From positions 32,001 through 96,000 of IMG/VR virus record IMGVR_UViG_3300037560_000207: 64,000 nucleotides of DNA. One strand, written 5' to 3'. Position 1 is the stretch's first letter, and each line of letters starts with the position of its first letter. The translations under genes were made by a program, and so were the position numbers. This document shows, piece by piece, positions 1 to 64,000 of this stretch. The DNA comes from a virus. Below the pieces are notes generated by a model. It saw nothing but the letters and a program-made list of their open reading frames with translations. It was not told the origin of the DNA and did not search any database.

Positions 1-755
1 TATTTAGCATCTTTAATAATTTGTTTTTTAATATCTTCTGGAATATTCATCTTAACTAATTGTTTATCAAAAGCAATACTTCTGGCTTCATCAACAGGTG
101 TTTTAGTTGTAGCAGCGAAACCACGAACAACAACATCAAAAACATCTTCCGGCACACTAGCAAATTCATCTACAATAACCGTTGTTGCTCTAAATCCACG
201 AATTTTCTGACCATCACCCAATGGTAGCGCTGTAATCATTGAATCACCAATTCTAAAATAACAGAGATCAACATTTTGACGTGGACCAGCTTTCTTACCA
301 CCACCTACAATACTCCTAAGCAATAAAGAATTAGACCAAATTGTTTCTATATAACCAAACACTAATCTTGCTTGTCTCAAACCAGCGCCAACAATAACAA
401 TCTTAGAACCAGGATCAAATAATGCTCGAAGAATAGCATAAACCGCAAGCAAAAAAGTTTTACTTCCTCCCCGTGATGCTACCAACATAGGAAACGGAGT
501 ATTCCACATAATCTGTAATATAGCAATTTGAATAGGAAATAAATCAATCCCCAAAAGAACTTTGGTTGTCCAACCAATATAATCAATATTCAACATCTTA
601 CTAACTACAACTTGGTCTAGCGGGTCTTTGGATTGCTTTAAATCAGTAAAAATATGTTTATTTATTGTAGGTACTCGATCACGGAATGGGAATAGATATA
701 GATGCTTTCCTTGATCACCATGGAGTAATTCACTTAATGTAATCTTAGTACCCAA
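1..755 (-). CDS. terL: Terminase large subunit, N-terminal ATPase part (runs off the left edge of the window)
   Basis: Hand translation from TTG at 755 is open to the edge: ...LFPIQIAILQIMWNTPFPMLVASRGGSKT (Walker A)...KIRGFRATTVIVDEFA (Walker B), typical of phage TerL. Confidence 0.85.
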   Translation of the reverse strand, partial: MGTKITLSELLHGDQGKHLYLFPFRDRVPTINKHIFTDLKQSKDPLDQVVVSKMLNIDYIGWTTKVLLGIDLFPIQIAILQIMWNTPFPMLVASRGGSKTFLLAVYAILRALFDPGSKIVIVGAGLRQARLVFGYIETIWSNSLLLRSIVGGGKKAGPRQNVDLCYFRIGDSMITALPLGDGQKIRGFRATTVIVDEFASVPEDVFDVVVRGFAATTKTPVDEARSIAFDKQLVKMNIPEDIKKQIIKDAK

Positions 756-1284
756 GACAATCTCCCTCAAGTTTATTTTTGGGTTCCTGATGTACCCAAC
801 GATCCTTCTCAACACGAACTACTTCTTCACAAATCATTTGGGTTATGCGATATCCGCAGGCCCCTGCTGGGATAATATGTACACCATATTTAACTGACAG
901 ATACATCAACCATCTTATCAAAGATTTACCAGGGACGCCTTTTGTAAATTGCGGCGGAGAAAGTTCCAGAATATCTGGTGTTAATGATGATTCTATTATA
1001 ATATATGAATGTTTTATTTCAGACATACGTTCCATTTCTTTTTCAAATGCTGGTCGTTTCTTACTGCTATAATTACCCCATAATTCTGAAAAGGCAAATT
1101 TTCGTTCAACAGCAAGGATATCAGTATAACCTACCAGGCTATAATCACCTGTTTCCAGGGTATCTGTGATGGTACCATTGCACCTAGGGGGACGACGATC
1201 TGGAGTATGCGCGTCAAAAGTCCAACCCTTTTGTTCACGACTATCTTTTATTACGGTGTAATGGGGAAGAATTAATCTAGACAT
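745..1284 (-). CDS. ERCC4-domain nuclease (possible junction resolvase)
   Basis: VIKDSREQ...LETGDYSL...AVERK motifs match the ERCC4/XPF-Mus81 nuclease signature. Confidence 0.8.
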   Translation of the reverse strand: MSRLILPHYTVIKDSREQKGWTFDAHTPDRRPPRCNGTITDTLETGDYSLVGYTDILAVERKFAFSELWGNYSSKKRPAFEKEMERMSEIKHSYIIIESSLTPDILELSPPQFTKGVPGKSLIRWLMYLSVKYGVHIIPAGACGYRITQMICEEVVRVEKDRWVHQEPKNKLEGDCLGY

Positions 1285-1332
1285 TCAACTTTCCTCTTTT
1301 TATTACTTCTGTTAACGCTCTTTCTATCATTA

Positions 1333-2346
1333 TTATGTATTTTCTTTTATTAATGCTTCATAATCACTGACAATCATTTCACTTATCATCTCATCAAAAC
1401 TAATTGTCGGTTCCCAACCAAGAATTATTCTTGCCTTGGTGGGATCAGCACATAAATAATTAACATCTACTGGTCGATAAAATTTAGGATCAATGATTAC
1501 ATAATCCTCATAATTTAACCCAATCGTTCCAAAAGCAACTTCCAACAATTCCTTTACAGAACGTGCTTTGCCAGAACCAAGTACATAATCATCTGGTGTA
1601 TCATGTTGTAATATCATCCACATTCCACAAACCATATCAATAGCATGAGACCAGTCCCTTTTTGCTTCAAGATTACCCAAAGCCAACATCGGCATCTTCC
1701 CTGGAAAAGGAGGAACTCCATCATTAATATTCATCCAATTTTTAAGCATAGCAACATATTGAGTAATTTTTCTCGTAACAAAATTTTCCCCTCTTCTTGG
1801 CGATTCGTGGTTAAATAAAATACCAGCACAAGCAAAAATATTATATGCTTTACGATATAAACCAACCGTTTGGTGCGCGTATAATTTAGCAATACCATAT
1901 GGTGAAGTAGGTTCCATTTGTGTAGTCTCGGATTGTGGCATAACATTAACATTACCAAAAAGCTCAGATGTACTAGCTTGATAAAATTTACTTTGTGGTG
2001 AAGATTGGCGAATTGCTTCAAGTATACCGAGAGGACCAACAGCATCAATCTGACACGTTGTAATTGGTTGATCAAATGAAGCACCCACATGGGTTAATGC
2101 AGCTAGATTATAAACTTCATCCGGCTGAATCCCGGAAATCAACCGATGCATACATGTAACATCTGTAATATCACCATCAACTAATTCAAAATTAGGATGA
2201 TGCTGGAAATGAATAATGCGTTCAGTGGTATCAACTGATGATTGCCTAATCAATCCATAAACTTTATATCCCTTGTCCAATAAGAATTCTGCCAAATAAC
2301 TTCCATCTTGTCCAGTTGTCCCAGTGATGAATGCAGTTTTACCCAT
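1333..2346 (-). CDS. gmd: GDP-mannose 4,6-dehydratase
   Basis: GTTGQDGSYLAEFLL, YQASTSELFG, SPYGIAKLY, GILFNHESPRRGENFVTRKIT, LGNLEAKRDW: hallmark Gmd motifs. Confidence 0.95.
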   Translation of the reverse strand: MGKTAFITGTTGQDGSYLAEFLLDKGYKVYGLIRQSSVDTTERIIHFQHHPNFELVDGDITDVTCMHRLISGIQPDEVYNLAALTHVGASFDQPITTCQIDAVGPLGILEAIRQSSPQSKFYQASTSELFGNVNVMPQSETTQMEPTSPYGIAKLYAHQTVGLYRKAYNIFACAGILFNHESPRRGENFVTRKITQYVAMLKNWMNINDGVPPFPGKMPMLALGNLEAKRDWSHAIDMVCGMWMILQHDTPDDYVLGSGKARSVKELLEVAFGTIGLNYEDYVIIDPKFYRPVDVNYLCADPTKARIILGWEPTISFDEMISEMIVSDYEALIKENT

Positions 2347-2611
2347 TTTTCTTCATATCTCCATTCTTCTTCGTCTTCTGATGTGCATCAATCATTTTTT
2401 GAATATCCTCTGATAACGCAGTAATATTAGCATTACCATCTGAAATTGTAAAACTATCAATTTCCTTCATACAACAACGTTTATATTTTTTACCAGAATT
2501 ACATAAGCAAGGCCAATTACGACCCCATCTCATACGTCTACGAGTAATTGGCATAGTAACACCACTAATACGTCTACTAAGATTACGAAGTTCCGATGAC
2601 CTTTTGCTCAT
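2339..2611 (-). CDS. SEC-C motif (zinc-binding) protein
   Basis: GRNWPCLCNSGKKYKRCC is a SEC-C motif. Start moved to the ATG at 2611, which follows a purine-rich RBS. Confidence 0.7.
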   Translation of the reverse strand: MSKRSSELRNLSRRISGVTMPITRRRMRWGRNWPCLCNSGKKYKRCCMKEIDSFTISDGNANITALSEDIQKMIDAHQKTKKNGDMKKNG

Positions 2612-3686
2612 AAGGTATACCCCTTTCCTCTGCACATAATCGTGCATCAATTTCCCAACAATGCCGTACCGCCGCTCTTTGTCCCTTGGTCTTAACATCT
2701 TCCTCATATTTATGCAATCTAGCTATTCGGAAAAGATCAGCCAATCTATTAAAATATGTATGATTTTGAGCTACATATTCTACGCTAGCCCTAATCTTAT
2801 CAAAACGCTGTGATTGATCCTCTACAAGCCCAATTACTTTATTTATAAAATTAGTTGTACTAATAGCTATTTCACAATGCTTCCCAAGATATTTAGAAAT
2901 CATAGGATTATCAGATACTTGAATGCCACCACACAACGGAATCATGAATGATCTTTCATTGACACATGCTTGAAGCTTTACCTGTTTTACTGTATGAACA
3001 TTAAGACATACTTTAGCTGTTGCATAAACATGAGCTAATTTAACAATATCTAGTGGACCATTATAATTAAGACCAGCTAACTGCCAAATGTTATCACCGA
3101 ATACTTGATAAGAATAACCAAGTAAATCTAACCTCTTAAACAATGGTTCAATCAAATGTTTCATAATATCTTGTCGGTGATTAAAATTAGCAACCATCGC
3201 AACATCAGTTAATACTGAACATGTTGACGGCAATGCTTTAACCATATTCCCCGCCACTGGTAAATGCACAAGATTACTATTCTGCCAACCACGCATATAT
3301 TCAAACCATAAATTAGGCTCCAAACGAGTATGTACAATAACTTCTTTAATTTCTTTTATTAAATCTGGTTCATCATCATGAGCAAATTCATATGGTCCAT
3401 CTATTGTAGCATTAGCCGGATTCAAAGGTAAAGCATCAATAATTACCACCACCTGATTATCATTTATAACTTTAATAGGTAGTTGTCTTATACCATATCT
3501 TGAAAAAGTCATAATTAATTGAACTCCATATTTTTCAATTAATTCACGACAACCTAATTTAGTCTTGGGATTTCCAACATATACTTTCCAACCAAGATAT
3601 CGCAAAGCATCAACATAACCATGTTGTATCATTTTTGATGTCATCCCAGGACGCGGAATATATAGAGCACATTTATTCATCATCAT
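2583..3686 (-). CDS. Glycosyltransferase, CgeB/GT-B-like
   Basis: C-terminal AKVCLNVH...NERSFMIPLCGGIQVSD...HTYFNR resembles CgeB-type (Glyco_trans_1_2) proteins; adjacent to gmd. Confidence 0.6.
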   Translation of the reverse strand: MMMNKCALYIPRPGMTSKMIQHGYVDALRYLGWKVYVGNPKTKLGCRELIEKYGVQLIMTFSRYGIRQLPIKVINDNQVVVIIDALPLNPANATIDGPYEFAHDDEPDLIKEIKEVIVHTRLEPNLWFEYMRGWQNSNLVHLPVAGNMVKALPSTCSVLTDVAMVANFNHRQDIMKHLIEPLFKRLDLLGYSYQVFGDNIWQLAGLNYNGPLDIVKLAHVYATAKVCLNVHTVKQVKLQACVNERSFMIPLCGGIQVSDNPMISKYLGKHCEIAISTTNFINKVIGLVEDQSQRFDKIRASVEYVAQNHTYFNRLADLFRIARLHKYEEDVKTKGQRAAVRHCWEIDARLCAEERGIPYEQKVIGTS

Positions 3687-4599
3687 TCTCCCCGAAATCA
3701 GTATCTGCATCCATAATTATTGGTTCAACACTACCATCAGGAAACTCAATAGATTTACGAAATTCATTTGTAATATCTTCAGCAGCAATCTTTGTTAATT
3801 CAGCAAAACGCCCCTGCTTATCTCTTTCGTCTTGCGAATGTTGTAATTTGGTTACTAACTCCAAAAATGTCTGCTTGCCTCCACTAAGTTCTTCTAAACG
3901 ATCTTTACGAGTTGCGGCCAAACTACTATAAATTTTCTGTCGTTCTTTCACTAATGCATCATAACGATCATATGCTGCTTTAGTATATCTGTGTCTATCG
4001 TCTAATTGTCTCTGTTGTAAAATACGAAACTTAATAGTATCTTTGTTTTCTTCTTCTTTCTTAGGATTCTCGATAAACCATATCTGTAAATCAGCAATTT
4101 GTCTTTGTAATAAACGAGTTAAAATCAATTGTCTATCAATCAGAAGTCTATGTTTCAAAAAATCATCGATCTGCATAAATTCACTAATAACAATATCTTC
4201 AAATTGACAACATAGAAGACCAAAATCTTCTACATATACAGCCACTTCTTCTGATTCAAATTGTTTCTTAATAGTTATATATAAGTGTGTCTTTTTGAAT
4301 TGATCTCTAAACCAATGAGCTTTTTCACCATCAGAAAGTCCATGTGGTGGTAAGGTGAGCATTGGACCATCTAATACATCAATATTAATAGACTGACCAG
4401 GCTTCTTAATCACACCCATAGCACGACGGCGTCTACCAATAGTATCGAGAGTCCATTTGTATCCACATTCCTCTATCAACCGTTGCTGAATCTTTTTATC
4501 ACTTAGATCTTGTTTTATACAATCAACAAGAATTTTCAATGCTTTAGGATTAGAAGATAATCTCTGATTTTTAATTTCTGACACCATCTTCTCTCTCAC
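3673..4599 (-). CDS. N-terminal HTH plus coiled-coil protein; candidate terminase small subunit
   Basis: HTH-like N-terminus (LSDKKIQQRL...WTLDTIGRRRR), helical coiled-coil body, located upstream of terL in the same orientation. The TerS call is positional inference. Confidence 0.4.
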   Translation of the reverse strand: MREKMVSEIKNQRLSSNPKALKILVDCIKQDLSDKKIQQRLIEECGYKWTLDTIGRRRRAMGVIKKPGQSINIDVLDGPMLTLPPHGLSDGEKAHWFRDQFKKTHLYITIKKQFESEEVAVYVEDFGLLCCQFEDIVISEFMQIDDFLKHRLLIDRQLILTRLLQRQIADLQIWFIENPKKEEENKDTIKFRILQQRQLDDRHRYTKAAYDRYDALVKERQKIYSSLAATRKDRLEELSGGKQTFLELVTKLQHSQDERDKQGRFAELTKIAAEDITNEFRKSIEFPDGSVEPIIMDADTDFGENDDE

Positions 4600-5140
4600 T
4601 TAAAATCTCGGTAACCTTTTGACGTATTTCTTCAACCAATGAACTACGAATTATATTATTTTCAATTAGTTCTTCAAATGGTTTAAGTAAATCGTCAGGT
4701 AGTCGTTCTTGAATATATATTAAAGTTTCATTACATAAAATATATTCAATTGGATCAACACTTATTTGTGTAGAGCACAAAAGTATGTCTTGTTCTGCAA
4801 TATTACAACTTTCAAGCGACAAAGCATTCACTAAATTCATTCGAACCCAAGCAAGACCAGAACTAGAAATATCCGAACCAGGGCGAAAATACTTATCTCT
4901 CTTAAGGTTTTTAAGACGATTTTTAACATGTCGAGCCAAATAATTCTCAATCGGGCCTATTGTTGAATCATATCGATTCAAAGCCTCCAAACACATACAC
5001 CATACTTCTTGATAAACATCACTATTTACATAATACGCAAAGGCACCATTATTACTACGAGATTTAGCTAATCGCTCAATAATAGGATATGCTTCATTAA
5101 GAAGTTTTTGACTGACTATCATCCTCTGTTTCCTTTTCAA
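4571..5140 (-). CDS. RNA polymerase sigma factor-like protein (sigma70 region 2)
   Basis: DVYQEVWCMCLEALNRYDSTIGPIENYLARHVKNRLKNLKRD follows the region-2 pattern (D..QE...L.EA..RYD...G....Y....N...N..R). Confidence 0.6.
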   Translation of the reverse strand: MKRKQRMIVSQKLLNEAYPIIERLAKSRSNNGAFAYYVNSDVYQEVWCMCLEALNRYDSTIGPIENYLARHVKNRLKNLKRDKYFRPGSDISSSGLAWVRMNLVNALSLESCNIAEQDILLCSTQISVDPIEYILCNETLIYIQERLPDDLLKPFEELIENNIIRSSLVEEIRQKVTEILSEREDGVRN

Positions 5141-5285
5141 CCAATTTTTTAATTGTCTTCTTTCCGATAGCTGGTTCTGGATCAGGAATAACTAAATCAT
5201 CAATAACCTTGGCATTAGCCCCTTTTGTTCCACGAGTAATCAAACGACAGTCTACCTTAGTTTTCTTGTAACTCATTTCCATCAC
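5097..5285 (-). CDS. Hypothetical basic protein
   Basis: ORF with an upstream RBS and GTGTATAAT, co-oriented with and overlapping the next gene. Confidence 0.5.
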   Translation of the reverse strand: MMEMSYKKTKVDCRLITRGTKGANAKVIDDLVIPDPEPAIGKKTIKKLVEKETEDDSQSKTS

Positions 5286-5379
5286 CTTTAATTATACACA
5301 ATTACGTCCGATAAAATCGTCCCCCATATATATAGAGAGCGCATTTTTGCAAAAGTGTTCCATTTTTCTTATTTTTCTT

Positions 5380-5408
5380 CGAACAAATTCCCCAGTTACA
5401 CGTATAAT
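5380..5408 (+). promoter_or_regulatory. Promoter CGAACAA-N14-CGTATAAT (copy 1)
   Basis: Same two boxes with identical spacing at 16940, 55343, 57794 and 59767; directly upstream of ORF 5414. Confidence 0.7.
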
Positions 5409-5413
5409 ATAGT

Positions 5414-5701
5414 GTGGAACAGTTTGTGGTCAGAAAAAATACTTTACCTTATGTTCATCAGTGGGCTGTTTTAGATACAGAAACAGGCAAAATAGTTGGT
5501 GAATATAAGACTAAAAAATCCGCAGAAGAAGGTTGTAAAATTTTCAACAAATACGGTTGGTATAAATTACCAGATAACACTGATACTAAGGATATCAAAG
5601 ATACCTGGAAGACTGCATACAAACGTATGAAATATCCAGATGGTGATCCACTACCTAAACCGCCAAGACATTCTAATAAACGACTAGTGGAGCTTGATTA
5701 A
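5414..5701 (+). CDS. Hypothetical protein
   Basis: First ORF after the promoter; stop overlaps the start of the methyltransferase. Confidence 0.6.
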   Translation: MEQFVVRKNTLPYVHQWAVLDTETGKIVGEYKTKKSAEEGCKIFNKYGWYKLPDNTDTKDIKDTWKTAYKRMKYPDGDPLPKPPRHSNKRLVELD

Positions 5702-6405
5702 TGATTAAATTAATTCATGGAAAATTTGAAGATATCCCTCAATCTGAGATTGGGAATATTGATCTAATTATTGCAGATATCCCCGACTGTTTAAATCAAA
5801 AATATCCTGATTATATAGACAAAATGCCGAAAAATGAATATGAAGCTAAATTACATCTTTGGTTAGAGAAAATGTCAAAATTAACAAAAGGCCCAATATT
5901 CTTTCTTTGTAATGAACGCTGGATTAAAGAAGTTGAGAATACCATTAGTAATATAGGTATTAAATTGATCCAGAGATTATTGTGGCATTACAATTTTGGA
6001 ATGGATCAATCTCGTCATAACAAATATAGTCTCTGTTATCGTCCTATTTATTGGTTGCATTCAGATTTTATTATTCCAGAAAATATTAAAATACCATCTG
6101 ATCGTCAAATTAAATATAATGATTCACGAGCTGCGCCAACGGGTAAAATTCCACAGAATGTTTGGAGTTTTCCTAGAATTTGTGGCAGCTTTCGTGAACG
6201 AAGACCATGGTTTCCAAATCAAATAAATCAGAAGGTTATCGAAAGAATTATTTTGGGGCATTGCCCCATAAATGGCACAATTTATGATCCATTCATAGGA
6301 AGCGGTACATCTGTTTTTGCTGCTATCTCAACAAACAGAAATGTTATTGGTTCTGATATAAGTAAAACATGTATCCGACAAATTAGAAAAAGCTTGAATT
6401 TATGA
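5701..6405 (+). CDS. DNA adenine/N4-cytosine methyltransferase (beta-class order) with an atypical catalytic motif
   Basis: SAM-binding DPFIGSGT near the C-terminus; PQNVWSFPR...[14 protein letters not shown]; motif IV reads DIPD instead of DPPY. Confidence 0.8.
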
Positions 6406-7013
6406 CCAAAAAATGTAAGCAATGTAATAATTCATTTCCTTACAGACAAAGACGAACATTTTGTTCTCGTCAATGCTATATCCAATATCGTCATCAAATA
6501 AATAAATCTTGGAACATTGATCGATTAAGCATACTTAAAACAAAAGAAAAATTATTTTGGAACAACGTAGTTAAAGGAAATGCTGATTCTTGTTGGATTT
6601 GGACGGGCCATTTCGCAACAAATAAATATGGCGATTTTAATTTTATGATTGATGGAATTGTGTCTCGGTATACAGCGCACAGAGCGGCATATATGTTAGA
6701 TAATAATGTAAATATTGATCCTACTATATATGTATGTCATAAATGTGACAATCGATCGTGCGTTAATCCATTACATCTATTTTTAGGAACAGCATTCGAT
6801 AATAATGAAGATATGGCTATGAAAGGCAGAAGACGAGAATGTCGCGGAGAAGACCGTTCAACATCAAAATTAACAAATGATCAAGTTAGACAAATCAAAA
6901 TAATATTGAAACAATCAAATCGTCCCACTTATCGGTCAATTGGTAAACAATTTAATGTTAATGCAGGAACAATTTATCTTATTAATAAAGGAAGAAATTG
7001 GAGTCATATCTGA
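6402..7013 (+). CDS. HNH homing endonuclease with C-terminal HTH
   Basis: CWIWTG...AHRAAY...[27 protein letters not shown]; N-terminal CxxC pair. Confidence 0.85.
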
Positions 7014-7045
7014 TCTAACAAAGTAATTAAACTTGGAGAAATCTC

Positions 7046-7402
7046 GTGAATAAAACTAATGTAAAAACACTACTTAAACAATGGAGTGGGCTAATTGATG
7101 TTAACGAACAACTATCCAAAGAAAAGGCTAGTCAAAACACAGATGGTCTCAGAGGACGGATTAAAAGAACTATAGGAACACCAATAGTCTTTGATTTAAA
7201 GACACACAAGGATCAACAAAAGATTCAAAATGCATTATGCCAAGAATTACCACAATATATTGACCTTATTCATAGTAAGCCAGATATAATGGACGGACAT
7301 CCATGGATTCGTGAAGATTTTATTGAGCTTTATGCTGGACATTTTCGTATAGTGGTTGAAAAGCTTGAACGAGTTGGTGGCGAAACTGTTAAAGTACAAT
7401 AA
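7046..7402 (+). CDS. Hypothetical protein
   Basis: GGAG RBS before a GTG start; in tandem with neighbours. Confidence 0.6.
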   Translation: MNKTNVKTLLKQWSGLIDVNEQLSKEKASQNTDGLRGRIKRTIGTPIVFDLKTHKDQQKIQNALCQELPQYIDLIHSKPDIMDGHPWIREDFIELYAGHFRIVVEKLERVGGETVKVQ

Positions 7403-7403
7403 T

Positions 7404-8057
7404 ATGCCAAAATTAATTGATTTAACTAGGGAAAGATTTGGACGATTGATCGTTATCAAAAGAATGAATAATGATAAATATAGAAATTCTAAATGGTTAT
7501 GTAAATGTGATTGTGGAAAAGAAAAAATAATTTCTGGTCCTAGCCTTAGAAATAATAAAACTAAAAGTTGTGGATGTTTATATATAAAACATGGTCATAG
7601 TAGGGTTAATAAAATAACTGTAATCTATGAATCATAGTGTAATATGATCCAAAGATGTACTAATCCAAATAATAGAGATTATCATCTTTACGGTGGTAGA
7701 GGAATTACTATTTGTAAACGATGGATGAAATTTAAGAATTTTGATAAAGATATGGGAGAGCATCATGAAGGATATCAGATAGATCGAATAGATAATAATA
7801 AAGGATATTTTAAAGAAAATTGTCGGTGGACAACTTCTAAACAAAATAATAGAAACAGACGAGATAACCGTTTAATTACGTCTTTTGGAAAAACTCAAAC
7901 TTTAATAGAATGGTCAGAAGAATATAATATTCATTATAAAACTTTATTTTCTAGAATTTATAAACTTGAGTGGTCAATAGAAAGAGCCTTAATAACACCA
8001 GTCAAAAAATACAAAAAAATTAACTATAATGGAGACACATCTAATGGCATATATTAA
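7404..8057 (+). pseudogene. HNH-type endonuclease interrupted by an in-frame TAG at 7635-7637
   Basis: The two ORF halves are in the same frame: IYES*CNMIQRC. Paralogues at 55989 (IWANMIQRC) and 61911 (IWNQMIQRC) have Trp at this position (TGG to TAG). Confidence 0.75.
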
Positions 8058-8745
8058 AGCAGACTTAGATCATTGGTTTGATTATTCTTATCTCCCATCT
8101 AAACGAATGATCTATGTTGGCTCACACAATACTGAAACAGCAAATGATGAAGGTGAATCTGGCACAGATTGTCAAATGTCTGAATTTTTCATCAAAGCAA
8201 TGCTTCATCTTAATAGTATATCTTCAAAACCTATTTTTGTCAATATGAATAATATCGGGGGAGATTATTACCATGGTATGGCAATGTATGATATAATTAG
8301 ATTATCACCCTCGCATATTTATGGAACAGCCTGGGGTTATGCAACATCAATGGGTTCTATAATATTGCAAGCCTTCGATACCAGAATAATTACACCGAAT
8401 TCCGTAGTAATGATTCATGATGGTGAAGATTCAATAACCGGAACTCCTAAAAGTGTAGAAGCATGGGGTAAACAAAGTAAAAAAATACGGGAAAGAACCT
8501 ATGAAATTTACTTTGCCAGAATGAAAGCAACAAAACCCCGTATTACATTAAAAAAAATCGAAGAAATGTGTTCACACGACACAATCTTTACAGCAAAAGA
8601 AGCCGTTGATAATGGATTAGCTGATTGGCAAATGATTAGTACACAAGACCCATATAAATTTTATGCTACAGAAAAACAAAATGCCAAATGGCAGCCAAAA
8701 ATGAAGTCTGGAAAACATGAGGTTGAAGAAGAGGAGAATGAATAA
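8029..8745 (+). CDS. ClpP-like serine protease
   Basis: NNIGGD, GYATSMGSIILQA (Ser nucleophile), RIITPNSVVMIH (His), D-TIFTAKEAVDNGLAD: ClpP/crotonase-fold protease pattern. Confidence 0.85.
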   Translation: METHLMAYIKADLDHWFDYSYLPSKRMIYVGSHNTETANDEGESGTDCQMSEFFIKAMLHLNSISSKPIFVNMNNIGGDYYHGMAMYDIIRLSPSHIYGTAWGYATSMGSIILQAFDTRIITPNSVVMIHDGEDSITGTPKSVEAWGKQSKKIRERTYEIYFARMKATKPRITLKKIEEMCSHDTIFTAKEAVDNGLADWQMISTQDPYKFYATEKQNAKWQPKMKSGKHEVEEEENE

Positions 8746-9319
8746 TATGAACTTACATGAATACCAAACAAAAGCACGCAGTACTGCTATCTATCTTGAT
8801 ATAAAAGATTCAAAAATAATCTATCCAGCATTAGGTTTAATCGGAGAAAGTGGGGAAGTTGCTGAAAAAGTAAAAAAACTCATTCGTGATGCTAATTGGA
8901 ATATGACACCAGAACGTGCTTCAGCAATTGCAAAAGAGCTTGGGGATTGTTGTTGGTATCTTGCAAACATTTGTTGTGATATTGATCTCGACCTAAAAAT
9001 GATGTATGAAATGCGCGGTGTTCATATTACACAACAAATTCGTACTCTTTCCTTACCACGATTAGTTTTTCATATGAACAAACATGTAACTAGTATTGCA
9101 GAAGCTTTAAAATATTTGTATTATTATGACAAACGCCCCCTTGGTAATAAAAGTCGATATCCTGGAGTTCCTAATCATCTATCACATATCATAGTGTGTA
9201 TTGAAGAGATTGCGCACAAATGTGATTTTACTCTAGAAGAAATTTGTGTTATGAATATCAAAAAGCTTACAGAACGTAAAGAGATGGGAACATTAAAAGG
9301 TGAAGGTGATACAAGATAA
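8717..9319 (+). CDS. MazG-like nucleoside triphosphate pyrophosphohydrolase
   Basis: YPALGLIGESGEVAEKVKK...KELGDCCWYLA...MNIKKLTERKEMGTLKGEGDTR, the phage MazG signature, with an internal insertion. Confidence 0.85.
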   Translation: MRLKKRRMNNMNLHEYQTKARSTAIYLDIKDSKIIYPALGLIGESGEVAEKVKKLIRDANWNMTPERASAIAKELGDCCWYLANICCDIDLDLKMMYEMRGVHITQQIRTLSLPRLVFHMNKHVTSIAEALKYLYYYDKRPLGNKSRYPGVPNHLSHIIVCIEEIAHKCDFTLEEICVMNIKKLTERKEMGTLKGEGDTR

Positions 9320-9573
9320 TGGAAATAACTCAAGCAGCACCAATGCCAGAAATCGTGCAACTTTTTACGAATTTACTTTGGGCTAACTCTCCCAAAAATT
9401 GGGAACTTAAAAGTACATATCACAAAAAAACTTTATTTGTTTCTATGTTAATACAAACTCGAAAAATACGTCGCAGTTTTAGTTTGAATATGATTAATAG
9501 CCGATCAAAAGATTTATGGGATTTTGCAGCCGAATGCATTAATAAAATGGTATCAAATGACTCAAGAAAGTGA
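9319..9573 (+). CDS. Hypothetical protein
   Basis: Translationally coupled to mazG. Confidence 0.5.
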   Translation: MEITQAAPMPEIVQLFTNLLWANSPKNWELKSTYHKKTLFVSMLIQTRKIRRSFSLNMINSRSKDLWDFAAECINKMVSNDSRK

Positions 9574-10016
9574 ATGGTAGAAATGTGGCTAAGATTATAT
9601 GTGCATGGTGTGGTGATTCGTTTGAGAAATCCCAAAAACGTATCAATCAAACAAAAAAGTTAGGACAAAAACATACATGTTCAAGGAAATGTGCATCAGC
9701 TTTAGTTAATAAATCACGTAGGTCAGAGCCAACCACAATCAATGCTGCGAATGTACGTCGAGACAAAGACAAGTTCCCCGAAAAGGATCGCGCACGCTAT
9801 CTTGTAAGACAAGCTGTAAAATCGGGTAAACTTATTCCATTGGAAGAATGTGAATTCTGCGGGTCTGAAGATCATGTGGAAGGACATCATTCTGATTATT
9901 CAAAAGCATTTCTATTACTATATCTTTGTAAAGATTGCCATTACGATGCAGATAATTCAATAGATAAATGGGAAAATTTAGCTACAGATTATTCAGATGT
10001 GTGCGGATCAAATTGA
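9570..10016 (+). CDS. HNH-like endonuclease with zinc-finger N-terminus
   Basis: CAWC...CSRKC and CEFC...EGHHSDY...LCKDCH motifs. Confidence 0.65.
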   Translation: MNGRNVAKIICAWCGDSFEKSQKRINQTKKLGQKHTCSRKCASALVNKSRRSEPTTINAANVRRDKDKFPEKDRARYLVRQAVKSGKLIPLEECEFCGSEDHVEGHHSDYSKAFLLLYLCKDCHYDADNSIDKWENLATDYSDVCGSN

Positions 10017-10459
10017 CGACATTGTAATTTATGTTGATATGGCAAACAATAACGGGTTAAATTAAATGGTATCAATCCGACATCCGTTTCATTCTTATTC
10101 AATATTATCCTTACAGCCTTCTTACCACATACAAATGCTGAAAATGTTTCTGCATTTGTCCCGAGACTTTTTCTCCAATCTGGAAGCAATGCTATTCCAT
10201 TACATTTATTGATTATAGCATCTAAATCTCTAATCATACACTCAGCAAATGATGATTCTAAATAACTTCCATGCTCAGCCGGACTCCAAATAGTAAACCC
10301 CTTTTCTCGAAGTAAACGAGCCACTAAGGTAAACATAGGTTTGTTCAATTGCGGAATACCTCGCATACTTCCCGCAAGATAGAAATCATATCCATCTTTT
10401 TTCTTCGATTTAATATAGTTCGATGGTCCTGATAATGCCCTAAAAAATTCATTCCACAT
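9989..10459 (-). CDS. DUF4406 / nucleoside 2-deoxyribosyltransferase-like protein
   Basis: YLAGSMRG...N.P.F...L...G...SPAE...D...I..C..I.LLP.W..S.G...E pattern. Confidence 0.75.
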   Translation of the reverse strand: MWNEFFRALSGPSNYIKSKKKDGYDFYLAGSMRGIPQLNKPMFTLVARLLREKGFTIWSPAEHGSYLESSFAECMIRDLDAIINKCNGIALLPDWRKSLGTNAETFSAFVCGKKAVRIILNKNETDVGLIPFNLTRYCLPYQHKLQCRQFDPHTSE

Positions 10460-10484
10460 ACTATTTATTCCCCTTCATTCTTCA

Positions 10485-11285
10485 TTAGACATTATATTGT
10501 TTCCATTCATTCAGTGCAACTTTACTAGCATATTTCACAATAGTATCCATATTACAATCATAAAAACCTGCGCAACTAAAGCTATTAATTTCCAATAAAT
10601 ACATATTACCTTTCGACTCAGCTATATCTACTGTGTAACACAGATCGGGTTGCCACTCTTGCGTAGCTATTATTCCAGCCAGACGAAAAGATAATGGTGG
10701 TGGTAAATCAGATGATTCTACTGGTAAATATTTACATCCGGTTATTACTTTTCTATCACAGATTACGAAACGCCATTCTGCTGTTATTTTCTTTTCTGGA
10801 GCTACAACAATTAAAATCTCTGGACCAATCGTCTGTACCAGCGATTCGATTTTGTACTTCTCATGTAGTGTAATAATATCACCAGTAAAAGGCTTAATAC
10901 CGCTGTCTGGTCTAACAAATAAAGATAATTGAAATGCAGTAGTTAAATCATCCCATCGTTCTAATAAATCTCCTAAAGGCATCATCATATAACATCTATT
11001 TAAAAGATATTTGCCTAAATAAGCATAGTAAATACTACATTTCATATTTTCAAAATTAGACCATACACCGGGTATAAATCGTGCCCGCTGACGAGCTTGT
11101 CGCACAAAATCAATATCACCATAACAAACAATACAACCATCAGGATTATATATGTCAAAATCTATCTGTTGACCCAAATGAGATTCAATTAGATGAACAG
11201 TCATTCCTTGAGCAGTGACCTTTGTTATCATTAAATCAGTATCGACACCATCCATATTAGTTTGAATTAACCATTTTGGTTTCAT
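10485..11285 (-). CDS. ATP-grasp protein (DUF4343/R2K-like)
   Basis: LFVRPDSGIKPFTG, EWRFVI, VDIA...LLEINSFSCAGFY motifs. Confidence 0.75.
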   Translation of the reverse strand: MKPKWLIQTNMDGVDTDLMITKVTAQGMTVHLIESHLGQQIDFDIYNPDGCIVCYGDIDFVRQARQRARFIPGVWSNFENMKCSIYYAYLGKYLLNRCYMMMPLGDLLERWDDLTTAFQLSLFVRPDSGIKPFTGDIITLHEKYKIESLVQTIGPEILIVVAPEKKITAEWRFVICDRKVITGCKYLPVESSDLPPPLSFRLAGIIATQEWQPDLCYTVDIAESKGNMYLLEINSFSCAGFYDCNMDTIVKYASKVALNEWKQYNV

Positions 11286-11535
11286 GTTAATTCCTCTGTT
11301 AGAATCACTCTAATCGCATTTGCCTGAGCTTTCTTTAATGCTGTTGTTTCACTATCACCCTTTTGACGATAGAAGCAATAAAATCCTTCAACGATCCGGC
11401 GATCCTTCATAGCTCGTTCACTAACCTCTTTAACATTTAACGAATCACGTTTACATAAACGCTCTATGCGGTAGCATAAATTCATAGTAATTTTACTTGC
11501 TCGTCTTAGTTCATCACCTATCATATAAATATTCC

Positions 11536-11841
11536 TTATTTTTCTTTGTTAGGAATAAATGATCCACCAGTTGCAGCCATTTGTTCGAGTACCATAGCTG
11601 GAGATGGTTCCCAACCTCCTTTTTTCATGTGTTCAAGATATTTACGATGATGTTCACATAAGATTGCAGCCAATAATGTGTCTTCATTTGTGATACAAGT
11701 ATCCCAAACACGTGTCATACAACCATTCTCAGATGAATAATACGTAAAACCACCAGCTCCATTCGGCTTGCAAAATAAATGATATCCATTCGGCGTAGTA
11801 CCCAAATCTTCCATTTCACTTTTATCACATTTATTACACAT
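11536..11841 (-). CDS. Hypothetical protein
   Basis: ORF with RBS, coupled to the ATPase gene. Confidence 0.5.
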   Translation of the reverse strand: MCNKCDKSEMEDLGTTPNGYHLFCKPNGAGGFTYYSSENGCMTRVWDTCITNEDTLLAAILCEHHRKYLEHMKKGGWEPSPAMVLEQMAATGGSFIPNKEK

Positions 11842-13060
11842 TATTTACCTCCGGTTCCAAAACAGAACCATCCTCAATGATAACTTGACATTCTTTACCT
11901 TTAGATACACGTTCGAGCCAAATCTGTGCATCGGCATCATCAGCCATCTTAGCTACCATTTCCAAATTCTTTTCATCTAGTAACGATCCTTCTCTAATCA
12001 ATAGCACTCGTAATTTTGGATTCATAGCTAATCCTATAGCTACCGAAATACGGATTTGTTGAGAAGTTGAGCACTGAGTGAATGGAATATCTTCGAAAGT
12101 AACGCCATCATCATCAATCGCTAATCCCTCAATAGGGAATTCAGCCTTAGCTAATGCCTTAGCTTTGTGGGAAACTATCTTAGCCATCTGTGTACCCAAC
12201 GATCCTGATTTTTCCCTTAATTCAGTCAATTGCTGATCAATCTTCTCATATACTTTGTTTTCACGCACCTTTGTATTAATACCCTCAGCATCAGCCATTC
12301 TAGTATGAATAGCTTTATCATCAATCGTTTCTTCATTTCCTTCAAGAGACTTCTGTCTTTTCTTGATATCTGCTTTTAATGCTTTGACTTCTTTCTCAAG
12401 CCTTTGGAGTTCATCAATCTTAAATTTTAATCCTCGTTTAGCAGTCTCTATTTTTTGATTATATTCAAGTGCCTTAGCATATTGCTCACCAAGCTCCTGA
12501 ATCGATAATTCCTGGTCAGGCAATGCCCCATCGTGTTTGACCATATTATCCAGGTTGGCTTTTAAATCCTTACCTTGTCGATTGACTATCGTTCTTTGAT
12601 CGAACAAATCTTTATACTGACCATTTACTTTATCAAAATTTAAGCCCACTAATTTCTTAAGAACTTCAGCTTGCTTTTTAGCATCCATCCTGGAAAATTC
12701 TAATGGATCAAAAGCTAATTCGCCTTTTAGTTTATCCAGCATGGCTTGTGGCGATGGAAAAGTTGCACCATCTTTATTTTTAACAACTAAATTAGTACCT
12801 TTTGGTGTAAAAGTGCGAACAACTTCAATTTCCTTTTCTATATCACCTAGGTCTAATTTGATACGAGCCTTCTTCTCTCCCTTTCGTATTGGTTTATCTG
12901 GGATAGAACCTGCCCCATCTAAAGCATATTGTATTGAATCTAGCGCACAACTCTTTCCGGCAGAATTATCACCTCCAATAACCACAAGTGAACCATCAGG
13001 CTTAATATGAACTACTTTTAAATGTTTAACATTCTCTGCCTCTAAAGCAATTATCTTCAT
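11834..13060 (-). CDS. SMC/Rad50-like coiled-coil ATPase (AAA_23-type)
   Basis: N-terminal GDNSAGKS Walker A, long coiled coil, C-terminal signature-like CSTSQ and LLIREGSLLD Walker B region. Confidence 0.85.
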   Translation of the reverse strand: MKIIALEAENVKHLKVVHIKPDGSLVVIGGDNSAGKSCALDSIQYALDGAGSIPDKPIRKGEKKARIKLDLGDIEKEIEVVRTFTPKGTNLVVKNKDGATFPSPQAMLDKLKGELAFDPLEFSRMDAKKQAEVLKKLVGLNFDKVNGQYKDLFDQRTIVNRQGKDLKANLDNMVKHDGALPDQELSIQELGEQYAKALEYNQKIETAKRGLKFKIDELQRLEKEVKALKADIKKRQKSLEGNEETIDDKAIHTRMADAEGINTKVRENKVYEKIDQQLTELREKSGSLGTQMAKIVSHKAKALAKAEFPIEGLAIDDDGVTFEDIPFTQCSTSQQIRISVAIGLAMNPKLRVLLIREGSLLDEKNLEMVAKMADDADAQIWLERVSKGKECQVIIEDGSVLEPEVNNV

Positions 13061-13282
13061 TTCACTATTCTTTCACTAGAGAAATATCATCTAGATTAAA
13101 AAGATGAGGACGATTAACTTGCGGTCTACCTTTTCCAAAATTCAATTCTACCATATTGTGCTCAGGTTCAGAAGCAAAAGCTTTAATTTTTGCTGTCTTA
13201 CCTATAACAGCAGAGCATTTATCACACTTTTCAATTTTTACTACATCTCCAACTTTCATTTCAACATTCATTTTCCTTCTCC

Positions 13283-13816
13283 TTAATCTTCTAAGATTTC
13301 TCGCCAAAAAATAATTTGTCCATTTAGTTCTAATTTGAATTGCGCAGCTTCACGCAATAGATTCGTTTGTTCGGGAAAAGATTCACATCCACCTGGAAAT
13401 ATATCAAAATAAATTATATTAAATCTTTCTTTTATGTTTCGCAAATATTCTAAAATATCTTGATGTACTAAAATAGCCTTTTGATGTGGTATATATGGCC
13501 AAACAAGATCAATTACTGCCTGTTGTTTTTCTACCACAACAATTTCATCAACACCATCTTTATCAGAAACATTTAATAAATCAAAACCTAACCCGAGACC
13601 AGCAATCAAAACTTTCCCATAAGCCAATTCATGTAATTCTTGATATAAATGCCATTCGTTTTCATCCATTGATGTCCAAACCATAAAAGGATCAGAATGT
13701 TCTATCAAAGATGTATTTTGGCCACTATCTTTAATAATTTCAAATCTCCCTATTCTTTGTTCGGGGATATTATCATAAATTATTTTCCAGTGTTTACAAA
13801 ATTCAGAGATCATCAT
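13283..13816 (-). CDS. Class I SAM-dependent methyltransferase (spermidine synthase-like)
   Basis: VLIAGLGLG...IVVVEK...DLV...IYFDIF motifs. Confidence 0.75.
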   Translation of the reverse strand: MMISEFCKHWKIIYDNIPEQRIGRFEIIKDSGQNTSLIEHSDPFMVWTSMDENEWHLYQELHELAYGKVLIAGLGLGFDLLNVSDKDGVDEIVVVEKQQAVIDLVWPYIPHQKAILVHQDILEYLRNIKERFNIIYFDIFPGGCESFPEQTNLLREAAQFKLELNGQIIFWREILED

Positions 13817-14024
13817 TTAAGTTTCTTTATTATTTGTACACGAAAACAAAAAAGCAACCATCCAAATCCTATTCCATAATGCGCGTTCCCTCGACCGATA
13901 AACCGTGGTTTCCACCAAATAGGTTTTCCATAACCCAACCATGCAGCATAGATATAATCATCAAATCGCACACCCATTGCAAAACCTGTTTCGGGTTTAT
14001 TGACATGTATACAAAGAAATTGTC

Positions 14025-14576
14025 TCATTCCCGTTTTTCCCTCAATTCTTCACGAAAAGAAACCAACATAATACCTAATTCACAATCTTTTTTATGAACA
14101 CCAGGATGATATGGTTCCTTATAATTACCAAGCCTCCTAGTACATTCTGGACAAACACCATTTTCAGCTTGTATATCCTTTTCCATATCTTTTATCCACC
14201 ATCTCATTTTCTTTACTTGACCTTTATGCCATTTAACCACTTCACGAATTGTTGTATTTTTAATATCATAACACTCATATATTTTTGATGATCCTACTAG
14301 TGAACTTTCTGTGATATTACAAACCCATTTTGTACCAGGTTTTTTTTGTTTATCTAACCAATCTAACATCTCTGTATCTTCGAGAGATTTAAGATATAAT
14401 CTAAGCAAGGTTTCTGCCCAACGAGGTATTGAACTCCCAATAGTATCATAAAGTTTCCATGAACGATGCTCATAATCATAAATTTCTAAATATAAACCAT
14501 GATGACTTTCTATAATTCGAACCGAACATGATCCTTCTGCACTTGGGACTATAAATTCAAGTAGTTCTTTCAACAT
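14025..14576 (-). CDS. Hypothetical protein
   Basis: Long ORF in the minus-strand gene run. Confidence 0.55.
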   Translation of the reverse strand: MLKELLEFIVPSAEGSCSVRIIESHHGLYLEIYDYEHRSWKLYDTIGSSIPRWAETLLRLYLKSLEDTEMLDWLDKQKKPGTKWVCNITESSLVGSSKIYECYDIKNTTIREVVKWHKGQVKKMRWWIKDMEKDIQAENGVCPECTRRLGNYKEPYHPGVHKKDCELGIMLVSFREELREKRE

Positions 14577-14590
14577 TTTTCATTTTCCTT

Positions 14591-15004
14591 TTAATCAACA
14601 ACAACCTTAACCTTCATAGGAAGTCTCGTTGCCTCTAGAATTGGCAGATTAGCCTCAGTAGGTACATAAATAACCTCACTGTTGCCGTCTTGCAATCCTT
14701 GAATCCAAAGATATCGAAGATATGCCTCATTCTCTCTCAAGCTTTCTCCGATAATCTTATTGGCTTCTGCTACACCTTTCGCCCGTTCAACTTCAGCAGC
14801 AGCAAGTGCTGTTGCAGCTTCCTTCTTAGCTTCAGCTTCTCTAACTGTAATTTGTCGATTCCATTCAGCTTGTTTAAGTTCAGCTTGTCCAGCCAATCCC
14901 TTTTGCCATACCTTATATGTAGGGACTCCCCATAATACAATACCTATTAATCCTATAAATCCAATTATTACACCAATTACTGATATTTCACTTTTCTTAA
15001 TCAT
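14591..15004 (-). CDS. Membrane-anchored SPFH/band-7-like coiled-coil protein
   Basis: N-terminal TM helix, then EAEAKKEAA...AKGVAEANKIIGESL...YLRYLWIQGL...VIYVPTEANLPILEA. Confidence 0.7.
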   Translation of the reverse strand: MIKKSEISVIGVIIGFIGLIGIVLWGVPTYKVWQKGLAGQAELKQAEWNRQITVREAEAKKEAATALAAAEVERAKGVAEANKIIGESLRENEAYLRYLWIQGLQDGNSEVIYVPTEANLPILEATRLPMKVKVVVD

Positions 15005-15221
15005 TTCTTTTTTCCTTTTCTAATGTCCCAATCGCCTCATCAAGCAACTTAGCCCGTTCTCGTTGAGCTTGGTTCATTATATCATATATTTCACTAATTT
15101 CCTCACCTAATCCAGTTACACTAAATTCAGTATCACAAGCAAAACGATACATCTTAAGAATCCGTATTGGATACTCATCATCGGGTGTAGAGTCTACATG
15201 CATATATTCCTGTTTCATATT

Positions 15222-15707
15222 TTATTCCTTCACATTCAGTGTAACCCGTACAAATCCATGTTTGTCGAGATCAGTCTCAAAAGTACCAACAACTTCTTTT
15301 TGTGCAGCCTCTGTTTTTAAACCAACTTTTCTTATATATTCTAAGTATAATTGTCTAGCACTGATTGATGTAGTAATATCTTCTTTAATTTTTTCAGCTT
15401 CTCTTGATATTTTGTCATGTTTTTCTTGTAGGTCAGAAGCAAGACACAAAAGAATATCTTGGGGTCTCGTGACAGGTCTCAATTCATGCTCAACAACCAT
15501 ACCTAAGTCTCCCCAATGTCTAAAATTAATCTTATCTGATTGAACTGACATGAAAGCTACACCATATACAGTGGATACTCTCTTTGGTATACCATACTCA
15601 TCTTTAAAACCAAGACGTTGACTTGTATCAGTAATTTTCCAAAAATAACCCTTAAATGGATTCTTATTATCATACATCCAATCGCCAGTAGAATATTTCT
15701 CTGTCAT
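15222..15707 (-). CDS. Hypothetical protein
   Basis: ORF with RBS in the minus-strand run. Confidence 0.55.
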   Translation of the reverse strand: MTEKYSTGDWMYDNKNPFKGYFWKITDTSQRLGFKDEYGIPKRVSTVYGVAFMSVQSDKINFRHWGDLGMVVEHELRPVTRPQDILLCLASDLQEKHDKISREAEKIKEDITTSISARQLYLEYIRKVGLKTEAAQKEVVGTFETDLDKHGFVRVTLNVKE

Positions 15708-16008
15708 TCTTCTAATCCTTTATTCGAAGATCACGAGCCCATCTGACGTTTGCCACCGTAGTAATCTATAATCCAAACACGCATTCCTTCTTTTATTTCA
15801 TTTAGTTTCATTATGTGGGTTCTTCTCCATGTTTCCTTTTGAATGGACCATAGTATGCATTCCATAGAATATTGCAATTATTAGAACACCATCCTGCTAA
15901 TACCTTTTTACCAAATCGTTTTAAAACATATCCAGTCCACATTTTGGCAGATTTTCCACATCTTACACATTTGGTTGTCTGAGTCATTTTGTATTCCTTA
16001 TCTTCTTT

Positions 16009-16293
16009 TTATAAATCAAAGTTCTTCTTTTCAGCATCCAAAGCAACTTGATAATCAATTAACAATTCACAAGTTAGTCGAATAGCATCTTCTTTTGCTT
16101 TAGATAATGAATATCTTATTGGCCCTTTTCTTACTTCCGCTGCATAATATCCCTTATGTTCACTTGTAGATACAATAGCAAACCATCTATAATTTGAATT
16201 AGAGGTAGGGTGTTGTAAATAACAATATAAGTTAATACTTCCAACCCGCGCACTAGCGTATTCGTCTGATCCTTTCCAATTAATTTTTCGCAT
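16009..16293 (-). CDS. Hypothetical protein, paralogue of 46276..46590
   Basis: RKGPIRYSLSKAKEDAIRLTCELLID vs RFGPIQKSIKAAQQDAQRLAVELLQD. Confidence 0.6.
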   Translation of the reverse strand: MRKINWKGSDEYASARVGSINLYCYLQHPTSNSNYRWFAIVSTSEHKGYYAAEVRKGPIRYSLSKAKEDAIRLTCELLIDYQVALDAEKKNFDL

Positions 16294-16558
16294 TATATTC
16301 CATCATTTCTTGCACTATCTCAACCACTTCCTTACCTAATGAATTAAGTATTTTCCCTTTATTCTTACACTTGTTACATTGGCCATCTAAGCCTCTTAAT
16401 TGAGAATAACCCCAGCAACAATCACATGGTTCAAAAGCCCCATTCGCAGCTTGTGATTTAAATTCTGATGGTAACCATCCACAACTATAACAGCGCGGTC
16501 GTAGAAAATATGAATCAAACTCTACTGCATAATCTTTACATTCAGGACATTGTATCAT
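16280..16558 (-). CDS. Small zinc-finger protein
   Basis: CPEC, CYSC, CDCC and CNKC pairs. Confidence 0.55.
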   Translation of the reverse strand: MIQCPECKDYAVEFDSYFLRPRCYSCGWLPSEFKSQAANGAFEPCDCCWGYSQLRGLDGQCNKCKNKGKILNSLGKEVVEIVQEMMEYNAKN

Positions 16559-16566
16559 TTTAGCTT

Positions 16567-16857
16567 CTACTTATTATACATTTGCCGTTCATATTCTGAT
16601 TCGGTAACATACGTTAAAACTTTACATTCGTCACCTGTTATCTTCATTTCTCCTCGGAAATATAGGCAATATCTCGGTGTTTTATAAAAAACAAATCCAT
16701 TATTATGATGTTCAATAGTCCCAGAAACAATCACTTGGGGGTGCTTTACGATACACTCATTCTTTTCAATATTTTGTGCAGAAGATAATATATAAGGCAC
16801 AGATACAAAAAATATCACAGTCAATATTACTGCAAAAAGATATATACGATTACTCAT
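16567..16857 (-). CDS. Small membrane-anchored protein
   Basis: ATG at 16857 after an AAGGAGG RBS; one N-terminal hydrophobic helix. Confidence 0.6.
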   Translation of the reverse strand: MSNRIYLFAVILTVIFFVSVPYILSSAQNIEKNECIVKHPQVIVSGTIEHHNNGFVFYKTPRYCLYFRGEMKITGDECKVLTYVTESEYERQMYNK

Positions 16858-16939
16858 TACATGTTTCCTCCTTTTAAATAGCAAGACACAAAAGTGTAGT
16901 GTGCGAAGCTCTTGGTAGCGATCCTCTGGTCGCTATCTT

Positions 16940-16968
16940 ATTATACGTCTATCTCTATCCCTTGTTCG
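16940..16968 (-). promoter_or_regulatory. Promoter CGAACAA-N14-CGTATAAT (minus-strand copy)
   Basis: Reverse complement reads tcgaacaa gggatagagataga cgtataat; drives the leftward gene run. Confidence 0.7.
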
Positions 16969-17076
16969 AATAAATCTCTGAATTTTTTTTGATATATGTT
17001 ATGAGACGTAAAAGAGAGGGGGAGAGATGAACTATACGAGGTTTATCCATCTCTTATTCCCCCTGTATAATTATCT

Positions 17077-17772
17077 TTAGAATCCTACACCAGCCCTAAT
17101 AGTAGGCGGTCGTCTGTAATTGATGGCTTCGATAAAGACAAGACGCCATTCTCTATATAGGGAATACACTTCTCTGTAGTATCTCCCTCCGGTGATTGAT
17201 TGATGATACATAGCTTTACAATAGTCATATGCACGCAATTGAGATTTGTTAAGTTTAGAAATATTGGCCTTTGTTCTCTCAAGAACCGTATGCCAGTGGA
17301 TAACTTTATCTCTAGCGGTATCCCACCATTCCTGCGGGCTTGGTTCTCCTTTGGGATGATTTGCTAGACCCTCAAAAAATGACGCAGTGTATTCGCACAG
17401 ATCACCAAATAATAAATCATCTGGATTAACATTTCCGAAACAGTCTTCTAGGATCATTTGAGTTTTATTAGTTGCGGATAAACGTTTCTTTGAATTCTTA
17501 ATAGCTGTTACAGATTTGAGAGGTTTACAAAAGGAAGCGGGCATTTCCCTTAGAACCCCCAATCCTCGACGCCTTCTTCCTATGGTACTTGTGTCCCATA
17601 GATGGCCGAAACTATCATACAATTTTTGACTGATGTCTTTATCTGATAAACCATTCTTAGACATGTGTTCAAGAGCAAGCATCGCTCCTTTGTTGTTACT
17701 TAAATTCTTTTTGTTCATAACCATTTCCTCCAAGCAAGCTAACCAAAGATTTATACGATCCATCGCTACCAC
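17077..17772 (-). CDS. HTH-domain protein sharing its N-terminal domain with 3673..4599
   Basis: LSDKDISQKLYDSFGHLWDTSTIGRRRRGLGV vs LSDKKIQQRLIEECGYKWTLDTIGRRRRAMGV. Confidence 0.65.
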   Translation of the reverse strand: MVAMDRINLWLACLEEMVMNKKNLSNNKGAMLALEHMSKNGLSDKDISQKLYDSFGHLWDTSTIGRRRRGLGVLREMPASFCKPLKSVTAIKNSKKRLSATNKTQMILEDCFGNVNPDDLLFGDLCEYTASFFEGLANHPKGEPSPQEWWDTARDKVIHWHTVLERTKANISKLNKSQLRAYDYCKAMYHQSITGGRYYREVYSLYREWRLVFIEAINYRRPPTIRAGVGF

Positions 17773-18207
17773 GTAAGAGCAAGACGCAAAAGTTAGGTAC
17801 CATAACTGTGCGAAGCTCTGAGAGCAGCCCTCTTGGCTGCTATCTTATGATACGTCTAACTCCTCCATTTATTGCAGGCCCTCCGATTTTTTTTGGCTTT
17901 TTTGTGGGGTAATAACGCGATTGATTTAGGGGTTGAAAAAGGGGTGTACCCCAAAAGGTGGGTGTTAAGGAGAGAAAAAGTGTACATGAAAAGTTGTAGG
18001 TAATGTGAAAAATGAGCCGGGTATGCCTAACCCCCCGCACGGTTATTGGACCCAGATGAGTTATCGGACCGTTTATAAAACGGGCCGCGCCCCTGTTTTG
18101 TCCTATAAACAGATACCCACGCCTACAAAGTTATCGGACTATTCTTGCTCGACTAGCAAGGAAAGTTATCGGACATAAAAAAGATTTTATTTTACTATGT
18201 TATAGGC

Positions 18208-18236
18208 TTGCATTCTCGGGGGCGGTATGCTACAAT
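18208..18236 (+). promoter_or_regulatory. Sigma70-type promoter (TTGCAT-N17-TACAAT with extended -10 TG)
   Basis: Near-consensus boxes with 17-nt spacing, followed by an RBS and small rightward ORFs; plausible early promoter. Confidence 0.7.
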
Positions 18237-18886
18237 ACAGGTAGAAAGAGAGGCATGGAAACGATGAATTACCAGACTCTAATCACAAATGCAATGGGTT
18301 GGCTAGCCGATGATCCTATCAGAATTGCATGGATTATCGGAATCGTTGTGGTGCTCGGAGCGGTAAACGGTATTTATCGGTCGCTCGGACATTGTAGGAA
18401 TATCGGACATAGTGGGCGACGTATCCTATAACGATAGGGGTAATAACGATGTTTTGGTATCGGATTATCTGGTGTGCGGTGGTAATCACAGTTATCGGTA
18501 TGTGGTAGGTTATCGGAGGGACAAAATGACCATCATTATCGGATGTGTGGTTTTAGTGATTATAGGAGCCCTTGCGATATGGGGCGTGTTTAACGACATT
18601 ACCGGACTATAACAGGAGCGGTAACTATGTTCGGAAACGCTACAATCGACATACCAGGAAACGGAGTTATCGGACCAACACACATGGAAGGATTATCGGA
18701 CCAACTTGCGTTGTGTATGGGACGTATCGCAGCGATGACGTTACCGGATGCCTTCATTACAGTTATACTTGAAGGCGGAATATTGGTAGTTATCGGATGT
18801 GATAAGTTCAACGGCGAGATTGTTATCAGACGTTGTAGTGGTTATCGGGAATATGCCAATAACATAGTAGGAGGGCCTATAATATA

Positions 18887-19234
18887 ATGGGACCACTAGA
18901 AGTTATAGGACCGTATGCTGGTACTGTAATAACTACCAGAAAGACGGACGTTCCCGCGACCAATAACCCACCCAATGGTACTTCTATACTTATCGGACTA
19001 CTCATGCTCCCGTTGGGGTTATTAGCCCTTGTATTTATAGGACTATACGTGTGGGCATACCGATTTCCTTTGTGTCTTATTGGACTAATCGTTATCGGAC
19101 TATGGGCGTGTGCCCATTTTGGGTCCAATAAACCACTAATAAGGTGGCATAGAAAGAACAGATTATCAGACGAGCAACGTGCTAGAATCGAGCGCAGATT
19201 ATCAGACATCGAACGACAGCCGGGGCTGCAATAG
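18887..19234 (+). CDS. Small membrane protein (two TM helices)
   Basis: GGAGG RBS; two hydrophobic segments. Confidence 0.55.
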   Translation: MGPLEVIGPYAGTVITTRKTDVPATNNPPNGTSILIGLLMLPLGLLALVFIGLYVWAYRFPLCLIGLIVIGLWACAHFGSNKPLIRWHRKNRLSDEQRARIERRLSDIERQPGLQ

Positions 19235-19290
19235 TCTGATAATAGTAAAGGCTAGTTTAGTGTGTCGAAGTCATACATAGGGGAATTACG

Positions 19291-19647
19291 ATGAGAAACG
19301 TAGTTATAGGACAGACCGGACGGATTCCATTATCAGACGATGCGATCATGCGTAAACTGTCGCATAGACGAACGGTCCGATATCAGTACGCAAAGGCAAA
19401 GCACGGGTGGATAGCATGGGTTTGCGGACCTTTTCATTCCCGGACCTACGGAGCGTGCGCGTTTGGGACCGATAAAAGAAGGAGTAGAGTCTCGCTTCAA
19501 AGGCGGTTGGCTAATAATTATCGGTATCTAGGTCTTATGCTACACTCGGACGTGGACGATGCAGATAACGTGGGCAACGTGGACGATAGGTTATTGGACG
19601 TGGGCGTGGTCAATAGGGCGATAACTGAAGGCGTTTGTCGCCTGTAG
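19291..19647 (+). CDS. Hypothetical protein
   Basis: RBS-preceded ORF in the rightward run. Confidence 0.5.
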   Translation: MRNVVIGQTGRIPLSDDAIMRKLSHRRTVRYQYAKAKHGWIAWVCGPFHSRTYGACAFGTDKRRSRVSLQRRLANNYRYLGLMLHSDVDDADNVGNVDDRLLDVGVVNRAITEGVCRL

Positions 19648-19868
19648 ATTATTGGACACAAAACAGGAGAAAACTTATGGGACTAACGGTGAAAGAATTA
19701 AGAACCGCTTTAAGGGAGTTAGCAGACGATTGCCAAGTTATATTATCGGTCGAGGATGATAATCCACCAGTACCGATAATCCACGAGACGGAGGCAATCG
19801 GCGCAATTGTCGGTCCTGGGGTAATCAAGATTCTCGGAACAATGCACTACCGCTAATATCTAGGAATC

Positions 19869-19891
19869 GGCCCGATTTTATCGGGCCTTTT
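19869..19891 (+). terminator. Rho-independent terminator
   Basis: GGCCCGAT-ttt-ATCGGGCC followed by TTTT, just after ORF 19635..19856. Confidence 0.7.
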
Positions 19892-20048
19892 CCATGCGCA
19901 TCTCGTAACATTATCGGACCATCACTTTTGCGTCTTGCTTTCATTATCGGACAGGACTGCATTATAGGTCTTGTCTGGAAACTAACTTACCCTGTCTGTA
20001 ATATTGTGGATGTTATTCGACAGTAGTGATAATATCGTTATTTTTATA

Positions 20049-20077
20049 GGAACAAAAAATGGTTATCGGAGTATAAT
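20049..20077 (+). promoter_or_regulatory. Variant promoter GGAACAA-N14-AGTATAAT
   Basis: Same spacing as the CGAACAA promoters; upstream of the HNH-AP2 gene. Confidence 0.5.
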
Positions 20078-20082
20078 AAGTT

Positions 20083-20616
20083 ATGGGAACTACCTACGCA
20101 CTACCAGTTATTGGACGAAACTACGAGTTATCGGCTATCGTGGACGTGGAGGATTATCGGACACTTAAGTTATGGGAATATAGGTGGTATAGAGTTATCG
20201 GAACCAGCGGTATCACTTATGCTCAGACCAATATAAACGGTAAAATGATTACCCTCCATCGCTTAATTATGGGAACTACGGATCGGCCAAGGTCCGTATG
20301 TGTAGATCATATTGATAGAAACGGACTTAATTGTTCTCGGACTAATATGCGTATAACCGATAATACAGGCAATCAAAGAAACGCTCGTAAACATTTATCG
20401 GCCAATCCCACAAGTTCCTATAAAGGTGTCCGACATATGGGTCCAAAATATCGGACCAAACCTTGGCGCGCAGAAATTACATTATCGGATAGCCAACCAC
20501 AACACATTGGAACTTATCGGACTCAAGAAGACGCAGCAAAGGCTTATAATAAAGCGGCCATAAAATTATTTGGACCTATGGCACGATTGAATGTTATTAG
20601 ACCCAAATCCACCTAA
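20083..20616 (+). CDS. HNH endonuclease with C-terminal AP2 domain
   Basis: LHRLIM...VDHIDRNGLNCSRTNMR...SSYKGV...WRAEI...IGTYRTQEDAAKAYNKAAIKLFGPMARLN. Confidence 0.9.
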   Translation: MGTTYALPVIGRNYELSAIVDVEDYRTLKLWEYRWYRVIGTSGITYAQTNINGKMITLHRLIMGTTDRPRSVCVDHIDRNGLNCSRTNMRITDNTGNQRNARKHLSANPTSSYKGVRHMGPKYRTKPWRAEITLSDSQPQHIGTYRTQEDAAKAYNKAAIKLFGPMARLNVIRPKST

Positions 20617-21172
20617 AAAACATATCGGACTGTGTTTTTGTCCAGTAATATCGTTATTCTTACCTAAAAAATACGGTTATTTTCAACCTAGCATAATATA
20701 TCCTATCGGACTTTAGTAAACGGACGTAATTATTATCGGCTAGGACGTTATTTGCCGATAAAAACACGATTGGCGCGCCAAAAACACCTAAAAAAAACCT
20801 ATATAATGTTTGACCTATTGTATAACTACCCCTATAGTATAGTGTAGGATAAGAAACCATAGGGTTATAAGACAGTGTGATAACGGGGAAGCGCCCTACC
20901 GGAAGCGGAGTCTCAAATCCGATAGTCTTGGGAACGTCCCACCGAGATTGTGGGTGAGCGTCCGACAGAGTGTTTGCTCGGGGCGCGAGCCCCGGTATAG
21001 GACGTTTCTCCGTTATCATTCCGACGTGACTATCATAGTCACCGATAATAAGTGATCTACGCAATGTAGGTCCGAATAATGATTCCGAGATTCACTACTT
21101 GCTCGTCCTATAATCGGGACGGAGTAGTCTCGGTATGGGACGGGCAATAACTCTTCTTGCAAGGAGAATTGT

Positions 21173-21520
21173 ATGCCGTCTAGTTCCACAATTGCCGAGT
21201 CTACCACAGCTAGTGGTACGGAATTCGGGTCCGCTGAATTCATCGAGAATGCTGTCTCTTATGCGGAACACAGGGCGCTCGTCAACGCCGCGTCCAAGTA
21301 CGATAACTTGGATGATGCACAAGCCGCGCTTTCTACCGTTTGGGCAGCGCTCGTTGAGCAATCCCAACAGGGTGGAGGGTTTACGCCGTCTGTCGAGTTG
21401 GGGTTCGGGTCTGATAATGCCTCGCAGATCGCGTTTGCACTTATCGGACAACGGAGTCGAGTCACCGATACCCGTAAGGCTATGGTAGCCGTCGGTAAGG
21501 CGAATACGCCGAGCACGTAG
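21173..21520 (+). CDS. Hypothetical Ala/Ser-rich protein
   Basis: Strong AAGGAGA RBS before the ATG; other frames here lack an RBS. Confidence 0.55.
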   Translation: MPSSSTIAESTTASGTEFGSAEFIENAVSYAEHRALVNAASKYDNLDDAQAALSTVWAALVEQSQQGGGFTPSVELGFGSDNASQIAFALIGQRSRVTDTRKAMVAVGKANTPST

Positions 21521-21524
21521 TATC

Positions 21525-22900
21525 TATCGCACCGCGTCTCTAACGTCCAGTAACTCCGGTGGATGATGCCGTTAGGGACGTGGACCGATGGGTATTCTAA
21601 ATCGCTTAGTGGGTGGCACCCATATTGACGGTCAATGATCGTCTAACATAGGCACGCTGTTTGTGTCAGCGATTCCCATAACCCTTTATCACAGCGGGGA
21701 GTCCGATAAGCATCGGGTATACCCGGACGGGGTTGGTCTAGTCCGATAGTCCGCCGTAGTAGGGTCTGTCGAACGTGCAGGATGTGCGCTTCGGGTCTGA
21801 ACCGGAGAATTACGGTTATCGGTCGAAGCCAATCTTAGAAGCGACAAAACGTAGGATTCGAGAATACGAATCCAGTCTACGCCGATAATATGGGCGAGAT
21901 AAGTAACGGTCTTGTCTGCGCAATTCCCTATATGGCGCGCACGGTTCTGGTTCAGCGCCAGATAGCGCTCTGTCTAGGTATAATTGTGTTGACTATCGAA
22001 CAAGACGTTATGGGAATACGTCCGTGGTTCGGTGTAGGCAAGTTAAATCGTCGTGGGATAGGCATATCCTAATGACGGGTTTTTTTGTCCCTGTCGATAA
22101 ACTTTTCTATGCAGATGGTCTAGTTTATTATAGCTGACAATACGCTGGGTCGGATAATAGAAAACGGCGCGGAATACACCTGTCGGGATTGGCATTGAAA
22201 CAGTAAAACGCAAACGGGTAGAATGCGTGTAGCTGTTTCCTTGTAGCCGAACGACACGACGCGGCGGCAGTAGTAAAGCTGGAGTAAACCGACTGTCCGG
22301 TCCAGTGGCGCGCTAGCCCGTCGTTATAAAGTACACAAGAAACAGTCCTATCTGTGATAAGGGTTCGTTTATTCGGATTCCGGTACACTAACTGACAGTA
22401 AAGTAACGGTAGGGCTTTGTACATAAAAAGCAGAGGTAGGGCCTACGGGCCGGGAAGTTAAATCGTATTCTCCATAGAAGAGTCGATAAAGAACATTGTT
22501 CGAGCCGTGTCGATCTTTAATAATTGGAGAATAGATTTAACGGCAAACTTGGTGGGTTAGTTTGTCAACTTTTGGAGTGTTCCCGAGAAGTTTGGATCAC
22601 CATTCGTCAGAGGAACGGGGAGCCTGCCGTACCAGTTTTGGTGGAAATTCTGGTACACTTTTTACGATGACATATCACTACGGACTGCAATCTAGCCAAT
22701 GGGAATAACGTGTTATATATTAGCCAAATCGACGAATGAGGTATAGAGCGCCGTCTGAGGGTTTGGGTTTAACCTGATCGCCTATAATAGGCGGCTCATC
22801 TATACTTTGTCGTCGGGCGTACTTAATAGAAATCGTGCGCACGGTATCTATTGGGGTATATGGCGCGCCTTGAGGGGTGAAATATATATAGAAGCCACAC
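21525..22900 (+). other. Long hairpin-rich, largely non-coding region (candidate structured ncRNA or cis-element)
   Basis: No RBS-led ORF; many perfect or near-perfect stems (see findings). Strand inferred from the terminator. Confidence 0.45.
22049..22086 (+). terminator. Rho-independent terminator
   Basis: CGTC..GGGATA-ggca-TATCCT..GACG stem followed by a T7 run. Confidence 0.6.
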
Positions 22901-23168
22901 TTGGCGTTGCAGCCTGTAGTGATGTGTCATTTTTTAGGGAAATCTGTAAAAGGAAAAATAAGAATGAAAGAGCGTGAACTTGCATGTTGGATTGTCGGAA
23001 GTATAATGGGTTTCACCGCCCTTATGATAGGGGGGATAGGATACTATACCGCAAAGCTTGCAACCATTAAATATGAGGCGTGGATTCAAATCTCCCACGA
23101 GGTAATGAAAGCAATCACCAGTCTAACAGACTAAGAAGAATAGTGATGGAATTCCGATCCACTCTTCT

Positions 23169-23411
23169 TTGTTGTCATACTATCTCAAAAGGGGCTGCAA
23201 AATGATTCAAAAGGGAAGTACTGCAATCGTAAGAACCAGGAACGCGATCTACTCTCCGTGTCAAATTGTTCTCCTGCATGAGAACAGTGTCGCTGTGGAG
23301 TATCTTGCGGGCATGAAGAAAGACAGCAAGACAGGGAAGATGGTTGAGGATCGTCGAGTCGATACGATTCCTCGCAATCAGATTGTCAGCATGTCTGAAA
23401 GACCTTTTTAA
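23169..23411 (+). CDS. Small protein, paralogue of 53588..53824
   Basis: MIQKGSTAIVRTRNAIYSPCQIV...AGMKKDSKTGKM vs MIQKSSTVILRTVNAIYSPCKIV...AGMKKDRKTGKM. Confidence 0.7.
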   Translation: MLSYYLKRGCKMIQKGSTAIVRTRNAIYSPCQIVLLHENSVAVEYLAGMKKDSKTGKMVEDRRVDTIPRNQIVSMSERPF

Positions 23412-23796
23412 GGAGGAAAAAATGATCATTTTTCACGGTGGATGTAGTTGTGGGGTCGTTTGGAGAATAAGTCTTAATGAATATGAAATTGAATCTGGTC
23501 ACCCGGAAAGACCAAATATAATCACGGCTGGTTATTTCAGGTGGTGTCCAATTCTAAAGCAATGGACACTAATTGTATCTCACGATCGGTCGTTTACTTT
23601 TGACTTCACACAAAAAGCGTGGGCGGGTTTGTGGATGGAAAGAGAAAAGATCACGGAACACGCTTCTAACCCTAAGCAACAATAAAAATCAAATCTTTGG
23701 GTGGTTGGCTTTTAACTCTATGCGACAAGTAATACTGTGGCAAGCCGTAAAGGATAAGCCTGGAAATCCACTCTAAGCTAATTTCATCCCTTTTAT

Positions 23797-23893
23797 GAAG
23801 GTGGTAGTTTAATTGGTAAAGCAGCCTATATCCTGATATAATCCTATCGGATCAGGGTGTAAGCAATCGCGGGTTCGAGTCCCGTCCACCTTC
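23797..23893 (+). ncRNA. tRNA-like RNA with an elongated anticodon arm
   Basis: Acceptor AAGGTGG/CCACCTT (plus G-1:C73), D arm GTTT/AAGC, T arm GCGGG-TTCGAGT-CCCGT. The anticodon arm is a ~14-bp helix with a 13-nt loop. Confidence 0.7.
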
Positions 23894-24147
23894 TTCAAGA
23901 ATTCTGGTACATTTTTCTTCATAGGTCGGTATCTCAAAAGGAGAACTATAATGAAACGAATAAATATTAAAGGGACTTGTGGGGTGTGTGGTGAGGAACG
24001 TGATACGTTTGTTTCTGCCAGTAATGTCGATGCTGGCCCGTGGACGTGTGAGAATTGTGCCAAAATCGTAGGTCAATACCTTGCAATGACTGGATACGTT
24101 CTGGTTCTTCCTGTGCCAAATCCCGATACTGTATATTAATAGTCTAA

Positions 24148-24220
24148 GGGGACATAGCTCAATCGGTAGAGTAATCGACTCATAATCGATCGGTTAAGGG
24201 TTCAAGTCCCTTTGTCCCCA
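24148..24220 (+). tRNA. tRNA with CAT anticodon (elongator Met or lysidine Ile2; not initiator)
   Basis: GGGGACA/TGTCCCC acceptor, ATCGA-CTCATAA-TCGAT anticodon arm, AAGGG-TTCAAGT-CCCTT T arm; G1:C72 paired; no encoded CCA. Confidence 0.92.
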
Positions 24221-25206
24221 ATATTATAAAGATATTACCCTCCTTTCCTGGTCATGCTGTCAGATTACGATTTGACAGTGTGGCTAAATGCTCTTTGGTT
24301 TGTAAATCAGAGGGTGTCTAGCTGCACTATCTAAATGTAGTGGGGTAGTATGGGGGTTTCACACTACATCTTGTATAAAATAGCCAGACACAAAATAGGA
24401 GAATAACCACGTGATTAACATGAGACACGATCAATCGGTCCAAATAACGTTCGATAACGGACAATCATTTCTATTGTGGTTTATGCAAGACGGTACAAAT
24501 TCTGTAGCAGTTGAGGATGAATCTGGTAAGGAAATAGGAAGACTTGGTGCTAATGTTCTCATAGAATTCCTATATCTTAAATCTTTGGAAAGTAAAATAT
24601 GAATATAACCAAACAAGATTTGGCAGATCAAAGGAAATTGATCCAAGAGGATTTGAGGCTCATTTTGATTGATATTGATTGTGGGACATGGTATAGGGTC
24701 AATCACGTCATTATTGATAGGATCAAAATCCTTGAGGATAAACTTGATGAATTCACATCCGCCGATAATGATTTCTTCACCTAATTATCACCCCAATAAA
24801 ACAACATCGTCCCAAAAATAGACTATCCGGGGTTCCCTAATAAGTATTCGGGGTTTTCTATGAATAGTCCGGGTGTGTCTCTATACCAGGTGTAAATCAA
24901 TAAAATCCTGCGTTTTTTGTAGGCGCTAGCGACTTAGTCTTATTGATTAGGGGGATGAGTAATGTTAGTGGTAATAGGTAAAATTGAAGTTAAACCCAGT
25001 TTAGAACTCGATGGCACCCTCGTCGAGTTTAATGTTATGTACGATGAAACAAAGATTGGTAGTATAGGCCGATTCCCTTACGATATATGGCTGCTCAAAC
25101 TGGTGGAAAACGTATGGATTTATGAAAATTGTTTGAACGAGATATGGGAACAGTTCCGCAACCATGTAAGCTCGTCTGTCTGCTCGGCATATTAACAGCA
25201 TTCTTT

Positions 25207-25225
25207 ACCCCGTAAACGGGGTTTT
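25207..25225 (+). terminator. Rho-independent terminator
   Basis: ACCCCG-taaa-CGGGGT plus TTT after ORF 24962..25195. Confidence 0.6.
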
Positions 25226-25612
25226 GTCGTAAATACAAATTTTGTAGGCGCGCGCCGCATTATCTAGCGCCTCTATAGGTTGAAAGGAGAAAGAGATGAC
25301 TGTAAGAGAACTAATAGAAACATTAGAAACGTACAATCCAGACTATACAGTTATTGTTGAAACTATCGTCAATAACGTGAATATTGACCACGTAAGGTGT
25401 GGTATCCTGTTCTCGGACACTCACGGAGTAGTAATCTACCCCAAAGAAAAATAAGTTTCGCAGGCTGCAAAACCAAAGTCAAATCTAATCTCGTTTACCG
25501 TGTATATACGATTGTGGGGCTTAGTGGTGACGGGTGGGATAAAGTGGGTAACAAGGCGCTAGGTACAAAAATTGTACCCTGTTTATTATTTTTTGTAGGC
25601 TAATGCCGTGGG

Positions 25613-26482
25613 TTGACGATAAATATCGTCTCATTTTGTAAGAAGATACTAGAAATGATAGAGCACCTTCTCCTAACAGAAAGAAATGGTCTTTTACCGC
25701 ACCCAATAACATATTCACAAGTAAACCCATCAACACATCCAATTTCTGCGCAAGAATTACAAATCCACGGATTCAAAAAAATCCAATACTATTGGCTCCA
25801 CATTCCAACTGGACTAATAAATGCTTCAATTTTGTGGGTGAGAACTGAGCAATATGCCAATCTCCTCATCGAATTATGGAACAATATCGGCGGGCTCACA
25901 TGGAAATATTCATTAGTCCCGTTCAGTGTAGGGGATAACTCAGACCATAAAAAAGACATACCGGAGGAAAAAAGAATGAAAATTGAAAATTGGGCTGTCA
26001 TATTTCCCCCATCAGTAAGCCCATATACACCACCGGAATTATTAAAACAATCGTTACAGGGCGAAATCTTTGGACATCCCAAATTCAATGATGGAAAACG
26101 TATCACAACATCGTCAATCGTCGGGAAAAACAGTCGAAACGAAATCTTAACACACAGTGGTAGTATCTACGAATTAGGTCAAATTGATCCTGCCTACGAA
26201 GCACAATTTCCAGATGCAAAAAACAAGCTGTTAAGCAGTTTGCCTCTACCACACTGTCTTGCAGAAAGTACAAAAACTGTTTTCAAACGTGTTATAAATA
26301 TGGGTTATAAAGTCTACAAGTTACAAAACACATCTGGGTTTTCGAGTGAGAAACCTAGCATAATAATCCAAAAAGGCGACCCAGGATGGGAAATTGCATA
26401 CAATAAGTGGTTGAGAGGCGAAAATCCTACTGATTCAGAACTTTGGAAGTACGGAATATTTGCTTGTACTAAAAGGAAGTAA
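25613..26482 (+). CDS. Hypothetical protein (true start probably further downstream)
   Basis: Long ORF; central MKIENW...GEIFGHPKFNDGKRITTSSIV...THSGSIYELG resembles a small conserved phage domain. Confidence 0.55.
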   Translation: MTINIVSFCKKILEMIEHLLLTERNGLLPHPITYSQVNPSTHPISAQELQIHGFKKIQYYWLHIPTGLINASILWVRTEQYANLLIELWNNIGGLTWKYSLVPFSVGDNSDHKKDIPEEKRMKIENWAVIFPPSVSPYTPPELLKQSLQGEIFGHPKFNDGKRITTSSIVGKNSRNEILTHSGSIYELGQIDPAYEAQFPDAKNKLLSSLPLPHCLAESTKTVFKRVINMGYKVYKLQNTSGFSSEKPSIIIQKGDPGWEIAYNKWLRGENPTDSELWKYGIFACTKRK

Positions 26483-27048
26483 AAATGTCAACACAAACAC
26501 TAGAACAAATGGAATCCGATCTAAGACTTGCAGGATTTATAGAATACTACTCTAGTCTGAGCCACGAACACGCAGTGTCGAAGTGGGAATTGAAAGTACA
26601 CAACGAAAACGGCAAGATCGAATACCTTGTCCGCGCTTTCTTGTATAAAAAATACGGCAGCAATCGGCGCAGTGATTACGACGACGGTGTTGTAGAATTT
26701 GAAGCTACGCTGTATCAGGAAATGCGAGACGACGAATGGATAACACTACAACTTCATGGCTCAAACATCAAATCGGCCCTTTTCTTATTCAGCGACGCAT
26801 ATACTGATCTGTGTTGTGAGTTGGATAGGCATAATAACTAAGGGGCGCTAGAGGAGAAAAGTGTGGTAAGAATAAAGGGTGTTCACGACTTCAAGGTGCT
26901 TAACGACTACGACGATGTGGTGGTGTTTTTCACAGACGAAGAACAGAACGAATATTCCATGGACATAGCCCAGGAGGATGTAGATCAGTTGACCGACGAG
27001 CTTCTTGATATTACCTGATTATCGTCCTGTGGCACAAGGGGATACAAA

Positions 27049-27504
27049 ATGAGAAAATTCAATGTCGGCGATGTGGTCTCATCAACCTCTCCTCCTTATC
27101 TAAACAATAGGAAAATAGTTTCGATAGACGATAGTTGTACTCCAATCCTCTGTTTCATTGAAGGCCGTGAGCCAATCGAAACGTCCCCGCCTCTGTCTTG
27201 TACAGAAAACAGTTTGGTACTCGTTGAAGAAGCACACGCACAACCAGGGGATACGATCGAAATAACATTTAATGAAGATGGATGGCTAGGGAAAAGATTC
27301 GTTGTGGTAGAGTCGGATCGTAAAGGTAGTGAACCGGGTGAGGCGTGGTTCTATGATGAACACAAAACCCTGGGGTACTTCATGTCTCACAACTACAAAA
27401 TAATAAGTCGTTCTGGAAAAGCCCCAAACAACAAAGCTAATAGAGACGTGGACACGTTTCTTAAAGAACAAAAAGATGATAATCTTCGTAGTGTTTTTGG
27501 ATAA
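27049..27504 (+). CDS. Hypothetical protein with two KOW/SH3-like repeats
   Basis: KFNVGDVV... and AQPGDTIEI... repeats. Confidence 0.5.
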   Translation: MRKFNVGDVVSSTSPPYLNNRKIVSIDDSCTPILCFIEGREPIETSPPLSCTENSLVLVEEAHAQPGDTIEITFNEDGWLGKRFVVVESDRKGSEPGEAWFYDEHKTLGYFMSHNYKIISRSGKAPNNKANRDVDTFLKEQKDDNLRSVFG

Positions 27505-28086
27505 CTCACTAGAAATTAAAATGATAATCAAAATAATTGTGCTAACTCTAGTAATTTGGATATTTTTGGAGCTTGGAGTAGTAAGACCAAGAATGAAGCC
27601 AATCTACGCATTCCTACTCATTCTAACTATATTTTCATCACTCTTATGTCTCATACAATGGAGATGAAATGATAACCGAAGTGTTTATACCAGCGGTAAA
27701 TTGGACCAGGCACCTAGTTGATGCAATTAGAAACGCTAAACCTGGGGAAACTACCAGGATCATAGTCCGTAGCCACGAAGAAAGGGAGCTAGGCTTACGG
27801 GCACACGCTCGAATGTGTCCCGAAAAAAACGTGGAGTTCGTTATACAATAGGTGTATTTCGCTTAACACTGCATCCTGATCGTCGGCTCCGAACCAGTTT
27901 GGCCTGTATATATGTTTTCAGTATACCCAAATGTCCCGTTGATATGGAAGACACGTATGCGAGATACCCGTGCTTCCTTGCTTAAAAATTGGTGTATATC
28001 TTTCTCGTAATCCCTACACTAACGTTTTTAAGATGTTAACGGGGCATCTGGATGTACTGAATGCAAGACACAAAAGGAGAATATAG

Positions 28087-28296
28087 ATGAAAACGACAGT
28101 GAGTAATATTCAAGTGGGTGTTGGAGATGAAATCGCTATTTATGATAAGGCGTATAGAATTACATCAATAAAAGATGCCATCAAAGGTATAATGGTAATT
28201 GAAGATGGACATGTTGTAGAATCATCAACCATATACACGTTAGACCTGAGATTACCGGGATGGAGGTTTATACAATACTATATTAATCCGCAATAA
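28087..28296 (+). CDS. Small protein, paralogue of 28605..28826
   Basis: MKTTV...GDEIAIYDKAYRI...LDLRLPGW; preceded by GCAAGACACAAAAGGAG. Confidence 0.65.
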   Translation: MKTTVSNIQVGVGDEIAIYDKAYRITSIKDAIKGIMVIEDGHVVESSTIYTLDLRLPGWRFIQYYINPQ

Positions 28297-28604
28297 ACAA
28301 AACTGGGATTGGAACGGTGGGGTTTTGATCCACTCTTTTTTAGTAAAATTCACAGGGGAAAAATATGTTAGAATTTCGCAAAACAATGGATGATCGCGCA
28401 ATGGATGTCTACCGATGCGAACCACACGCTAAACAACAACATATTGGAAGTATTCAATGGCATCCAGATAAAGTCCCCAGATTTGTCTGGTGTGTAGGTA
28501 CTGCACTTGAAGTAACACTAGGGGAAATGAAAGAAATAATCGAAGCTTTTAAGACATACAGATAGACAAAAACTGAGTTGCAAGACACAAAAAGGAGAGC
28601 GTAG

Positions 28605-28826
28605 GTGAAAACCACAGTAAAAGGTGGGGCAATGAAAGCGTGGTTGGAAGTAAGAGCTGGAGATGAGATAGGTATCGGTGATAAGGCGTATAGGATTATT
28701 GGGATAATTCCCGATTCTCACGTCATAAGTAGGCAGATAATTGAACACGGACATTTCGTTGACTCGGATACTCAACACGAATTAGACCTAAGATTATCTG
28801 GGTGGGAATTTCTGAAGAGACCCTAA
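28605..28826 (+). CDS. Small protein, paralogue of 28087..28296
   Basis: MKTTV...GDEIGIGDKAYRI...LDLRLSGW; same upstream motif. Confidence 0.65.
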   Translation: MKTTVKGGAMKAWLEVRAGDEIGIGDKAYRIIGIIPDSHVISRQIIEHGHFVDSDTQHELDLRLSGWEFLKRP

Positions 28827-28881
28827 CTCTCCACCTTAACTTATTCGTCTGGCTAATTCGGCATTATGAAGCAAAGTTGAA

Positions 28882-29058
28882 ATGACTTGGCCAAAATGGA
28901 ACGTGTTAGTTCATCAACAAAATAGAGCTACCCCATGCCGTATAGGAACTGTGAAAGCACGGAGTATGGGAGAAGCTATACGAAAGGGCAAACGACTTTC
29001 AAGGTCTTGGAAGGTATCCGGTCGTATTGAAATCGAACAAACCATCTTTCTCGGATAA
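28882..29058 (+). CDS. 58-aa protein below the ORF-track cutoff, paralogue of 29134..29334
   Basis: Hand translation MTWPKWNVLVHQQNRATPCRIGTVKARSMGEAIRKGKRLSRSWKVSGRIEIEQTIFLG. Confidence 0.55.
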   Translation: MTWPKWNVLVHQQNRATPCRIGTVKARSMGEAIRKGKRLSRSWKVSGRIEIEQTIFLG

Positions 29059-29133
29059 TACAAATGATTAGACTTTTTATCTCAGCACTCATTATCGTTT
29101 GTGTTGGTGGTTGTCTGTAAAGGGGTTGATACT

Positions 29134-29334
29134 ATGGCGCAGCAAGAATGGGACATACTGATTCACCTTGGAGATGAAGTCCCGCGTTACGTTGGGGCGA
29201 TGAAAGCGTGGGATGAGCAGGAGGCTAAAGAAAAGGGTACACGATTAGCAAATGGTCGGGGTTTGATTGGTCTTATCGAGATTCTATCTTCGGGGCCTGC
29301 AAGCAACACTGATGTAAACTATCATGTTTGGTAG
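29134..29334 (+). CDS. Small protein, paralogue of 28882..29058
   Basis: WDILIH...RYVGAMKAWDEQEAKEKGTRLA...GLIEI. Confidence 0.55.
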   Translation: MAQQEWDILIHLGDEVPRYVGAMKAWDEQEAKEKGTRLANGRGLIGLIEILSSGPASNTDVNYHVW

Positions 29335-30967
29335 GGGAATATGATGCCTAAAGAATTTTCAGTCAAAATGTTGGGGTTCATCAATAGCCTCGGGTACAAA
29401 GTTGTACGTCGTCGCTGGCACGGGTTTCTTATAATGTGGTTCTACCTCACTTCTTTCATCATTAGTGGGATTGCAGGTCATCTTCTATTTGGGAGTACAA
29501 AATGAGAAAATTTAATGACTCCCCTCTAACTGTCAGAAAAAGTCGAGAAAGCACATGTGACATATGTGAAAGGGTCGTGACAGAATACGCTGAACGAAAC
29601 AAACGATACGACGGCCTTTTCGTATGTCTCGAATGTGACACAATCATCAACAAGTTTCTTCAACTGAGCGGGTGTTGTGTTGTACGTATAGGGAAACGAA
29701 TAGCATAATGGAAATGTGTATTAGAATCGGATACGACTCAGAAAATGAAGAGTTTTATGTAGAGGCATACGGATCAAACTCCGAACATTTAGGGAGTCTC
29801 CATTTTAAGAAGTGGAGTCAAGTCCTCTGTTTCCTATGGATAGATTATACTAACCCCAAATCAGCCGAATCGTGGCTACGTCAAATATCTAGTGAGGAAG
29901 TAACAAACGAAGAAATGAAATACATAGTCTCTAAGTGGCCCAATCATCACCCCTAAGAAAAGGAGTAATAGATTATGAATGAAAAAGGACAAATAGCGGA
30001 TGTAGCAAGAAATCACATCGCAGCAATTTTTGATGATCATCGAATAATTAACAGTGGAGACATCTATGCTGAGAAAATCCGCAAAATACCACTAGAAGTA
30101 TTACTTTCGCCGCCGCCGTCGAAAATAGAACCAAAAATAAAAACAACGCTTAGTTGGGCGGATGTGGTAGATCACATAGCAAAGGCTCTGCGAGAGGTGG
30201 CTGACGAGGATGATGTAATCCAGGCGTATGAGTCGATGTTTCCCGGTAGTGACTTGTCATATAATGGTGACAGTATGTTTACTCTGGAGTGTTGTATAGA
30301 TGATAACTAAATGTATTGGAAACCTCCGTGTCAGGGAGGATTCAAATTTCCGGCGGCTTATTACATGGAACTGGACAATTTCCCAGTGTATGGTGTGTCT
30401 TTACCACAACGATACTCTGGCATCATAAAATAACAGATTCTTTGGAATCGCACTTCTTGTTTGAGTGTCCTGATTGTCGTGGGGACTTGGCGTGGTTACA
30501 AGCAAAGAAAAACGGTAAACTTTCATAAATTGGTGTATGGTAGTCTATATTAAGTCATCTTTAGTAAAGTGTAAAGGAGAGACAAATGAGATGCCTTAGA
30601 AAGCTCTGGTGTGTCATTTGGGGGCATGACTTCATATCTTATATATACTCCGACGCAGATAGGAAGTGGTGGTGGACAGGAGCTTGCAGTAGGTGTGGCG
30701 CAACGGACGGAAGTAAAGTTGAACATTAGACGCAGAGCTGCAAATAGGAAATTCCAATAAGTCCAGTTTTCCAAGCGTTAGCCAGACAACAAAGGGGATA
30801 ATCATGCAATTAGAGTGTATGTTCCGAAAGGACTTGTCTAAATTACCAAGTAATGAAGCTAGATTGAGGTTTTTAACGGAGGAAACGCATAACGCCAATC
30901 CTGAATCATGTTGGGGTAGGTTTGTAATAAATTTATGTAACAGGTTGGCTATCGAGATCATGATTTT

Positions 30968-31423
30968 TTGCTTGAGAAAGGATCGAGCATGAGTACAACG
31001 TATCACGCTGCCGCTATTGTTGGATGTAAGATCGATGGATCAAAGATTTTCTTCAATAAAGAAGTCAGAGCGTGTAAACATCTGATCCCGTCACAGACCC
31101 CTGGATTACCCCCTGAAAACGCGAAGTTTTGTTCAGAGTGTGGTAAAAAGGTGTGGTCAAAAGTAAGTACCTCAATTCCACAGTACGATGAAGAAGAGGA
31201 AACTCTCTGTGGATTTCGAGTGTTCTACGACGAAAATGATGATTGTGTCTTCGTTGCTGGGGAGTATACTGAAATCCCTAACGAATTAGAAGCGCTGCCA
31301 GAAATGCTCGATGCTGGTGCAGCAGGAGATACAGTTCGTAGAAATCTCAAAGCCACACTGAAGCCACTCGGGTTGTGGGACGAAAAACAATTCGGTATAT
31401 GGCTCGTTACGTGGTATTCTTAA
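30968..31423 (+). CDS. Zinc-ribbon protein
   Basis: ACKH...AKFCSECGKK motif. Confidence 0.55.
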   Translation: MLEKGSSMSTTYHAAAIVGCKIDGSKIFFNKEVRACKHLIPSQTPGLPPENAKFCSECGKKVWSKVSTSIPQYDEEEETLCGFRVFYDENDDCVFVAGEYTEIPNELEALPEMLDAGAAGDTVRRNLKATLKPLGLWDEKQFGIWLVTWYS

Positions 31424-31831
31424 AAGGAGTAAACAATGTCCACCTGTTATTTTTACCTATTAAAAGAATGTGACTTTGAAACGAGAACGTTTCATATTCT
31501 TGACGTACTAACCATTGTAACAGGGCGGTTGGTGGCCCCAAGTAGGATGGATGCCGTATACGAAATCATAAATTGGATTACGCATGGCAATTTATACACA
31601 CATGAACTTCCAGGAGCATCAGACAAATGCAAACCGCAACTATTACGATGGTTCCCAGAATTGCAACCAACAATAGCCAGCGGCAAGTCACTAGATGAAT
31701 GTATGGAAAAGGCACAGACATGCCCGGATGCAGCTATCAAAATGTGGCTTACAGAGCTAAAAATGATGTTTCCCGACATTCGTGATACCTACGATGTTCC
31801 TCGTATCCTAGAGGATTAAACGGTAATCTAT

Positions 31832-31905
31832 AGGTCGGTAGCTCAGTTAGGTAGAGCAGTTGATTTTTAATCAATTGGCCGTGAGTTCGATTCTCACCCG
31901 ACCTA
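31832..31905 (+). tRNA. tRNA-Lys (TTT)
   Basis: AGGTCGG/CCGACCT acceptor, GTTGA-TTTTTAA-TCAAT anticodon arm, GTGAG-TTCGATT-CTCAC T arm. Confidence 0.92.
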
Positions 31906-31953
31906 GTAAACCTATGGAGTAGTTGGTGTATAAGTCTTGGGAGGATAAGATTT

Positions 31954-32349
31954 ATGCACACCAAACTCAAAGGGAATATAGCAGAGGCATCGACAGTATT
32001 AGCTCTTATGTCTTGCGGATGCAAAGTTTTCAGAGAACTAGGAGACCTGTCTAGAATAGATTTGATAGCAGATTTTAATGGTAAGATTTATACTATTCAG
32101 GTTAAAGGGATAACACCAAAAAACGGTGTATTAAACATCAATCTCGTTAAAAGTGGACCAAATTACAAATACCGCTACGGGATTGGTGATTGTGATTTAT
32201 TTGCTATCTGCAACCTTGAAACAAAAGAAGTCGCACTAGTTCCTCTAAAAACCTTGCTAATAAATAGAAAACAAGTCATGCTGAGAATTACTGAGACGAA
32301 AAATAATCAAAAATGCGGCATTCGTTCGATACTCAGAAACTACAAGTAA
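31954..32349 (+). CDS. PD-(D/E)XK endonuclease (group I intron-associated type)
   Basis: KGNIAE...RIDLIADFNG...IQVKG...DLFAI pattern. Confidence 0.75.
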   Translation: MHTKLKGNIAEASTVLALMSCGCKVFRELGDLSRIDLIADFNGKIYTIQVKGITPKNGVLNINLVKSGPNYKYRYGIGDCDLFAICNLETKEVALVPLKTLLINRKQVMLRITETKNNQKCGIRSILRNYK

Positions 32350-33229
32350 AACGTCTGGGAATCGTGTAGACTATATTACACTTTTTTAAGGAAAGTCAAA
32401 ATGCCAGAGTATGTGTATGTTATTAGTTTAGTATTGGGGGCTGTGTTTGTGTGTTGTCAGGTAATATCTACCGTTGTCGCATATCGAACATGCAAATGCA
32501 CCTGTAAGATGATTAACCTCCAACTGGAGGAAATGAAGAAAGCCGAGGACAATAGATTCTGATTTGTTACAACCGAGGCGGGTTGCATGTGAACATGCTC
32601 TGTCTTTCTTCTCAAGAGTTGGTTCGTGTCCCCGGTAAAACGGGTTCAATCACCAACCTTATCTTTTCTGGAGTAAAACAGATGGACGAAGTAACAAGGT
32701 GCCCCATATGCAACGTTATCTGTCAACCAACAGACAAAGGAGAGGTCTGTCCTATCTGTGGGATGGTAGTGGAGGAATAAAATGGAAGGTTCTCATGATA
32801 TAGCGGCCAGGTTAGCTGTTTCTTGGACTATTGGTAACCAGGACTTTGTAGCACAGGAGCTAGCTGAATTAAGCGCAGTAAAATCTGCTGCTGTTGCTAT
32901 TCGGATAGTTCTAACCCTTATGGACAACCCAAACGTATCAATTGACCTTGCAATGTTCACAAGTCGTCTCGAAGGAGAGGCTCACCAAGAAGATACACAG
33001 AAGGTTAAAGCAAGATTCGAAAAAAGGGAGAAATCATGATCTTTTATATTGGTATTATGTTGGTGGCTTTGGGTATTTGTCACGCAATTGGTTTGGGGGT
33101 AAAAGTTAAAAGCATTGAGTGTCCAACCCCAGATGAAGAATTCGCTATAATAGGCAGGATTGCATCTGTTATACTAATAGCTGCCGCAGGTATCTACTTA
33201 ATCTGCTAGTTGAGCAGTGCTTCTTTATT

Positions 33230-33778
33230 TTGAAGAGGATAAAAACCATGGAAAAGAAACCTTGTGCTTGCTGTAAAGATGGAATACCAGGCCACGAAGG
33301 GAAAGGCATAGGGTATGGATACAACCGCCTCGAAGGCGCGGCTTTGGCATGGGCTAAGGATAATCAATTTGCCCAGTCTGAACACTGTATCTCAGTCGTA
33401 GGAGGTAAACGATTCAAAGGACCAAGGTGGCTTAGTGACAAGTGCGGCAATGGCCGTATGGGGTTCTCCACTCGTCGTAGAAATCAAGATGAAGTTCGAA
33501 TGGAAGTAGGGCTAGACGGACAATTCAAGAGTAAACGGCGTACAATAGTTGGTAAAAGATCGTCGAGAGCCACGACAATTCGTCATACACGGAGGATTGA
33601 TGGTAGTCGATGTGGTTTGGTTTCCACTGTGGCGATACTTGATGCTCAGCGAGACCCAAGAGTAGTAAGGGCTCAAAAGAAGCTGGCACGGATCAAACGG
33701 AAATCCCGGCATCGTTTGCTTCGACGAGAAAGGGTTACGAGAGCTACTATGATTTCTGAATTAAGAAAGGTGGCATAG
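33230..33778 (+). CDS. Highly basic Arg/Lys/Gly-rich hypothetical protein
   Basis: Long ORF, strongly basic, N-terminal CxCC. Confidence 0.5.
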   Translation: MKRIKTMEKKPCACCKDGIPGHEGKGIGYGYNRLEGAALAWAKDNQFAQSEHCISVVGGKRFKGPRWLSDKCGNGRMGFSTRRRNQDEVRMEVGLDGQFKSKRRTIVGKRSSRATTIRHTRRIDGSRCGLVSTVAILDAQRDPRVVRAQKKLARIKRKSRHRLLRRERVTRATMISELRKVA

Positions 33779-34655
33779 CTTTAATGAATTTTCACTCAAC
33801 TTGTCTATGTAGATTGATAAATATGACAGAAAAAGGAGGACCACCCAGATATGACATCATGTCCGAAAATGAACATGTCGGCTCTTTAAGATTCTGTAAC
33901 ACTCTTGATGAATGGATGATACATCTATCCTCACACGTCAGTGCTACTTACGGATTTATGTCCAAAGTATGGATGTGTTTACTTGATGAGTTGACAGAGG
34001 CTAGGAGTCTGGTATGATTATATCAAAAGTCACAGTAGGATTTGTTGTCCAGCAATTTGATACAGATCGTCAAGATTGGGTCTGTCAAGATTTCATTGCT
34101 TCAGATGAATGTGAATATGAAACCGAGAACGGCGACCCAATCGACGTAAAAGATTTTATGTTGGACTGTGTGATATCGGGTAAGGAGCCTTATTTACCAT
34201 ACGATATGGTTCAACCTCAGCCGGAGGGCTTTAAGGAAGATCGTAAAAGTATAAATAACATTCCGTGATACCAGACGTTGTGATGTTGAATGTTTAACAG
34301 CATCTGCACTTATTTTGCTGATTGGAGCAATTGAGAAAGAAGTAATGGAAACACATATAAAAAAACCGAGGGTAGAACCTGGGAGTCAAACGTGGAGACT
34401 CACACGCAAGGAGGTATGTGAAATCATCTTTACCTCAATATATGGTCGTAAACCCACACCGGAAGAAATACAGAGACTCAATGTGGATGTTACTGATAAT
34501 TATGATAGGGGTAGAGGTGAATCCAAACCTGAATGGTTGAGTCTGTCGCTTACAGATATTCCTCCAATACTTAATGACGTGGCCCAATCTTAGGCGCTCG
34601 CCAACAAAGGAGTATAAGGTGCATGAAGAATCACCACTAGAAAAGGAATGTAGTA

Positions 34656-35051
34656 ATGAAGAAATGGCCAAAAGGTAATAAACAAGCACAATTTACCGAT
34701 ATAACCAAGCCAATTTGTGAGGCAATCCGATTTGCCTACGACCTCAAGCGCAAGAATCGAGGTCGCAATGTACCTTGGGATGGACTCGATATCGGCGAAA
34801 ATATGAAAGCTTGTTATATGTCCCCGAACGAACGGCTTCAACGTGATAATCTGAAATACGATGAACAAGAGCAAGATCGTGATGCACTCCAGATCATCGT
34901 TGGAATTGCAGTTCAATTGGGTATCGAACAGGAACGCCGAAGGTTGTGGGGTGAATTAGACACAGATCTACTACTTCTTAATTTGCACGCAAAAAACTGT
35001 TACGAGACCGTTAAAGGTCTTATCGAAGACAGTGAAGTATCGAAAAATTAA
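34656..35051 (+). CDS. Hypothetical protein
   Basis: RBS-led ORF in the rightward run. Confidence 0.55.
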   Translation: MKKWPKGNKQAQFTDITKPICEAIRFAYDLKRKNRGRNVPWDGLDIGENMKACYMSPNERLQRDNLKYDEQEQDRDALQIIVGIAVQLGIEQERRRLWGELDTDLLLLNLHAKNCYETVKGLIEDSEVSKN

Positions 35052-37348
35052 CTAATAATTTTAGAAAGGAATGAAATGGTAATTCTAGTAATCATAGGTT
35101 GGTTGGTGTGCGGAATTTTAACACAGGGACTACTCAGACATAATTACGCACAGTCTATTGTAGGTCCAGTACGTGGAGCAGACAGGCTTATTTTATGGTT
35201 TGCAACACTAGCAGGTCCACTTGGATTATTAACAGCAATTACAGTATGTGCTATTGACTGGACGTGGGGATTAAAGTTTAGAAAGGTATAGAAATGAAGG
35301 TTCGAGGTTGGATTCACATCATAGATTGTGGAAACGTCTTCGGCGTAGCTTAAGCTACGCCTTGTTAATGATGAGTGTCGTACACGTATACGACGGGATA
35401 AGCCGATTAGGGTGGGCTTTCGGCATGGGTAAGTAATGGAAACCAAGAAAATGAGCGACTTTTCTAACATAGACGATGCACGAAAATTCAACCAATGGCG
35501 AGATAGAATCAATACGCAAATACCCGAACTAGCTAATAGAGTCTTTTCTCTGCGCCGGAAATTCTATAAAGGATGTGGTTTCCATTACAGTTTAGAAAAA
35601 ACACTCGGTACAGTAACAAAAGGATTAAATAATCATGATGAGCAGTGGGATTTTGCTGATCGTCTCGTTTTTGAAGTTGTCGTGGAAGGGCTCATAGAAC
35701 GAGTTATCGCTGCCGAAAAGAGTATAGTAAGAAGTCCCTGACTCACTGATGTCCATAAGCTCGATGGAGTAAGGCATGATGTTTTAGTCGGGGATTTCCT
35801 ACTGTGCTGTTATGTACCATTTATGGTGTTAATCTATTCTTGTCTGGAGAAAAAAATGGGATACTATCTCAATAACGGAAAAGCATCTGGTAAAGTAGAA
35901 TGGCTCGTTAAAGAACACGATGGTAAAATCGTTGATAAAGTCGAAGCGAGCACTGCTTTTAATGATCCATCACTGGCTGTCGTTGTAGTAATGGACAATG
36001 GCTTATTTGATGCGGCTGGTTTCGCATATGACATCGATGAATTTGAATCATTTACATCACCCGATGATATTCGACCAAAAATATTCCTTGTCATGAATAG
36101 AGAATTATGCGAAAAATTGAGTGGGTTCAATTCTTAAGGAACTAAAATGATTTTGAAGTGTACTTGCAAACATAAGTATCAGGATCGCATGTACGGAACC
36201 ATAATCGGGTTAATAATCCCTACAGAGGCCCTAATAGGGAGATTCTGTAAGAAGGAGCAAACTGCAAAATCATAGCCGGTTCCAATCTAGTTTGGCCTGT
36301 CATTGGGTACAAGATTTAAAAGACACCGGAAAAAAGGAATCAAAAAATGAAGGAATCATCTCAAATAACAATTAGTCTCATGCACGGACAGTTTTGGGCA
36401 ATTCGATGTAGGGACGGTGGGTTAAAACAAGGCGCGGATGGTATACCTCACTTGTTTAAAACTCGTGCCAAAGCTCGTAAATACCAATCAAACTGGGTTC
36501 CCCATACAAAATGGGTAGTAGTTTCAGTATCTATATTAGAAAGACAATAAAAAAGGAGATAATTATGTTCATCTTAACGATTTGGGACGCTAGAAGTCCA
36601 AACTACGGGGCCAACTCCTTTGTGGAAGCAAGGGGTACGGAAACAACTGATGTACAGACAGAACGTGATGCAATGCGATTACTCGGATGTGTGATCCGTG
36701 ACGAACAAATCGTCCGTGCGGTTCTCGAAACACCGACAGGCTGCTTAACATGGCAGCGAGACAAAGAAGAAGAGTTCGAATACGACGAGTGTTGTGACCC
36801 AGGTTGTGGAAATTGTGGATATTGCAATTAGTAGTAGCGCGGTCGCTAATCGGAGAATCGAGTGTTTAAAAGAAAAATATACCACCGTTCCACAAGGTTT
36901 TGTGTATTCCCAGCCTTAACATATATGGAACTTGATGGCAAACCTGTCGGACACTGGGAACCAGGAGTTATCTTCAAGCCAACAGAGGTAGCCCTCAACC
37001 TACACAAGCACGATGAGGCATCTTTTAGCATTGTTGGGTGGAAGAACACTCGTACTAGTCATTCTGATAGGTATTGCATTCACAATTGGTGCGCTGTTGT
37101 GGCCGTACACAATCAATAGTTGGTTAATCTATTCAGGTAGGCCACCAGCAATTGAGTGGTGGATGGGTGGATTGATGGGTCTCGTACCAGGCTTGGGGCA
37201 GTCATGCATTTCGGCAGCCTTTATCACATTTATCATCATGTTATTCATTTGACCATGTGTTGCGTAAACCAGGATAAAATGTTGGAGGTCCGATTCTCTG
37301 TTGGATCGGTTGAGTCATTCAACGTAACCCCTTTTAAGGAAACTAACT

Positions 37349-37939
37349 GTGAATACAAACAAAAAAGCTTGGATGCTTTGTGGAGTAGTAATTTTTGCTT
37401 TAATAGCAACCGTTTCCCTGGCGGGTCCAGGAATTGTTGGAACGGACCATGATTTCTCATCTAAGGGCTGGTCCTCCAATCAGATTTGTTTACCGTGTCA
37501 CGTACCACATAATGCATTGACACCGGAAGATGGTCCGTTGTGGAATCACGCAGAAAGCACACAAACCTTTATTATGTATCAAACGGATGGACAGCTTGAT
37601 GGACCGAGCAAGCTCTGTCTGAGTTGTCATGATGGTGTTACAGCCGTGGACAGCTTCGGTGGAAACAGTGGGACAGAAGTCATCGCAGGTAATTCCAATA
37701 TCGGCACCGACCTCAGCGATGACCACCCAATTGGAATGGAGTATCCACCCCAAGGTTGGAATACAACTCGGTATAATGATCCACCGACTACGCACGAAGT
37801 TAGGTTGGTTAGGATCAATGATGTGAAAAGAGTTGAGTGTGTGTCATGCCATGACGTACACAATTCGAAAGGAATCGACAAATTTTTGCGGGCTCCCCTA
37901 GACGAGAGCTACCTCTGTCTGCTTTGTCATATCAAGTAA
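37349..37939 (+). CDS. Secreted multiheme cytochrome c (doubled-CXXCH / cytochrome c3-like family)
   Basis: Signal peptide; four heme motifs CLPCH, CLSCH, CVSCH, CLLCH; family-typical HDFS, PHNA, PLWNH, DLSDDHPIG. Confidence 0.9.
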   Translation: MNTNKKAWMLCGVVIFALIATVSLAGPGIVGTDHDFSSKGWSSNQICLPCHVPHNALTPEDGPLWNHAESTQTFIMYQTDGQLDGPSKLCLSCHDGVTAVDSFGGNSGTEVIAGNSNIGTDLSDDHPIGMEYPPQGWNTTRYNDPPTTHEVRLVRINDVKRVECVSCHDVHNSKGIDKFLRAPLDESYLCLLCHIK

Positions 37940-38795
37940 TAGCTATGAGTCGGACCTCCAACTTTCTCTTACCGAACGGAGTTAAGCCATGAATACAGTG
38001 CCGTGGTACATAACAGTAAGTGTTGCATTGTTAGCTGGTATCATAGTAGTATGGGTATGTGACTCAGCATGTCAAGCGATAAAGTGGTGGAAACGTTAAA
38101 GTAAATAAGCATAACTTTTTTAGTGAAGAACAGAAAGATGAACGAAACGATCAATCTAGTGATTACCAATCTGACAGATGGACTCAGTCAAGTTGCTGCA
38201 AGTGTAGTTGTTCATGCGGTAGTGCAAGATACTGCTAATCTAGGGTGTATGTACACGATAATTGGCACCGGACTCTTTGTAACTGGTGCCATACTCATCT
38301 GGCATCTGGTTCATTTAATGAACAAAAATCAAGAAGCAAAAAAATTAGAGGACGCAGCGCCAGCTATGGTGGTCGTAGGGATAACTGGTTTCACCTCCCT
38401 TATCGTTGGATTTGGCATAGCAGTAGCTCACATAAGCGACTGGTTCGGACCCACAAAGACGGTGTTCTGGAGACTGTTTTATGCAATCCAATAAACTAAC
38501 TGTTGGAGTAAAAAAATGATACAAGTTATTGAAGGAAAACACGCCCCAGAAGCAGTTCGAACAATCAGTCCGGGTGCGCCGTGATTTATTATAGAAGACC
38601 CTGATAAAGGCAGTCTGATGGGGCGCGCGGAAGTCATGCAAGAGATTCGTCGCGACTACTTACAAGCTGAAAATGTCAACTTCACCCGGAGTATTACGCG
38701 AGTTGACGGTAAAATCATCCATGTTGGAGCAAAAGTTGACCCGATGATCACACAGTTAGGATTGTTTGGTTAACCAAGGAAAGAAAATCTGATAT

Positions 38796-39422
38796 ATGAG
38801 ACAGGTAGATGTGCCCGAAGGCAAAAGTGGTGATTGGGAAGTTGTTCGTTTCGAAGTAGCTGAAAAAGATGCGGCATTCCACAACCTACGAGAATCATTC
38901 CATAATGGTAGATTTATCAGGCTGGGAACATACACTAGCCTGACACGAAAAGGTTGTGTCATTATGTCTGACACGCAAACCGAAATACTGGACCTTTCTA
39001 AGCCAGTGTCGGTAGCCAGTCAAGCGAATCGATCAGATTCACGCCGTGTACTTATTAACGGATTGGGTCTTGGAGTAGTGTTACAGGCAATCCTGGATAT
39101 TATCACTGTAGAACATGTAACTGTCATCGAAAAATCTGCTGACGTAATTACACTTGTTGGGCCTCATTGGGAAGCCCGGTACGGTGATAGGTTGACAATA
39201 GTACACGCCGATGCGTTCGAGTGGAAACCACCCAAAGGTGAAAGATACTGTGTCGTCTGGCATGATATTTGGGATAATATCACGTCAGATAATCTATCTG
39301 AGATGCATCGGTTACATCGTAAATACGGGCAACGATGTGACTGGCAGAGTAGCTGGTGTAGGAGGAGGTGCGAATTTGCACTATCTCAGTCAAGGAAAAA
39401 TCATGGACATAATCGCCACTAG
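38796..39422 (+). CDS. Class I SAM-dependent methyltransferase (spermidine synthase-like), paralogue of 13283..13816
   Basis: VLINGLGLG...VTVIEKSADVITLV...HADAFEW...WHDIWD. Confidence 0.75.
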   Translation: MRQVDVPEGKSGDWEVVRFEVAEKDAAFHNLRESFHNGRFIRLGTYTSLTRKGCVIMSDTQTEILDLSKPVSVASQANRSDSRRVLINGLGLGVVLQAILDIITVEHVTVIEKSADVITLVGPHWEARYGDRLTIVHADAFEWKPPKGERYCVVWHDIWDNITSDNLSEMHRLHRKYGQRCDWQSSWCRRRCEFALSQSRKNHGHNRH

Positions 39423-39829
39423 GGAACTCATAAACCTAGTCAAAAAGAAATTTGGGGATGACGCTTACCTTGAGTTGTTCACCGATGGTAGCGGACGTAT
39501 TCTTGTCCAATACTGCCCGGTGATAGAATTCGATGGTCTAGGAGAATTGGCGGAAATTCTCTGTGTAAAATAAAAAGGGCTGCAATGGAAGAAAAATGTT
39601 ACGACCAGTTTTTGCAGGAGATGACACTATATGTACGCGCATCGTATGAAAAGGCAACTGGTAAGGTCTTGGGAGAACACTTGACGGCAGCACTAAACGA
39701 TCTGTTAGATGTGTTCTTTCAAACCAAGTTCGAAAGCTCATCACCTGTTACAGAAGAAACAAAAGTATACCGGGTACATTAAACTGTGCGGGGTGGGGTG
39801 GTTTATTATAATTATAAAGGAGGACAACC

Positions 39830-40303
39830 GTGGTATGGAGTTGTTATTTCAGCAACGCTATAAAATTTCCATTGACAACCAGAGATGAAATCTGTGAAGT
39901 GCTGAATAACCCTGAATTTAATGGAATAGATTTCATGGTTGGAACTGGAATAAGTGGTGCGATAGTGCTTGCGCCAGTATCTATTGAATTAAATATACCG
40001 TATGGAATTATACGTAAAAAAATAGATAGAAAAACCCTAGTTCGTCATGGAGGGACTCATTCTAATACTAATATAGAAACATGTATCAAAACTGAGAAAA
40101 TCAACCAGTATGTAATTATCGATGATACAATTGACTCAGGTGATACCGTAAACAGAATTGTCGAATTAATGGACGGAGAATACGAACATTCCAAGTGTAT
40201 CGGTATTATCCTATATCAGCAATGGCCCGGCATGATCAAACACAACGATATTAATGTAACTTGTCTTGGTGAACGCATCCGTAATTTAGCAAAAGAGGAT
40301 TAA
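39830..40303 (+). CDS. Type I phosphoribosyltransferase
   Basis: PRPP-binding loop YVIIDDTIDSGDT; GTGISGA...GIIRK. Confidence 0.85.
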   Translation: MVWSCYFSNAIKFPLTTRDEICEVLNNPEFNGIDFMVGTGISGAIVLAPVSIELNIPYGIIRKKIDRKTLVRHGGTHSNTNIETCIKTEKINQYVIIDDTIDSGDTVNRIVELMDGEYEHSKCIGIILYQQWPGMIKHNDINVTCLGERIRNLAKED

Positions 40304-40308
40304 TTAAC

Positions 40309-40935
40309 ATGCCAGGAACATTAGTCAGCATAGATTTAGATTGGCTTAATGGTGCGGAATCTCCAATAGATAAATTACAAAGATTATTACGCCACATCCC
40401 CAGAAAAGTCCCGGCAGTTATAACTATAGAACATCACGAATTTCTGCCACACCTGCGTCGGTGGATTAAATCAAAAGAAGTCCCAATACCACTCAATATC
40501 ATCAATTTCGACGAACACCATGACTTCTACTACGGTCGTCCACCACTCGATCCCAATGGAACGGAAACAGACTGCGGTAATTGGGGTTTTCGTTTACCTA
40601 TCAAGTGGTATCGTAGATTCACTTGGGTCCATAACACTAATACCGAGTTTATCGACTGGGACAGGGCTCAAGAATGGCTTGATAAGCGAAAAATACAATC
40701 CTCTATGCGTAATAAACCTCGTCTATCAGAGTTGCGCACCGAAATTGTTGCTGCTATCTTTTGCGTCTCGCCTGACTATTTGAAAATAGATATGTTCAAC
40801 TGTATCTGTGACGCTATTGATATCGTAGCATGTCATTTTAAAATGGGAAAAGCACCACAAGTAATTCGTAATGGCCAGGGGGTATCTTCAGTAAAAGGGT
40901 GGAGAGTCGCTTCCCGCCCACAGAAAAGGAAATGA
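40309..40935 (+). CDS. UPF0489-like / arginase-fold metalloprotein
   Basis: SIDLDW, EHHE, NFDEHHD, DCGNW, SPDY motifs. Confidence 0.65.
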   Translation: MPGTLVSIDLDWLNGAESPIDKLQRLLRHIPRKVPAVITIEHHEFLPHLRRWIKSKEVPIPLNIINFDEHHDFYYGRPPLDPNGTETDCGNWGFRLPIKWYRRFTWVHNTNTEFIDWDRAQEWLDKRKIQSSMRNKPRLSELRTEIVAAIFCVSPDYLKIDMFNCICDAIDIVACHFKMGKAPQVIRNGQGVSSVKGWRVASRPQKRK

Positions 40936-41747
40936 TATGACCGTATGGTTAATCCATGAGACCGTAAGGTTTTATGATCTGGATGAAATATTCAAGGTAG
41001 TCGGAGTATGCAAGACAAAACAGTTAGCATACGAGTGGATTGAGGAAGCAATGAAAATAAATGATGCACGGGTTTTTACTGTCCAGGGATTGAAGGTTAC
41101 TGAAAGGGTATCTTAGTGATAGTAACGTTATCTCCAAAAGATGAACTCATAGTGCAATTTAACGGTACAGATGGAGAGTTTAGTATCCATTTTGATACCG
41201 ACGAATTTCCCAACGCTATTGTAGTTGAAGAAACTGGTGGATATCCAGATAGTACGGGGCGTCAAGACATTCTTTATAAAGAAGACTTCGATTAAACACC
41301 ATCTAGGGAGGTGTGTATGTATCTCAACAGACCTCAATTATGGGAAAAACTCAACTCACTTGTGAACCATTATGGCGGCGATGAGAATTTTATAAAACAT
41401 ATGGACGAGTGGCCAAAAACAGTCAAAGAACTAATTTATAGCTCTGAGAAATTAATGATCCGCTTCAAACTCATTGAGCTAATCCCCGATTTAATTGATG
41501 ATGAAGATGTGATTATTGGGATGGAGTAAGACTCGTGACCACACGAGTCATAAATAGGAGTAAACCATGAGAAATATTAAAGAGGGAGAGGTTCTAGAAT
41601 TCACCCAAAAAAATGGCAATCGACTTGTAATTCTCATCCACGAAGATTGCGTTCTTGTTAAGGCAGATAATTTGGGAACAGACCTCAAAATAGAACGGAA
41701 AAACAGTTTTTGTGTTGGAGTAATAGCTATAAACAAGGATTAAAATA

Positions 41748-42737
41748 ATGTTCGAGGTACCAGAACACACGTGTGATGTAGTTAAAATTAAGTTAGAATC
41801 TCATCCAAATGCTGATTCACTTAGTTTGGTGCGAATTGACGATTTCCAATGCGCTGTCCGCACCGAAGGTTGGAAGGACGGTGATTTGGCTGTCTATATT
41901 CCTTCCGAAAGTGTAGTGCCAGAAACTGAAGAATTCGCATTTCTGGGTAAACATCGTCGAATTAAGGTTCAAAAGATACGTGGTAAGTATTCTGCTGGTC
42001 TGTTAATTCATGCACCCTCGGGCGATAAGGTCGGCGATGATTGTATGGAACAATTGGGAATTGTTCATTATGAACCACTAGCTAAGGGTGATTTTAGTAC
42101 TGATGGTGAAAATGTAAAACCACCGAGAGTAAGTGAACGTTCAAAAGGTGGTTTGTTTACACCAGTATACGATGTATTGAACTTCCGAAAATATTCTCAT
42201 CTTTTCGAAGATGGTGAAGAGATAATAGTTACCGAGAAGCTCCACGGCACTTCAGCACGATTTGTTTGTATTGATGATACAATATATTGTGGGTCTCGTA
42301 GATTTTGGAAGAAAGAAACTACTGACAATCTATGGTGGAAAGCTCTTAAACAATATATGGTTCTTGAAGCATGGCTGCGACATAATCAGGAATTAATAGT
42401 ATATTCCGAAATTTTTGGCCAAGTTCAGACATTAAAATATGGGGCAACCGGAGGTCAGATTTTCTTTGCCGCTTTCGATATATTAAAAGGTACTCAATGG
42501 CTGGATTTTGATGAAGCACACACCATAGGATCACCACTCCCTTGGGTTCCCTTAGTTTATCGTGGACCTTTTGATAAAGAAAGAATACTTGAGTTTGCGG
42601 AAGGGGACTCAAGCTGGCCCGGTGCGCATCATTATCGTGAAGGTGTTGTTGTAAAGCCAGTACACGAGCGCACTGATCCTAAAATAGGACGAGTTCAATT
42701 GAAAGTAGTTGGGAATCGCTATTTAAGTAAAAGCTAA
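41748..42737 (+). CDS. ATP-dependent RNA ligase (DRB0094/Rnl2-like, N-terminal OB-like domain)
   Basis: HPNADSL N-terminus; TEKLHGT (motif I), YSEIFG, AFDI, VPLVYRGPF, REGVVVKP, RVQLK. Confidence 0.9.
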   Translation: MFEVPEHTCDVVKIKLESHPNADSLSLVRIDDFQCAVRTEGWKDGDLAVYIPSESVVPETEEFAFLGKHRRIKVQKIRGKYSAGLLIHAPSGDKVGDDCMEQLGIVHYEPLAKGDFSTDGENVKPPRVSERSKGGLFTPVYDVLNFRKYSHLFEDGEEIIVTEKLHGTSARFVCIDDTIYCGSRRFWKKETTDNLWWKALKQYMVLEAWLRHNQELIVYSEIFGQVQTLKYGATGGQIFFAAFDILKGTQWLDFDEAHTIGSPLPWVPLVYRGPFDKERILEFAEGDSSWPGAHHYREGVVVKPVHERTDPKIGRVQLKVVGNRYLSKS

Positions 42738-43131
42738 AAGAGTGAGGGAGTCAGATAATGAAGAATGAAACTAGGGAAATTATCATTATCGAAGACTTGC
42801 TTGGGCGGCTCATCGACTGGATAGGAGTAGATCAGGTACTCACGATGATTGTCTCCATATGCCACAAACAAGCAGATGAAATGGCCGCAAAGTCTACGGA
42901 CCCAGCCCTTGAGGCTGCGAGGGTGTGGACTGAGGCTGCCAATCGAGTTGAAACTGTTATTTTGGCAGGTCAGGAATGCGGCGTGGACTAGCCTAGTTGC
43001 TTTGTCCCCCTTTCAAAGCATCGGCAAGCCCACCTTTGTGTGTCATCGAAGGGCACTAACCTGGAGCTTTGGGGGTAACGACCTATACAGATGACTTAGC
43101 TCCTCATGTTCCGTGGGTGAAGCGGACCAGA

Positions 43132-43204
43132 GCCCCTGTAGTTTAATGGTAGAATGACAGGCTTTCAACCTGTTGGCGATCCGGTTCGACTCCGGCCAGG
43201 GGTA
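43132..43204 (+). tRNA. tRNA-Glu (TTC)
   Basis: GCCCCTG/CAGGGGT acceptor, ACAGG-CTTTCAA-CCTGT anticodon arm, CCGG-TTCGACT-CCGG T arm. Confidence 0.9.
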
Positions 43205-43587
43205 TTCAATAAAACAGAAAGGAGAAATTTATATGAAAGTTTGGGTAGTATACGCAGACATGGGATATGATGGATACTCTCATCCACTTGCAGCGTTCTC
43301 TTCCAAAGAAAAAGCAGTAGTATATTGCAATGCAGATCATAAGGATATCGACGAAGATGTCCTCCTTGAATGGGAAGAACTAGAAGTGGATACACAATGA
43401 ACGCATTTGAACGGGCTCGTCACTTTAAAAAATCTGAGATGCTCATTGTCAACCTGAATGAACACTACGTCGAATGCTTCGTATGCGGTGAGTTAACTTT
43501 GCCTAAATATGGAATACCCACATATGAAGATACAATACTTCCCAACGACTGGCCTGGAGAATGGTTTGGCCAAACGGTGTGTGAACG

Positions 43588-44154
43588 ATGTTTCATAGCG
43601 CAGGAACAGATACAAAGACCAACAGAAAAGGAGGAATTGATATGTCTTACATACGATGTTTAAGCAACCCAGAAGCATTATATGTCTATGGTGATGGTGA
43701 AAAAACGTGGTTCTTGTGGCAAGAAGAAATTCCTGCCGACAAAAGTTATATTGCAACTACAAATTATGGTGATGCCGGTTGGAGCGAATTTTTCCATGTG
43801 GAAAATAAATGCCATCATATGATCGGAGTTCCATCTAACGAAGTAGAGGAGTTTTTTCTTAAACTACATGAGTGGGAAAAATTAGATTATAAAGACGTTG
43901 ACATTGACCATCCATTTTCTCACGGCAATATGTCAGTGGTTGAGTGTCATATACTAACTGGAGATGATGAAGGAGAATGGAGAATTAAATTAACCCTCGG
44001 TCCCAATCTTCCTGATCTAATTATGTGGAAAGTCACTTGGGAATACTTAAAAAACAGTTTCTACAATCATATTCCCAATGTACCTTGGTATCGTAAGTGG
44101 ATTCAAAATCTGAAGCGTTCACTATCATGGCAAAGTACTAGGAAATCACTATGA
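43588..44154 (+). CDS. Hypothetical protein
   Basis: GGAGG RBS before the internal MSYIR start. Confidence 0.55.
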   Translation: MFHSAGTDTKTNRKGGIDMSYIRCLSNPEALYVYGDGEKTWFLWQEEIPADKSYIATTNYGDAGWSEFFHVENKCHHMIGVPSNEVEEFFLKLHEWEKLDYKDVDIDHPFSHGNMSVVECHILTGDDEGEWRIKLTLGPNLPDLIMWKVTWEYLKNSFYNHIPNVPWYRKWIQNLKRSLSWQSTRKSL

Positions 44155-46275
44155 ACAAAGAAATCATCCTACAAATAGTTGAGGAATCAAAAGAAATACC
44201 AGACTCATCTCTCAATTTCAACACTTGGTACTGCGAAGAAGATGGTGTAATTACCATGTGTCCCATTGGAAAGCATGTTCTTAATCACCAAGAGTTGATA
44301 AAGAAACTTGATGTCAGTTCAGAAGCTATGTTCCATAAGGGTCATCACAAAAAATGTTGGCACATCTCTCCAGTACGTCTAGCACAATATCTTAACATCT
44401 CTGATACGGCAATCGATTTATTATTCAATAATCCAAACTTAACCAGAGACCAATTCGTCGAATTGGTTAATAAATTTATAACAGGAGAGATAGAAATACG
44501 TGAATGTCAGCAAGAACACTGTGGTTATGTATATGTAACATTTCCAAACGATCCTGCGTGTGTCTGTGATAATTGCAAAGAAGACTTACTGGACATGTGT
44601 GGTATAAAATAGGAAGAAACGATGATAATCTATCAAATGGAAGCAACAGGCCCGCTCTACCTACTCAACGGTGAACATTCCATAATGTCAAGGAAAGTCT
44701 ATACAACAATGCCTAACGCAATAGAAATCCAAGAATTCAAGCAAAAATGCGGTCCAGAAGGAGGAGGAGTTCGTGATCTTGATCCGACGAAAATAACAAT
44801 TAAGATTGTCAAACTTGATCTTATTGACAACTCTTAAGCACTGCAAAATAATCGTGTAGCCCAAACCAATTCGGTCTGTGTAAAATAAGAGGATAAAGTA
44901 ATGAATACGGTAGAATTAAAAAATGGAACAACACATTTAGCTTCGTTTGTGTCTTCTATTAGGTCTGCGATACAACATTTGTTTTACGACGAGCCAATAG
45001 CGTTCAATGAACTTGTCCAATTATGCCGCAGTCCAGCCCATCCAATTTGGAAATCAAGCACTCGGGTACTTATTGAATATTCTCTCCTTACCAAAACAAC
45101 GACAGGATTTATAGTCCATGACGGCATTCGTGATATCGTCCTCTCAGCCACAGAAGGAAACGGACCAAATCTAAAACTGGTGAGCCCAGTTAGGAAGGGA
45201 ATTTAAATGTATCTATGTACATTTTATTGCTCACATCTTTCTCTACAGTAGTTTTAGATGACCTATGAAAAACGAAGATGTAGTAAGTGTAAATGCACCA
45301 CATTCTTTGGACGACACTACATACGCGATCTTGGCTGGCGATGGGTATGTGTCGAATGTGGTCATCGAATTAAACGTGCAGCCAAGTGGGGAATTAGAAA
45401 TGAGTGTAGAAATTGACCTGGCAAAACAGTTAGTTCAACAAATTGGATTTGCAAGATCATCGTTAGCTAACCGATGTACTGCTCTAGCAGAAAATATGCG
45501 CTTACTTGCAAGAAAATTAGACGGAGACATGCCTAATGATAGTCTTTGTATCAATGATCTGGGAGAAATTCAGTCACAGGGAACAATCATTGATGCTGAA
45601 TGTGGGCGGCTGGCAACCAGAATCGATATGTTACAGCTTCTTAAGCAAAACTTAGAAGGAGTCACTGAGTGAGATGTTCACAACCATATGGTCTACCACC
45701 GAAGCTATAGAATTTTTAAACAAAAACGCTTTCCGACTAGATCAATGCCCAATTTGTAAAAGAAATAGTGGTTATAAAAAAGAAGCTATTGGTACATATG
45801 GAATGGTCGATGAACTTACGTTGTACCGATATACTCTCCTTGATGGTAGTACGGCAGACGAATTTGTGCAAGATGAAATATGGGATTCAGGACCAATGAT
45901 TTGGCTTGGTCTGAGATGGAAAGACTCCGAGTTCAGATGGGCTGACAAAGAAATCGAGGACAATGACAATGAATTACCGGATTATGGACTGAGTGAAGAA
46001 GGGAATTATTACACTGAGCAAGAAGATTTACGAAGAAGGAACGAAAATAAATGATAATCAAAAACTTGAACCGGCCCAGTCTAAAACACAAGTTGTTCGC
46101 GGTATATCACCACCATGAGTATGGATCGACTCAGTGGTTGTTGTGGTCGAAATTCTTGCCAACGGAAGGACAAATCATCGAAGCGCTTGGTATTGACTTT
46201 GAACCTGAGAAGGATGAGTTTATCGATATTGAAGAAATAGTAAGAATTCACACGTTGTAAATGGAGGAATAACCC

Positions 46276-46590
46276 ATGAAAATTAAACTAACCAAAAGAT
46301 GGAAACGAAGACCACACTCTGAATCATCTGATGCAATGTGTGGATATATCCATTTAAAATGTGATTTCCGTATAGTAGGAAATAAAAATCAGGGAGTTAA
46401 TTTAACTAAAAAAGATTTACAATGGGCTGGTTCGGCATCACTAGTACAACACACACGATTTGGACCTATCCAAAAGTCGATAAAGGCGGCTCAGCAAGAC
46501 GCACAAAGATTAGCAGTGGAATTACTACAAGATATCCGGGATGGAACAAAGATACTCATGGATTACTATGAGATGGGGGAGGATGATTAA
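46276..46590 (+). CDS. Hypothetical protein, paralogue of 16009..16293
   Basis: Shared GPI..S...A..DA.RL..ELL.D motif. Confidence 0.6.
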   Translation: MKIKLTKRWKRRPHSESSDAMCGYIHLKCDFRIVGNKNQGVNLTKKDLQWAGSASLVQHTRFGPIQKSIKAAQQDAQRLAVELLQDIRDGTKILMDYYEMGEDD

Positions 46591-47384
46591 TGTCAGTTAA
46601 AATGGATTATGAACAAGCAGCAGAAGAATTACACGCACTTATAAGAGAATGCGACGCAGACACTTTAGCTGCTATATATGAGCAATCATTTGGTGCAGTT
46701 GAAAGCTGTGAACAATCGTGTGAAGGTGATTATTTTATAGCAACATACCACGAAGGGCTAGAACCGAAACCATTCGAACTCAGTGATTTCGAATTCAGAA
46801 AATTATTTTGGTCTCCATTCGAGCAGTACAAACACCTAATTGGGTGTGAATTCAAACCGGTTTCTGTTGAAACATTAGACCAAGGAGACGGACCATTTCC
46901 GTTATTCAAAATCAAATTTACATATGGTGAAGAAATAATAGATGCCTGGGAAGAAGAAGTAGTCACCCCATCATCTATCTTTGTTAATGACGAGCACCCA
47001 CCAAAAGACGAAGAACTACCAAAAAGAGGATACTGGTATGATTACTTGGGCAGATAAAGTTGCTTTTGTTGGTTTGACGGTAAAAGCTGTACCATCTTCT
47101 ATCTCGAAAGGTATTGGTTACCCTTATAGGGTCAAGTTGTGCTATAATCCCGGTCTCTGTTCATTCGGAGATGGACACACCATAGACGAAGCAATTAAAG
47201 ATGCGGCAATATCTATGCCAATTGATTGGACATCCGTAGAACGAAAAATTACTGAACTAGAATGGCAACGGATGTCTCATGTATAAAAGTGAACAAGAGG
47301 GTGGATGTTCCACCTTTTAATCAGATGTGGTGTGTAGCCACTTTACAAAGGGGTAAATATACCCCAATTTTATTGGAGTTTGTA

Positions 47385-47618
47385 ATGAATGAAGTAACGC
47401 TAGTTTCGAATGATGGTTGTGGCCTTCCTATTAGGATTCCGGTTACTGAAGGGACAACGCTGGAGAAGTTTCTGGAAGTCCATTTCGATGGTGACCCGAA
47501 TGAGTTCACAATTCGAGTAAGGGCAAATGGGACTACAGTAGAATGTCATCGGGATTATGTTTTGTGCGATGGAGATCGCGTTAGCCTCGCGCCAAACAAA
47601 ATCGAGGGGGCCGTGTAA
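47385..47618 (+). CDS. Ubiquitin-like (ThiS/MoaD-type beta-grasp) protein
   Basis: 77 aa from the GGAG-preceded ATG at 47385: TLEKFL...FTIRVRANG...DYVLCDGDRVSLAPNKIEGAV; beta-grasp pattern with Gly three residues from the end. Confidence 0.8.
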   Translation: MNEVTLVSNDGCGLPIRIPVTEGTTLEKFLEVHFDGDPNEFTIRVRANGTTVECHRDYVLCDGDRVSLAPNKIEGAV

Positions 47619-47711
47619 CTTCGGTTATGGGTTAGCCGTGGATGTATCTTGGTGGTAATATAATGCTATCATCAAAATGCTTCACAACCTTCTCTAATAG
47701 GTAACACTGCA

Positions 47712-47936
47712 ATGAAGTACGAGGTTGATGTCAAAGAAGTTTGGACGCGAACATTCACAATTGAGTCTGATGTTCCACTAACAATCCAAGAACTTCGAGA
47801 AAAAGCTAATGAGCTACTCGAAGAGGGTGAGGAAGAAGAGGTTCTTGATTATTCTAGTACTTGTGAGCCCGAGGAGTGGCCTGCAAGAATTGTTGAGATT
47901 GTAGATGATAGAAGAGTTGTCTCTTCTATGAATTAA
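47712..47936 (+). CDS. Small acidic hypothetical protein
   Basis: ORF between the Ubl and E2-like genes. Confidence 0.55.
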   Translation: MKYEVDVKEVWTRTFTIESDVPLTIQELREKANELLEEGEEEEVLDYSSTCEPEEWPARIVEIVDDRRVVSSMN

Positions 47937-47949
47937 TTTAAAGGAGAAA

Positions 47950-48204
47950 GTGATGAAGAAGGGTCCAGGAACGAACGAAGATCAGGTAAAGGCTCTCCAA
48001 ACAAAGGTTGGAGATGCTGGTGTAAAGAAAGCTGATGTAATCATTAGTCAATACACCCCGGAAGTAATTGCTCTTGCGTACAAGAGGGTACGTATCAACG
48101 CTGCTAAGAATAAACTTCCGAAGAATGTTACCAAAATGCTTGGTAAACTTTCGGATACGGACGCAGCAATTGTCCGTAATAAGCTGACGCAAGTTAAAGC
48201 GTAA
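47950..48204 (+). CDS. Small basic hypothetical protein
   Basis: AAGGAG RBS; between the Ubl and E2-like genes. Confidence 0.6.
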   Translation: MMKKGPGTNEDQVKALQTKVGDAGVKKADVIISQYTPEVIALAYKRVRINAAKNKLPKNVTKMLGKLSDTDAAIVRNKLTQVKA

Positions 48205-48218
48205 GTAAGATTGAGGAT

Positions 48219-48248
48219 TGGGGGCAGACCGCCCCCATTCCTTTTTTT
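48219..48248 (+). terminator. Rho-independent terminator
   Basis: TGGGGGC-agacc-GCCCCCA followed by ttcc and T7. Confidence 0.65.
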
Positions 48249-48336
48249 GTAGTGGAATGAATCTATGAATAGAATTACTTTGCAACCAATGGCATGTATT
48301 GGATGAGATCAAACATTTGTTCTAAGGAAATTAACT

Positions 48337-49614
48337 ATGAAAAAAGAGCGGCATCCATTAATAAATGAAAACAAAAAACTAATCCGCCGTGCTGCATTCA
48401 AATACTATAATTGGATGATGACAGAGTCGAAACATTCTGCCACCCTCTATGGGGATACAGTCCTGAGCCCCCTACGCGGGACCCCTGAAAATTTAGCCGA
48501 GATGAAAAAATGGATCACACGATTTTTAAATGGAATCAGTCCACGTATCCAAGTTGACCCGTGGGATGGAACAGAATGCATTGGCATCTCCAATCCAGAT
48601 GTATATAAAACCATTGCCACAGGTATGATTCCAAACTTGGGAAATGATATCATCGAAGACATTAATATAGCAATAGCCAGGCTCAAAATAACAGTAGAAA
48701 AAACAACAATCACGCCCTTTTCTTTAAAAGAAGCAATAGAAGAAATCATAATCATCACCAAAGCGTGGGAGAAGGTTAGTTTCCGAGATGACATATTATC
48801 AGTACTCGTGACTGGTGTCAGTCTAGAGGACGAAAATGAAACGGTGTCTCTGGGTGACTTTTGGGTGCATTTAGACCTCACCCATCCTTTAGGCTCACCA
48901 AATGTTGAATCGGTTGACAAAATCGAGTCTGAAAATGGATTCTATCATCCTCACGTATCTGGAGACGATGAACTCTGTGGTGGCGACGGCGATTTGCTAA
49001 TGAATGAAGCTCTCTGTCAAGGAAGATTAGAAGATTATTTCAGAATTGCCGAAGCAGTCCTTCGAACCTATAACAGCAATTCCCCACATGAAAATCTTTG
49101 TGAATGGTCTAATCCTAGCCACGAAGGAGACAACTATTGCGATAGGTGTGAAAAGTGGCGAGACGGAGACAGTACTTATTATTGTGAGGGGTGTGATAGA
49201 ACATACTGTGAAAATTGTGACCTGGGTGGTGGCTGTGTGTGCAATGAATGTGGTGAATGGCGATGTGGTGAATGTAGCTCCTCTTGTAAAGCCTGTAGAG
49301 AGACATCATGTTATGGATGCAATGAGAATCACTGCATCTATTGTCTAGATTCATGTATATCTTGTAATAATCATTGTTGCGAGTCATGCACACAATCCTG
49401 TACTAATTGCGGAGATGTAACCTGTAATGATTGTATGGAAACATGTGAATCCTGCGAAGATAATTGCTGTTCCGAATGCATTGATAAAAATTGTAGCGAA
49501 TGTAACAAGAACATCTGCAAAGAATGCCAGATGACTTGCGATCACTGTGGAATAGCTATGTGTGTTTCTTGTCTAGACGAACACAAGTGTCTGTTAGCTG
49601 AAATTCCTAACTAG
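48337..49614 (+). CDS. Prokaryotic E2-like (UBC-fold) protein with a C-terminal CxxC-repeat domain
   Basis: LGDFWVHLD...YHPHV-SGDDELCGGDG (HPH motif, candidate catalytic Cys214)...RTYNSNSPH, then about 18 CxxC units. Confidence 0.7.
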   Translation: MKKERHPLINENKKLIRRAAFKYYNWMMTESKHSATLYGDTVLSPLRGTPENLAEMKKWITRFLNGISPRIQVDPWDGTECIGISNPDVYKTIATGMIPNLGNDIIEDINIAIARLKITVEKTTITPFSLKEAIEEIIIITKAWEKVSFRDDILSVLVTGVSLEDENETVSLGDFWVHLDLTHPLGSPNVESVDKIESENGFYHPHVSGDDELCGGDGDLLMNEALCQGRLEDYFRIAEAVLRTYNSNSPHENLCEWSNPSHEGDNYCDRCEKWRDGDSTYYCEGCDRTYCENCDLGGGCVCNECGEWRCGECSSSCKACRETSCYGCNENHCIYCLDSCISCNNHCCESCTQSCTNCGDVTCNDCMETCESCEDNCCSECIDKNCSECNKNICKECQMTCDHCGIAMCVSCLDEHKCLLAEIPN

Positions 49615-50333
49615 AGTGAACGATAATCGTGGATTTGTTTGATTAGGGATAGAAATTCGTCGGGCATCTGATTTTGTTTCATACGATTGACAGCTTCAGT
49701 AACCCATTCGATATTGTCTATATCGCCTGCAAGTTCTGGAAATCTAGAGCGTGGCATGATATGGTCAACCCAAGCATTATCCCCTAATATAAGGTTGTCA
49801 CCAGTGTAGGAGCACTTATAGTTTTGGCCCTCTAATTTCGCTAATAAAGCATCAGCATATTTTCTAGACCCTAGATTGGATTGGGAAATATGCTTAAGAT
49901 AACACGATTGACATGTGATATGTAGGTTACCACACCTGGTTACTCCAGGTAATTGCGAGAATCGACCACAACGAACACACAAATCCAGTTTATTAAGTCG
50001 ATCAATACGATTTTGATGGAGATTTCTTAACCTTAACCAACATCTATTACACATCTTTCGACCATCCTCTGATGGATTTTTTCCGCAATAAATACATTTA
50101 CCATCATCTAATCTCTTTGAGCGAACTTTACGATCCTTATCTCGAACCCTGATCTTACACTTAGAACAATGCTTGCTGCCCTCAATAGGTTGATCCCCAC
50201 AGCGAGGACATAAACCTTTAGTAAGCCGTTCTTGATATTGTTTTTTTTGTCTAGCTGTCTCTTTGTCTACGCAGACTTTGCATTTTTTTGCTGGTCGTTC
50301 GTGTGGTTGCCCACAAGCACTACATTTTTTCAT
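49611..50333 (-). CDS. HNH endonuclease with a Cys-rich N-terminus, antisense insertion
   Basis: Eight CxxC pairs, then QNYKCSYTG...VDHIMPRS...DIDNIEWVTEAVNRMK. Confidence 0.8.
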   Translation of the reverse strand: MKKCSACGQPHERPAKKCKVCVDKETARQKKQYQERLTKGLCPRCGDQPIEGSKHCSKCKIRVRDKDRKVRSKRLDDGKCIYCGKNPSEDGRKMCNRCWLRLRNLHQNRIDRLNKLDLCVRCGRFSQLPGVTRCGNLHITCQSCYLKHISQSNLGSRKYADALLAKLEGQNYKCSYTGDNLILGDNAWVDHIMPRSRFPELAGDIDNIEWVTEAVNRMKQNQMPDEFLSLIKQIHDYRSL

Positions 50334-50398
50334 TATTTGTCTCCTGGGTTAATATATTTCTCTAATATATTATACACCAAAGAGACCAAACAAAGGGA

Positions 50399-51337
50399 AT
50401 GAAAATGGAAAAAACGGAAGAATTTTTGAAACCAAAAATGACATTCGGTGATACTTTAAGATTTACAGCCTATGCTTATGCCAAACTTTTATACATTAGA
50501 GATTGTGGGAACACAGAAGTTGCTGGATATGGTGTTACCGCAACCGAAGACCCGTTGTTAGTCACAGATTTCGTTCTTACAAAGCAAGAATGCACCGGAG
50601 TTACATTCGATTTAGACCTAGAAGACGGAGCGGAATATATGGAACGAATGATGGATGCTGGATTAATGCCCTGGATGTATGCTAATCTTCTCATTCATTC
50701 CCACCCCGGCAATTCACCCAACCCAAGCAGCACCGATGAGATCAATTTCCAAAAAGCATTCTCTCATCCAGATTGGGCAATTATGCTAATCATAGCCAAA
50801 GACGACTCTATGTATTGTCGTCTAAAGCTTAATACAGGCCCTGGCGTCGAAAAATTATTGAATGTCCAGGTTGATTTTAGTCAAGATTTCCAGGCTTCCG
50901 ATCGCAAAACATGGAAAATAGAATATGACTCCAAAGTCACCAAACAGATAATCCAGATAAAGGGAACAGCAGGTGTCTTTCCAAAACCAGACGATCCACT
51001 CTGGTGGAATAGAGATGATGAAAAGTGGGTCGGATTCCACCACGTACAACAATCAGAGACTGACCTTGAGGATTTAGAGTGTTACTGGAGCGCTGATGGT
51101 GATGTCCAATATTGGGATGATTACGATGATACGTGGTATACATATGAGCCCAATGCTCAAAAATGGTATATAGAAGACCCAAAGGACAATAATGGGAAAA
51201 TGATGGAAATAAAAACACCTAAAAAGCCATGGACAAATAAAGTTGTAGCATGGGCTATAAAATATGCCAATGAACGTGATTCTATATTAAATGATCAATG
51301 CCCAGAAGAAGAAGTAGAAGTAAAGGAATTAATATGA
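50399..51337 (+). CDS. JAB/MPN+ (Mov34) metallopeptidase
   Basis: TEVAGYG (catalytic Glu) and exact HxHx7SxxD (HSHPGNSPNPSSTD); Trp/Asp-rich C-terminal extension. Confidence 0.85.
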   Translation: MKMEKTEEFLKPKMTFGDTLRFTAYAYAKLLYIRDCGNTEVAGYGVTATEDPLLVTDFVLTKQECTGVTFDLDLEDGAEYMERMMDAGLMPWMYANLLIHSHPGNSPNPSSTDEINFQKAFSHPDWAIMLIIAKDDSMYCRLKLNTGPGVEKLLNVQVDFSQDFQASDRKTWKIEYDSKVTKQIIQIKGTAGVFPKPDDPLWWNRDDEKWVGFHHVQQSETDLEDLECYWSADGDVQYWDDYDDTWYTYEPNAQKWYIEDPKDNNGKMMEIKTPKKPWTNKVVAWAIKYANERDSILNDQCPEEEVEVKELI

Positions 51338-51990
51338 TAAATATCGCGGATCGAAACATCAGACAACAAGAACTTGTTCCCCCAGAAAAACTCGCTACAA
51401 CGCGAGCAACAGTTGTGGGGGTAGGAGCTATCGGTCGCCAGGTGGCTCTTCAATTAGCGGCAATTGGCGTACCCCAAATTCAATTGATAGATCACGATAC
51501 GGTCAAAGTAGAGAACCTGGCAGCACAAAGCTTCTACGAAAATGATCTAGATATTTCCAAAGTCTATGCAGTAGCCGATATTTGTCGAGCAATTAACTCA
51601 GAAATCCAAGTAGTCACTGCAAATCGTAAATTTCAATCAATCCAGTTTAGTGGCGGTGTATGTTTTTGCTGCGTGGACGGGATAGAAACTCGACGCAGAA
51701 TCTTTAATGCAGTCAATCAACGTGCTAGTCTGTTTCTGGACGCCAGAATGGCGGCTGAATACCTTCGAATACTTACCGTATGGGATGATATATCTAAGCA
51801 ATATTTTCCAACAACGCTATTTCCCTCTTCAGAAGCATACAGAGGCTCTTGCACCGCAAAATCTACGATCTATTGCGCAAACATCGCAGCGGGAATGATG
51901 GTAGCACAATTTGCTAAGTGGCTACGCGGATGTGATCTTGATAAAGATATTGATATGAATCTTCTAACGAATGAAATGGGAGTGAAGTGA
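51298..51990 (+). CDS. E1-like ThiF/MoeB adenylyltransferase
   Basis: GVGAIG, LIDHDTVKVENL, CCVD...R, LDARM, and a candidate thioester Cys in RGSCTAKST. Confidence 0.9.
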   Translation: MPRRRSRSKGINMINIADRNIRQQELVPPEKLATTRATVVGVGAIGRQVALQLAAIGVPQIQLIDHDTVKVENLAAQSFYENDLDISKVYAVADICRAINSEIQVVTANRKFQSIQFSGGVCFCCVDGIETRRRIFNAVNQRASLFLDARMAAEYLRILTVWDDISKQYFPTTLFPSSEAYRGSCTAKSTIYCANIAAGMMVAQFAKWLRGCDLDKDIDMNLLTNEMGVK

Positions 51991-52400
51991 TAGGTCCACA
52001 ATTATTAGATGTTCTTAAATTTCGAAAACGTTGCGATCCCATAAGAGATAACTCATGGAGTCTTGATTATCCAATAACACAAAACAATATTAAAATAGCA
52101 ATTGCTAACAATAATCTCCTTCCTCCTAAATCGAATGACATTGTACCATATTCCATTAATCCATTAATCCATGCTGCACGTATAGCATGGTTTATTATTC
52201 ATGGTTGGAATGACCCGATAAACATAGATGTAGGCGTACCATCATTAGGATGTTATCCAAAATGGCCACTAAAAGATGGTAATCATAGGTTCGCCGCAGC
52301 CATTATTCGGGATGACCATTTTATCCTTGCTAATATGTCTGGCGCAGTTAATGAAATCCAGAAATTTTTATGGGAAACAGTAGAAATAGGAATGAAATAG
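51987..52400 (+). CDS. ParB/sulfiredoxin-like N-terminal domain protein
   Basis: HAARIAW...DPINID...LKDGNHRFAAA motif; coupled to the E1 gene. Confidence 0.6.
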   Translation: MIGPQLLDVLKFRKRCDPIRDNSWSLDYPITQNNIKIAIANNNLLPPKSNDIVPYSINPLIHAARIAWFIIHGWNDPINIDVGVPSLGCYPKWPLKDGNHRFAAAIIRDDHFILANMSGAVNEIQKFLWETVEIGMK

Positions 52401-52849
52401 ATATGAGCAATTTACCTACGGACGATTGTTTTGTATTTGTAGTCAAAACAAATTCATATGCCGGTAATTTTGAACGCCAAATGTGTAGTTATATTACCGG
52501 TGAATATGGTGAATGTGAAGTTGGTGACAAAGAAGCTGAAATATTTAAAGCTGAATGTCCCAATAATTATAGGTTTAAAGATTCGGTTATTTCCTTTCCT
52601 GACGAACATGGCTGTTGGCGTCCAGCAACTATGTGGGGTCATAAATGTAATGATGTAGCAATCTTTTTTGAAACTAAACCCACTGAGACACAACTTACTT
52701 TAATGAGAAATCGTGCTAGGAAATTTGCTATAATGACCAATCCATCTGATGGAAAGCATAAACATATCACCATCCATGGTTTTGAATTAAGAAAATATTG
52801 TATTAAACGTATTGATACAGAAATCACTGTGTGGAAAAAGAATGAGTAA
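52370..52849 (+). CDS. Hypothetical protein
   Basis: ORF in the rightward run. Confidence 0.55.
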   Translation: MGNSRNRNEIDMSNLPTDDCFVFVVKTNSYAGNFERQMCSYITGEYGECEVGDKEAEIFKAECPNNYRFKDSVISFPDEHGCWRPATMWGHKCNDVAIFFETKPTETQLTLMRNRARKFAIMTNPSDGKHKHITIHGFELRKYCIKRIDTEITVWKKNE

Positions 52850-53587
52850 GTTCTATAATAACGCATGAATGTGGATGGCGATCAGAACTGTCATCTTTGT
52901 ATGGAAACCGCCCAACGTGGGAGGTAGTTTTAGGAATCCTTTATATGAGGAGTAAGAAAATGTTAGGAATTAAGAAGAAAGCACAAGGAATCAAACTTAT
53001 TGAAGAGGTGGCGGGTCGTTTTACTACTATGATCGAAGAATTGGAAAGAGGAGCGGACGATTGCCAACATGAATGTGCGGGTATTCAAACTCAAATCCAA
53101 ATGCTCAATCAACGCGATACCGAACTTTGTAGTTCTATCACACAAGCACAAAAACTTGCGTCTAATTTGCGCAACCTTATCGGTTAATCATAAATCACAC
53201 AATAACTTTTGTTAATAAAGTAAAAATTAATGGCAAACGGTCAAACCAAAGTCATAGTGGCTCAAAGAGGTATTGGATTCTGTGGTGTCTTATTTATTAT
53301 CCTCCTTCTTCTGAAGGTCGGTGTTGTTGAAACGACAGTCATGGGATGGTCTTGGATTTGGATCACTATGGAGTCCACTAGCTATATTTGTTAGTATCTT
53401 CCTACTCATCGTAGGGGGAGGACTCCTTGTGCTGGGGATCGGTTACCTCATTGACCTAATCAGGAAATAAATCGATGCTAATTGTTATAGCTATAAAAGT
53501 AGCCAGTATCGTAGTGGCTATCTTGATATCTTGGTGGATAATCAACAAAATAGACTCTTTTCTCATAAGACGAAAGATGAATAGATA

Positions 53588-53824
53588 TTGGCACAGACGC
53601 CAAAAGAGAGGATCAAAATGATTCAAAAGAGTAGCACTGTCATCCTGCGAACCGTCAATGCAATTTATTCGCCATGTAAAATTGTTGCTTTGAATGATGA
53701 AAGCATTACTGTCAAATTTTTTGCGGGGATGAAAAAAGATCGCAAGACAGGAAAAATGTATGAGGATCATCAAATTGAAACAATTCCTCGTAATAAGATT
53801 ACTAGTTTACAGGAAAGAACCTAA
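53588..53824 (+). CDS. Small protein, paralogue of 23169..23411
   Basis: See 23169; probable start at the internal MIQK. Confidence 0.7.
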   Translation: MAQTPKERIKMIQKSSTVILRTVNAIYSPCKIVALNDESITVKFFAGMKKDRKTGKMYEDHQIETIPRNKITSLQERT

Positions 53825-54657
53825 ATATGACTGATAAACGATATCGGGTGAATTTTCAATGTCCCAACCCTGACTGCGATTCTATAACAGTCGAAGAAGT
53901 GATGGTTGAGGTTTCTCAATTTTCTCCGATCACCGATATTATTCCCTGTGTTGTCAATAAACAACTCTGCTATGCAGTGGATTATGGCAATTGCTCGTAT
54001 GGGGGTGGTATAGTTTTACATTATGCCTGTCCATCCTGTGGATATATTTTACATGATTCTCACGAATATAGTATACCAATTTCAGAAGATACTGAGTTGT
54101 TTGAATGGCTTAAGCGGCACAATATGTTGGAGGAAGTATAAATGGGAAGAATTCCTGAACACGAATACATTAAACAGCACGGGTATCGAGCGGTAACATT
54201 TCAGTTGATTGAACTTTACCACACCCCAAGCGAAGTCGAGGTGTTCAACACATGGTTCGCAGGTCAAACTTGGCCTATCTTAGAGGATGGCACATATGCT
54301 GTCTATGTAGATGATTACGAACGGTGGTTGTCGGAAGGAAGATTGGATCATCAACTCTCCCATAATTGGGATTAAGGAGAAGAATGATAGCGTATCTAAT
54401 CACATATCAGACTCGTCGTAGGATCAAATTGACACTTCCCTCGGGAGATTGGAAAGATAAAGAAAAGACTGTTCTTGCTGATGAAGATGCAAGGGAGGCT
54501 ATAAATGAAATCGTAGACTCTCTTCAGGGCTATAGTTTTCGTTTAAAAGGTGTAAAAGCAGTGGGACAGGTAGATATGATAGCTAAAACAAATCCCACAG
54601 ACCAGGAATGTTAAAGTAACACTGAGATGCCCACCAGATTACCCTGGCCAGTGCTCT

Positions 54658-54936
54658 TCATTCAGCTTTGGATATTTTATTATCACCAATTTTAATGTCC
54701 TTAGTGAGTGAATCAACAATTGTGTCAATAAGGGTAGATTGGATTTCCACCCTAGCCGGTTCCTCGCTTATTTGTTTGGCCCTAATACCAGCATATATTT
54801 CCCAAGAACCTTCATTCGCAGTAACCAGAGCACAGCCCGTAGTCCCAGCCAGCAAACACATAGCTAACCATAATTTTACAAAGTTTTTTCTCATAATAAC
54901 TTCCTCCTCTTGTTTAATTATACACCAAAGGAGCAA
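54658..54936 (-). CDS. Putative lipoprotein
   Basis: MRKNFVKLWLAMCLLAGTTGC: basic N-region, hydrophobic core, lipobox-like TTGC; GAGGAGG RBS. Confidence 0.6.
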   Translation of the reverse strand: MLLWCIIKQEEEVIMRKNFVKLWLAMCLLAGTTGCALVTANEGSWEIYAGIRAKQISEEPARVEIQSTLIDTIVDSLTKDIKIGDNKISKAE

Positions 54937-55342
54937 GAATGGAATTCGATGTCATAGTAAAGCACCCCAATTTTGGTATAGGGAAAATATCGGAAATAAC
55001 TTTCGATAATACAAACGAACCACTCATCTCAGTCCAATGGGGTAGTGGACGACGTGGATGCTACTTGGTCGAGGAACTAGAATTTTTAGTAATAGGAGAA
55101 TAAGAGTGGCTGAAGAATATGCTGCATTCTATGGGGATGAAACCGGCATAATTATTCTAGCAAACAATATTGAAGATGCTGAAAAATATGCTGCTAAAAT
55201 AGCATCTCCGTTAAAAAGGGTGGTATTGCGAAAAGGAATGAGTTGGTTTGATGAACTTTATGCAGACACCACAGAAATACATGATATCACTGGAGATAAG
55301 TTAAAAATCGTAGACTTGAAATCACTGATGTAAAAGTTTTGC

Positions 55343-55371
55343 CGAACAAATAGAGGGGTCCGACGTATAAT
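55343..55371 (+). promoter_or_regulatory. Promoter CGAACAA-N14-CGTATAAT
   Basis: Exact box and spacing match to the other copies; intergenic. Confidence 0.7.
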
Positions 55372-55988
55372 AAGGTAACAGCCAAAGCTGTTCCCGAAAC
55401 TTTTTGTTTTGTTAGAAAGGAAATATAACATGATTGCAGTTTTTGAAGATAACCATGAAATTATTGTTGTCGGACTAAATGCCGATGGTAGTCCAATGGA
55501 TTCGGATGGAACATTGTTTGGTCCCGAATCTGGACGAGACATAAATATGTTTGAACGACTCGATGTTAATGTTGATGAAGGAGAAATCATACGTATAGAA
55601 TCATCATCAAGAGTACGAGTACGATAGAAATAAAAAATTGGCTACGTATGGTCAATTAGTTATTGGGTTTTGAAAAATAGGAGCAACCAAAATGTCACAA
55701 ACACACGACAGAATTGAAAAGAATGAGGATCAGAGTGACCAAGCGTTTGAAATCATCGAAATCAACCTTGCAACCGGTGGAACAACGATTCTAATTCAAA
55801 AAGGAATCATCGGTGCATTATCTCATCAATTGAAGAACACAAGTAATCATAGGAAGGGTAGTTCAATTTTGAGGAAATTAGGGTACGTGTTATCTAACTG
55901 TGGGGACATCCAATATGGCGGAGAAATAAAAGAAACTGATTTAGACCCCGACCTGGTGACTAGTGAAGTAAACGAAGAAGATGAATAA

Positions 55989-56627
55989 GTGTTATCTTTA
56001 TTCGAACAACGATTTGGGAAACTGATAGCCATTTGGCCACAGGGAAAGAGTAAGCATAGAAAGATTCTATGGCTATGTCAATGTGATTGTGGCAATGAAG
56101 TAATTATAGGAGGTAGCTCACTTAAAAGTGGCCATACTAGAAGTTGTGGATGTCTGAAAATAGAAAAAATAAAACAACGATCAACCAAACATGGATATGG
56201 AAAATCTCATGTTTATCGAATATGGGCTAATATGATTCAAAGATGCACTAATCCAAATCGCAGTCAATATCAATATTACGGAGGTCGTAATATCAAAGTT
56301 TGTAAACGGTGGTCAAAGTTTAAAAACTTTCTAAAAGATATGGGTGAGGTGCCCCCTGGGCACCAAATTGATCGAATAAACAATAATGGTAATTATTGTA
56401 AATCCAATTGTCGTTGGGTAACTTCAAAACAACAACAAAGAAATAAACAAAACAACAGACCAATAACCTATAATGGTAGAACGCAACTTTTGATTGAATG
56501 GGCAGAAGAAACAGGTATTGATAGGGAAACTATTGCTGCGAGATTGAAAAGAGGTTGGTCTATCGAAAAAGCATTAATAACACCAATACAAAAACATAAA
56601 GTATACAAACTAAAAGATCGTGTCTAA
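55989..56627 (+). CDS. HNH-type endonuclease
   Basis: WLCQCDCGN...SCGC...MIQRC...YGGRNIKVCKRW...QIDRINNNGNYCKSNCRW. Confidence 0.85.
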   Translation: MLSLFEQRFGKLIAIWPQGKSKHRKILWLCQCDCGNEVIIGGSSLKSGHTRSCGCLKIEKIKQRSTKHGYGKSHVYRIWANMIQRCTNPNRSQYQYYGGRNIKVCKRWSKFKNFLKDMGEVPPGHQIDRINNNGNYCKSNCRWVTSKQQQRNKQNNRPITYNGRTQLLIEWAEETGIDRETIAARLKRGWSIEKALITPIQKHKVYKLKDRV

Positions 56628-56665
56628 TTTTATTTATTTTTGTCTTTAATAATAGAGGAAAAACA

Positions 56666-57165
56666 ATGGCAGCATTAACAACACAAGAACAACGAGTAAT
56701 CAAAAATCATTTCGAAGGGCGTGTCAACAGAAGCCGACGACAGTCAATGGTGGATTTCCTTACCAAGCACTTCCGTTATCATACTATGAATGCGTGCAAT
56801 CGAAGCACTAGCTATGCACATAACATCAAATTAACATATTTACAAGGTGTTCTCCCAAATGACATTACCAACATCAGTAGCGAAACAGCGTGGGCTATGC
56901 TTGATTGCACAGAGTGGCACGTCCACATGAATGGTCTTATGCATGATAAGGTGGTATCAGAAGTGGCAGATTATTCTGTCAACTAGGTTTACCTATTGAT
57001 CAAGGTGAAGATTTTCATGGCTGGGATATGGATGAACTTAAGAATCGTGTTATTATCGTCCAGGATTTCGATATGCTTGCAGCCGATATAATTATGGATT
57101 TCTGTGCATTTTGCAGGTCTTATGATGTAGTTGAAACTGTTAAAATACTACAGGAAAAAGAATAA
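56666..57165 (+). pseudogene. Probably frameshifted conserved phage gene
   Basis: N-half HFRYHTMNACNRSTSYAHNIK stops at 56986; a -1 frame open from 56950 to 57165 reads as its natural C-half (IDQGEDFHGWDMDELKNRV...QDFD). Confidence 0.45.
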
Positions 57166-57793
57166 TGGCAAAAGAATTTCTAAACGTAGGCTTCGCTGTT
57201 TTCAATATAAAGACAGAAGAAAAACATAAGGCAGACACTGGTTTTATCACACGATTTGGTCAGGAAATTTTTGACAAAGAAATTTTACCAATTCACAAGT
57301 CTGGCATCATGTCTATTTTCCACAATCCACCAAATCAATGGACCGCATGGTATATAGAAATTGTTGCATTTTTAGTCAATAATCGAATATACAACAGGAC
57401 TAAAAATGGATCAATGTGATTTTCCCAAATGTAGAAACCTCACAGAATTAGTATATATTGGACGCAATGTCTGTAATAAACATTGGGAACAAATCTGTGA
57501 AACAGATAGCAAGACACAAAAGAGATTATTAAGAATGATCCGCCTAGTCAGAAATGATGGTGGTGCAGTAGTTCCGATAAGGAGGAGGAGAAACAATGGA
57601 AACGAAGATTGATTGGAAAAAGGTATGGATCAAGTTCGACGAATGGATAAGTACGAAAGGAAAGTCCACTAGATGTAAAACTTGCGATCACTCTGAAAGT
57701 AACTTTCCAGATTGGGAAGAACAGCAAAGAAAAATTCAACAGCTTGTTAATGCCCAGGTCCGAGAACTATAAAAAGAAAATCTAGGATTTTGT

Positions 57794-57822
57794 CGAACAA
57801 ACTTTCTTATCGTACGTATAAT
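57794..57822 (+). promoter_or_regulatory. Promoter CGAACAA-N14-CGTATAAT
   Basis: Immediately upstream of the DNA ligase gene. Confidence 0.7.
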
Positions 57823-57841
57823 AATACGAGAGAAAGAATAT

Positions 57842-59713
57842 ATGGAAACAAAACAACTCGAAGAAGCAAGTGAAGCTTATTATGCTGGCAATCCAATTAT
57901 AACAGATGTCGAATTTGACTCCGCTATTACTCAGCTACAAAAAAACGATCCTGATCATCCATTTTTAAAGAGAATAGGTGCGCCTGTTCCGGGTACATTA
58001 AAAGCCAAACATAAGATTCCAATGGGAAGTTTGGATAATGCTAACAACGAACAAGAATTTCGAGCATGGATTCCAGACAAGACATATATACATCTTTCCC
58101 ATAAAATGGACGGTTCTTCATTGGAATTTGTTTACCAGGATGGTTCATTTGTTCAAGCCATTACTCGTGGAGATGGTAAGGTCGGGGAAGATGTTACCAA
58201 GAATGTTCTACGGTCTGGCAACATTCCATTGTCTATTCATCCATCTATTGTATCGGTAAGATGTGAATGTTTAATACATAAGGATGATTGGATGAAGCAT
58301 TTTAGTGGAGATGCTAATCCACGAAATTCTGCTGCTGGAACACTTCGTCGCCATGACGGCCATAATGCAAAGTATCTCAGATTCTATACGTTCGATGCGA
58401 TGTTCAATATCGGTGATGACGCATTGTCTCATCTGGAATATGAAGATGAGGTCATGTCTATGCTTACAGAATGGTTTCTAACACCAGATTGTACTTTTTC
58501 AAATGATCTAAATAGTATGATCGCATGGTGCCAAGAAACAGAAAATAATCGAGAGACTTTTCCTTACGAAATAGACGGAGTTGTGGCTAAGATAGATGAT
58601 CGCACCAGGTCACAAAAAATGGGGGATCGGGATGGTCGTCCAAAAGGTCAAATAGCTATTAAGTTCAACCCTCGTGGCAGTGAGACTATTTTAAGGAAAG
58701 TAGTATGGCAAGTTGGTCACACTGGTGCTTTAACTCCGGTTGGTGAGGTTGATCCAGTAGGAGTAGGTGGCACTCTTATACAACGTGTTACATTATGTAA
58801 TTTAGACGAAATCGAAAGGTTGGGCATAGCTATCGGAGATACGGTCGAGGTTATTAGAGCGGGTGATGTCATTCCAAAACTATCTAAATGTATTAGGAAA
58901 GATAAAAGGAGACAGACTATATGTAGACCATTCCAGTGTCCAGAGTGTTATGGCGACATTGAAAAGAATGGTGCAAAACTCTTTTGTATAAATGATGAGT
59001 GCCCAGGTAAATCTTTTGCTCGCGTCATGACATGGATAAAGAAACGTAATATCCTGAATATCGGAGAAGGTATCGTTAAGGCTGCTGGTGTAGAACATAT
59101 TCTTCGACTATACGACAAAGGTCTCGACGAGTGGGCTAATGTCAAAGTCGGGAATGGTGTATTAGGGCAAAAACGTGCGCAAAAAATAATAGATGCTCTG
59201 GAGAATTCTAGATCGGTTTCTTTGTCTGAATTTTTGGGCTCCATAGGGATCAAAAGTGTGGGTAGGTCTCTTTGTAGTGTTCTTTGTGAGGGACTAGGGC
59301 TGGAGACGATCAATGATGTGTTTACAGTCCATCCAAAGCAGATAGAATCACTTGAAGGATTCGGATACACAAGAGCATGTGATTTTTGTAGTTGGTTATT
59401 GGACCATGATGAAGAAGTATTAGATATAGCCCATCTGATGAATTTTGAGAATCAGCCAGACACCAAAGGTGAAGGTAGGGTTTTCAATGGTGAGACAATA
59501 TGTTTTACCGGTAAGTCTCCAAAGCCACGTCCAGAAATGAATAGTTTGGCAAAAGCTGCTGGGGCATCAGTTGTTAGTTCTGTAGGTAGTAGTACAACGA
59601 TTTTGGTTATAGCTGATATAAATAGTATATCATCAAAAGCTATTAAGGCTCGTGAACTTGGGATTAAATTGATGTCGCCAGAAGATTTTTTATCTAATGT
59701 TAGTGGCAATTGA
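57842..59713 (+). CDS. ligA: NAD-dependent DNA ligase
   Basis: KMDG (motif I), AITRGDG, NPRNSAAG, DGVVAK, QVGHTGALTPV, RAGDVIP, CPEC...CINDEC zinc finger, C-terminal BRCT (CFTG). Confidence 0.95.
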   Translation: METKQLEEASEAYYAGNPIITDVEFDSAITQLQKNDPDHPFLKRIGAPVPGTLKAKHKIPMGSLDNANNEQEFRAWIPDKTYIHLSHKMDGSSLEFVYQDGSFVQAITRGDGKVGEDVTKNVLRSGNIPLSIHPSIVSVRCECLIHKDDWMKHFSGDANPRNSAAGTLRRHDGHNAKYLRFYTFDAMFNIGDDALSHLEYEDEVMSMLTEWFLTPDCTFSNDLNSMIAWCQETENNRETFPYEIDGVVAKIDDRTRSQKMGDRDGRPKGQIAIKFNPRGSETILRKVVWQVGHTGALTPVGEVDPVGVGGTLIQRVTLCNLDEIERLGIAIGDTVEVIRAGDVIPKLSKCIRKDKRRQTICRPFQCPECYGDIEKNGAKLFCINDECPGKSFARVMTWIKKRNILNIGEGIVKAAGVEHILRLYDKGLDEWANVKVGNGVLGQKRAQKIIDALENSRSVSLSEFLGSIGIKSVGRSLCSVLCEGLGLETINDVFTVHPKQIESLEGFGYTRACDFCSWLLDHDEEVLDIAHLMNFENQPDTKGEGRVFNGETICFTGKSPKPRPEMNSLAKAAGASVVSSVGSSTTILVIADINSISSKAIKARELGIKLMSPEDFLSNVSGN

Positions 59714-59766
59714 TTTTATCATTAATCACTTTAAGAGATTAATTCCTTCGGTTTTTTATTTTCTGT

Positions 59767-59795
59767 CGAACAAATATATCTAATGGGCGTATAAT
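59767..59795 (+). promoter_or_regulatory. Promoter CGAACAA-N14-CGTATAAT
   Basis: Exact match; upstream of ORF 59804. Confidence 0.7.
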
Positions 59796-60354
59796 ATAGT
59801 AGCATGACCCAGAAAGAAATTATATCGAGGCTGAAGAAAATCCTTAATAAATCGGATGTTGAATCTGATGGATTAATTAATAGGAAGCAGTCGTCCAAAC
59901 ATGATGGTGAAGTTGAAGTCTTATTAGATCACATTTCACTACTGATAGCCGATCTTCGTTTTAACGCTAAAGTAGATAGACGAGAATTATTTCAGGTGAG
60001 AGCGGTTTTAGAGGAATAGAGAAAAGGAATTGATAGAAGATGAATAACAACATAGATTCTTTTTTTATAATCAACTTGGGTTAAGGGGATAAGAACGTGA
60101 ACCATGATTATACTGGTTTGATATTAACTCAAGATAAAAATAAACCCTACCAATATAGAATAGAATTGTGGATTGGAGGAGTCAAATCAGAAACAAACAG
60201 AACTTTTAATACCTCCCATCAAGCGTTGAAAGAAGTTGTTAGAATAATGGATGGCCTCAAGTTACCACTTGAGTCTTTAAGTATCAACATAGTAGATGTT
60301 TCAGTACTGAAGACATCGTAAGTATCATGAATTCCAAAAAAAGAAGGATAATAA

Positions 60355-61902
60355 ATGGAAAATTTCAAAACAAACATCTCTGACTATATTTGTTCTGGTC
60401 ATGCATTATTGCATATTGATACATTTGAGAAAGACAGAGCTATTGCTGAAATAGCCGAAATAGCTAAAACTATTGATAGGAAAATTATAATTTGGAGCGT
60501 TAGTCAAGGTTGGGTTGACGAAAAAGGTGCACCAGTTTGTAAGGTTAAAGCAGAAGATTCAATTGAAGATCAGCTAAAAGCTATTATCGATTTCGGAGAA
60601 GGTATCATATGTATTCTTCAAGATTTCGGTGTATATCTAAAATATGAAACATATCCTAACTACGACGTTACAATAAGTTTGTTAAATGATCTTCGTAAAA
60701 TTATGGCATCGGTTCGTCAATCTATTATCTTTGTAGGCCCTGGCTTCGAAATACCACTCTCTTTAACACATGATATAGCACAAATAGATTTTAGTTTACC
60801 AGACGAAAAAGCAATAGAAGAAAGAATAAGGTTCATCTGTAAAGATGTTTCGAAAAGTGATGGGGATAAATTTAAACTTAACGAGGCAATACTCCCTGAA
60901 ATAATCTTCGCTTGCAAAGGAATGACCTCAAGTGAAGTTGCCGATCGTGTAGCGTTAAGCCTAAGAAAACATAAAGATTTAAATAAAGATGCAATCAAAA
61001 CTTTAGTAAGAGAAAAAGCTTCAGTAATCAATTCATCTGGTCTTTTACAATATATTGAACCACGCACAAAGGGGCTGTCAGATGTGGGAGGCTACGAAGT
61101 TCTTAAAAATCATGTGAAACTCGATAAACCATGCTTCACCCAAGAAGCTAAGGAATTTGGAATAGAATTTCCTCGCGGAATTTTAGAAGTAGGTGTCCCG
61201 GGTTGTGGGAAAACATTAATGTCTGAAGCAATAGCGGCTGATTTTAACTTGCCATTAATTGCATTCGACGTGGGAAGTATAATGGGTTCTCTTGTTGGTC
61301 AATCCGAAGCCAATATGAGACAAGCTATTAAAATTATTGAAAGTGTTGCTCCATGTGTCCTCCAGGTAGACGAAATTGAAAAAGCATTTGGAGGCAATAA
61401 TGATCTTGACGGTGGCACTTCTAAAAGAACCTTCTCTAGTTTCCTTAAATGGATGAGTGACAGAGAATCTGCTGTTTATATTGTTGCGACCGCCAATGAT
61501 GTTAGTAGTCTTCCGGTTGAGCTTCTACGGTCTGGGAGATTTGACGCGCTGTTCGGTTTTGATCTACCTAACGAAGATGAAAGGCAACAAATATTTGATA
61601 TCCACATAACTAAAAGGGGTAGGAGTAGTAAATCTTTTAATACTAAGAAATTGTCCCAAAAGGCAATTAATTTTGTAGGAGCTGATATAGAACAGGCCGT
61701 TAAAATGGCACTCAAAATCGCATTTGCTCAGAAGAAACAATTAAAACAATCCCATATTGAACTAGCCATCGAAAAAATCGTTCCCTTAAGTAAGGTAGAA
61801 CCTGAAAAAATTAAAGCAATTCAAGAATGGTGCCAAAAACATACACGGATGGCAAATCCCCAAGAAAAAACTGAAACAACCAGAAAAGTTTCTCTTGATT
61901 AG
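60355..61902 (+). CDS. AAA+ ATPase (Ycf46/SpoVK-like, degenerate N-terminal module plus intact classic AAA domain)
   Basis: GVPGCGKT Walker A, LQVDEIEK Walker B, ATAN sensor, PVELLRSGRFD second region of homology. Confidence 0.9.
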   Translation: MENFKTNISDYICSGHALLHIDTFEKDRAIAEIAEIAKTIDRKIIIWSVSQGWVDEKGAPVCKVKAEDSIEDQLKAIIDFGEGIICILQDFGVYLKYETYPNYDVTISLLNDLRKIMASVRQSIIFVGPGFEIPLSLTHDIAQIDFSLPDEKAIEERIRFICKDVSKSDGDKFKLNEAILPEIIFACKGMTSSEVADRVALSLRKHKDLNKDAIKTLVREKASVINSSGLLQYIEPRTKGLSDVGGYEVLKNHVKLDKPCFTQEAKEFGIEFPRGILEVGVPGCGKTLMSEAIAADFNLPLIAFDVGSIMGSLVGQSEANMRQAIKIIESVAPCVLQVDEIEKAFGGNNDLDGGTSKRTFSSFLKWMSDRESAVYIVATANDVSSLPVELLRSGRFDALFGFDLPNEDERQQIFDIHITKRGRSSKSFNTKKLSQKAINFVGADIEQAVKMALKIAFAQKKQLKQSHIELAIEKIVPLSKVEPEKIKAIQEWCQKHTRMANPQEKTETTRKVSLD

Positions 61903-61910
61903 AGGGTCTT

Positions 61911-62522
61911 ATGTCGGGATTTATTAATTTAATAGGGAAAAGATTTGGTAAATTGATTGTTATTCGAAGAATGAATAATAATAAAAGCAATAAAATAACA
62001 TGGCTATGTAAATGTGATTGTGGTAATAAAAAAATAATTTGTGGTGGGGACTTAAAAAACGGACGCACTCAAAGTTGTAGATGCCTACTTATAACACATA
62101 GTCTTAGCGACCATAACTTATATCCTATATGGAACCAAATGATACAAAGATGTACAAATATTAATGATAAATATTATAATATTTATGGTGGCCGAGGAAT
62201 CAATGTTTGTAAGAAATGGAGAGAATTCCCGAGTTTTCTTAGAGATATGGGAAGTGGGTGGAAACCCGGATTGACTCTTGAACGAACTAATAATAAACTA
62301 GGATATTTCAAAGATAATTGCGAATGGGCAACTCAGAAACAACAACAGAGAAATAGGCGAGACAATCATTTGGAAACTTATAATACTAAAACACAATGCC
62401 TAGCAGCCTGGGAGGAAGAAACCGGTATTAACCAAAGTACTATTCGATATAGACTCAAGGTTGGTTGGTCAATAGAAAAAGCCTTAACAACACCAGTTCA
62501 AAAAAGGAGAAAAAAGAAATGA
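61911..62522 (+). CDS. HNH-type endonuclease
   Basis: WLCKCDCGN...MIQRC...YGGRGINVCKKW...TLERTNNKLGYFKDNCEW. Confidence 0.85.
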   Translation: MSGFINLIGKRFGKLIVIRRMNNNKSNKITWLCKCDCGNKKIICGGDLKNGRTQSCRCLLITHSLSDHNLYPIWNQMIQRCTNINDKYYNIYGGRGINVCKKWREFPSFLRDMGSGWKPGLTLERTNNKLGYFKDNCEWATQKQQQRNRRDNHLETYNTKTQCLAAWEEETGINQSTIRYRLKVGWSIEKALTTPVQKRRKKK

Positions 62523-63529
62523 CTACAACAGTAAAAGAAAAACCAAAAGTAAAAGACGACACAATAAATTTATTTGATGTCGGCGCGCTAGTAAATCTTA
62601 AAATTACCACATGGAGTGCGCGCAAAATGATTACCCGCGCAGATTTAGTCAGGGTTGGATACGATCCAGATAGTCTCCCGGAAGAAATCTGTAATCTTGG
62701 TCGCAAATTACTGGTACCCAAATCGGAAATTCAAAGTCTAACTCAAATCGAACAAAGAGCAAGAAAAGCTCTTGAAAGATTCTCAGTACCATTTGGAATA
62801 GCCTCAGCGCACTTCATTCCTATAAAATTATTGCCCACCGTAGAACAACAGCTAAAAGAACTTAAGAAAGAGTTTTTTACTAGAATTGATAGTTTCATTA
62901 CTCGTTTTAGTGACCTGATTCAAGCGGTCAAAACCTCGCATCCAGATTTCTGGGAAAAATGCTTAAAAAATCACTATCCACCCAACCCCAAAGCTTTACG
63001 GAGTTACTTCCAATTTAATTGGTATATATTCAAAATCTCAGGCATGGATTCTATAAAAGAAACCACTATTGATGAAGTTGTTTCCAAACAAAAGGTCCAA
63101 GATGAGCGAACACAAGAACTGCGAAATCAAATGCAAGTTGAGGTAGGTGGATTTGTTGAAGAATACGTATGCACAATGAGAAATGAAACCATACGATTTT
63201 GTAACCTTATGGAAGCTCGCATCAATGGAAAAGCTTTTGGTGATGAAAACGAAGCTAAAAGGCTTACACCAAAATCCATCGCTTGTTTCCGAAGCTATCT
63301 TGATAGGTTTAGACAAATGAATATATTCGGGGACAATGAAGTTGAAAAAATGCTCTCCGAATTCCGGGATACATTCTTAGACTCTAATATAGCTCCAAAA
63401 GATTTCGAGTCGGCTACTATCAAAAATAGCGTAACACAAGCACTAGAGGCTATTAGAAACAAAGCAGCGTTAGAAGGCTCAAGTAGCAGTAGGTTTATAG
63501 GTGAACTTAAGAGAAGGATAATTTTGTAA
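62519..63529 (+). CDS. DUF3150-like helical protein
   Basis: LVNLKITTWSARK...LGRKLLVP...IEQRARKALERFSVPF...FIP recalled as DUF3150-like; start taken at 62519 after AGGAG. Confidence 0.55.
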   Translation: MTTTVKEKPKVKDDTINLFDVGALVNLKITTWSARKMITRADLVRVGYDPDSLPEEICNLGRKLLVPKSEIQSLTQIEQRARKALERFSVPFGIASAHFIPIKLLPTVEQQLKELKKEFFTRIDSFITRFSDLIQAVKTSHPDFWEKCLKNHYPPNPKALRSYFQFNWYIFKISGMDSIKETTIDEVVSKQKVQDERTQELRNQMQVEVGGFVEEYVCTMRNETIRFCNLMEARINGKAFGDENEAKRLTPKSIACFRSYLDRFRQMNIFGDNEVEKMLSEFRDTFLDSNIAPKDFESATIKNSVTQALEAIRNKAALEGSSSSRFIGELKRRIIL

Positions 63530-63542
63530 AGGAAATGATGGT

Positions 63543-63884
63543 ATGGTAACGAACGATCTAAACAATGCAATAAGATCACTGCAACAATGTAATAATCGCG
63601 TACATATTCTTTATCTCCAGATGAATGAACTATTAAATGATATCGATGACCATCTCAATAATCCCGACGATTATTGCGAAGAATGTGGTGAACTGTATGA
63701 CGATTGTGTCTGTGAAGAAGATGATTATATGGATGACGATTGCTTTGAATGTGGTGGTGATCCTGAGATTTGTGGTTGCTGGGATGATAATGATAATCCA
63801 GGGTGCAATGGTTATGGAACTGAGGTGGTAACTCCACCTCTGAATGCGTTTGCAAGGGCAAGAATATTAAATGAAAATTATTAA
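63543..63884 (+). CDS. Acidic Cys-rich hypothetical protein
   Basis: CEECG...CVC, CFECG...CGC repeats after a coiled coil. Confidence 0.55.
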   Translation: MVTNDLNNAIRSLQQCNNRVHILYLQMNELLNDIDDHLNNPDDYCEECGELYDDCVCEEDDYMDDDCFECGGDPEICGCWDDNDNPGCNGYGTEVVTPPLNAFARARILNENY

Positions 63885-64000
63885 ATACGATAAAAGTCCT
63901 GTGGGTAGAAAGACTGTCGTCCAAATAACCCGTAGCGAAGCAATAACATAATAGCAGCACTTTCTGATAACTTATATCGAAATCAACCACCAAGCAAAGC

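Follow-up and report, generated by a model that had tools for sequence, protein, structure and literature searches.

A polar field of predicted Xer half-sites ending at a dif-like core in a family of large uncultured phages

The DNA under study, hereafter the window, is a stretch of 64,000 nucleotides (positions 32,001 to 96,000 of the IMG/VR virus record IMGVR_UViG_3300037560_000207) from a phage genome of 181 kb. The features found in and around a dense array of the word TATCGGA are collected in Table 1. The array begins where gene orientation makes its main divergent switch, as stated in the original prediction, and also lies at the minimum of the cumulative GC skew, beside a conserved non-coding block. 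This block contains a T-run, GGGGTGTACCCC, GAGTGTACAyGAAAAGTTGTAGG and GAGCC..TATGCCTAAaCCCCC, and the same elements were found in the same order in five related phages. The first pair of sites that follows is spaced by 18 bp in all five relatives. The first four sites of the array are located 5' of the promoter P1, which has an equivalent at a conserved position in the relatives; since P1 scored below the threshold of the promoter scan, we infer its presence from the reading by eye.

Several small early genes are crossed by the array. The protein encoded at 19291 shows 36–62% identity to its counterparts in 20 relatives, and its predicted structure, an alpha-beta-beta-beta-alpha fold, gave a weak dsRBD-like match. 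No fold match was obtained for the structure model of the protein encoded at 21173. Both proteins were considered as the reader or an activator of the sites and were rejected, no Pfam or PHROG family being found in either. The HNH-AP2 gene carries seven sites in three frames, and no match to it was detected at the corresponding position in the relatives. The hairpin of the leader at 20839..21172 is made from motif-like halves; the leader did not match any Rfam family, and the only Rfam matches between 16000 and 26000 were tRNAs. Profile searches did not detect an initiator or terminase gene adjoining the array.

Table 1. Coordinates of the features at the array; positions are those of the window, except for the recombinase gene.
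Feature	Position	Strand	Remarks
Conserved non-coding block	17880..18043		Just 5' of the first half-site pair; between the leftward promoter (~17840-17880) and the field
Polar field of ~38 predicted XerC-arm-type half-sites, RTTATYRGAC	18044..20629	+	In and between six small early ORFs
Putative sigma-70 promoter P1, early operon	18208..18236	+	TTGCAT-17-TACAAT, read by eye
Small ORF, 58 aa, hydrophobic	18255..18431	+	3 sites; homologue in the relative G003
ORF, 86 aa	18627..18887	+	4 sites
ORF, 115 aa, predicted membrane protein	18887..19234	+	7 sites; weak phrog_15123 match
ORF, 118 aa	19291..19647	+	3 sites; best conserved protein within the field
ORF, 59 aa	19677..19856	+	Terminator-like hairpin follows at 19869-19887
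HNH-AP2 homing-endonuclease gene	20083..20616	+	PHROG 99, E 1.5e-29
Complete dif-like core	20686..20713	-	AAGTCCGATAG, GATATA, TTATGCTAGGT
Inverted half-site zone (GTCCGATAA type on +)	20797..21750	-	20918, 21106, 21410, 21702, 21742, plus weaker ones
Conserved sigma-70 promoter	20810..20838	+	TTGACC-17-TATAGT, conserved spacer GTATAACTA
Conserved leader, ~330 nt	20839..21172	+	Hairpin ACTACTTG..GTCC[TATAATC]GGGAC..AGTAGT
Conserved ORF, 115 aa	21173..21520	+	Directly 3' of the core; 39-59% identity, 15 relatives
Xer-type recombinase, 305 aa	genome 111620-112537		XerD 225 bits, XerC 210 bits (NCBIfam), both under the equivalog cut-offs

The word TATCGGA was counted 36 times in the window, against 8.2 ± 3.3 times in shuffled sequences, and no shuffle reached 36. 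Within 18062-20710 it occurs 23 times on the + strand and once on the - strand, at 19376, and the predicted array is therefore real. When the variants TTATAGGAC, TTATCAGAC and TTATTGGAC were included, 39 sites were found on the same strand, which upholds the proposal of a polar multi-site signal for protein recognition. The degenerate core RTTATYRGAC also gave 39 sites on the + strand, between 18044 and 20704, or one in every 70 bp or so. The sites are unevenly spaced, at 10-262 bp, and two thirds fall inside ORFs. Elsewhere in the 181 kb, both the word and its variants match the Markov expectation, with neither enrichment nor depletion, so that the motif is indeed sparse there. On the + strand, 19 of the 20 copies of TTATCGGA in the genome fall in a single 5-kb bin, the word being at chance level elsewhere, and the KOPS- or Chi-like translocation word suggested previously is not supported for this reason.

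The sites are translated as VIG/IIG/LIG, LSD and YRT across three reading frames, and 14 of them are intergenic. Beyond the array, ATCGGA encodes 25 of the 240 Ile-Gly pairs and TTATCGGAC only one of the 22 Leu-Ser-Asp tripeptides. The use of three frames, the intergenic sites and this array-specific choice of codons confirm that selection acts on the DNA rather than on the protein. The signal is most probably read on DNA and not on RNA: four to seven sites with conserved spacing lie 5' of P1, and other phages have intergenic clusters with sites in both orientations.

The field on the + strand terminates at a complete dif-like core, the sole such site in the genome, and a few inverted half-sites are found beyond it. 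On the minus strand the core, also given as GTCCGATAG-GATATA-TTATGCTAGGT, has a 6-bp spacer between a XerC-type arm and a TTATG-type (XerD-like) arm; on the + strand it reads ACCTAGCATAA, TATATC, CTATCGGACTT. It thus has the two inverted arms of about 11 bp and the 6-bp spacer of a dif-type site, and the spacer is always of 6 bp in 14 lineages. The core shares 19 of 20 positions with GTCCGATAAGATATATTATG, the common dif of hosts. Its XerC-type arm, GTCCGATA(A/G), agrees with the host arm GTCCGATAA; its XerD-like arm has only TTATG and one or two further bases in common with the host consensus (TTATGTAAACT or TTATGTTAAAT), and is conserved inside the phage family as TTATGCTAGTC / TTACGCGAGTC.

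The word itself, RTTATCGGAC, is complementary to the dif arm that XerC binds (ACGTCCGATAA) in many bacterial phyla. In Anaeromyxobacter, Myxococcus and Syntrophus, the XerC arms of dif are ACGTCCGATAA, GGTCCGATAA and GTCCTATAA (PMC2731167). Five phylum-level samples of bacterial genomes, each drawn around one of five MAGs, were searched for GTCCKATAA-N6-TTATG, and this pattern was present in 46/61, 18/61, 16/41 and 16/41 genomes of four phyla and in 3/41 of Bacteroidota (the Acidobacteriota tally counts one unpublished genome, G159, and is 15/40 without it). It was mostly found in a single copy per genome, and the reversed control pattern matched between 0 and 5 genomes per sample. Host dif sites are exemplified by AACGTCCGATAA TGTATA TTATGTAAACT. 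The variants in the field (TTATAGGAC and others) parallel the natural variants of the arm, and arm positions 10-11, GT in host dif, are relaxed in the field of this phage. No additional half-sites above chance were detected near two host dif sites, and when bacterial genomes were scanned for paired words, the matches were confined to single chance occurrences and coding tandem repeats. Literature matches to the word alone were primers. The DnaA box, IHF, CsrA, primase-site and nick-site readings were also considered and discarded, because they are not matched by the word in its 3' half or because GGA is not invariant.

The same layout was observed in 14 distinct related lineages, in which the arms are conserved and the 6-bp spacers differ. 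The core is kept in G001, G002, G003 and G005 and in 17 of the 27 metagenome relatives, with 12 different spacers, and most of the spacers are unlike those of host dif. In the aggregate of the 14 lineages, the + field peaks right before the core and ends at most 250 bp after it, and the minus sites are confined to +250 to +1250 past the core. The number of half-sites per phage ranges from 26 to 69. Phage genes flank the core on both sides in all of the relatives' contigs, and several of the large ones terminate 0.6-2.5 kb past the core.

Additionally, four unrelated phages (G004, G006, G007 and G009) have one arm-6 bp-TTATG core each, located within a cluster of sites that follows the same orientation rule. 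No tyrosine recombinase was found in G004 (100% complete) or in G006 (92%), and the reader of the smaller arrays in such phages must therefore be a host enzyme. No close relative by DNA or protein was found in the phage collection. The only protein common to this genome and G004, G006, G007, G008 and G009 was a MazZ-like nucleotide hydrolase, which was discarded as a shared reader because it is no DNA binder; PurZ is absent, so a Z-genome is not indicated. The small proteins beside the G006 and G007 arrays have no relative in this genome. In L376, TTCAGTTATGCGC was observed in 11 copies, which makes it a first candidate for an array built from another XerC-arm dialect. The recurrence of the layout across a family of uncultured phages of 160-180 kb, and in smaller form in unrelated phages, therefore points to a selected and reusable design.

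The genome also encodes a predicted Xer-type recombinase in which, when aligned to 1A0P, the six catalytic residues R-K-H-R-H-Y are all present. Its orthologues in G001, G003 and G005 share 53-60% identity with it. The identity of the phage protein to the XerC and XerD of two phyla is alike (29-37%) and thus gives no hint of the host; sampled bacteria from two phyla that use the same dif dialect carry both XerC and XerD. Neither FtsK nor FtsK-gamma was found in the phage genome. The ORFs at 17077 and 3673, which had been put forward for EMSA, have an HTH in common, and the phage Xer recombinase and the host XerC/XerD are better candidates for binding to the array.

With moderate confidence, the array is best explained as a field of predicted half-sites for a Xer-family tyrosine recombinase that belongs to a dif-type recombination locus. 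Each RTTATCGGAC word would be the XerC-type arm of dif without its partner arm, and some 38 co-oriented half-sites over 2.6 kb would lead to one complete core, followed by a handful of inverted half-sites within 1 kb. Since the half-sites past the core are inverted, their outer (GGAC) end faces the core on both sides. The readers may be the phage Xer recombinase, the host XerC/XerD, or both. The most likely role is that two phage copies would recombine at the core to resolve multimers or cyclise the genome, in the manner of Cre-loxP in P1 or of XerCD at the plasmid sites cer and psi, and the field may serve as an outsized accessory region that gathers and orients recombinase monomers beside the core. 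To our knowledge, Xer accessory regions have at most a few sites and do not run through genes, so that an accessory role for the field would be an extrapolation. The field could act as an accessory region or antenna, as a sponge for XerC, or as a one-way roadblock. Some results count against a Xer locus: the affinity of E. coli XerC for an isolated half-site is poor, with a KD above 100 nM (PMC2800217), the XerD-like arm has only TTATG in common with host dif, arm positions 10-11 are relaxed in the field, and the phage Xer gene does not adjoin the core, being 59 kb away. Nor did the analysis reveal a plasmid or lysogenic lifestyle, in which multimers would have to be resolved, and no integrated copy was seen.

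The core resembles dif and the attP sites of the IMEX CTXphi, VGJphi and TLCphi, in which a 6-bp spacer likewise separates an 11-bp XerC-type arm from a TTATG-type arm (PMC5357621, PMC9226527). The XerC arm of the phage is identical to host dif arms, a degenerate XerD arm is also present in several IMEX sites, and IMEX, like some of the array-bearing phages, lack a recombinase of their own. By contrast, neither dif nor these attP sites are known to be flanked by 26-69 extra polar XerC-type half-sites, many of them within genes, and this phage family differs from IMEX in its own Xer and in its lineage-variable spacers, mostly unlike host dif. IMEX are recognized by the absence of a recombinase and by integration at host dif, whereas this phage encodes Xer and has phage genes on both sides of its core; the Xer-less phages G004 and G006 could be IMEX-like. 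In the plasmid sites cer and psi, a Xer core is also accompanied by flanking DNA that shapes the synapse and makes the reaction intramolecular, but this accessory DNA of about 180 bp binds PepA with ArgR or ArcA and not the recombinase, whereas the flanks of the phage core are kilobases of recombinase half-sites on both sides. The TnpI sites of Tn4430 and Tn5401 have a similar layout, with an inverted-repeat core for a tyrosine recombinase and directly repeated copies of the motif that control the reaction; they have two accessory copies, not written through coding genes, against dozens in the phage field. The Cre-loxP system of P1 likewise combines a phage-encoded tyrosine recombinase and one site, through which a large phage genome is cyclised and its multimers are resolved, but loxP is a bare 34 bp with no field of half-sites, and Cre is not of the Xer type.

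It is possible, though rather doubtful, that the field works by titration, the thousands of half-sites that accumulate as the phage replicates taking up the host XerC or the recombinase of a competitor. Either the chromosome-dimer resolution and division of the host would then be blocked, or rival elements that exploit dif could no longer integrate and excise, and the core would be incidental or a remnant. The copy number of 26-69 sites per phage, apparently selected at a cost to the proteins, the identity of the word to the host arm and its placement in an early region, suited to host takeover, would agree with titration. Such a sponge would be hindered by the weak binding of E. coli XerC to isolated half-sites (PMC2800217). 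Moreover, it would need neither the strict polarity nor the complete core at the end, yet both are kept in 14 lineages, and the family has its own recombinase, active-looking from its sequence.

We also consider it unlikely that half-site-bound monomers are polar barriers to FtsK/SpoIIIE or an SMC-type complex, so that these motors could enter toward the core but not leave, or would stall on phage DNA or be unloaded there. XerD at isolated sites reportedly unloads SMC in B. subtilis, which would support such a trap. When XerD or Cre occupies a half-site, FtsK arriving at the outer face is stopped 3-5 times better than FtsK arriving at the inner face, a direction-dependent block by a single recombinase (PMC2800217), and the outer faces are turned toward the core on both sides in the phage family and in the unrelated phages. 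However, XerC alone did not stop FtsK (PMC2800217), the orientation rule was measured with E. coli proteins only, and neither a phage FtsK or FtsK-gamma nor a translocase target was identified. The polar KOPS words around dif also converge on a dif-type site from both sides (PMC2800217), but they are G-rich, spread over megabases and read by FtsK-gamma, whereas the phage word is a recombinase arm confined to about 4 kb; the likeness to KOPS thus survives as geometry only, because polar words converge on a dif-like site. Similarly improbable is a recombinase that would not recombine but act as a polar one-way gate, stopping, trapping or unloading host motors, defence complexes included.

The control of early transcription by a site-bound protein, a Xer homologue or another, that gates or silences the operon according to site orientation is quite improbable. 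The sites are co-directional with the early genes and flank P1, with a conserved hairpin-plus-site just 5' of it, and the stoperators of Cluster A mycobacteriophages are likewise asymmetric sites oriented with transcription, some of them within genes. However, the 23-36 stoperators are genome-wide, are read by the immunity repressor and have no recombination core, whereas the phage sites lie within 2.7 kb at a density far above that of any stoperator set. No repressor was found, and the dif-like core and the link to the host dif arm would be left unexplained.

A pac array, origin iterons, a Chi-like anti-nuclease word or an injection signal independent of Xer are very improbable as well. The divergent strand switch, the GC-skew minimum and the adjoining non-coding block would agree with such signals, as would the ends of several large contigs of relatives shortly past the core, and the injection-stop region of T5 is rich in repeats. 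None of these signals would lead one to expect a conserved core or a word identical to the XerC arm, and the word has no genome-wide skew. Chi is further opposed by the use of both orientations in unrelated phages, and the pac array and origin iterons, both raised in the original prediction, are contradicted by the irregular spacing, the location of two thirds of the sites in ORFs and the lack of an adjoining initiator or terminase. The T5 injection-stop region (iss) was rejected as a match, being non-coding and having different repeat words. Finally, early transcripts might carry an RNA-level signal (UUAUCGGAC) for an RNA-binding protein or nuclease. This would fit sites on the sense strand of early genes and the weak dsRBD-like model of the best conserved protein of the field, but is extremely unlikely given the position-conserved sites that precede the promoter, the two orientations in intergenic DNA of other phages and a word that matches the arm of a double-stranded DNA recombinase site.

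Xer/dif is among the best studied systems of site-specific recombination, and the mobile elements known to hijack it use a single site. We found no description in the literature of a strictly polar field of dozens of recombinase half-sites that runs through coding sequence and converges on a dif-like core. The word may mark the host range of these phages, that is, hosts with the GTCCGATAA arm in their dif. The candidate roles of the field are the control of recombination, the titration of XerC and the blocking of DNA motors, and establishing which of them it plays would reveal how large phages use or subvert the chromosome-resolution machinery of their hosts.

The source record is a 181,360-bp virus, assembled as a circle with an end overlap of 127 bp. 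TATCGGA occurs 36 times in the 64-kb window, compared with 8.2 +/- 3.3 in shuffles, and 23 + strand copies lie between 18062 and 20710, confirming the original prediction of about 23 copies, nearly all on +, in some 2.65 kb. Its claim that the motif is sparse elsewhere was also borne out: 19 of the 20 + strand copies of TTATCGGA in the whole genome fell inside one 5-kb bin, and the word and its variants were at Markov expectation outside the array. With variants included, the consensus was RTTATYRGAC (39 + sites, 18044-20704), with T preceding TAT in 84%, a central C in 78%, then G in 89%, and C following GGA in 82%; no conservation was seen farther out.

These sites occupy three reading frames (VIG, LSD and YRT) plus intergenic DNA. 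Outside the array, ATCGGA encodes just 25 of 240 Ile-Gly pairs and TTATCGGAC just 1 of 22 Leu-Ser-Asp, so selection acts at the nucleotide level, on DNA rather than protein as had been proposed. The predicted sites inside an HNH-AP2 gene were likewise recovered; this gene was not found at the equivalent place in relatives. A conserved 118-aa protein is also encoded within the field.

Polar arrays of the same kind were detected in other large viral contigs by scanning for two words spaced 8-38 bp. Four of these phages (G001, G002, G003 and G005) are syntenic relatives with a GC content of 0.40-0.50, against about 0.37 here, and share small ORFs inside the field (35-61% identity). Arrays in all four agree with the original prediction, which expected an enriched motif at the syntenic position in related phages. 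With the best-conserved field-encoded protein as query, a scan of metagenomes yielded 27 further loci. Conserved codons carry some of the half-sites; others are specific to a lineage. The field has therefore been inherited and also renewed.

On sequence grounds, the word is a XerC-type arm of dif, that is, a putative recombinase half-site. In a published dif table, the Anaeromyxobacter site is ACGTCCGATAA-TATGGA-TTATGGTAACT, and the XerC arms of Myxococcus and Syntrophus are GTCCGATAA and GTCCTATAA (PMC2731167). Five MAGs set the phyla from which bacterial genomes were sampled, and each sample is named here after its MAG record. GTCCKATAA-N6-TTATG was present, mostly in single copy, in 46/61 genomes of the Thermodesulfobacteriota sample, 18/61 of the Myxococcota, 16/41 of the Acidobacteriota (one genome unpublished), 16/41 of the Planctomycetaceae and 3/41 of the Cryomorphaceae (Bacteroidota) sample; the reversed pattern, used as control, matched 0-5 genomes per sample. 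Two host sites read AACGTCCGATAA TGTATA TTATGTAAACT and TACGTCCTATAA TGCATA TTATGTAAACT, and TTATCGGACGT, found in the unrelated phages G004, G007 and G008, complements the 11-bp host arm exactly. No such arrays were present in the bacterial genomes scanned.

The field ends at a dif-like core that is unique in the whole genome. Its minus strand reads GTCCGATAG-GATATA-TTATGCTAGGT, a 19/20 match to GTCCGATAAGATATATTATG, the common host dif. The core lies at the same place in all four syntenic relatives and in 17 of the 27 metagenome loci. Across relatives its arms are GACT(A/C)GC(A/G)TAA and TTAYMGGAC, and the 6-bp spacers come in 12 versions. Judged by sequence, constant arms around freely varying spacers mark a recombination core that pairs with its own copy. 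In arm layout, spacer length and XerC-type arm this putative core fits a dif-type site; its XerD-like arm shares TTATG plus one or two further bases with the host consensus. When 14 distinct lineages were aligned on the core, + sites began at about -2750 (-4250 in some lineages) and continued up to the core at a density of 2-4.6 per 250 bp, were densest just ahead of it and were gone within 250 bp beyond, and minus sites were confined to +250 to +1250. On both sides, flanking half-sites thus turn their outer (GGAC) ends to the core, as they also do in the unrelated phages G004, G006, G007 and G009, each with one arm-6 bp-TTATG core inside its cluster. Large relative contigs (L287, L294, L300 and L292, 98-166 kb) terminate 0.6-2.5 kb downstream of the core, either because assembly tends to break there or because the genomes may truly end there.

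Features of the locus and genome (window coordinates unless marked genome, which refers to the full record; L122, L124 and L125 are segments of this genome)
Feature	Coordinates	Description
dif-like core	20686-20713	+ strand ACCTAGCATAA-TATATC-CTATCGGACTT; distal end of + field
HNH-AP2 homing-endonuclease gene	20083-20616	PHROG 99; seven half-sites inside
Tyrosine recombinase	genome 111620-112537	305 aa; sole one in genome, outside window
Upstream block	17880-18043	non-coding
118-aa protein	19291-19647	model pLDDT 72.6; alpha-beta-beta-beta-alpha; weak dsRBD-like match (Foldseek E 0.26)
HTH-like ORFs	17077-17772 (-), 3673-4599 (-)	N-terminal segments 46% identical over 63 aa, including TIGRRRR
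Region downstream of locus	21521-23790	ORF-poor, GC-rich (0.44-0.48)
tRNA-like gene	23798-23893	37-nt insertion in anticodon region; Rfam tRNA, 39.8 bits
Paralogues of about 210 aa	55989-56627, 61911-62522, 7644-8057; genome 27841-28458, 102319-102960, 130949-131590	no Pfam family
DnaE-type polymerase ORFs	genome 134320-136791, 141881-144496 (L124, L125)	PHROG 405; about 5 kb apart
590-aa ORF	genome 22377-24149 (L122:2377-4149, -)	HNH/DNA-binding matches; C-terminal Mom-like DNA-modification domain
MazZ-like protein	genome 132747-133181 (L124:16747-17181)	dATP/dGTP diphosphohydrolase N-terminal domain (PF18909)

The top NCBIfam models for the phage recombinase were XerD (225 bits) and XerC (210 bits), neither score reaching its equivalog cut-off. 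Aligned to E. coli XerD (1A0P), the enzyme has all six catalytic residues and is intact in sequence. Its orthologues in G001, G003 and G005 are 53-60% identical, compared with only 29-37% for host XerC/XerD. No tyrosine recombinase was found in G004 (100% complete) or G006 (92%), so a host enzyme must read the sites there. Comparison of the array-bearing phages revealed no common reader protein. The MazZ-like protein is the sole one shared with the unrelated G004, G006 and G007, and no PurZ was found in the genome encoding it.

The array is plausibly a Xer-family half-site field of a dif-type recombination locus, a reading held with intermediate confidence. Xer-family monomers would sit on the half-sites, and the core would recombine with a second phage copy for multimer resolution or cyclisation. 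Titration of host XerC by the field, as a sponge, would account for selection on copy number but leaves the polarity and the core unexplained; it is a serious rival, though rather improbable. A second serious rival, just as improbable but with some published support, is that recombinase-loaded half-sites form a one-way barrier to DNA motors. FtsK was stopped 3-5 times better at the outer than at the inner face of a single half-site bearing XerD or Cre, although XerC by itself did not stop FtsK (PMC2800217). By that rule, a motor could travel inward to the core here but not back out. The phage genome encodes no FtsK of its own. The pac array, origin, Chi or injection signal first proposed is very unlikely, since the word reads as a XerC arm of dif and the array ends at a dif-like core. 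An RNA-level signal is scarcely credible: all five phages conserve the upstream block and the 18-bp spacing of the first half-site pair, between four and seven half-sites precede the early promoter, and orientations are mixed in other, unrelated phages.

Other features of the genome were recorded. Of the two HTH-like ORFs, neither with a Pfam or PHROGs match, the 17077 copy was found in the present phage only; relatives have conserved the 3673-type protein (about 300-330 aa), at 14-22 kb from the field. The region downstream of the locus had no Rfam match, and several relatives' contigs end in its equivalent. The adjoining tRNA-like gene, not called by ARAGORN, could be intron-bearing or degenerate. 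About ten paralogues of an uncharacterised protein of about 210 aa, three in the window and seven more in the genome, may represent a previously undescribed gene family, mobile or homing in nature, and the protein also occurs in other viral contigs (L100, L084 and G007). The second DnaE-type ORF also contains an HNH endonuclease-matching stretch, which suggests that the polymerase gene was split or invaded. Near the Mom-like ORF lie glycosyltransferase, nucleotide-sugar epimerase, deoxyribosyltransferase-like and ThiF genes, a set that hints at modified DNA.

Repeats were also noted in other phages. In G006 (L063:3000-3300), six tandem 29-bp units, cacGTTATCGGACGTsgrtGGTCAGAGGT, precede five 21-bp units, CATCAACCCACCCTCTGAAAA, and both contig ends carry a copy of this block. 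Further viral contigs were scanned with the E. coli-type XerC arm. An 83-kb contig carries 11 copies of TTCAGTTATGCGC on the same strand (L376:1213-5675), and two others carry tandem palindromic units GCGCATAA-N7-TTATGCGC (L390:1289-1454, L349:234-303). Both kinds may be counterparts of the field in a different dif dialect.

The locus falls outside the definition of IMEX, since the phage encodes a recombinase of its own, contigs of the phage and its relatives showed no integrated copies, and the spacers are mostly unlike those of host dif. TnpI resolution sites have two extra recombinase motifs. The accessory regions of cer and psi, about 180 bp, are bound by other proteins, whereas here the flank consists of recombinase half-sites. 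Polar recombinase half-sites running by the dozen through genes were not found described in a literature search. In the favoured reading, as a dif-type locus, this half-site field would serve the phage as an accessory region, or antenna, of unusual size.

What the first reader, a model, noticed from the sequence alone, without database searches (positions are those of the whole stretch)
47385..51990. Phage-encoded ubiquitin-like conjugation pathway (Ubl + E2 + JAB + E1)
Seen: a beta-grasp Ubl ending KIEGAV, an HPH/Cys E2-like protein, a JAB peptidase with an exact HxHx7SxxD motif and a ThiF/E1 with a candidate thioester Cys, all within 4.6 kb, co-oriented, in a genome with terL and no integrase in view. 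Established: bacteria use Ubl/E1/E2/JAB sets in Bil anti-phage systems (Ubl conjugated to phage tail proteins), in CBASS Cap2/Cap3 and in Bub operons. Inference: here the phage carries the machinery and may tag host defence proteins, its own proteins or rival phages. No canonical E3 is visible. Related gene sets occur in prophage-like elements, so the novelty is in the function and substrates rather than the gene families.
Basis: partly seen in the sequence, partly recalled or inferred. Interest (0 to 1): 0.92.

Follow-up and report, generated by a model that had tools for sequence, protein, structure and literature searches.

The report
Phage-borne ubiquitin-like protein-tagging cassette
A complete 181-kb uncultured phage carries all four parts of a ubiquitin-like protein-tagging pathway (tag, activating enzyme, conjugating enzyme fused to a zinc-finger array, trimming peptidase); the same unannotated cassette is kept in a whole clade of large phages and is very common on mobile islands of Planctomycetota bacteria, so it is real and conserved, but what it tags is unknown.

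Summary
Observation confirmed. The window lies in a complete 181,360-bp phage genome and encodes four parts. The Ubl (47385-47618) has a predicted beta-grasp fold and an invariant Gly75 followed by a variable tail. The E2 (48337-49614) has a predicted UBC fold, an invariant HPH-x7-Cys214 and 18 C-terminal CxxC motifs. The JAB peptidase (50399-51337) keeps E40 and H100xHx7SxxD113. The ThiF-type E1 (51334-51990) is minimal, with invariant Cys173. The order Ubl-E2-JAB-E1 is kept in all 15 related phage loci. The minus-strand HNH gene between E2 and JAB is a mobile insertion.

New context: the E2 family has at least 909 sequence clusters and no Pfam, NCBIfam, PADLOC or PHROG model. The same four-gene operon is abundant in Planctomycetota, beside serine recombinases. 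About a third of those loci are joined to a PAN/Cdc48/FtsH-like AAA+ ATPase, DUF1257 and DUF2997, sometimes with DUF3150. The phage carries these too, 8-18 kb downstream.

It is not a Bil, Bub, CBASS or PRTRC member but a distinct variant of prokaryotic Ubl conjugation. Conjugation chemistry is well supported by sequence and predicted folds. Targets and biological role (defence, counter-defence, phage competition) are untested.

The scan found this system before on other DNA: a 168-kb phage and Planctomycetota elements. I found no paper describing it, but two key Burroughs/Aravind surveys were not readable.

The parts
47385..47618 (+). Ubl precursor, 77 aa. Beta-grasp fold, invariant Gly75 (codon at 47607) followed by a variable tail (Ala-Val here).
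   Evidence: 54 homologues at 65-85% identity, with G75 invariant and tails of 0-13 aa. AF2 pLDDT 84.6. Foldseek matches ubiquitin/SUMO/NEDD8/MoaD at prob 1.0. Bacterial homologues end ...TPTKIEGA plus 0-20 aa.
47350..47365 (+). GC-rich hairpin followed by a T-run, just upstream of the Ubl ribbosome-binding site. It may be a terminator of the preceding gene or a regulatory element.
   Evidence: Terminator-like hit. A similar hairpin is visible at the same place in L002 and L003.
47950..48204 (+). Small conserved ORF (84 aa) between Ubl and E2, function unknown. It is followed by a terminator-like hairpin at 48219-48237.
   Evidence: Homologues lie between Ubl and E2 in L002, L005, L011 and L013 and are absent in other relatives. 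Hairpin.
48337..49614 (+). E2-like conjugating enzyme, 425 aa. It has an N-terminal helical hairpin (about residues 8-121), a UBC-fold core (129-262) with HPH204-206 and Cys214, and a C-terminal array of 18 CxxC motifs (40 Cys in residues 262-425).
   Evidence: invariant residues; model; UBC/UEV matches, Z 7-8 over 116-117 aa; Atlas: UQ_con TM 0.60, Prok-E2_D TM 0.59; 909 clusters, no Pfam hit; Cys count.
49611..50333 (-). HNH homing-type endonuclease. It is an insertion and not part of the pathway.
   Evidence: HNH_4 / phrog_1035 / Cas9-HNH-like hits. It is absent from most relatives and sits in different intergenic gaps (E2|JAB in the window, L005 and L015; JAB|E1 in L012).
50399..51337 (+). 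JAB/MPN+ metallopeptidase, 312 aa, with Glu40 and H100xHx7S110xxD113. It also has a Trp-rich C-terminal extension of about 150 aa that is longer than in the bacterial copies examined and has no recognised fold.
   Evidence: Prok-JAB, PADLOC JAB; motifs conserved in 12 phage and 8 bacterial copies; extension: no fold match.
51334..51990 (+). Minimal ThiF/MoeB-type E1, 218 aa. It has GVGAIGRQ, Lys76, Asp115 and invariant Cys173 (codon at 51850). Its start overlaps the JAB stop (ATGA).
   Evidence: PF00899 at 85 bits. Alignments: (C173 in 64 of 65 sequences). Overlap.
60355..61902 (+). Classic-clade AAA+ ATPase (FtsH/PAN/Cdc48-like), a probable partner of the cassette.
   Evidence: It is 28% identical over 487 aa to the AAA gene that adjoins the Ubl operon in Allorhodopirellula solitaria. 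It is adjacent to the operon in L018 and in many Planctomycetota loci.
62465..63529 (+). DUF3150 protein, a probable member of the same extended set. DUF1257 and DUF2997 follow beyond the window end, at genome positions 96623 and 101273.
   Evidence: PF11348, E 5e-21. DUF3150 lies between the AAA gene and Ubl in L078, L080, L081 and L103. DUF1257 and DUF2997 are present in 5 of 5 related phage genomes.

Best explanation
This is a working ubiquitin-like protein-conjugation cassette of a distinct, so far unannotated family, carried by a large phage.

Proposed mechanism (inferred from sequence and predicted folds, not shown):
1. The 77-aa Ubl is made as a precursor.
2. The JAB metallopeptidase removes the residues after the invariant Gly75.
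3. The minimal, probably homodimeric, ThiF-type E1 adenylates Gly75 and takes it as a thioester on invariant Cys173.
4. The Ubl passes to Cys214 of the E2. That cysteine sits eight residues after an HPH motif, the same spacing as HPN-x7-Cys in eukaryotic E2s.
5. The E2 transfers the Ubl to lysines of target proteins. Its own N-terminal helical hairpin and C-terminal 18 x CxxC zinc array probably supply the target or partner binding that an E3 would give.
6. The JAB can also reverse the tag.

The cassette probably works together with the AAA+ unfoldase, DUF1257, DUF2997 and DUF3150 genes 8-18 kb downstream. These form a single gene cluster with it in many Planctomycetota.

The biological role is most likely in conflict between phage, host and other mobile elements. 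Which side it serves is not known.
For: - The record is a complete phage genome.
- E1: ThiF at 85 bits. The ATP-binding loop, Lys76, Asp115 and Cys173 are invariant over 65 phage and bacterial sequences.
- E2: the UBC fold is covered end to end (Z 8.0 to UBE2S, 7.0-7.2 to Ubc13). All top Foldseek hits are UBC/UEV. HPH-x7-C-x-G is invariant in close homologues, and H-P, Cys and Gly are invariant (second His at least 90%) in 58 distant ones.
- Ubl: beta-grasp fold. Invariant Gly followed by a variable tail, the same feature that Type II BilA has and that BilC trims (bioRxiv 10.1101/2023.09.26.559546, read).
- JAB: the full catalytic motif is conserved.
- The order Ubl-E2-JAB-E1 is kept in 15 phage loci, with E2 identity falling as low as 29%. 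The same order holds in the bacterial loci; E2 was found in 78 of 80.
- JAB and E1 are translationally coupled.
- The Ubl is the most conserved part (65-85% identity), as expected of a modifier.
- Link to the AAA set: a contiguous operon in L018. The same cluster occurs in an isolate genome and in an 8.3-Mb contig. It is adjacent in 6 of 18 bacterial loci that have at least 5 kb upstream. It is present in 5 of 5 related phage genomes.
Against: - No biochemistry; all folds are predictions.
- The E2 and Ubl give no hit to any curated family model. Foldseek E-values for the E2 are weak (0.04-0.3).
- The E1 is a bare adenylation domain like ThiF/MoeB. It has no separate Cys domain, no UFD and no zinc motifs, and carries 'NL-A-A-Q' where E1s usually have an Arg. 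Thioester transfer to an E2 is therefore not guaranteed.
- The Ubl of the bacterial relative L018 scores as ThiS.
- The AAA link holds in only about a third of bacterial loci. In the phages the genes are kilobases apart and could be syntenic by descent alone.
Confidence: 0.8

Rival explanations
1. Sulfur-carrier pathway. The Ubl is a ThiS/MoaD-type carrier that the ThiF-like E1 adenylates and that is then thiocarboxylated for a cofactor, tRNA or DNA-base modification. The 'E2' and JAB would be accessory.
For: - The E1 is a minimal ThiF/MoeB-like protein, and its best NCBIfam hits are ThiF/MoeB.
- The Ubl of relative L018 passes the Pfam ThiS cut-off (24.2 bits).
- Radical-SAM genes lie a few kb downstream in related phages.
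- ThiF genes of other phages are annotated 'thiamine biosynthesis protein'.
Against: - The family keeps an E2 with an invariant HPH-x7-Cys and a JAB peptidase in every locus.
- The Ubl ends in a single Gly plus a disposable tail rather than a free Gly-Gly.
- No rhodanese domain is fused to the E1.
- No ThiG/MoaE/sulfurtransferase family was among the Pfam hits of the flanking genes examined.
Confidence: 0.07
2. Ubl conjugation works as above, and the phage uses it as a weapon against competitors (Bil-like). The cassette tags structural proteins of superinfecting or co-resident phages or satellites, giving superinfection exclusion, rather than acting on the host.
For: - Bil systems protect by tagging a phage tail fibre (bioRxiv 10.1101/2023.09.04.556158, read).
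- The bacterial relatives sit on integrative islands beside recombinases, an AbiEii-like ATPase and BrxC/BrxD-like genes, a defence-island-like setting.
Against: - No target is known.
- The phage E1 sequences form an old, separate clan, so the cassette is not a recently captured defence island.
- No PADLOC model hits the E2 or Ubl.
Confidence: 0.3
3. Ubl conjugation works as above and serves host takeover or counter-defence. The phage tags host proteins (defence or housekeeping), and the partner AAA+ ATPase unfolds or extracts them.
For: - The cassette lies in a long same-strand block of small genes together with ligase and RNA-ligase genes, not among virion genes.
- It is linked to a PAN/Cdc48/FtsH-like AAA+ ATPase.
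Against: - Timing of expression is not known.
- The same system on bacterial islands cannot be a phage takeover tool there.
- AAA adjacency is seen in only about a third of bacterial loci.
Confidence: 0.3
4. Decayed or hitch-hiking gene set with no present function in the phage.
For: An HNH gene has inserted inside the cassette. In one lineage (L003/L004/L007/L008) the E2 is split into two ORFs.
Against: - All catalytic residues are intact.
- The four genes are kept in order across phages whose E2 identity falls as low as 29%.
- The HNH sits only in intergenic gaps.
Confidence: 0.03

Closest known systems
[quoted passage not shown]
   Same: - Four separate genes in the same order: Ubl, E2, JAB deubiquitinase, E1.
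- The Ubl has a conserved Gly followed by a short non-conserved tail that the JAB must trim.
- There is no separate E3.
- Both are found on mobile or defence-like islands.
   Different: - The E1 here is a 218-aa single adenylation domain, not the roughly 450-aa BilD with inactive and active adenylation domains, a mobile Cys domain and a zinc site. The PADLOC BilD model matches only the adenylation core at 25.5 bits.
- The E2 keeps an HPN-like HPH-x7-Cys, whereas BilB uses Cys plus a downstream His. It also carries a zinc array and a helical hairpin. No BilB model hits it.
- It is borne by a phage and recurrently linked to an AAA+ ATPase set.
Canonical eukaryotic/archaeal E2 (UBC, PF00179)
   Same: The predicted UBC fold is covered end to end. 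The HP[N/H]-x7-Cys spacing is identical to the canonical one.
   Different: - There is no sequence-level match to PF00179 or to any Prok-E2 Pfam family.
- The third motif residue is His, not Asn.
- Large N- and C-terminal additions are present.
Bub operons (former 6E/DUF6527; PMC11601596)
   Same: Both are bacterial Ubl/E1/E2/peptidase operons that perform, or are predicted to perform, conjugation.
   Different: Bub works through oxyesters: its E1 lacks a catalytic Cys, its peptidase is fused to the E1, and it has a separate serine protease, BubE. Here Cys is invariant in both E1 and E2, and the JAB is a separate gene.
Type II CBASS Cap2/Cap3
   Same: Both have E1, E2 and JAB activities. PADLOC 'E1-E2' and 'JAB' models give the best defence-library hits.
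   Different: Cap2 is an E2-E1 fusion that conjugates a CD-NTase rather than a Ubl. No CD-NTase is present here.
Iyer-Burroughs-Aravind 2006 operon group 6d / PRTRC cassettes
   Same: Both have a stand-alone Ubl with a C-terminal Gly, an E2-like protein, JAB and E1-like genes on mobile elements.
   Different: The 6d E2 lacks the usual His and uses a downstream one, and its JAB has a JAB-N domain. PRTRC_ThiF (TIGR03736) scores 25 bits against a cut-off of 144.75. No PRTRC A-F or ParB model matches.
Ubiquitin/SAMP/Pup with Cdc48, PAN or Mpa (tag plus AAA+ unfoldase)
   Same: A protein tag system is genetically coupled to a classic-clade AAA+ ATPase.
   Different: No proteasome or protease gene was seen in the cluster. 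The coupling is inferred from gene linkage only.

Membership tests
ThiF/E1 adenylating enzymes (PF00899) | Match to the family model above its curated cut-off | tested here: met
   85 bits against a cut-off of 28.1.
ThiF/E1 adenylating enzymes (PF00899) | Gly-rich ATP loop, conserved Lys and Mg-binding Asp, Cys after the crossover loop | tested here: met
   G29/G31/G34, K76, D115 and C173 are invariant in 64-65 of 65 sequences. The Arg of the usual NLxRQ motif is absent (Ala/Thr).
UBC-fold E2 conjugating enzymes | UBC fold: helix, four-strand meander, active-site loop, C-terminal helices | tested here: met
   Predicted model only. Residues 129-262 align to UBE2S at Z 8.0, rmsd 3.3, 117 of 149 aa, and to Ubc13 at Z 7.0-7.2. 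Foldseek's top hits are UBC/UEV at E 0.04-0.3. Atlas gives TM 0.60 to a UQ_con cluster.
UBC-fold E2 conjugating enzymes | HPN-type motif with the catalytic Cys eight residues after its last residue | tested here: met
   H204-P-H206-x7-C214 is invariant in 22 close relatives. In 58 distant ones, H-P, Cys and Gly are invariant and the second His is kept in at least 90%. The canonical spacing is taken from established knowledge of Ubc13 and UbcH5.
UBC-fold E2 conjugating enzymes | Match to PF00179 or a Prok-E2 Pfam model | tested here: not met
   No Pfam hit at E <= 0.01 for the window protein. None of 58 family members hit PF00179 or a Prok-E2 model.
JAB/MPN+ metallopeptidases (PF14464) | E...HxHx7SxxD catalytic motif | tested here: met
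   E40 and H100-S-H-x7-S110-x-x-D113, conserved in 20 phage and bacterial copies.
JAB/MPN+ metallopeptidases (PF14464) | Match above Pfam's gathering score | tested here: inconclusive
   23.7 bits against a cut-off of 25. PADLOC JAB E 1e-4.
Ubiquitin-like beta-grasp modifiers | Beta-grasp fold | tested here: met
   AF2 pLDDT 84.6. Matches to ubiquitin, SUMO, NEDD8 and MoaD at prob 1.0, TM 0.5-0.64.
Ubiquitin-like beta-grasp modifiers | Conserved C-terminal Gly available for activation | tested here: met
   G75 is invariant in 54 sequences and followed by a variable tail of 0-13 aa. The same holds in 59 bacterial loci. Processing itself was not shown.
BilABCD | E1 (BilD) with tandem inactive and active adenylation domains and a mobile Cys domain | tested here: not met
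   The E1 is 218 aa with one adenylation domain. The BilD model matches only positions 181-319 of 453, at 25.5 bits.
BilABCD | E2 of the BilB family | tested here: not met
   No PADLOC model hits the E2 at E <= 0.1.
BilABCD | Protection against phage by Ubl conjugation to a phage protein | not testable with these tools
   Needs experiments.
Bub operons | Oxyester chemistry: E1 without a catalytic Cys, peptidase-E1 fusion, BubE serine protease | tested here: not met
   Cys is invariant in E1 and E2. The JAB is a separate gene. BubCD matches the E1 only at E 1e-4.
Type II CBASS (Cap2/Cap3) | E2-E1 fusion protein next to a CD-NTase | tested here: not met
   E1 and E2 are separate genes. The Cap3 model scores 16.8 bits against a cut-off of 200. 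No CD-NTase hit appeared among the neighbours scanned.
PRTRC cassette | PRTRC ThiF, proteins A-F and a ParB homologue above NCBIfam cut-offs | tested here: not met
   TIGR03736 scores 25.1 bits against a cut-off of 144.75. No other PRTRC model hit.
ThiS/MoaD sulfur carriers | Free C-terminal Gly-Gly and partner ThiG/MoaE or a sulfurtransferase | tested here: not met
   The Ubl ends ...IEG plus a tail. No such partner was among the Pfam hits of the neighbours. The Ubl of relative L018 does score as ThiS at 24.2 bits, which shows common descent of the fold.

The most novel reading that the evidence does not exclude
A virus of bacteria carries its own 'tag-and-unfold' pathway. The Ubl cascade, with an E2 that has a built-in zinc-finger substrate adaptor, marks chosen host or rival-phage proteins. 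The phage's PAN/Cdc48-like AAA+ ATPase, with DUF1257, DUF2997 and DUF3150, then recognises the tag and extracts or unfolds them. This would be a bacterial-world counterpart of ubiquitin plus p97, used as a weapon in phage-host or phage-phage conflict, and shared with a family of Planctomycetota mobile elements.
Probability: 0.25. Interest if true: 0.9.

Novelty: new variant of a known kind. Interest (0 to 1): 0.72.

Why it matters
Ubiquitin-like conjugation in bacteria is so far shown for three host-encoded systems: Type II CBASS, Bil and Bub. Bil and CBASS are shown to act in defence against phage. Here the full machinery sits in a phage lineage, where it has been kept and has diversified. 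This raises the question of whether viruses of bacteria use protein tagging offensively, as many eukaryotic viruses do.

The E2 is closer in motif to eukaryotic E2s (HPN-type loop with the same spacing to the Cys) than the Bil E2 is. It carries its own zinc array. The cassette is recurrently joined to a Cdc48/PAN-like ATPase. Together these features make the system a candidate for studying how tag-reading unfoldases became coupled to ubiquitin-like tags.

The family is large (at least 909 sequence clusters at 50% identity) yet has no model in any annotation library I searched. Thousands of genes are therefore currently labelled 'hypothetical'. A cultured isolate, Allorhodopirellula solitaria CA85, carries the extended cluster, which makes the question testable.

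Tried and rejected
- PRTRC idea. The gene after the E1 (51987-52400) has a DGNHR motif that recalled ParB. No ParB or PRTRC model matched. Its homologue in L002 lies elsewhere, so I dropped it.
- The search for related loci with the whole E2 found nothing in viral contigs. The E1 alignment worked instead.
- VIA-align over all PDB representatives was swamped by helical-hairpin matches to E2 residues 9-125 and said nothing about the UBC core.
- Sequence profiles of the E2 against PDB gave only weak, compositional zinc-finger hits (FYVE, PHD, B-box; E 0.01-0.1). JAB against PDB sequences gave nothing.
- The BFVD fold search gave only low-TM matches.
- Atlas on the JAB C-terminal extension gave no fold.
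- Alignments A4 and A5 were too diverse for the search for related loci in genomes. A degenerate DNA pattern for GRLxDFF-x8-TYN did the job.
- No DNA-level relatives of the cassette and no E2 protein match in 50,697 GenBank phage records.
- The Burroughs/Iyer/Aravind 2011 and Burroughs 2012 surveys of prokaryotic Ubl systems could not be read. I therefore cannot exclude that this operon type is listed there.
- Literature searches for DUF2997/DUF1257/DUF3150 together with ubiquitin, and for phage-encoded E1/E2/JAB, found nothing relevant.

Full report
**Where the window lies.** The window is bases 32001-96000 of a 181,360-bp IMG/VR virus record. The record has direct terminal repeats and a CheckV completeness of 100%. 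The surrounding genes are phage-like: a head maturation protease, NAD-dependent DNA ligase, RNA ligase, three tRNAs and many small same-strand ORFs. 'Phage-encoded' is therefore correct.

**The four genes.** ORF listing shows:
- the Ubl candidate inside a 118-aa frame (47262-47618);
- a 425-aa protein (48337-49614);
- a 240-aa gene on the minus strand (49611-50333);
- a 312-aa protein (50399-51337);
- a 230-aa protein (51298-51990).

Curated libraries recognise only two of these. ThiF (PF00899) scores 85 bits on the last. Prok-JAB scores 23.7 bits on the 312-aa protein, just under the cut-off of 25, with weak PADLOC JAB, E1-E2 and BilD hits. The Ubl and the 425-aa protein match nothing in Pfam, NCBIfam, PADLOC or PHROGs. 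The minus-strand gene is an HNH endonuclease.

**Ubl.**
- Start: homologues and the ribosome-binding site place the start at ATG 47385, giving 77 aa.
- Conservation: 54 homologues share 65-85% identity. Gly75 is invariant and is followed by 0-13 unconserved residues.
- Fold: AlphaFold2 on that alignment gives pLDDT 84.6 with a beta-beta-alpha-beta-beta-beta order. Foldseek's best solved matches are ubiquitin, SUMO, NEDD8, Caldiarchaeum ubiquitin and MoaD, at probability 1.0 and TM 0.5-0.64.
- Parallel: the 'conserved Gly plus disposable tail' is the feature described for Type II BilA, which the JAB enzyme BilC trims after the Gly (bioRxiv 10.1101/2023.09.26.559546, read).

**E2.**
- Conservation: 21 metagenomic homologues (40-51% identity) keep H204, P205, H206, L213, C214 and G216 invariant. 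They also keep a GRLEDYF...TYN block and more than 40 aligned cysteines in the C-terminal part.
- Motif: the motif is HPH-x7-Cys. This is the spacing of HPN-x7-Cys in canonical E2s (established knowledge for Ubc13 and UbcH5).
- Model: the AF2 model (pLDDT 74) has a long helical hairpin (residues 8-121). It then has a helix, a four-strand meander, the HPH loop and two helices (129-262), followed by short hairpins through the Cys array.
- Fold matches: Foldseek's top solved matches are nearly all UBC or UEV domains, but at weak E-values of 0.04-0.3. Realigning them gives whole-domain matches of residues 129-262 to UBE2S (Z 8.0, rmsd 3.3, 117 aa) and Ubc13 (Z 7.0-7.2). The ESM Atlas places the domain next to unnamed viral and planctomycete clusters (TM 0.80-0.82), then UQ_con (0.60) and Prok-E2_D (0.59) clusters.
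- Verdict: I take the UBC fold as supported at the level of prediction.
- Cys array: the C-terminal 164 residues hold 40 Cys in 18 CxxC motifs. Profile hits to FYVE, PHD and B-box domains are weak and partly compositional.

**JAB and E1.**
- JAB: the protein has Glu40 and H100-S-H-x7-S110-x-x-D113. These are conserved in 12 phage and 8 bacterial copies. Its last roughly 150 residues are longer than in the bacterial copies examined and match no known fold.
- E1 start: the E1 most likely starts at ATG 51334. This matches the 218-219-aa homologues and overlaps the JAB stop as ATGA.
- E1 conservation: over 65 phage and bacterial sequences, the Gly-rich loop, R7, R10, K76, D115, R138, R145 and C173 (in the motif CT[AS][KR]) are invariant or nearly so. 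By eye, C173 sits where MoeB Cys187 and ThiF Cys184 lie; this is inference.
- What the E1 lacks: it has no second adenylation domain, no inserted Cys domain, no UFD and no CxxC zinc site. It also lacks the Arg of the usual NLxRQ motif.
- Nearest solved sequences: UBA7, UBA5, PaaA, ThiF, MoeB, MccB and BubCD, all distant.

**Synteny in phages.** Six contigs found through E2 homologues and twelve IMG/VR loci found through an E1 alignment all keep the order Ubl, E2, JAB, E1 on one strand. Several are complete genomes of 165-180 kb. E2 identity falls as low as 29% and Ubl identity as low as 35%. In several loci the Ubl gene directly precedes the E2.

The HNH gene is absent from most of them. Where present, it sits in different intergenic gaps: between E2 and JAB in the window, L005 and L015, and between JAB and E1 in L012. 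It is therefore a mobile insertion and not a component of the pathway.

**A much larger family.** A phmmer search with the E2 core against 1.84 billion representative proteins found 909 clusters at E <= 0.001. Distant members keep HPH...C-x-G, GRLxDFF, TYN and a shorter CxxC array. None of 58 members has a Pfam hit to an E2 family.

Nearly all were Planctomycetota, including an isolate, Allorhodopirellula solitaria CA85. In 80 of these loci, phmmer with the window and L018 proteins found E2 in 78, JAB in 71, and E1 and Ubl in 59 each. The order was always the same. The shortfalls are mostly loci cut by contig or locus ends. Their Ubls end ...TPTKIEGA plus 0-20 variable residues.

In an E1 tree, the 12 phage sequences form one clan (SH-aLRT 100, branch length 0.67) apart from the 53 bacterial ones (quick tree, unrooted). 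The phage lineage has therefore held the cassette for a long time. It did not pick it up recently.

**Setting in bacteria, and the AAA link.** A 260-kb contig (L018) has one contiguous same-strand run: Ubl (ThiS-like), E2, JAB, E1, DUF1257, DUF2997, a 73-aa gene and an AAA ATPase. BrxC/BrxD-like and helicase genes lie beside it.

In A. solitaria and in an 8.3-Mb Planctomycetaceae contig the order is: large serine recombinase(s) (plus a tyrosine integrase in the latter), DUF1257, DUF2997, AAA, one more gene, Ubl, E2, JAB, E1. In A. solitaria an IS66 transposase and an AbiEii-like ATPase follow. This looks like cargo of a small integrative element.

Among bacterial loci with at least 5 kb upstream of the E2, 6 of 18 show the AAA/DUF2997/DUF1257 trio. 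The ATPase belongs to the FtsH/PAN/Cdc48 clade.

The phage has the same set. AAA lies at 60355-61902 and DUF3150 at 62465-63529. DUF1257 and DUF2997 lie just past the window end. All five related phage genomes tested have DUF1257 and DUF2997 5-18 kb downstream of the E1 on the same strand, whereas only 1 of 14 control genomes has them.

The phage and A. solitaria proteins are homologous part by part: Ubl 37%, E2 26%, JAB 38%, E1 47%, AAA 28% over 487 aa, and DUF2997 29%. The phage genomes are related to each other and so count as one observation. The independent support comes from L018 and the Planctomycetota clusters. The functional link is an inference from gene linkage.

**Comparison with known systems.** The layout and the pro-Ubl feature match Bil, but the E1 architecture and the E2 family do not. 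Bub uses oxyesters and a peptidase-E1 fusion (PMC11601596), whereas here both cysteines are invariant. CBASS Cap2 is a fusion acting on a CD-NTase. PRTRC models fail by a wide margin. The cassette is therefore a distinct variant of prokaryotic Ubl-conjugation operons.

In the library I could search, I found no paper on a phage-encoded complete cascade or on a Ubl/AAA/DUF1257/DUF2997 system. The two Burroughs/Aravind surveys most likely to list such operons were not available. GenBank phages hold no E2 relative. They do hold distant ThiF genes in crAss-like and Xanthomonas jumbo phages.

**Earlier notes of this scan.** Other readers and follow-up agents noted the same cassette in a related 168-kb phage and on Planctomycetota mobile elements, and proposed the AAA link. 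My tests of the Planctomycetota operon, the mobile-element setting and the AAA adjacency were run here and agree with them.

**Verdict.** The biochemical reading (a Ubl conjugation cascade) is well supported by sequence, predicted folds and conservation. The biological role is open.
- the kind of system is known;
- the same cassette is common in bacteria;
- nothing yet shows what the phage does with it.

Noticed in passing
window 49611-50333 (-): An HNH endonuclease with an N-terminal Cys-rich region is inserted between E2 and JAB. Homologues (37-45% identity) sit in different intergenic gaps of the same cassette in other phages, behaving like a homing endonuclease that targets this conserved operon.
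   Followed up: partly
window 47350-47365; L002 about 5826-5845; L003 about 6668-6685: A GC-rich hairpin (GGGG-loop-CCCC) followed by T-rich sequence lies just upstream of the Ubl ribosome-binding site in three phages. It may be a terminator or attenuator that sets Ubl expression apart from the upstream genes.
   Followed up: no
L155 (PQ006092.1, crAss-like 'bajarodcaudo virus 1') 1373-4669: A deposited crAss-like phage has a 433-aa protein with HSHV...CTGSG...AL..G, which resembles the E2 active-site block (hhalign probability only 3.5%). It is followed by a 401-aa protein with a weak Prok-JAB hit (21.6 bits) and an 'E1 enzyme family protein'. This may be a distant E2-JAB-E1 triad in crAss-like phages.
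   Followed up: partly
window 52370-52849 (+); L002 6545-6988: A 159-aa protein (phrog_23621) lies two genes after the E1 here but directly before the E2 in L002. It carries the only stretch of the region with DNA similarity to cultured phages (Cronobacter GAP31-like, 75% over 99 bases).
   Followed up: no
window 51987-52400 (+): A 137-aa protein with a DGNHR motif that recalls ParB/sulfiredoxin-type nucleases. It has no family hit. Its homologue in L002 lies about 2 kb further downstream, so it is not a fixed neighbour of the cassette.
   Followed up: partly
L003/L004/L007/L008 (E2 at L003 7001-7963 plus 7968-8309): In one phage lineage the E2 is split into a 320-aa UBC part and a separate ORF of about 120 aa holding the Cys array. 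The zinc array may therefore be able to act as a separate subunit.
   Followed up: no
L153 6260-8407 and L154 3391-7811: In two unrelated Planctomycetota genomes, large serine recombinases (and in one a tyrosine integrase) lie immediately upstream of the DUF1257...E1 cluster. This suggests that the cluster is the main cargo of a small integrative element.
   Followed up: partly
window 1-18000 versus 18000-64000: G+C rises from about 0.35 to about 0.42-0.46 near 17-18 kb, and the gene strand switches. This marks a module boundary inside the phage genome.
   Followed up: no
G008 (L092 genome) C1:693265 and C1:1137815: One Phycisphaeraceae chromosome carries two copies of the E2 family gene about 440 kb apart, consistent with a multi-copy mobile element.
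   Followed up: no
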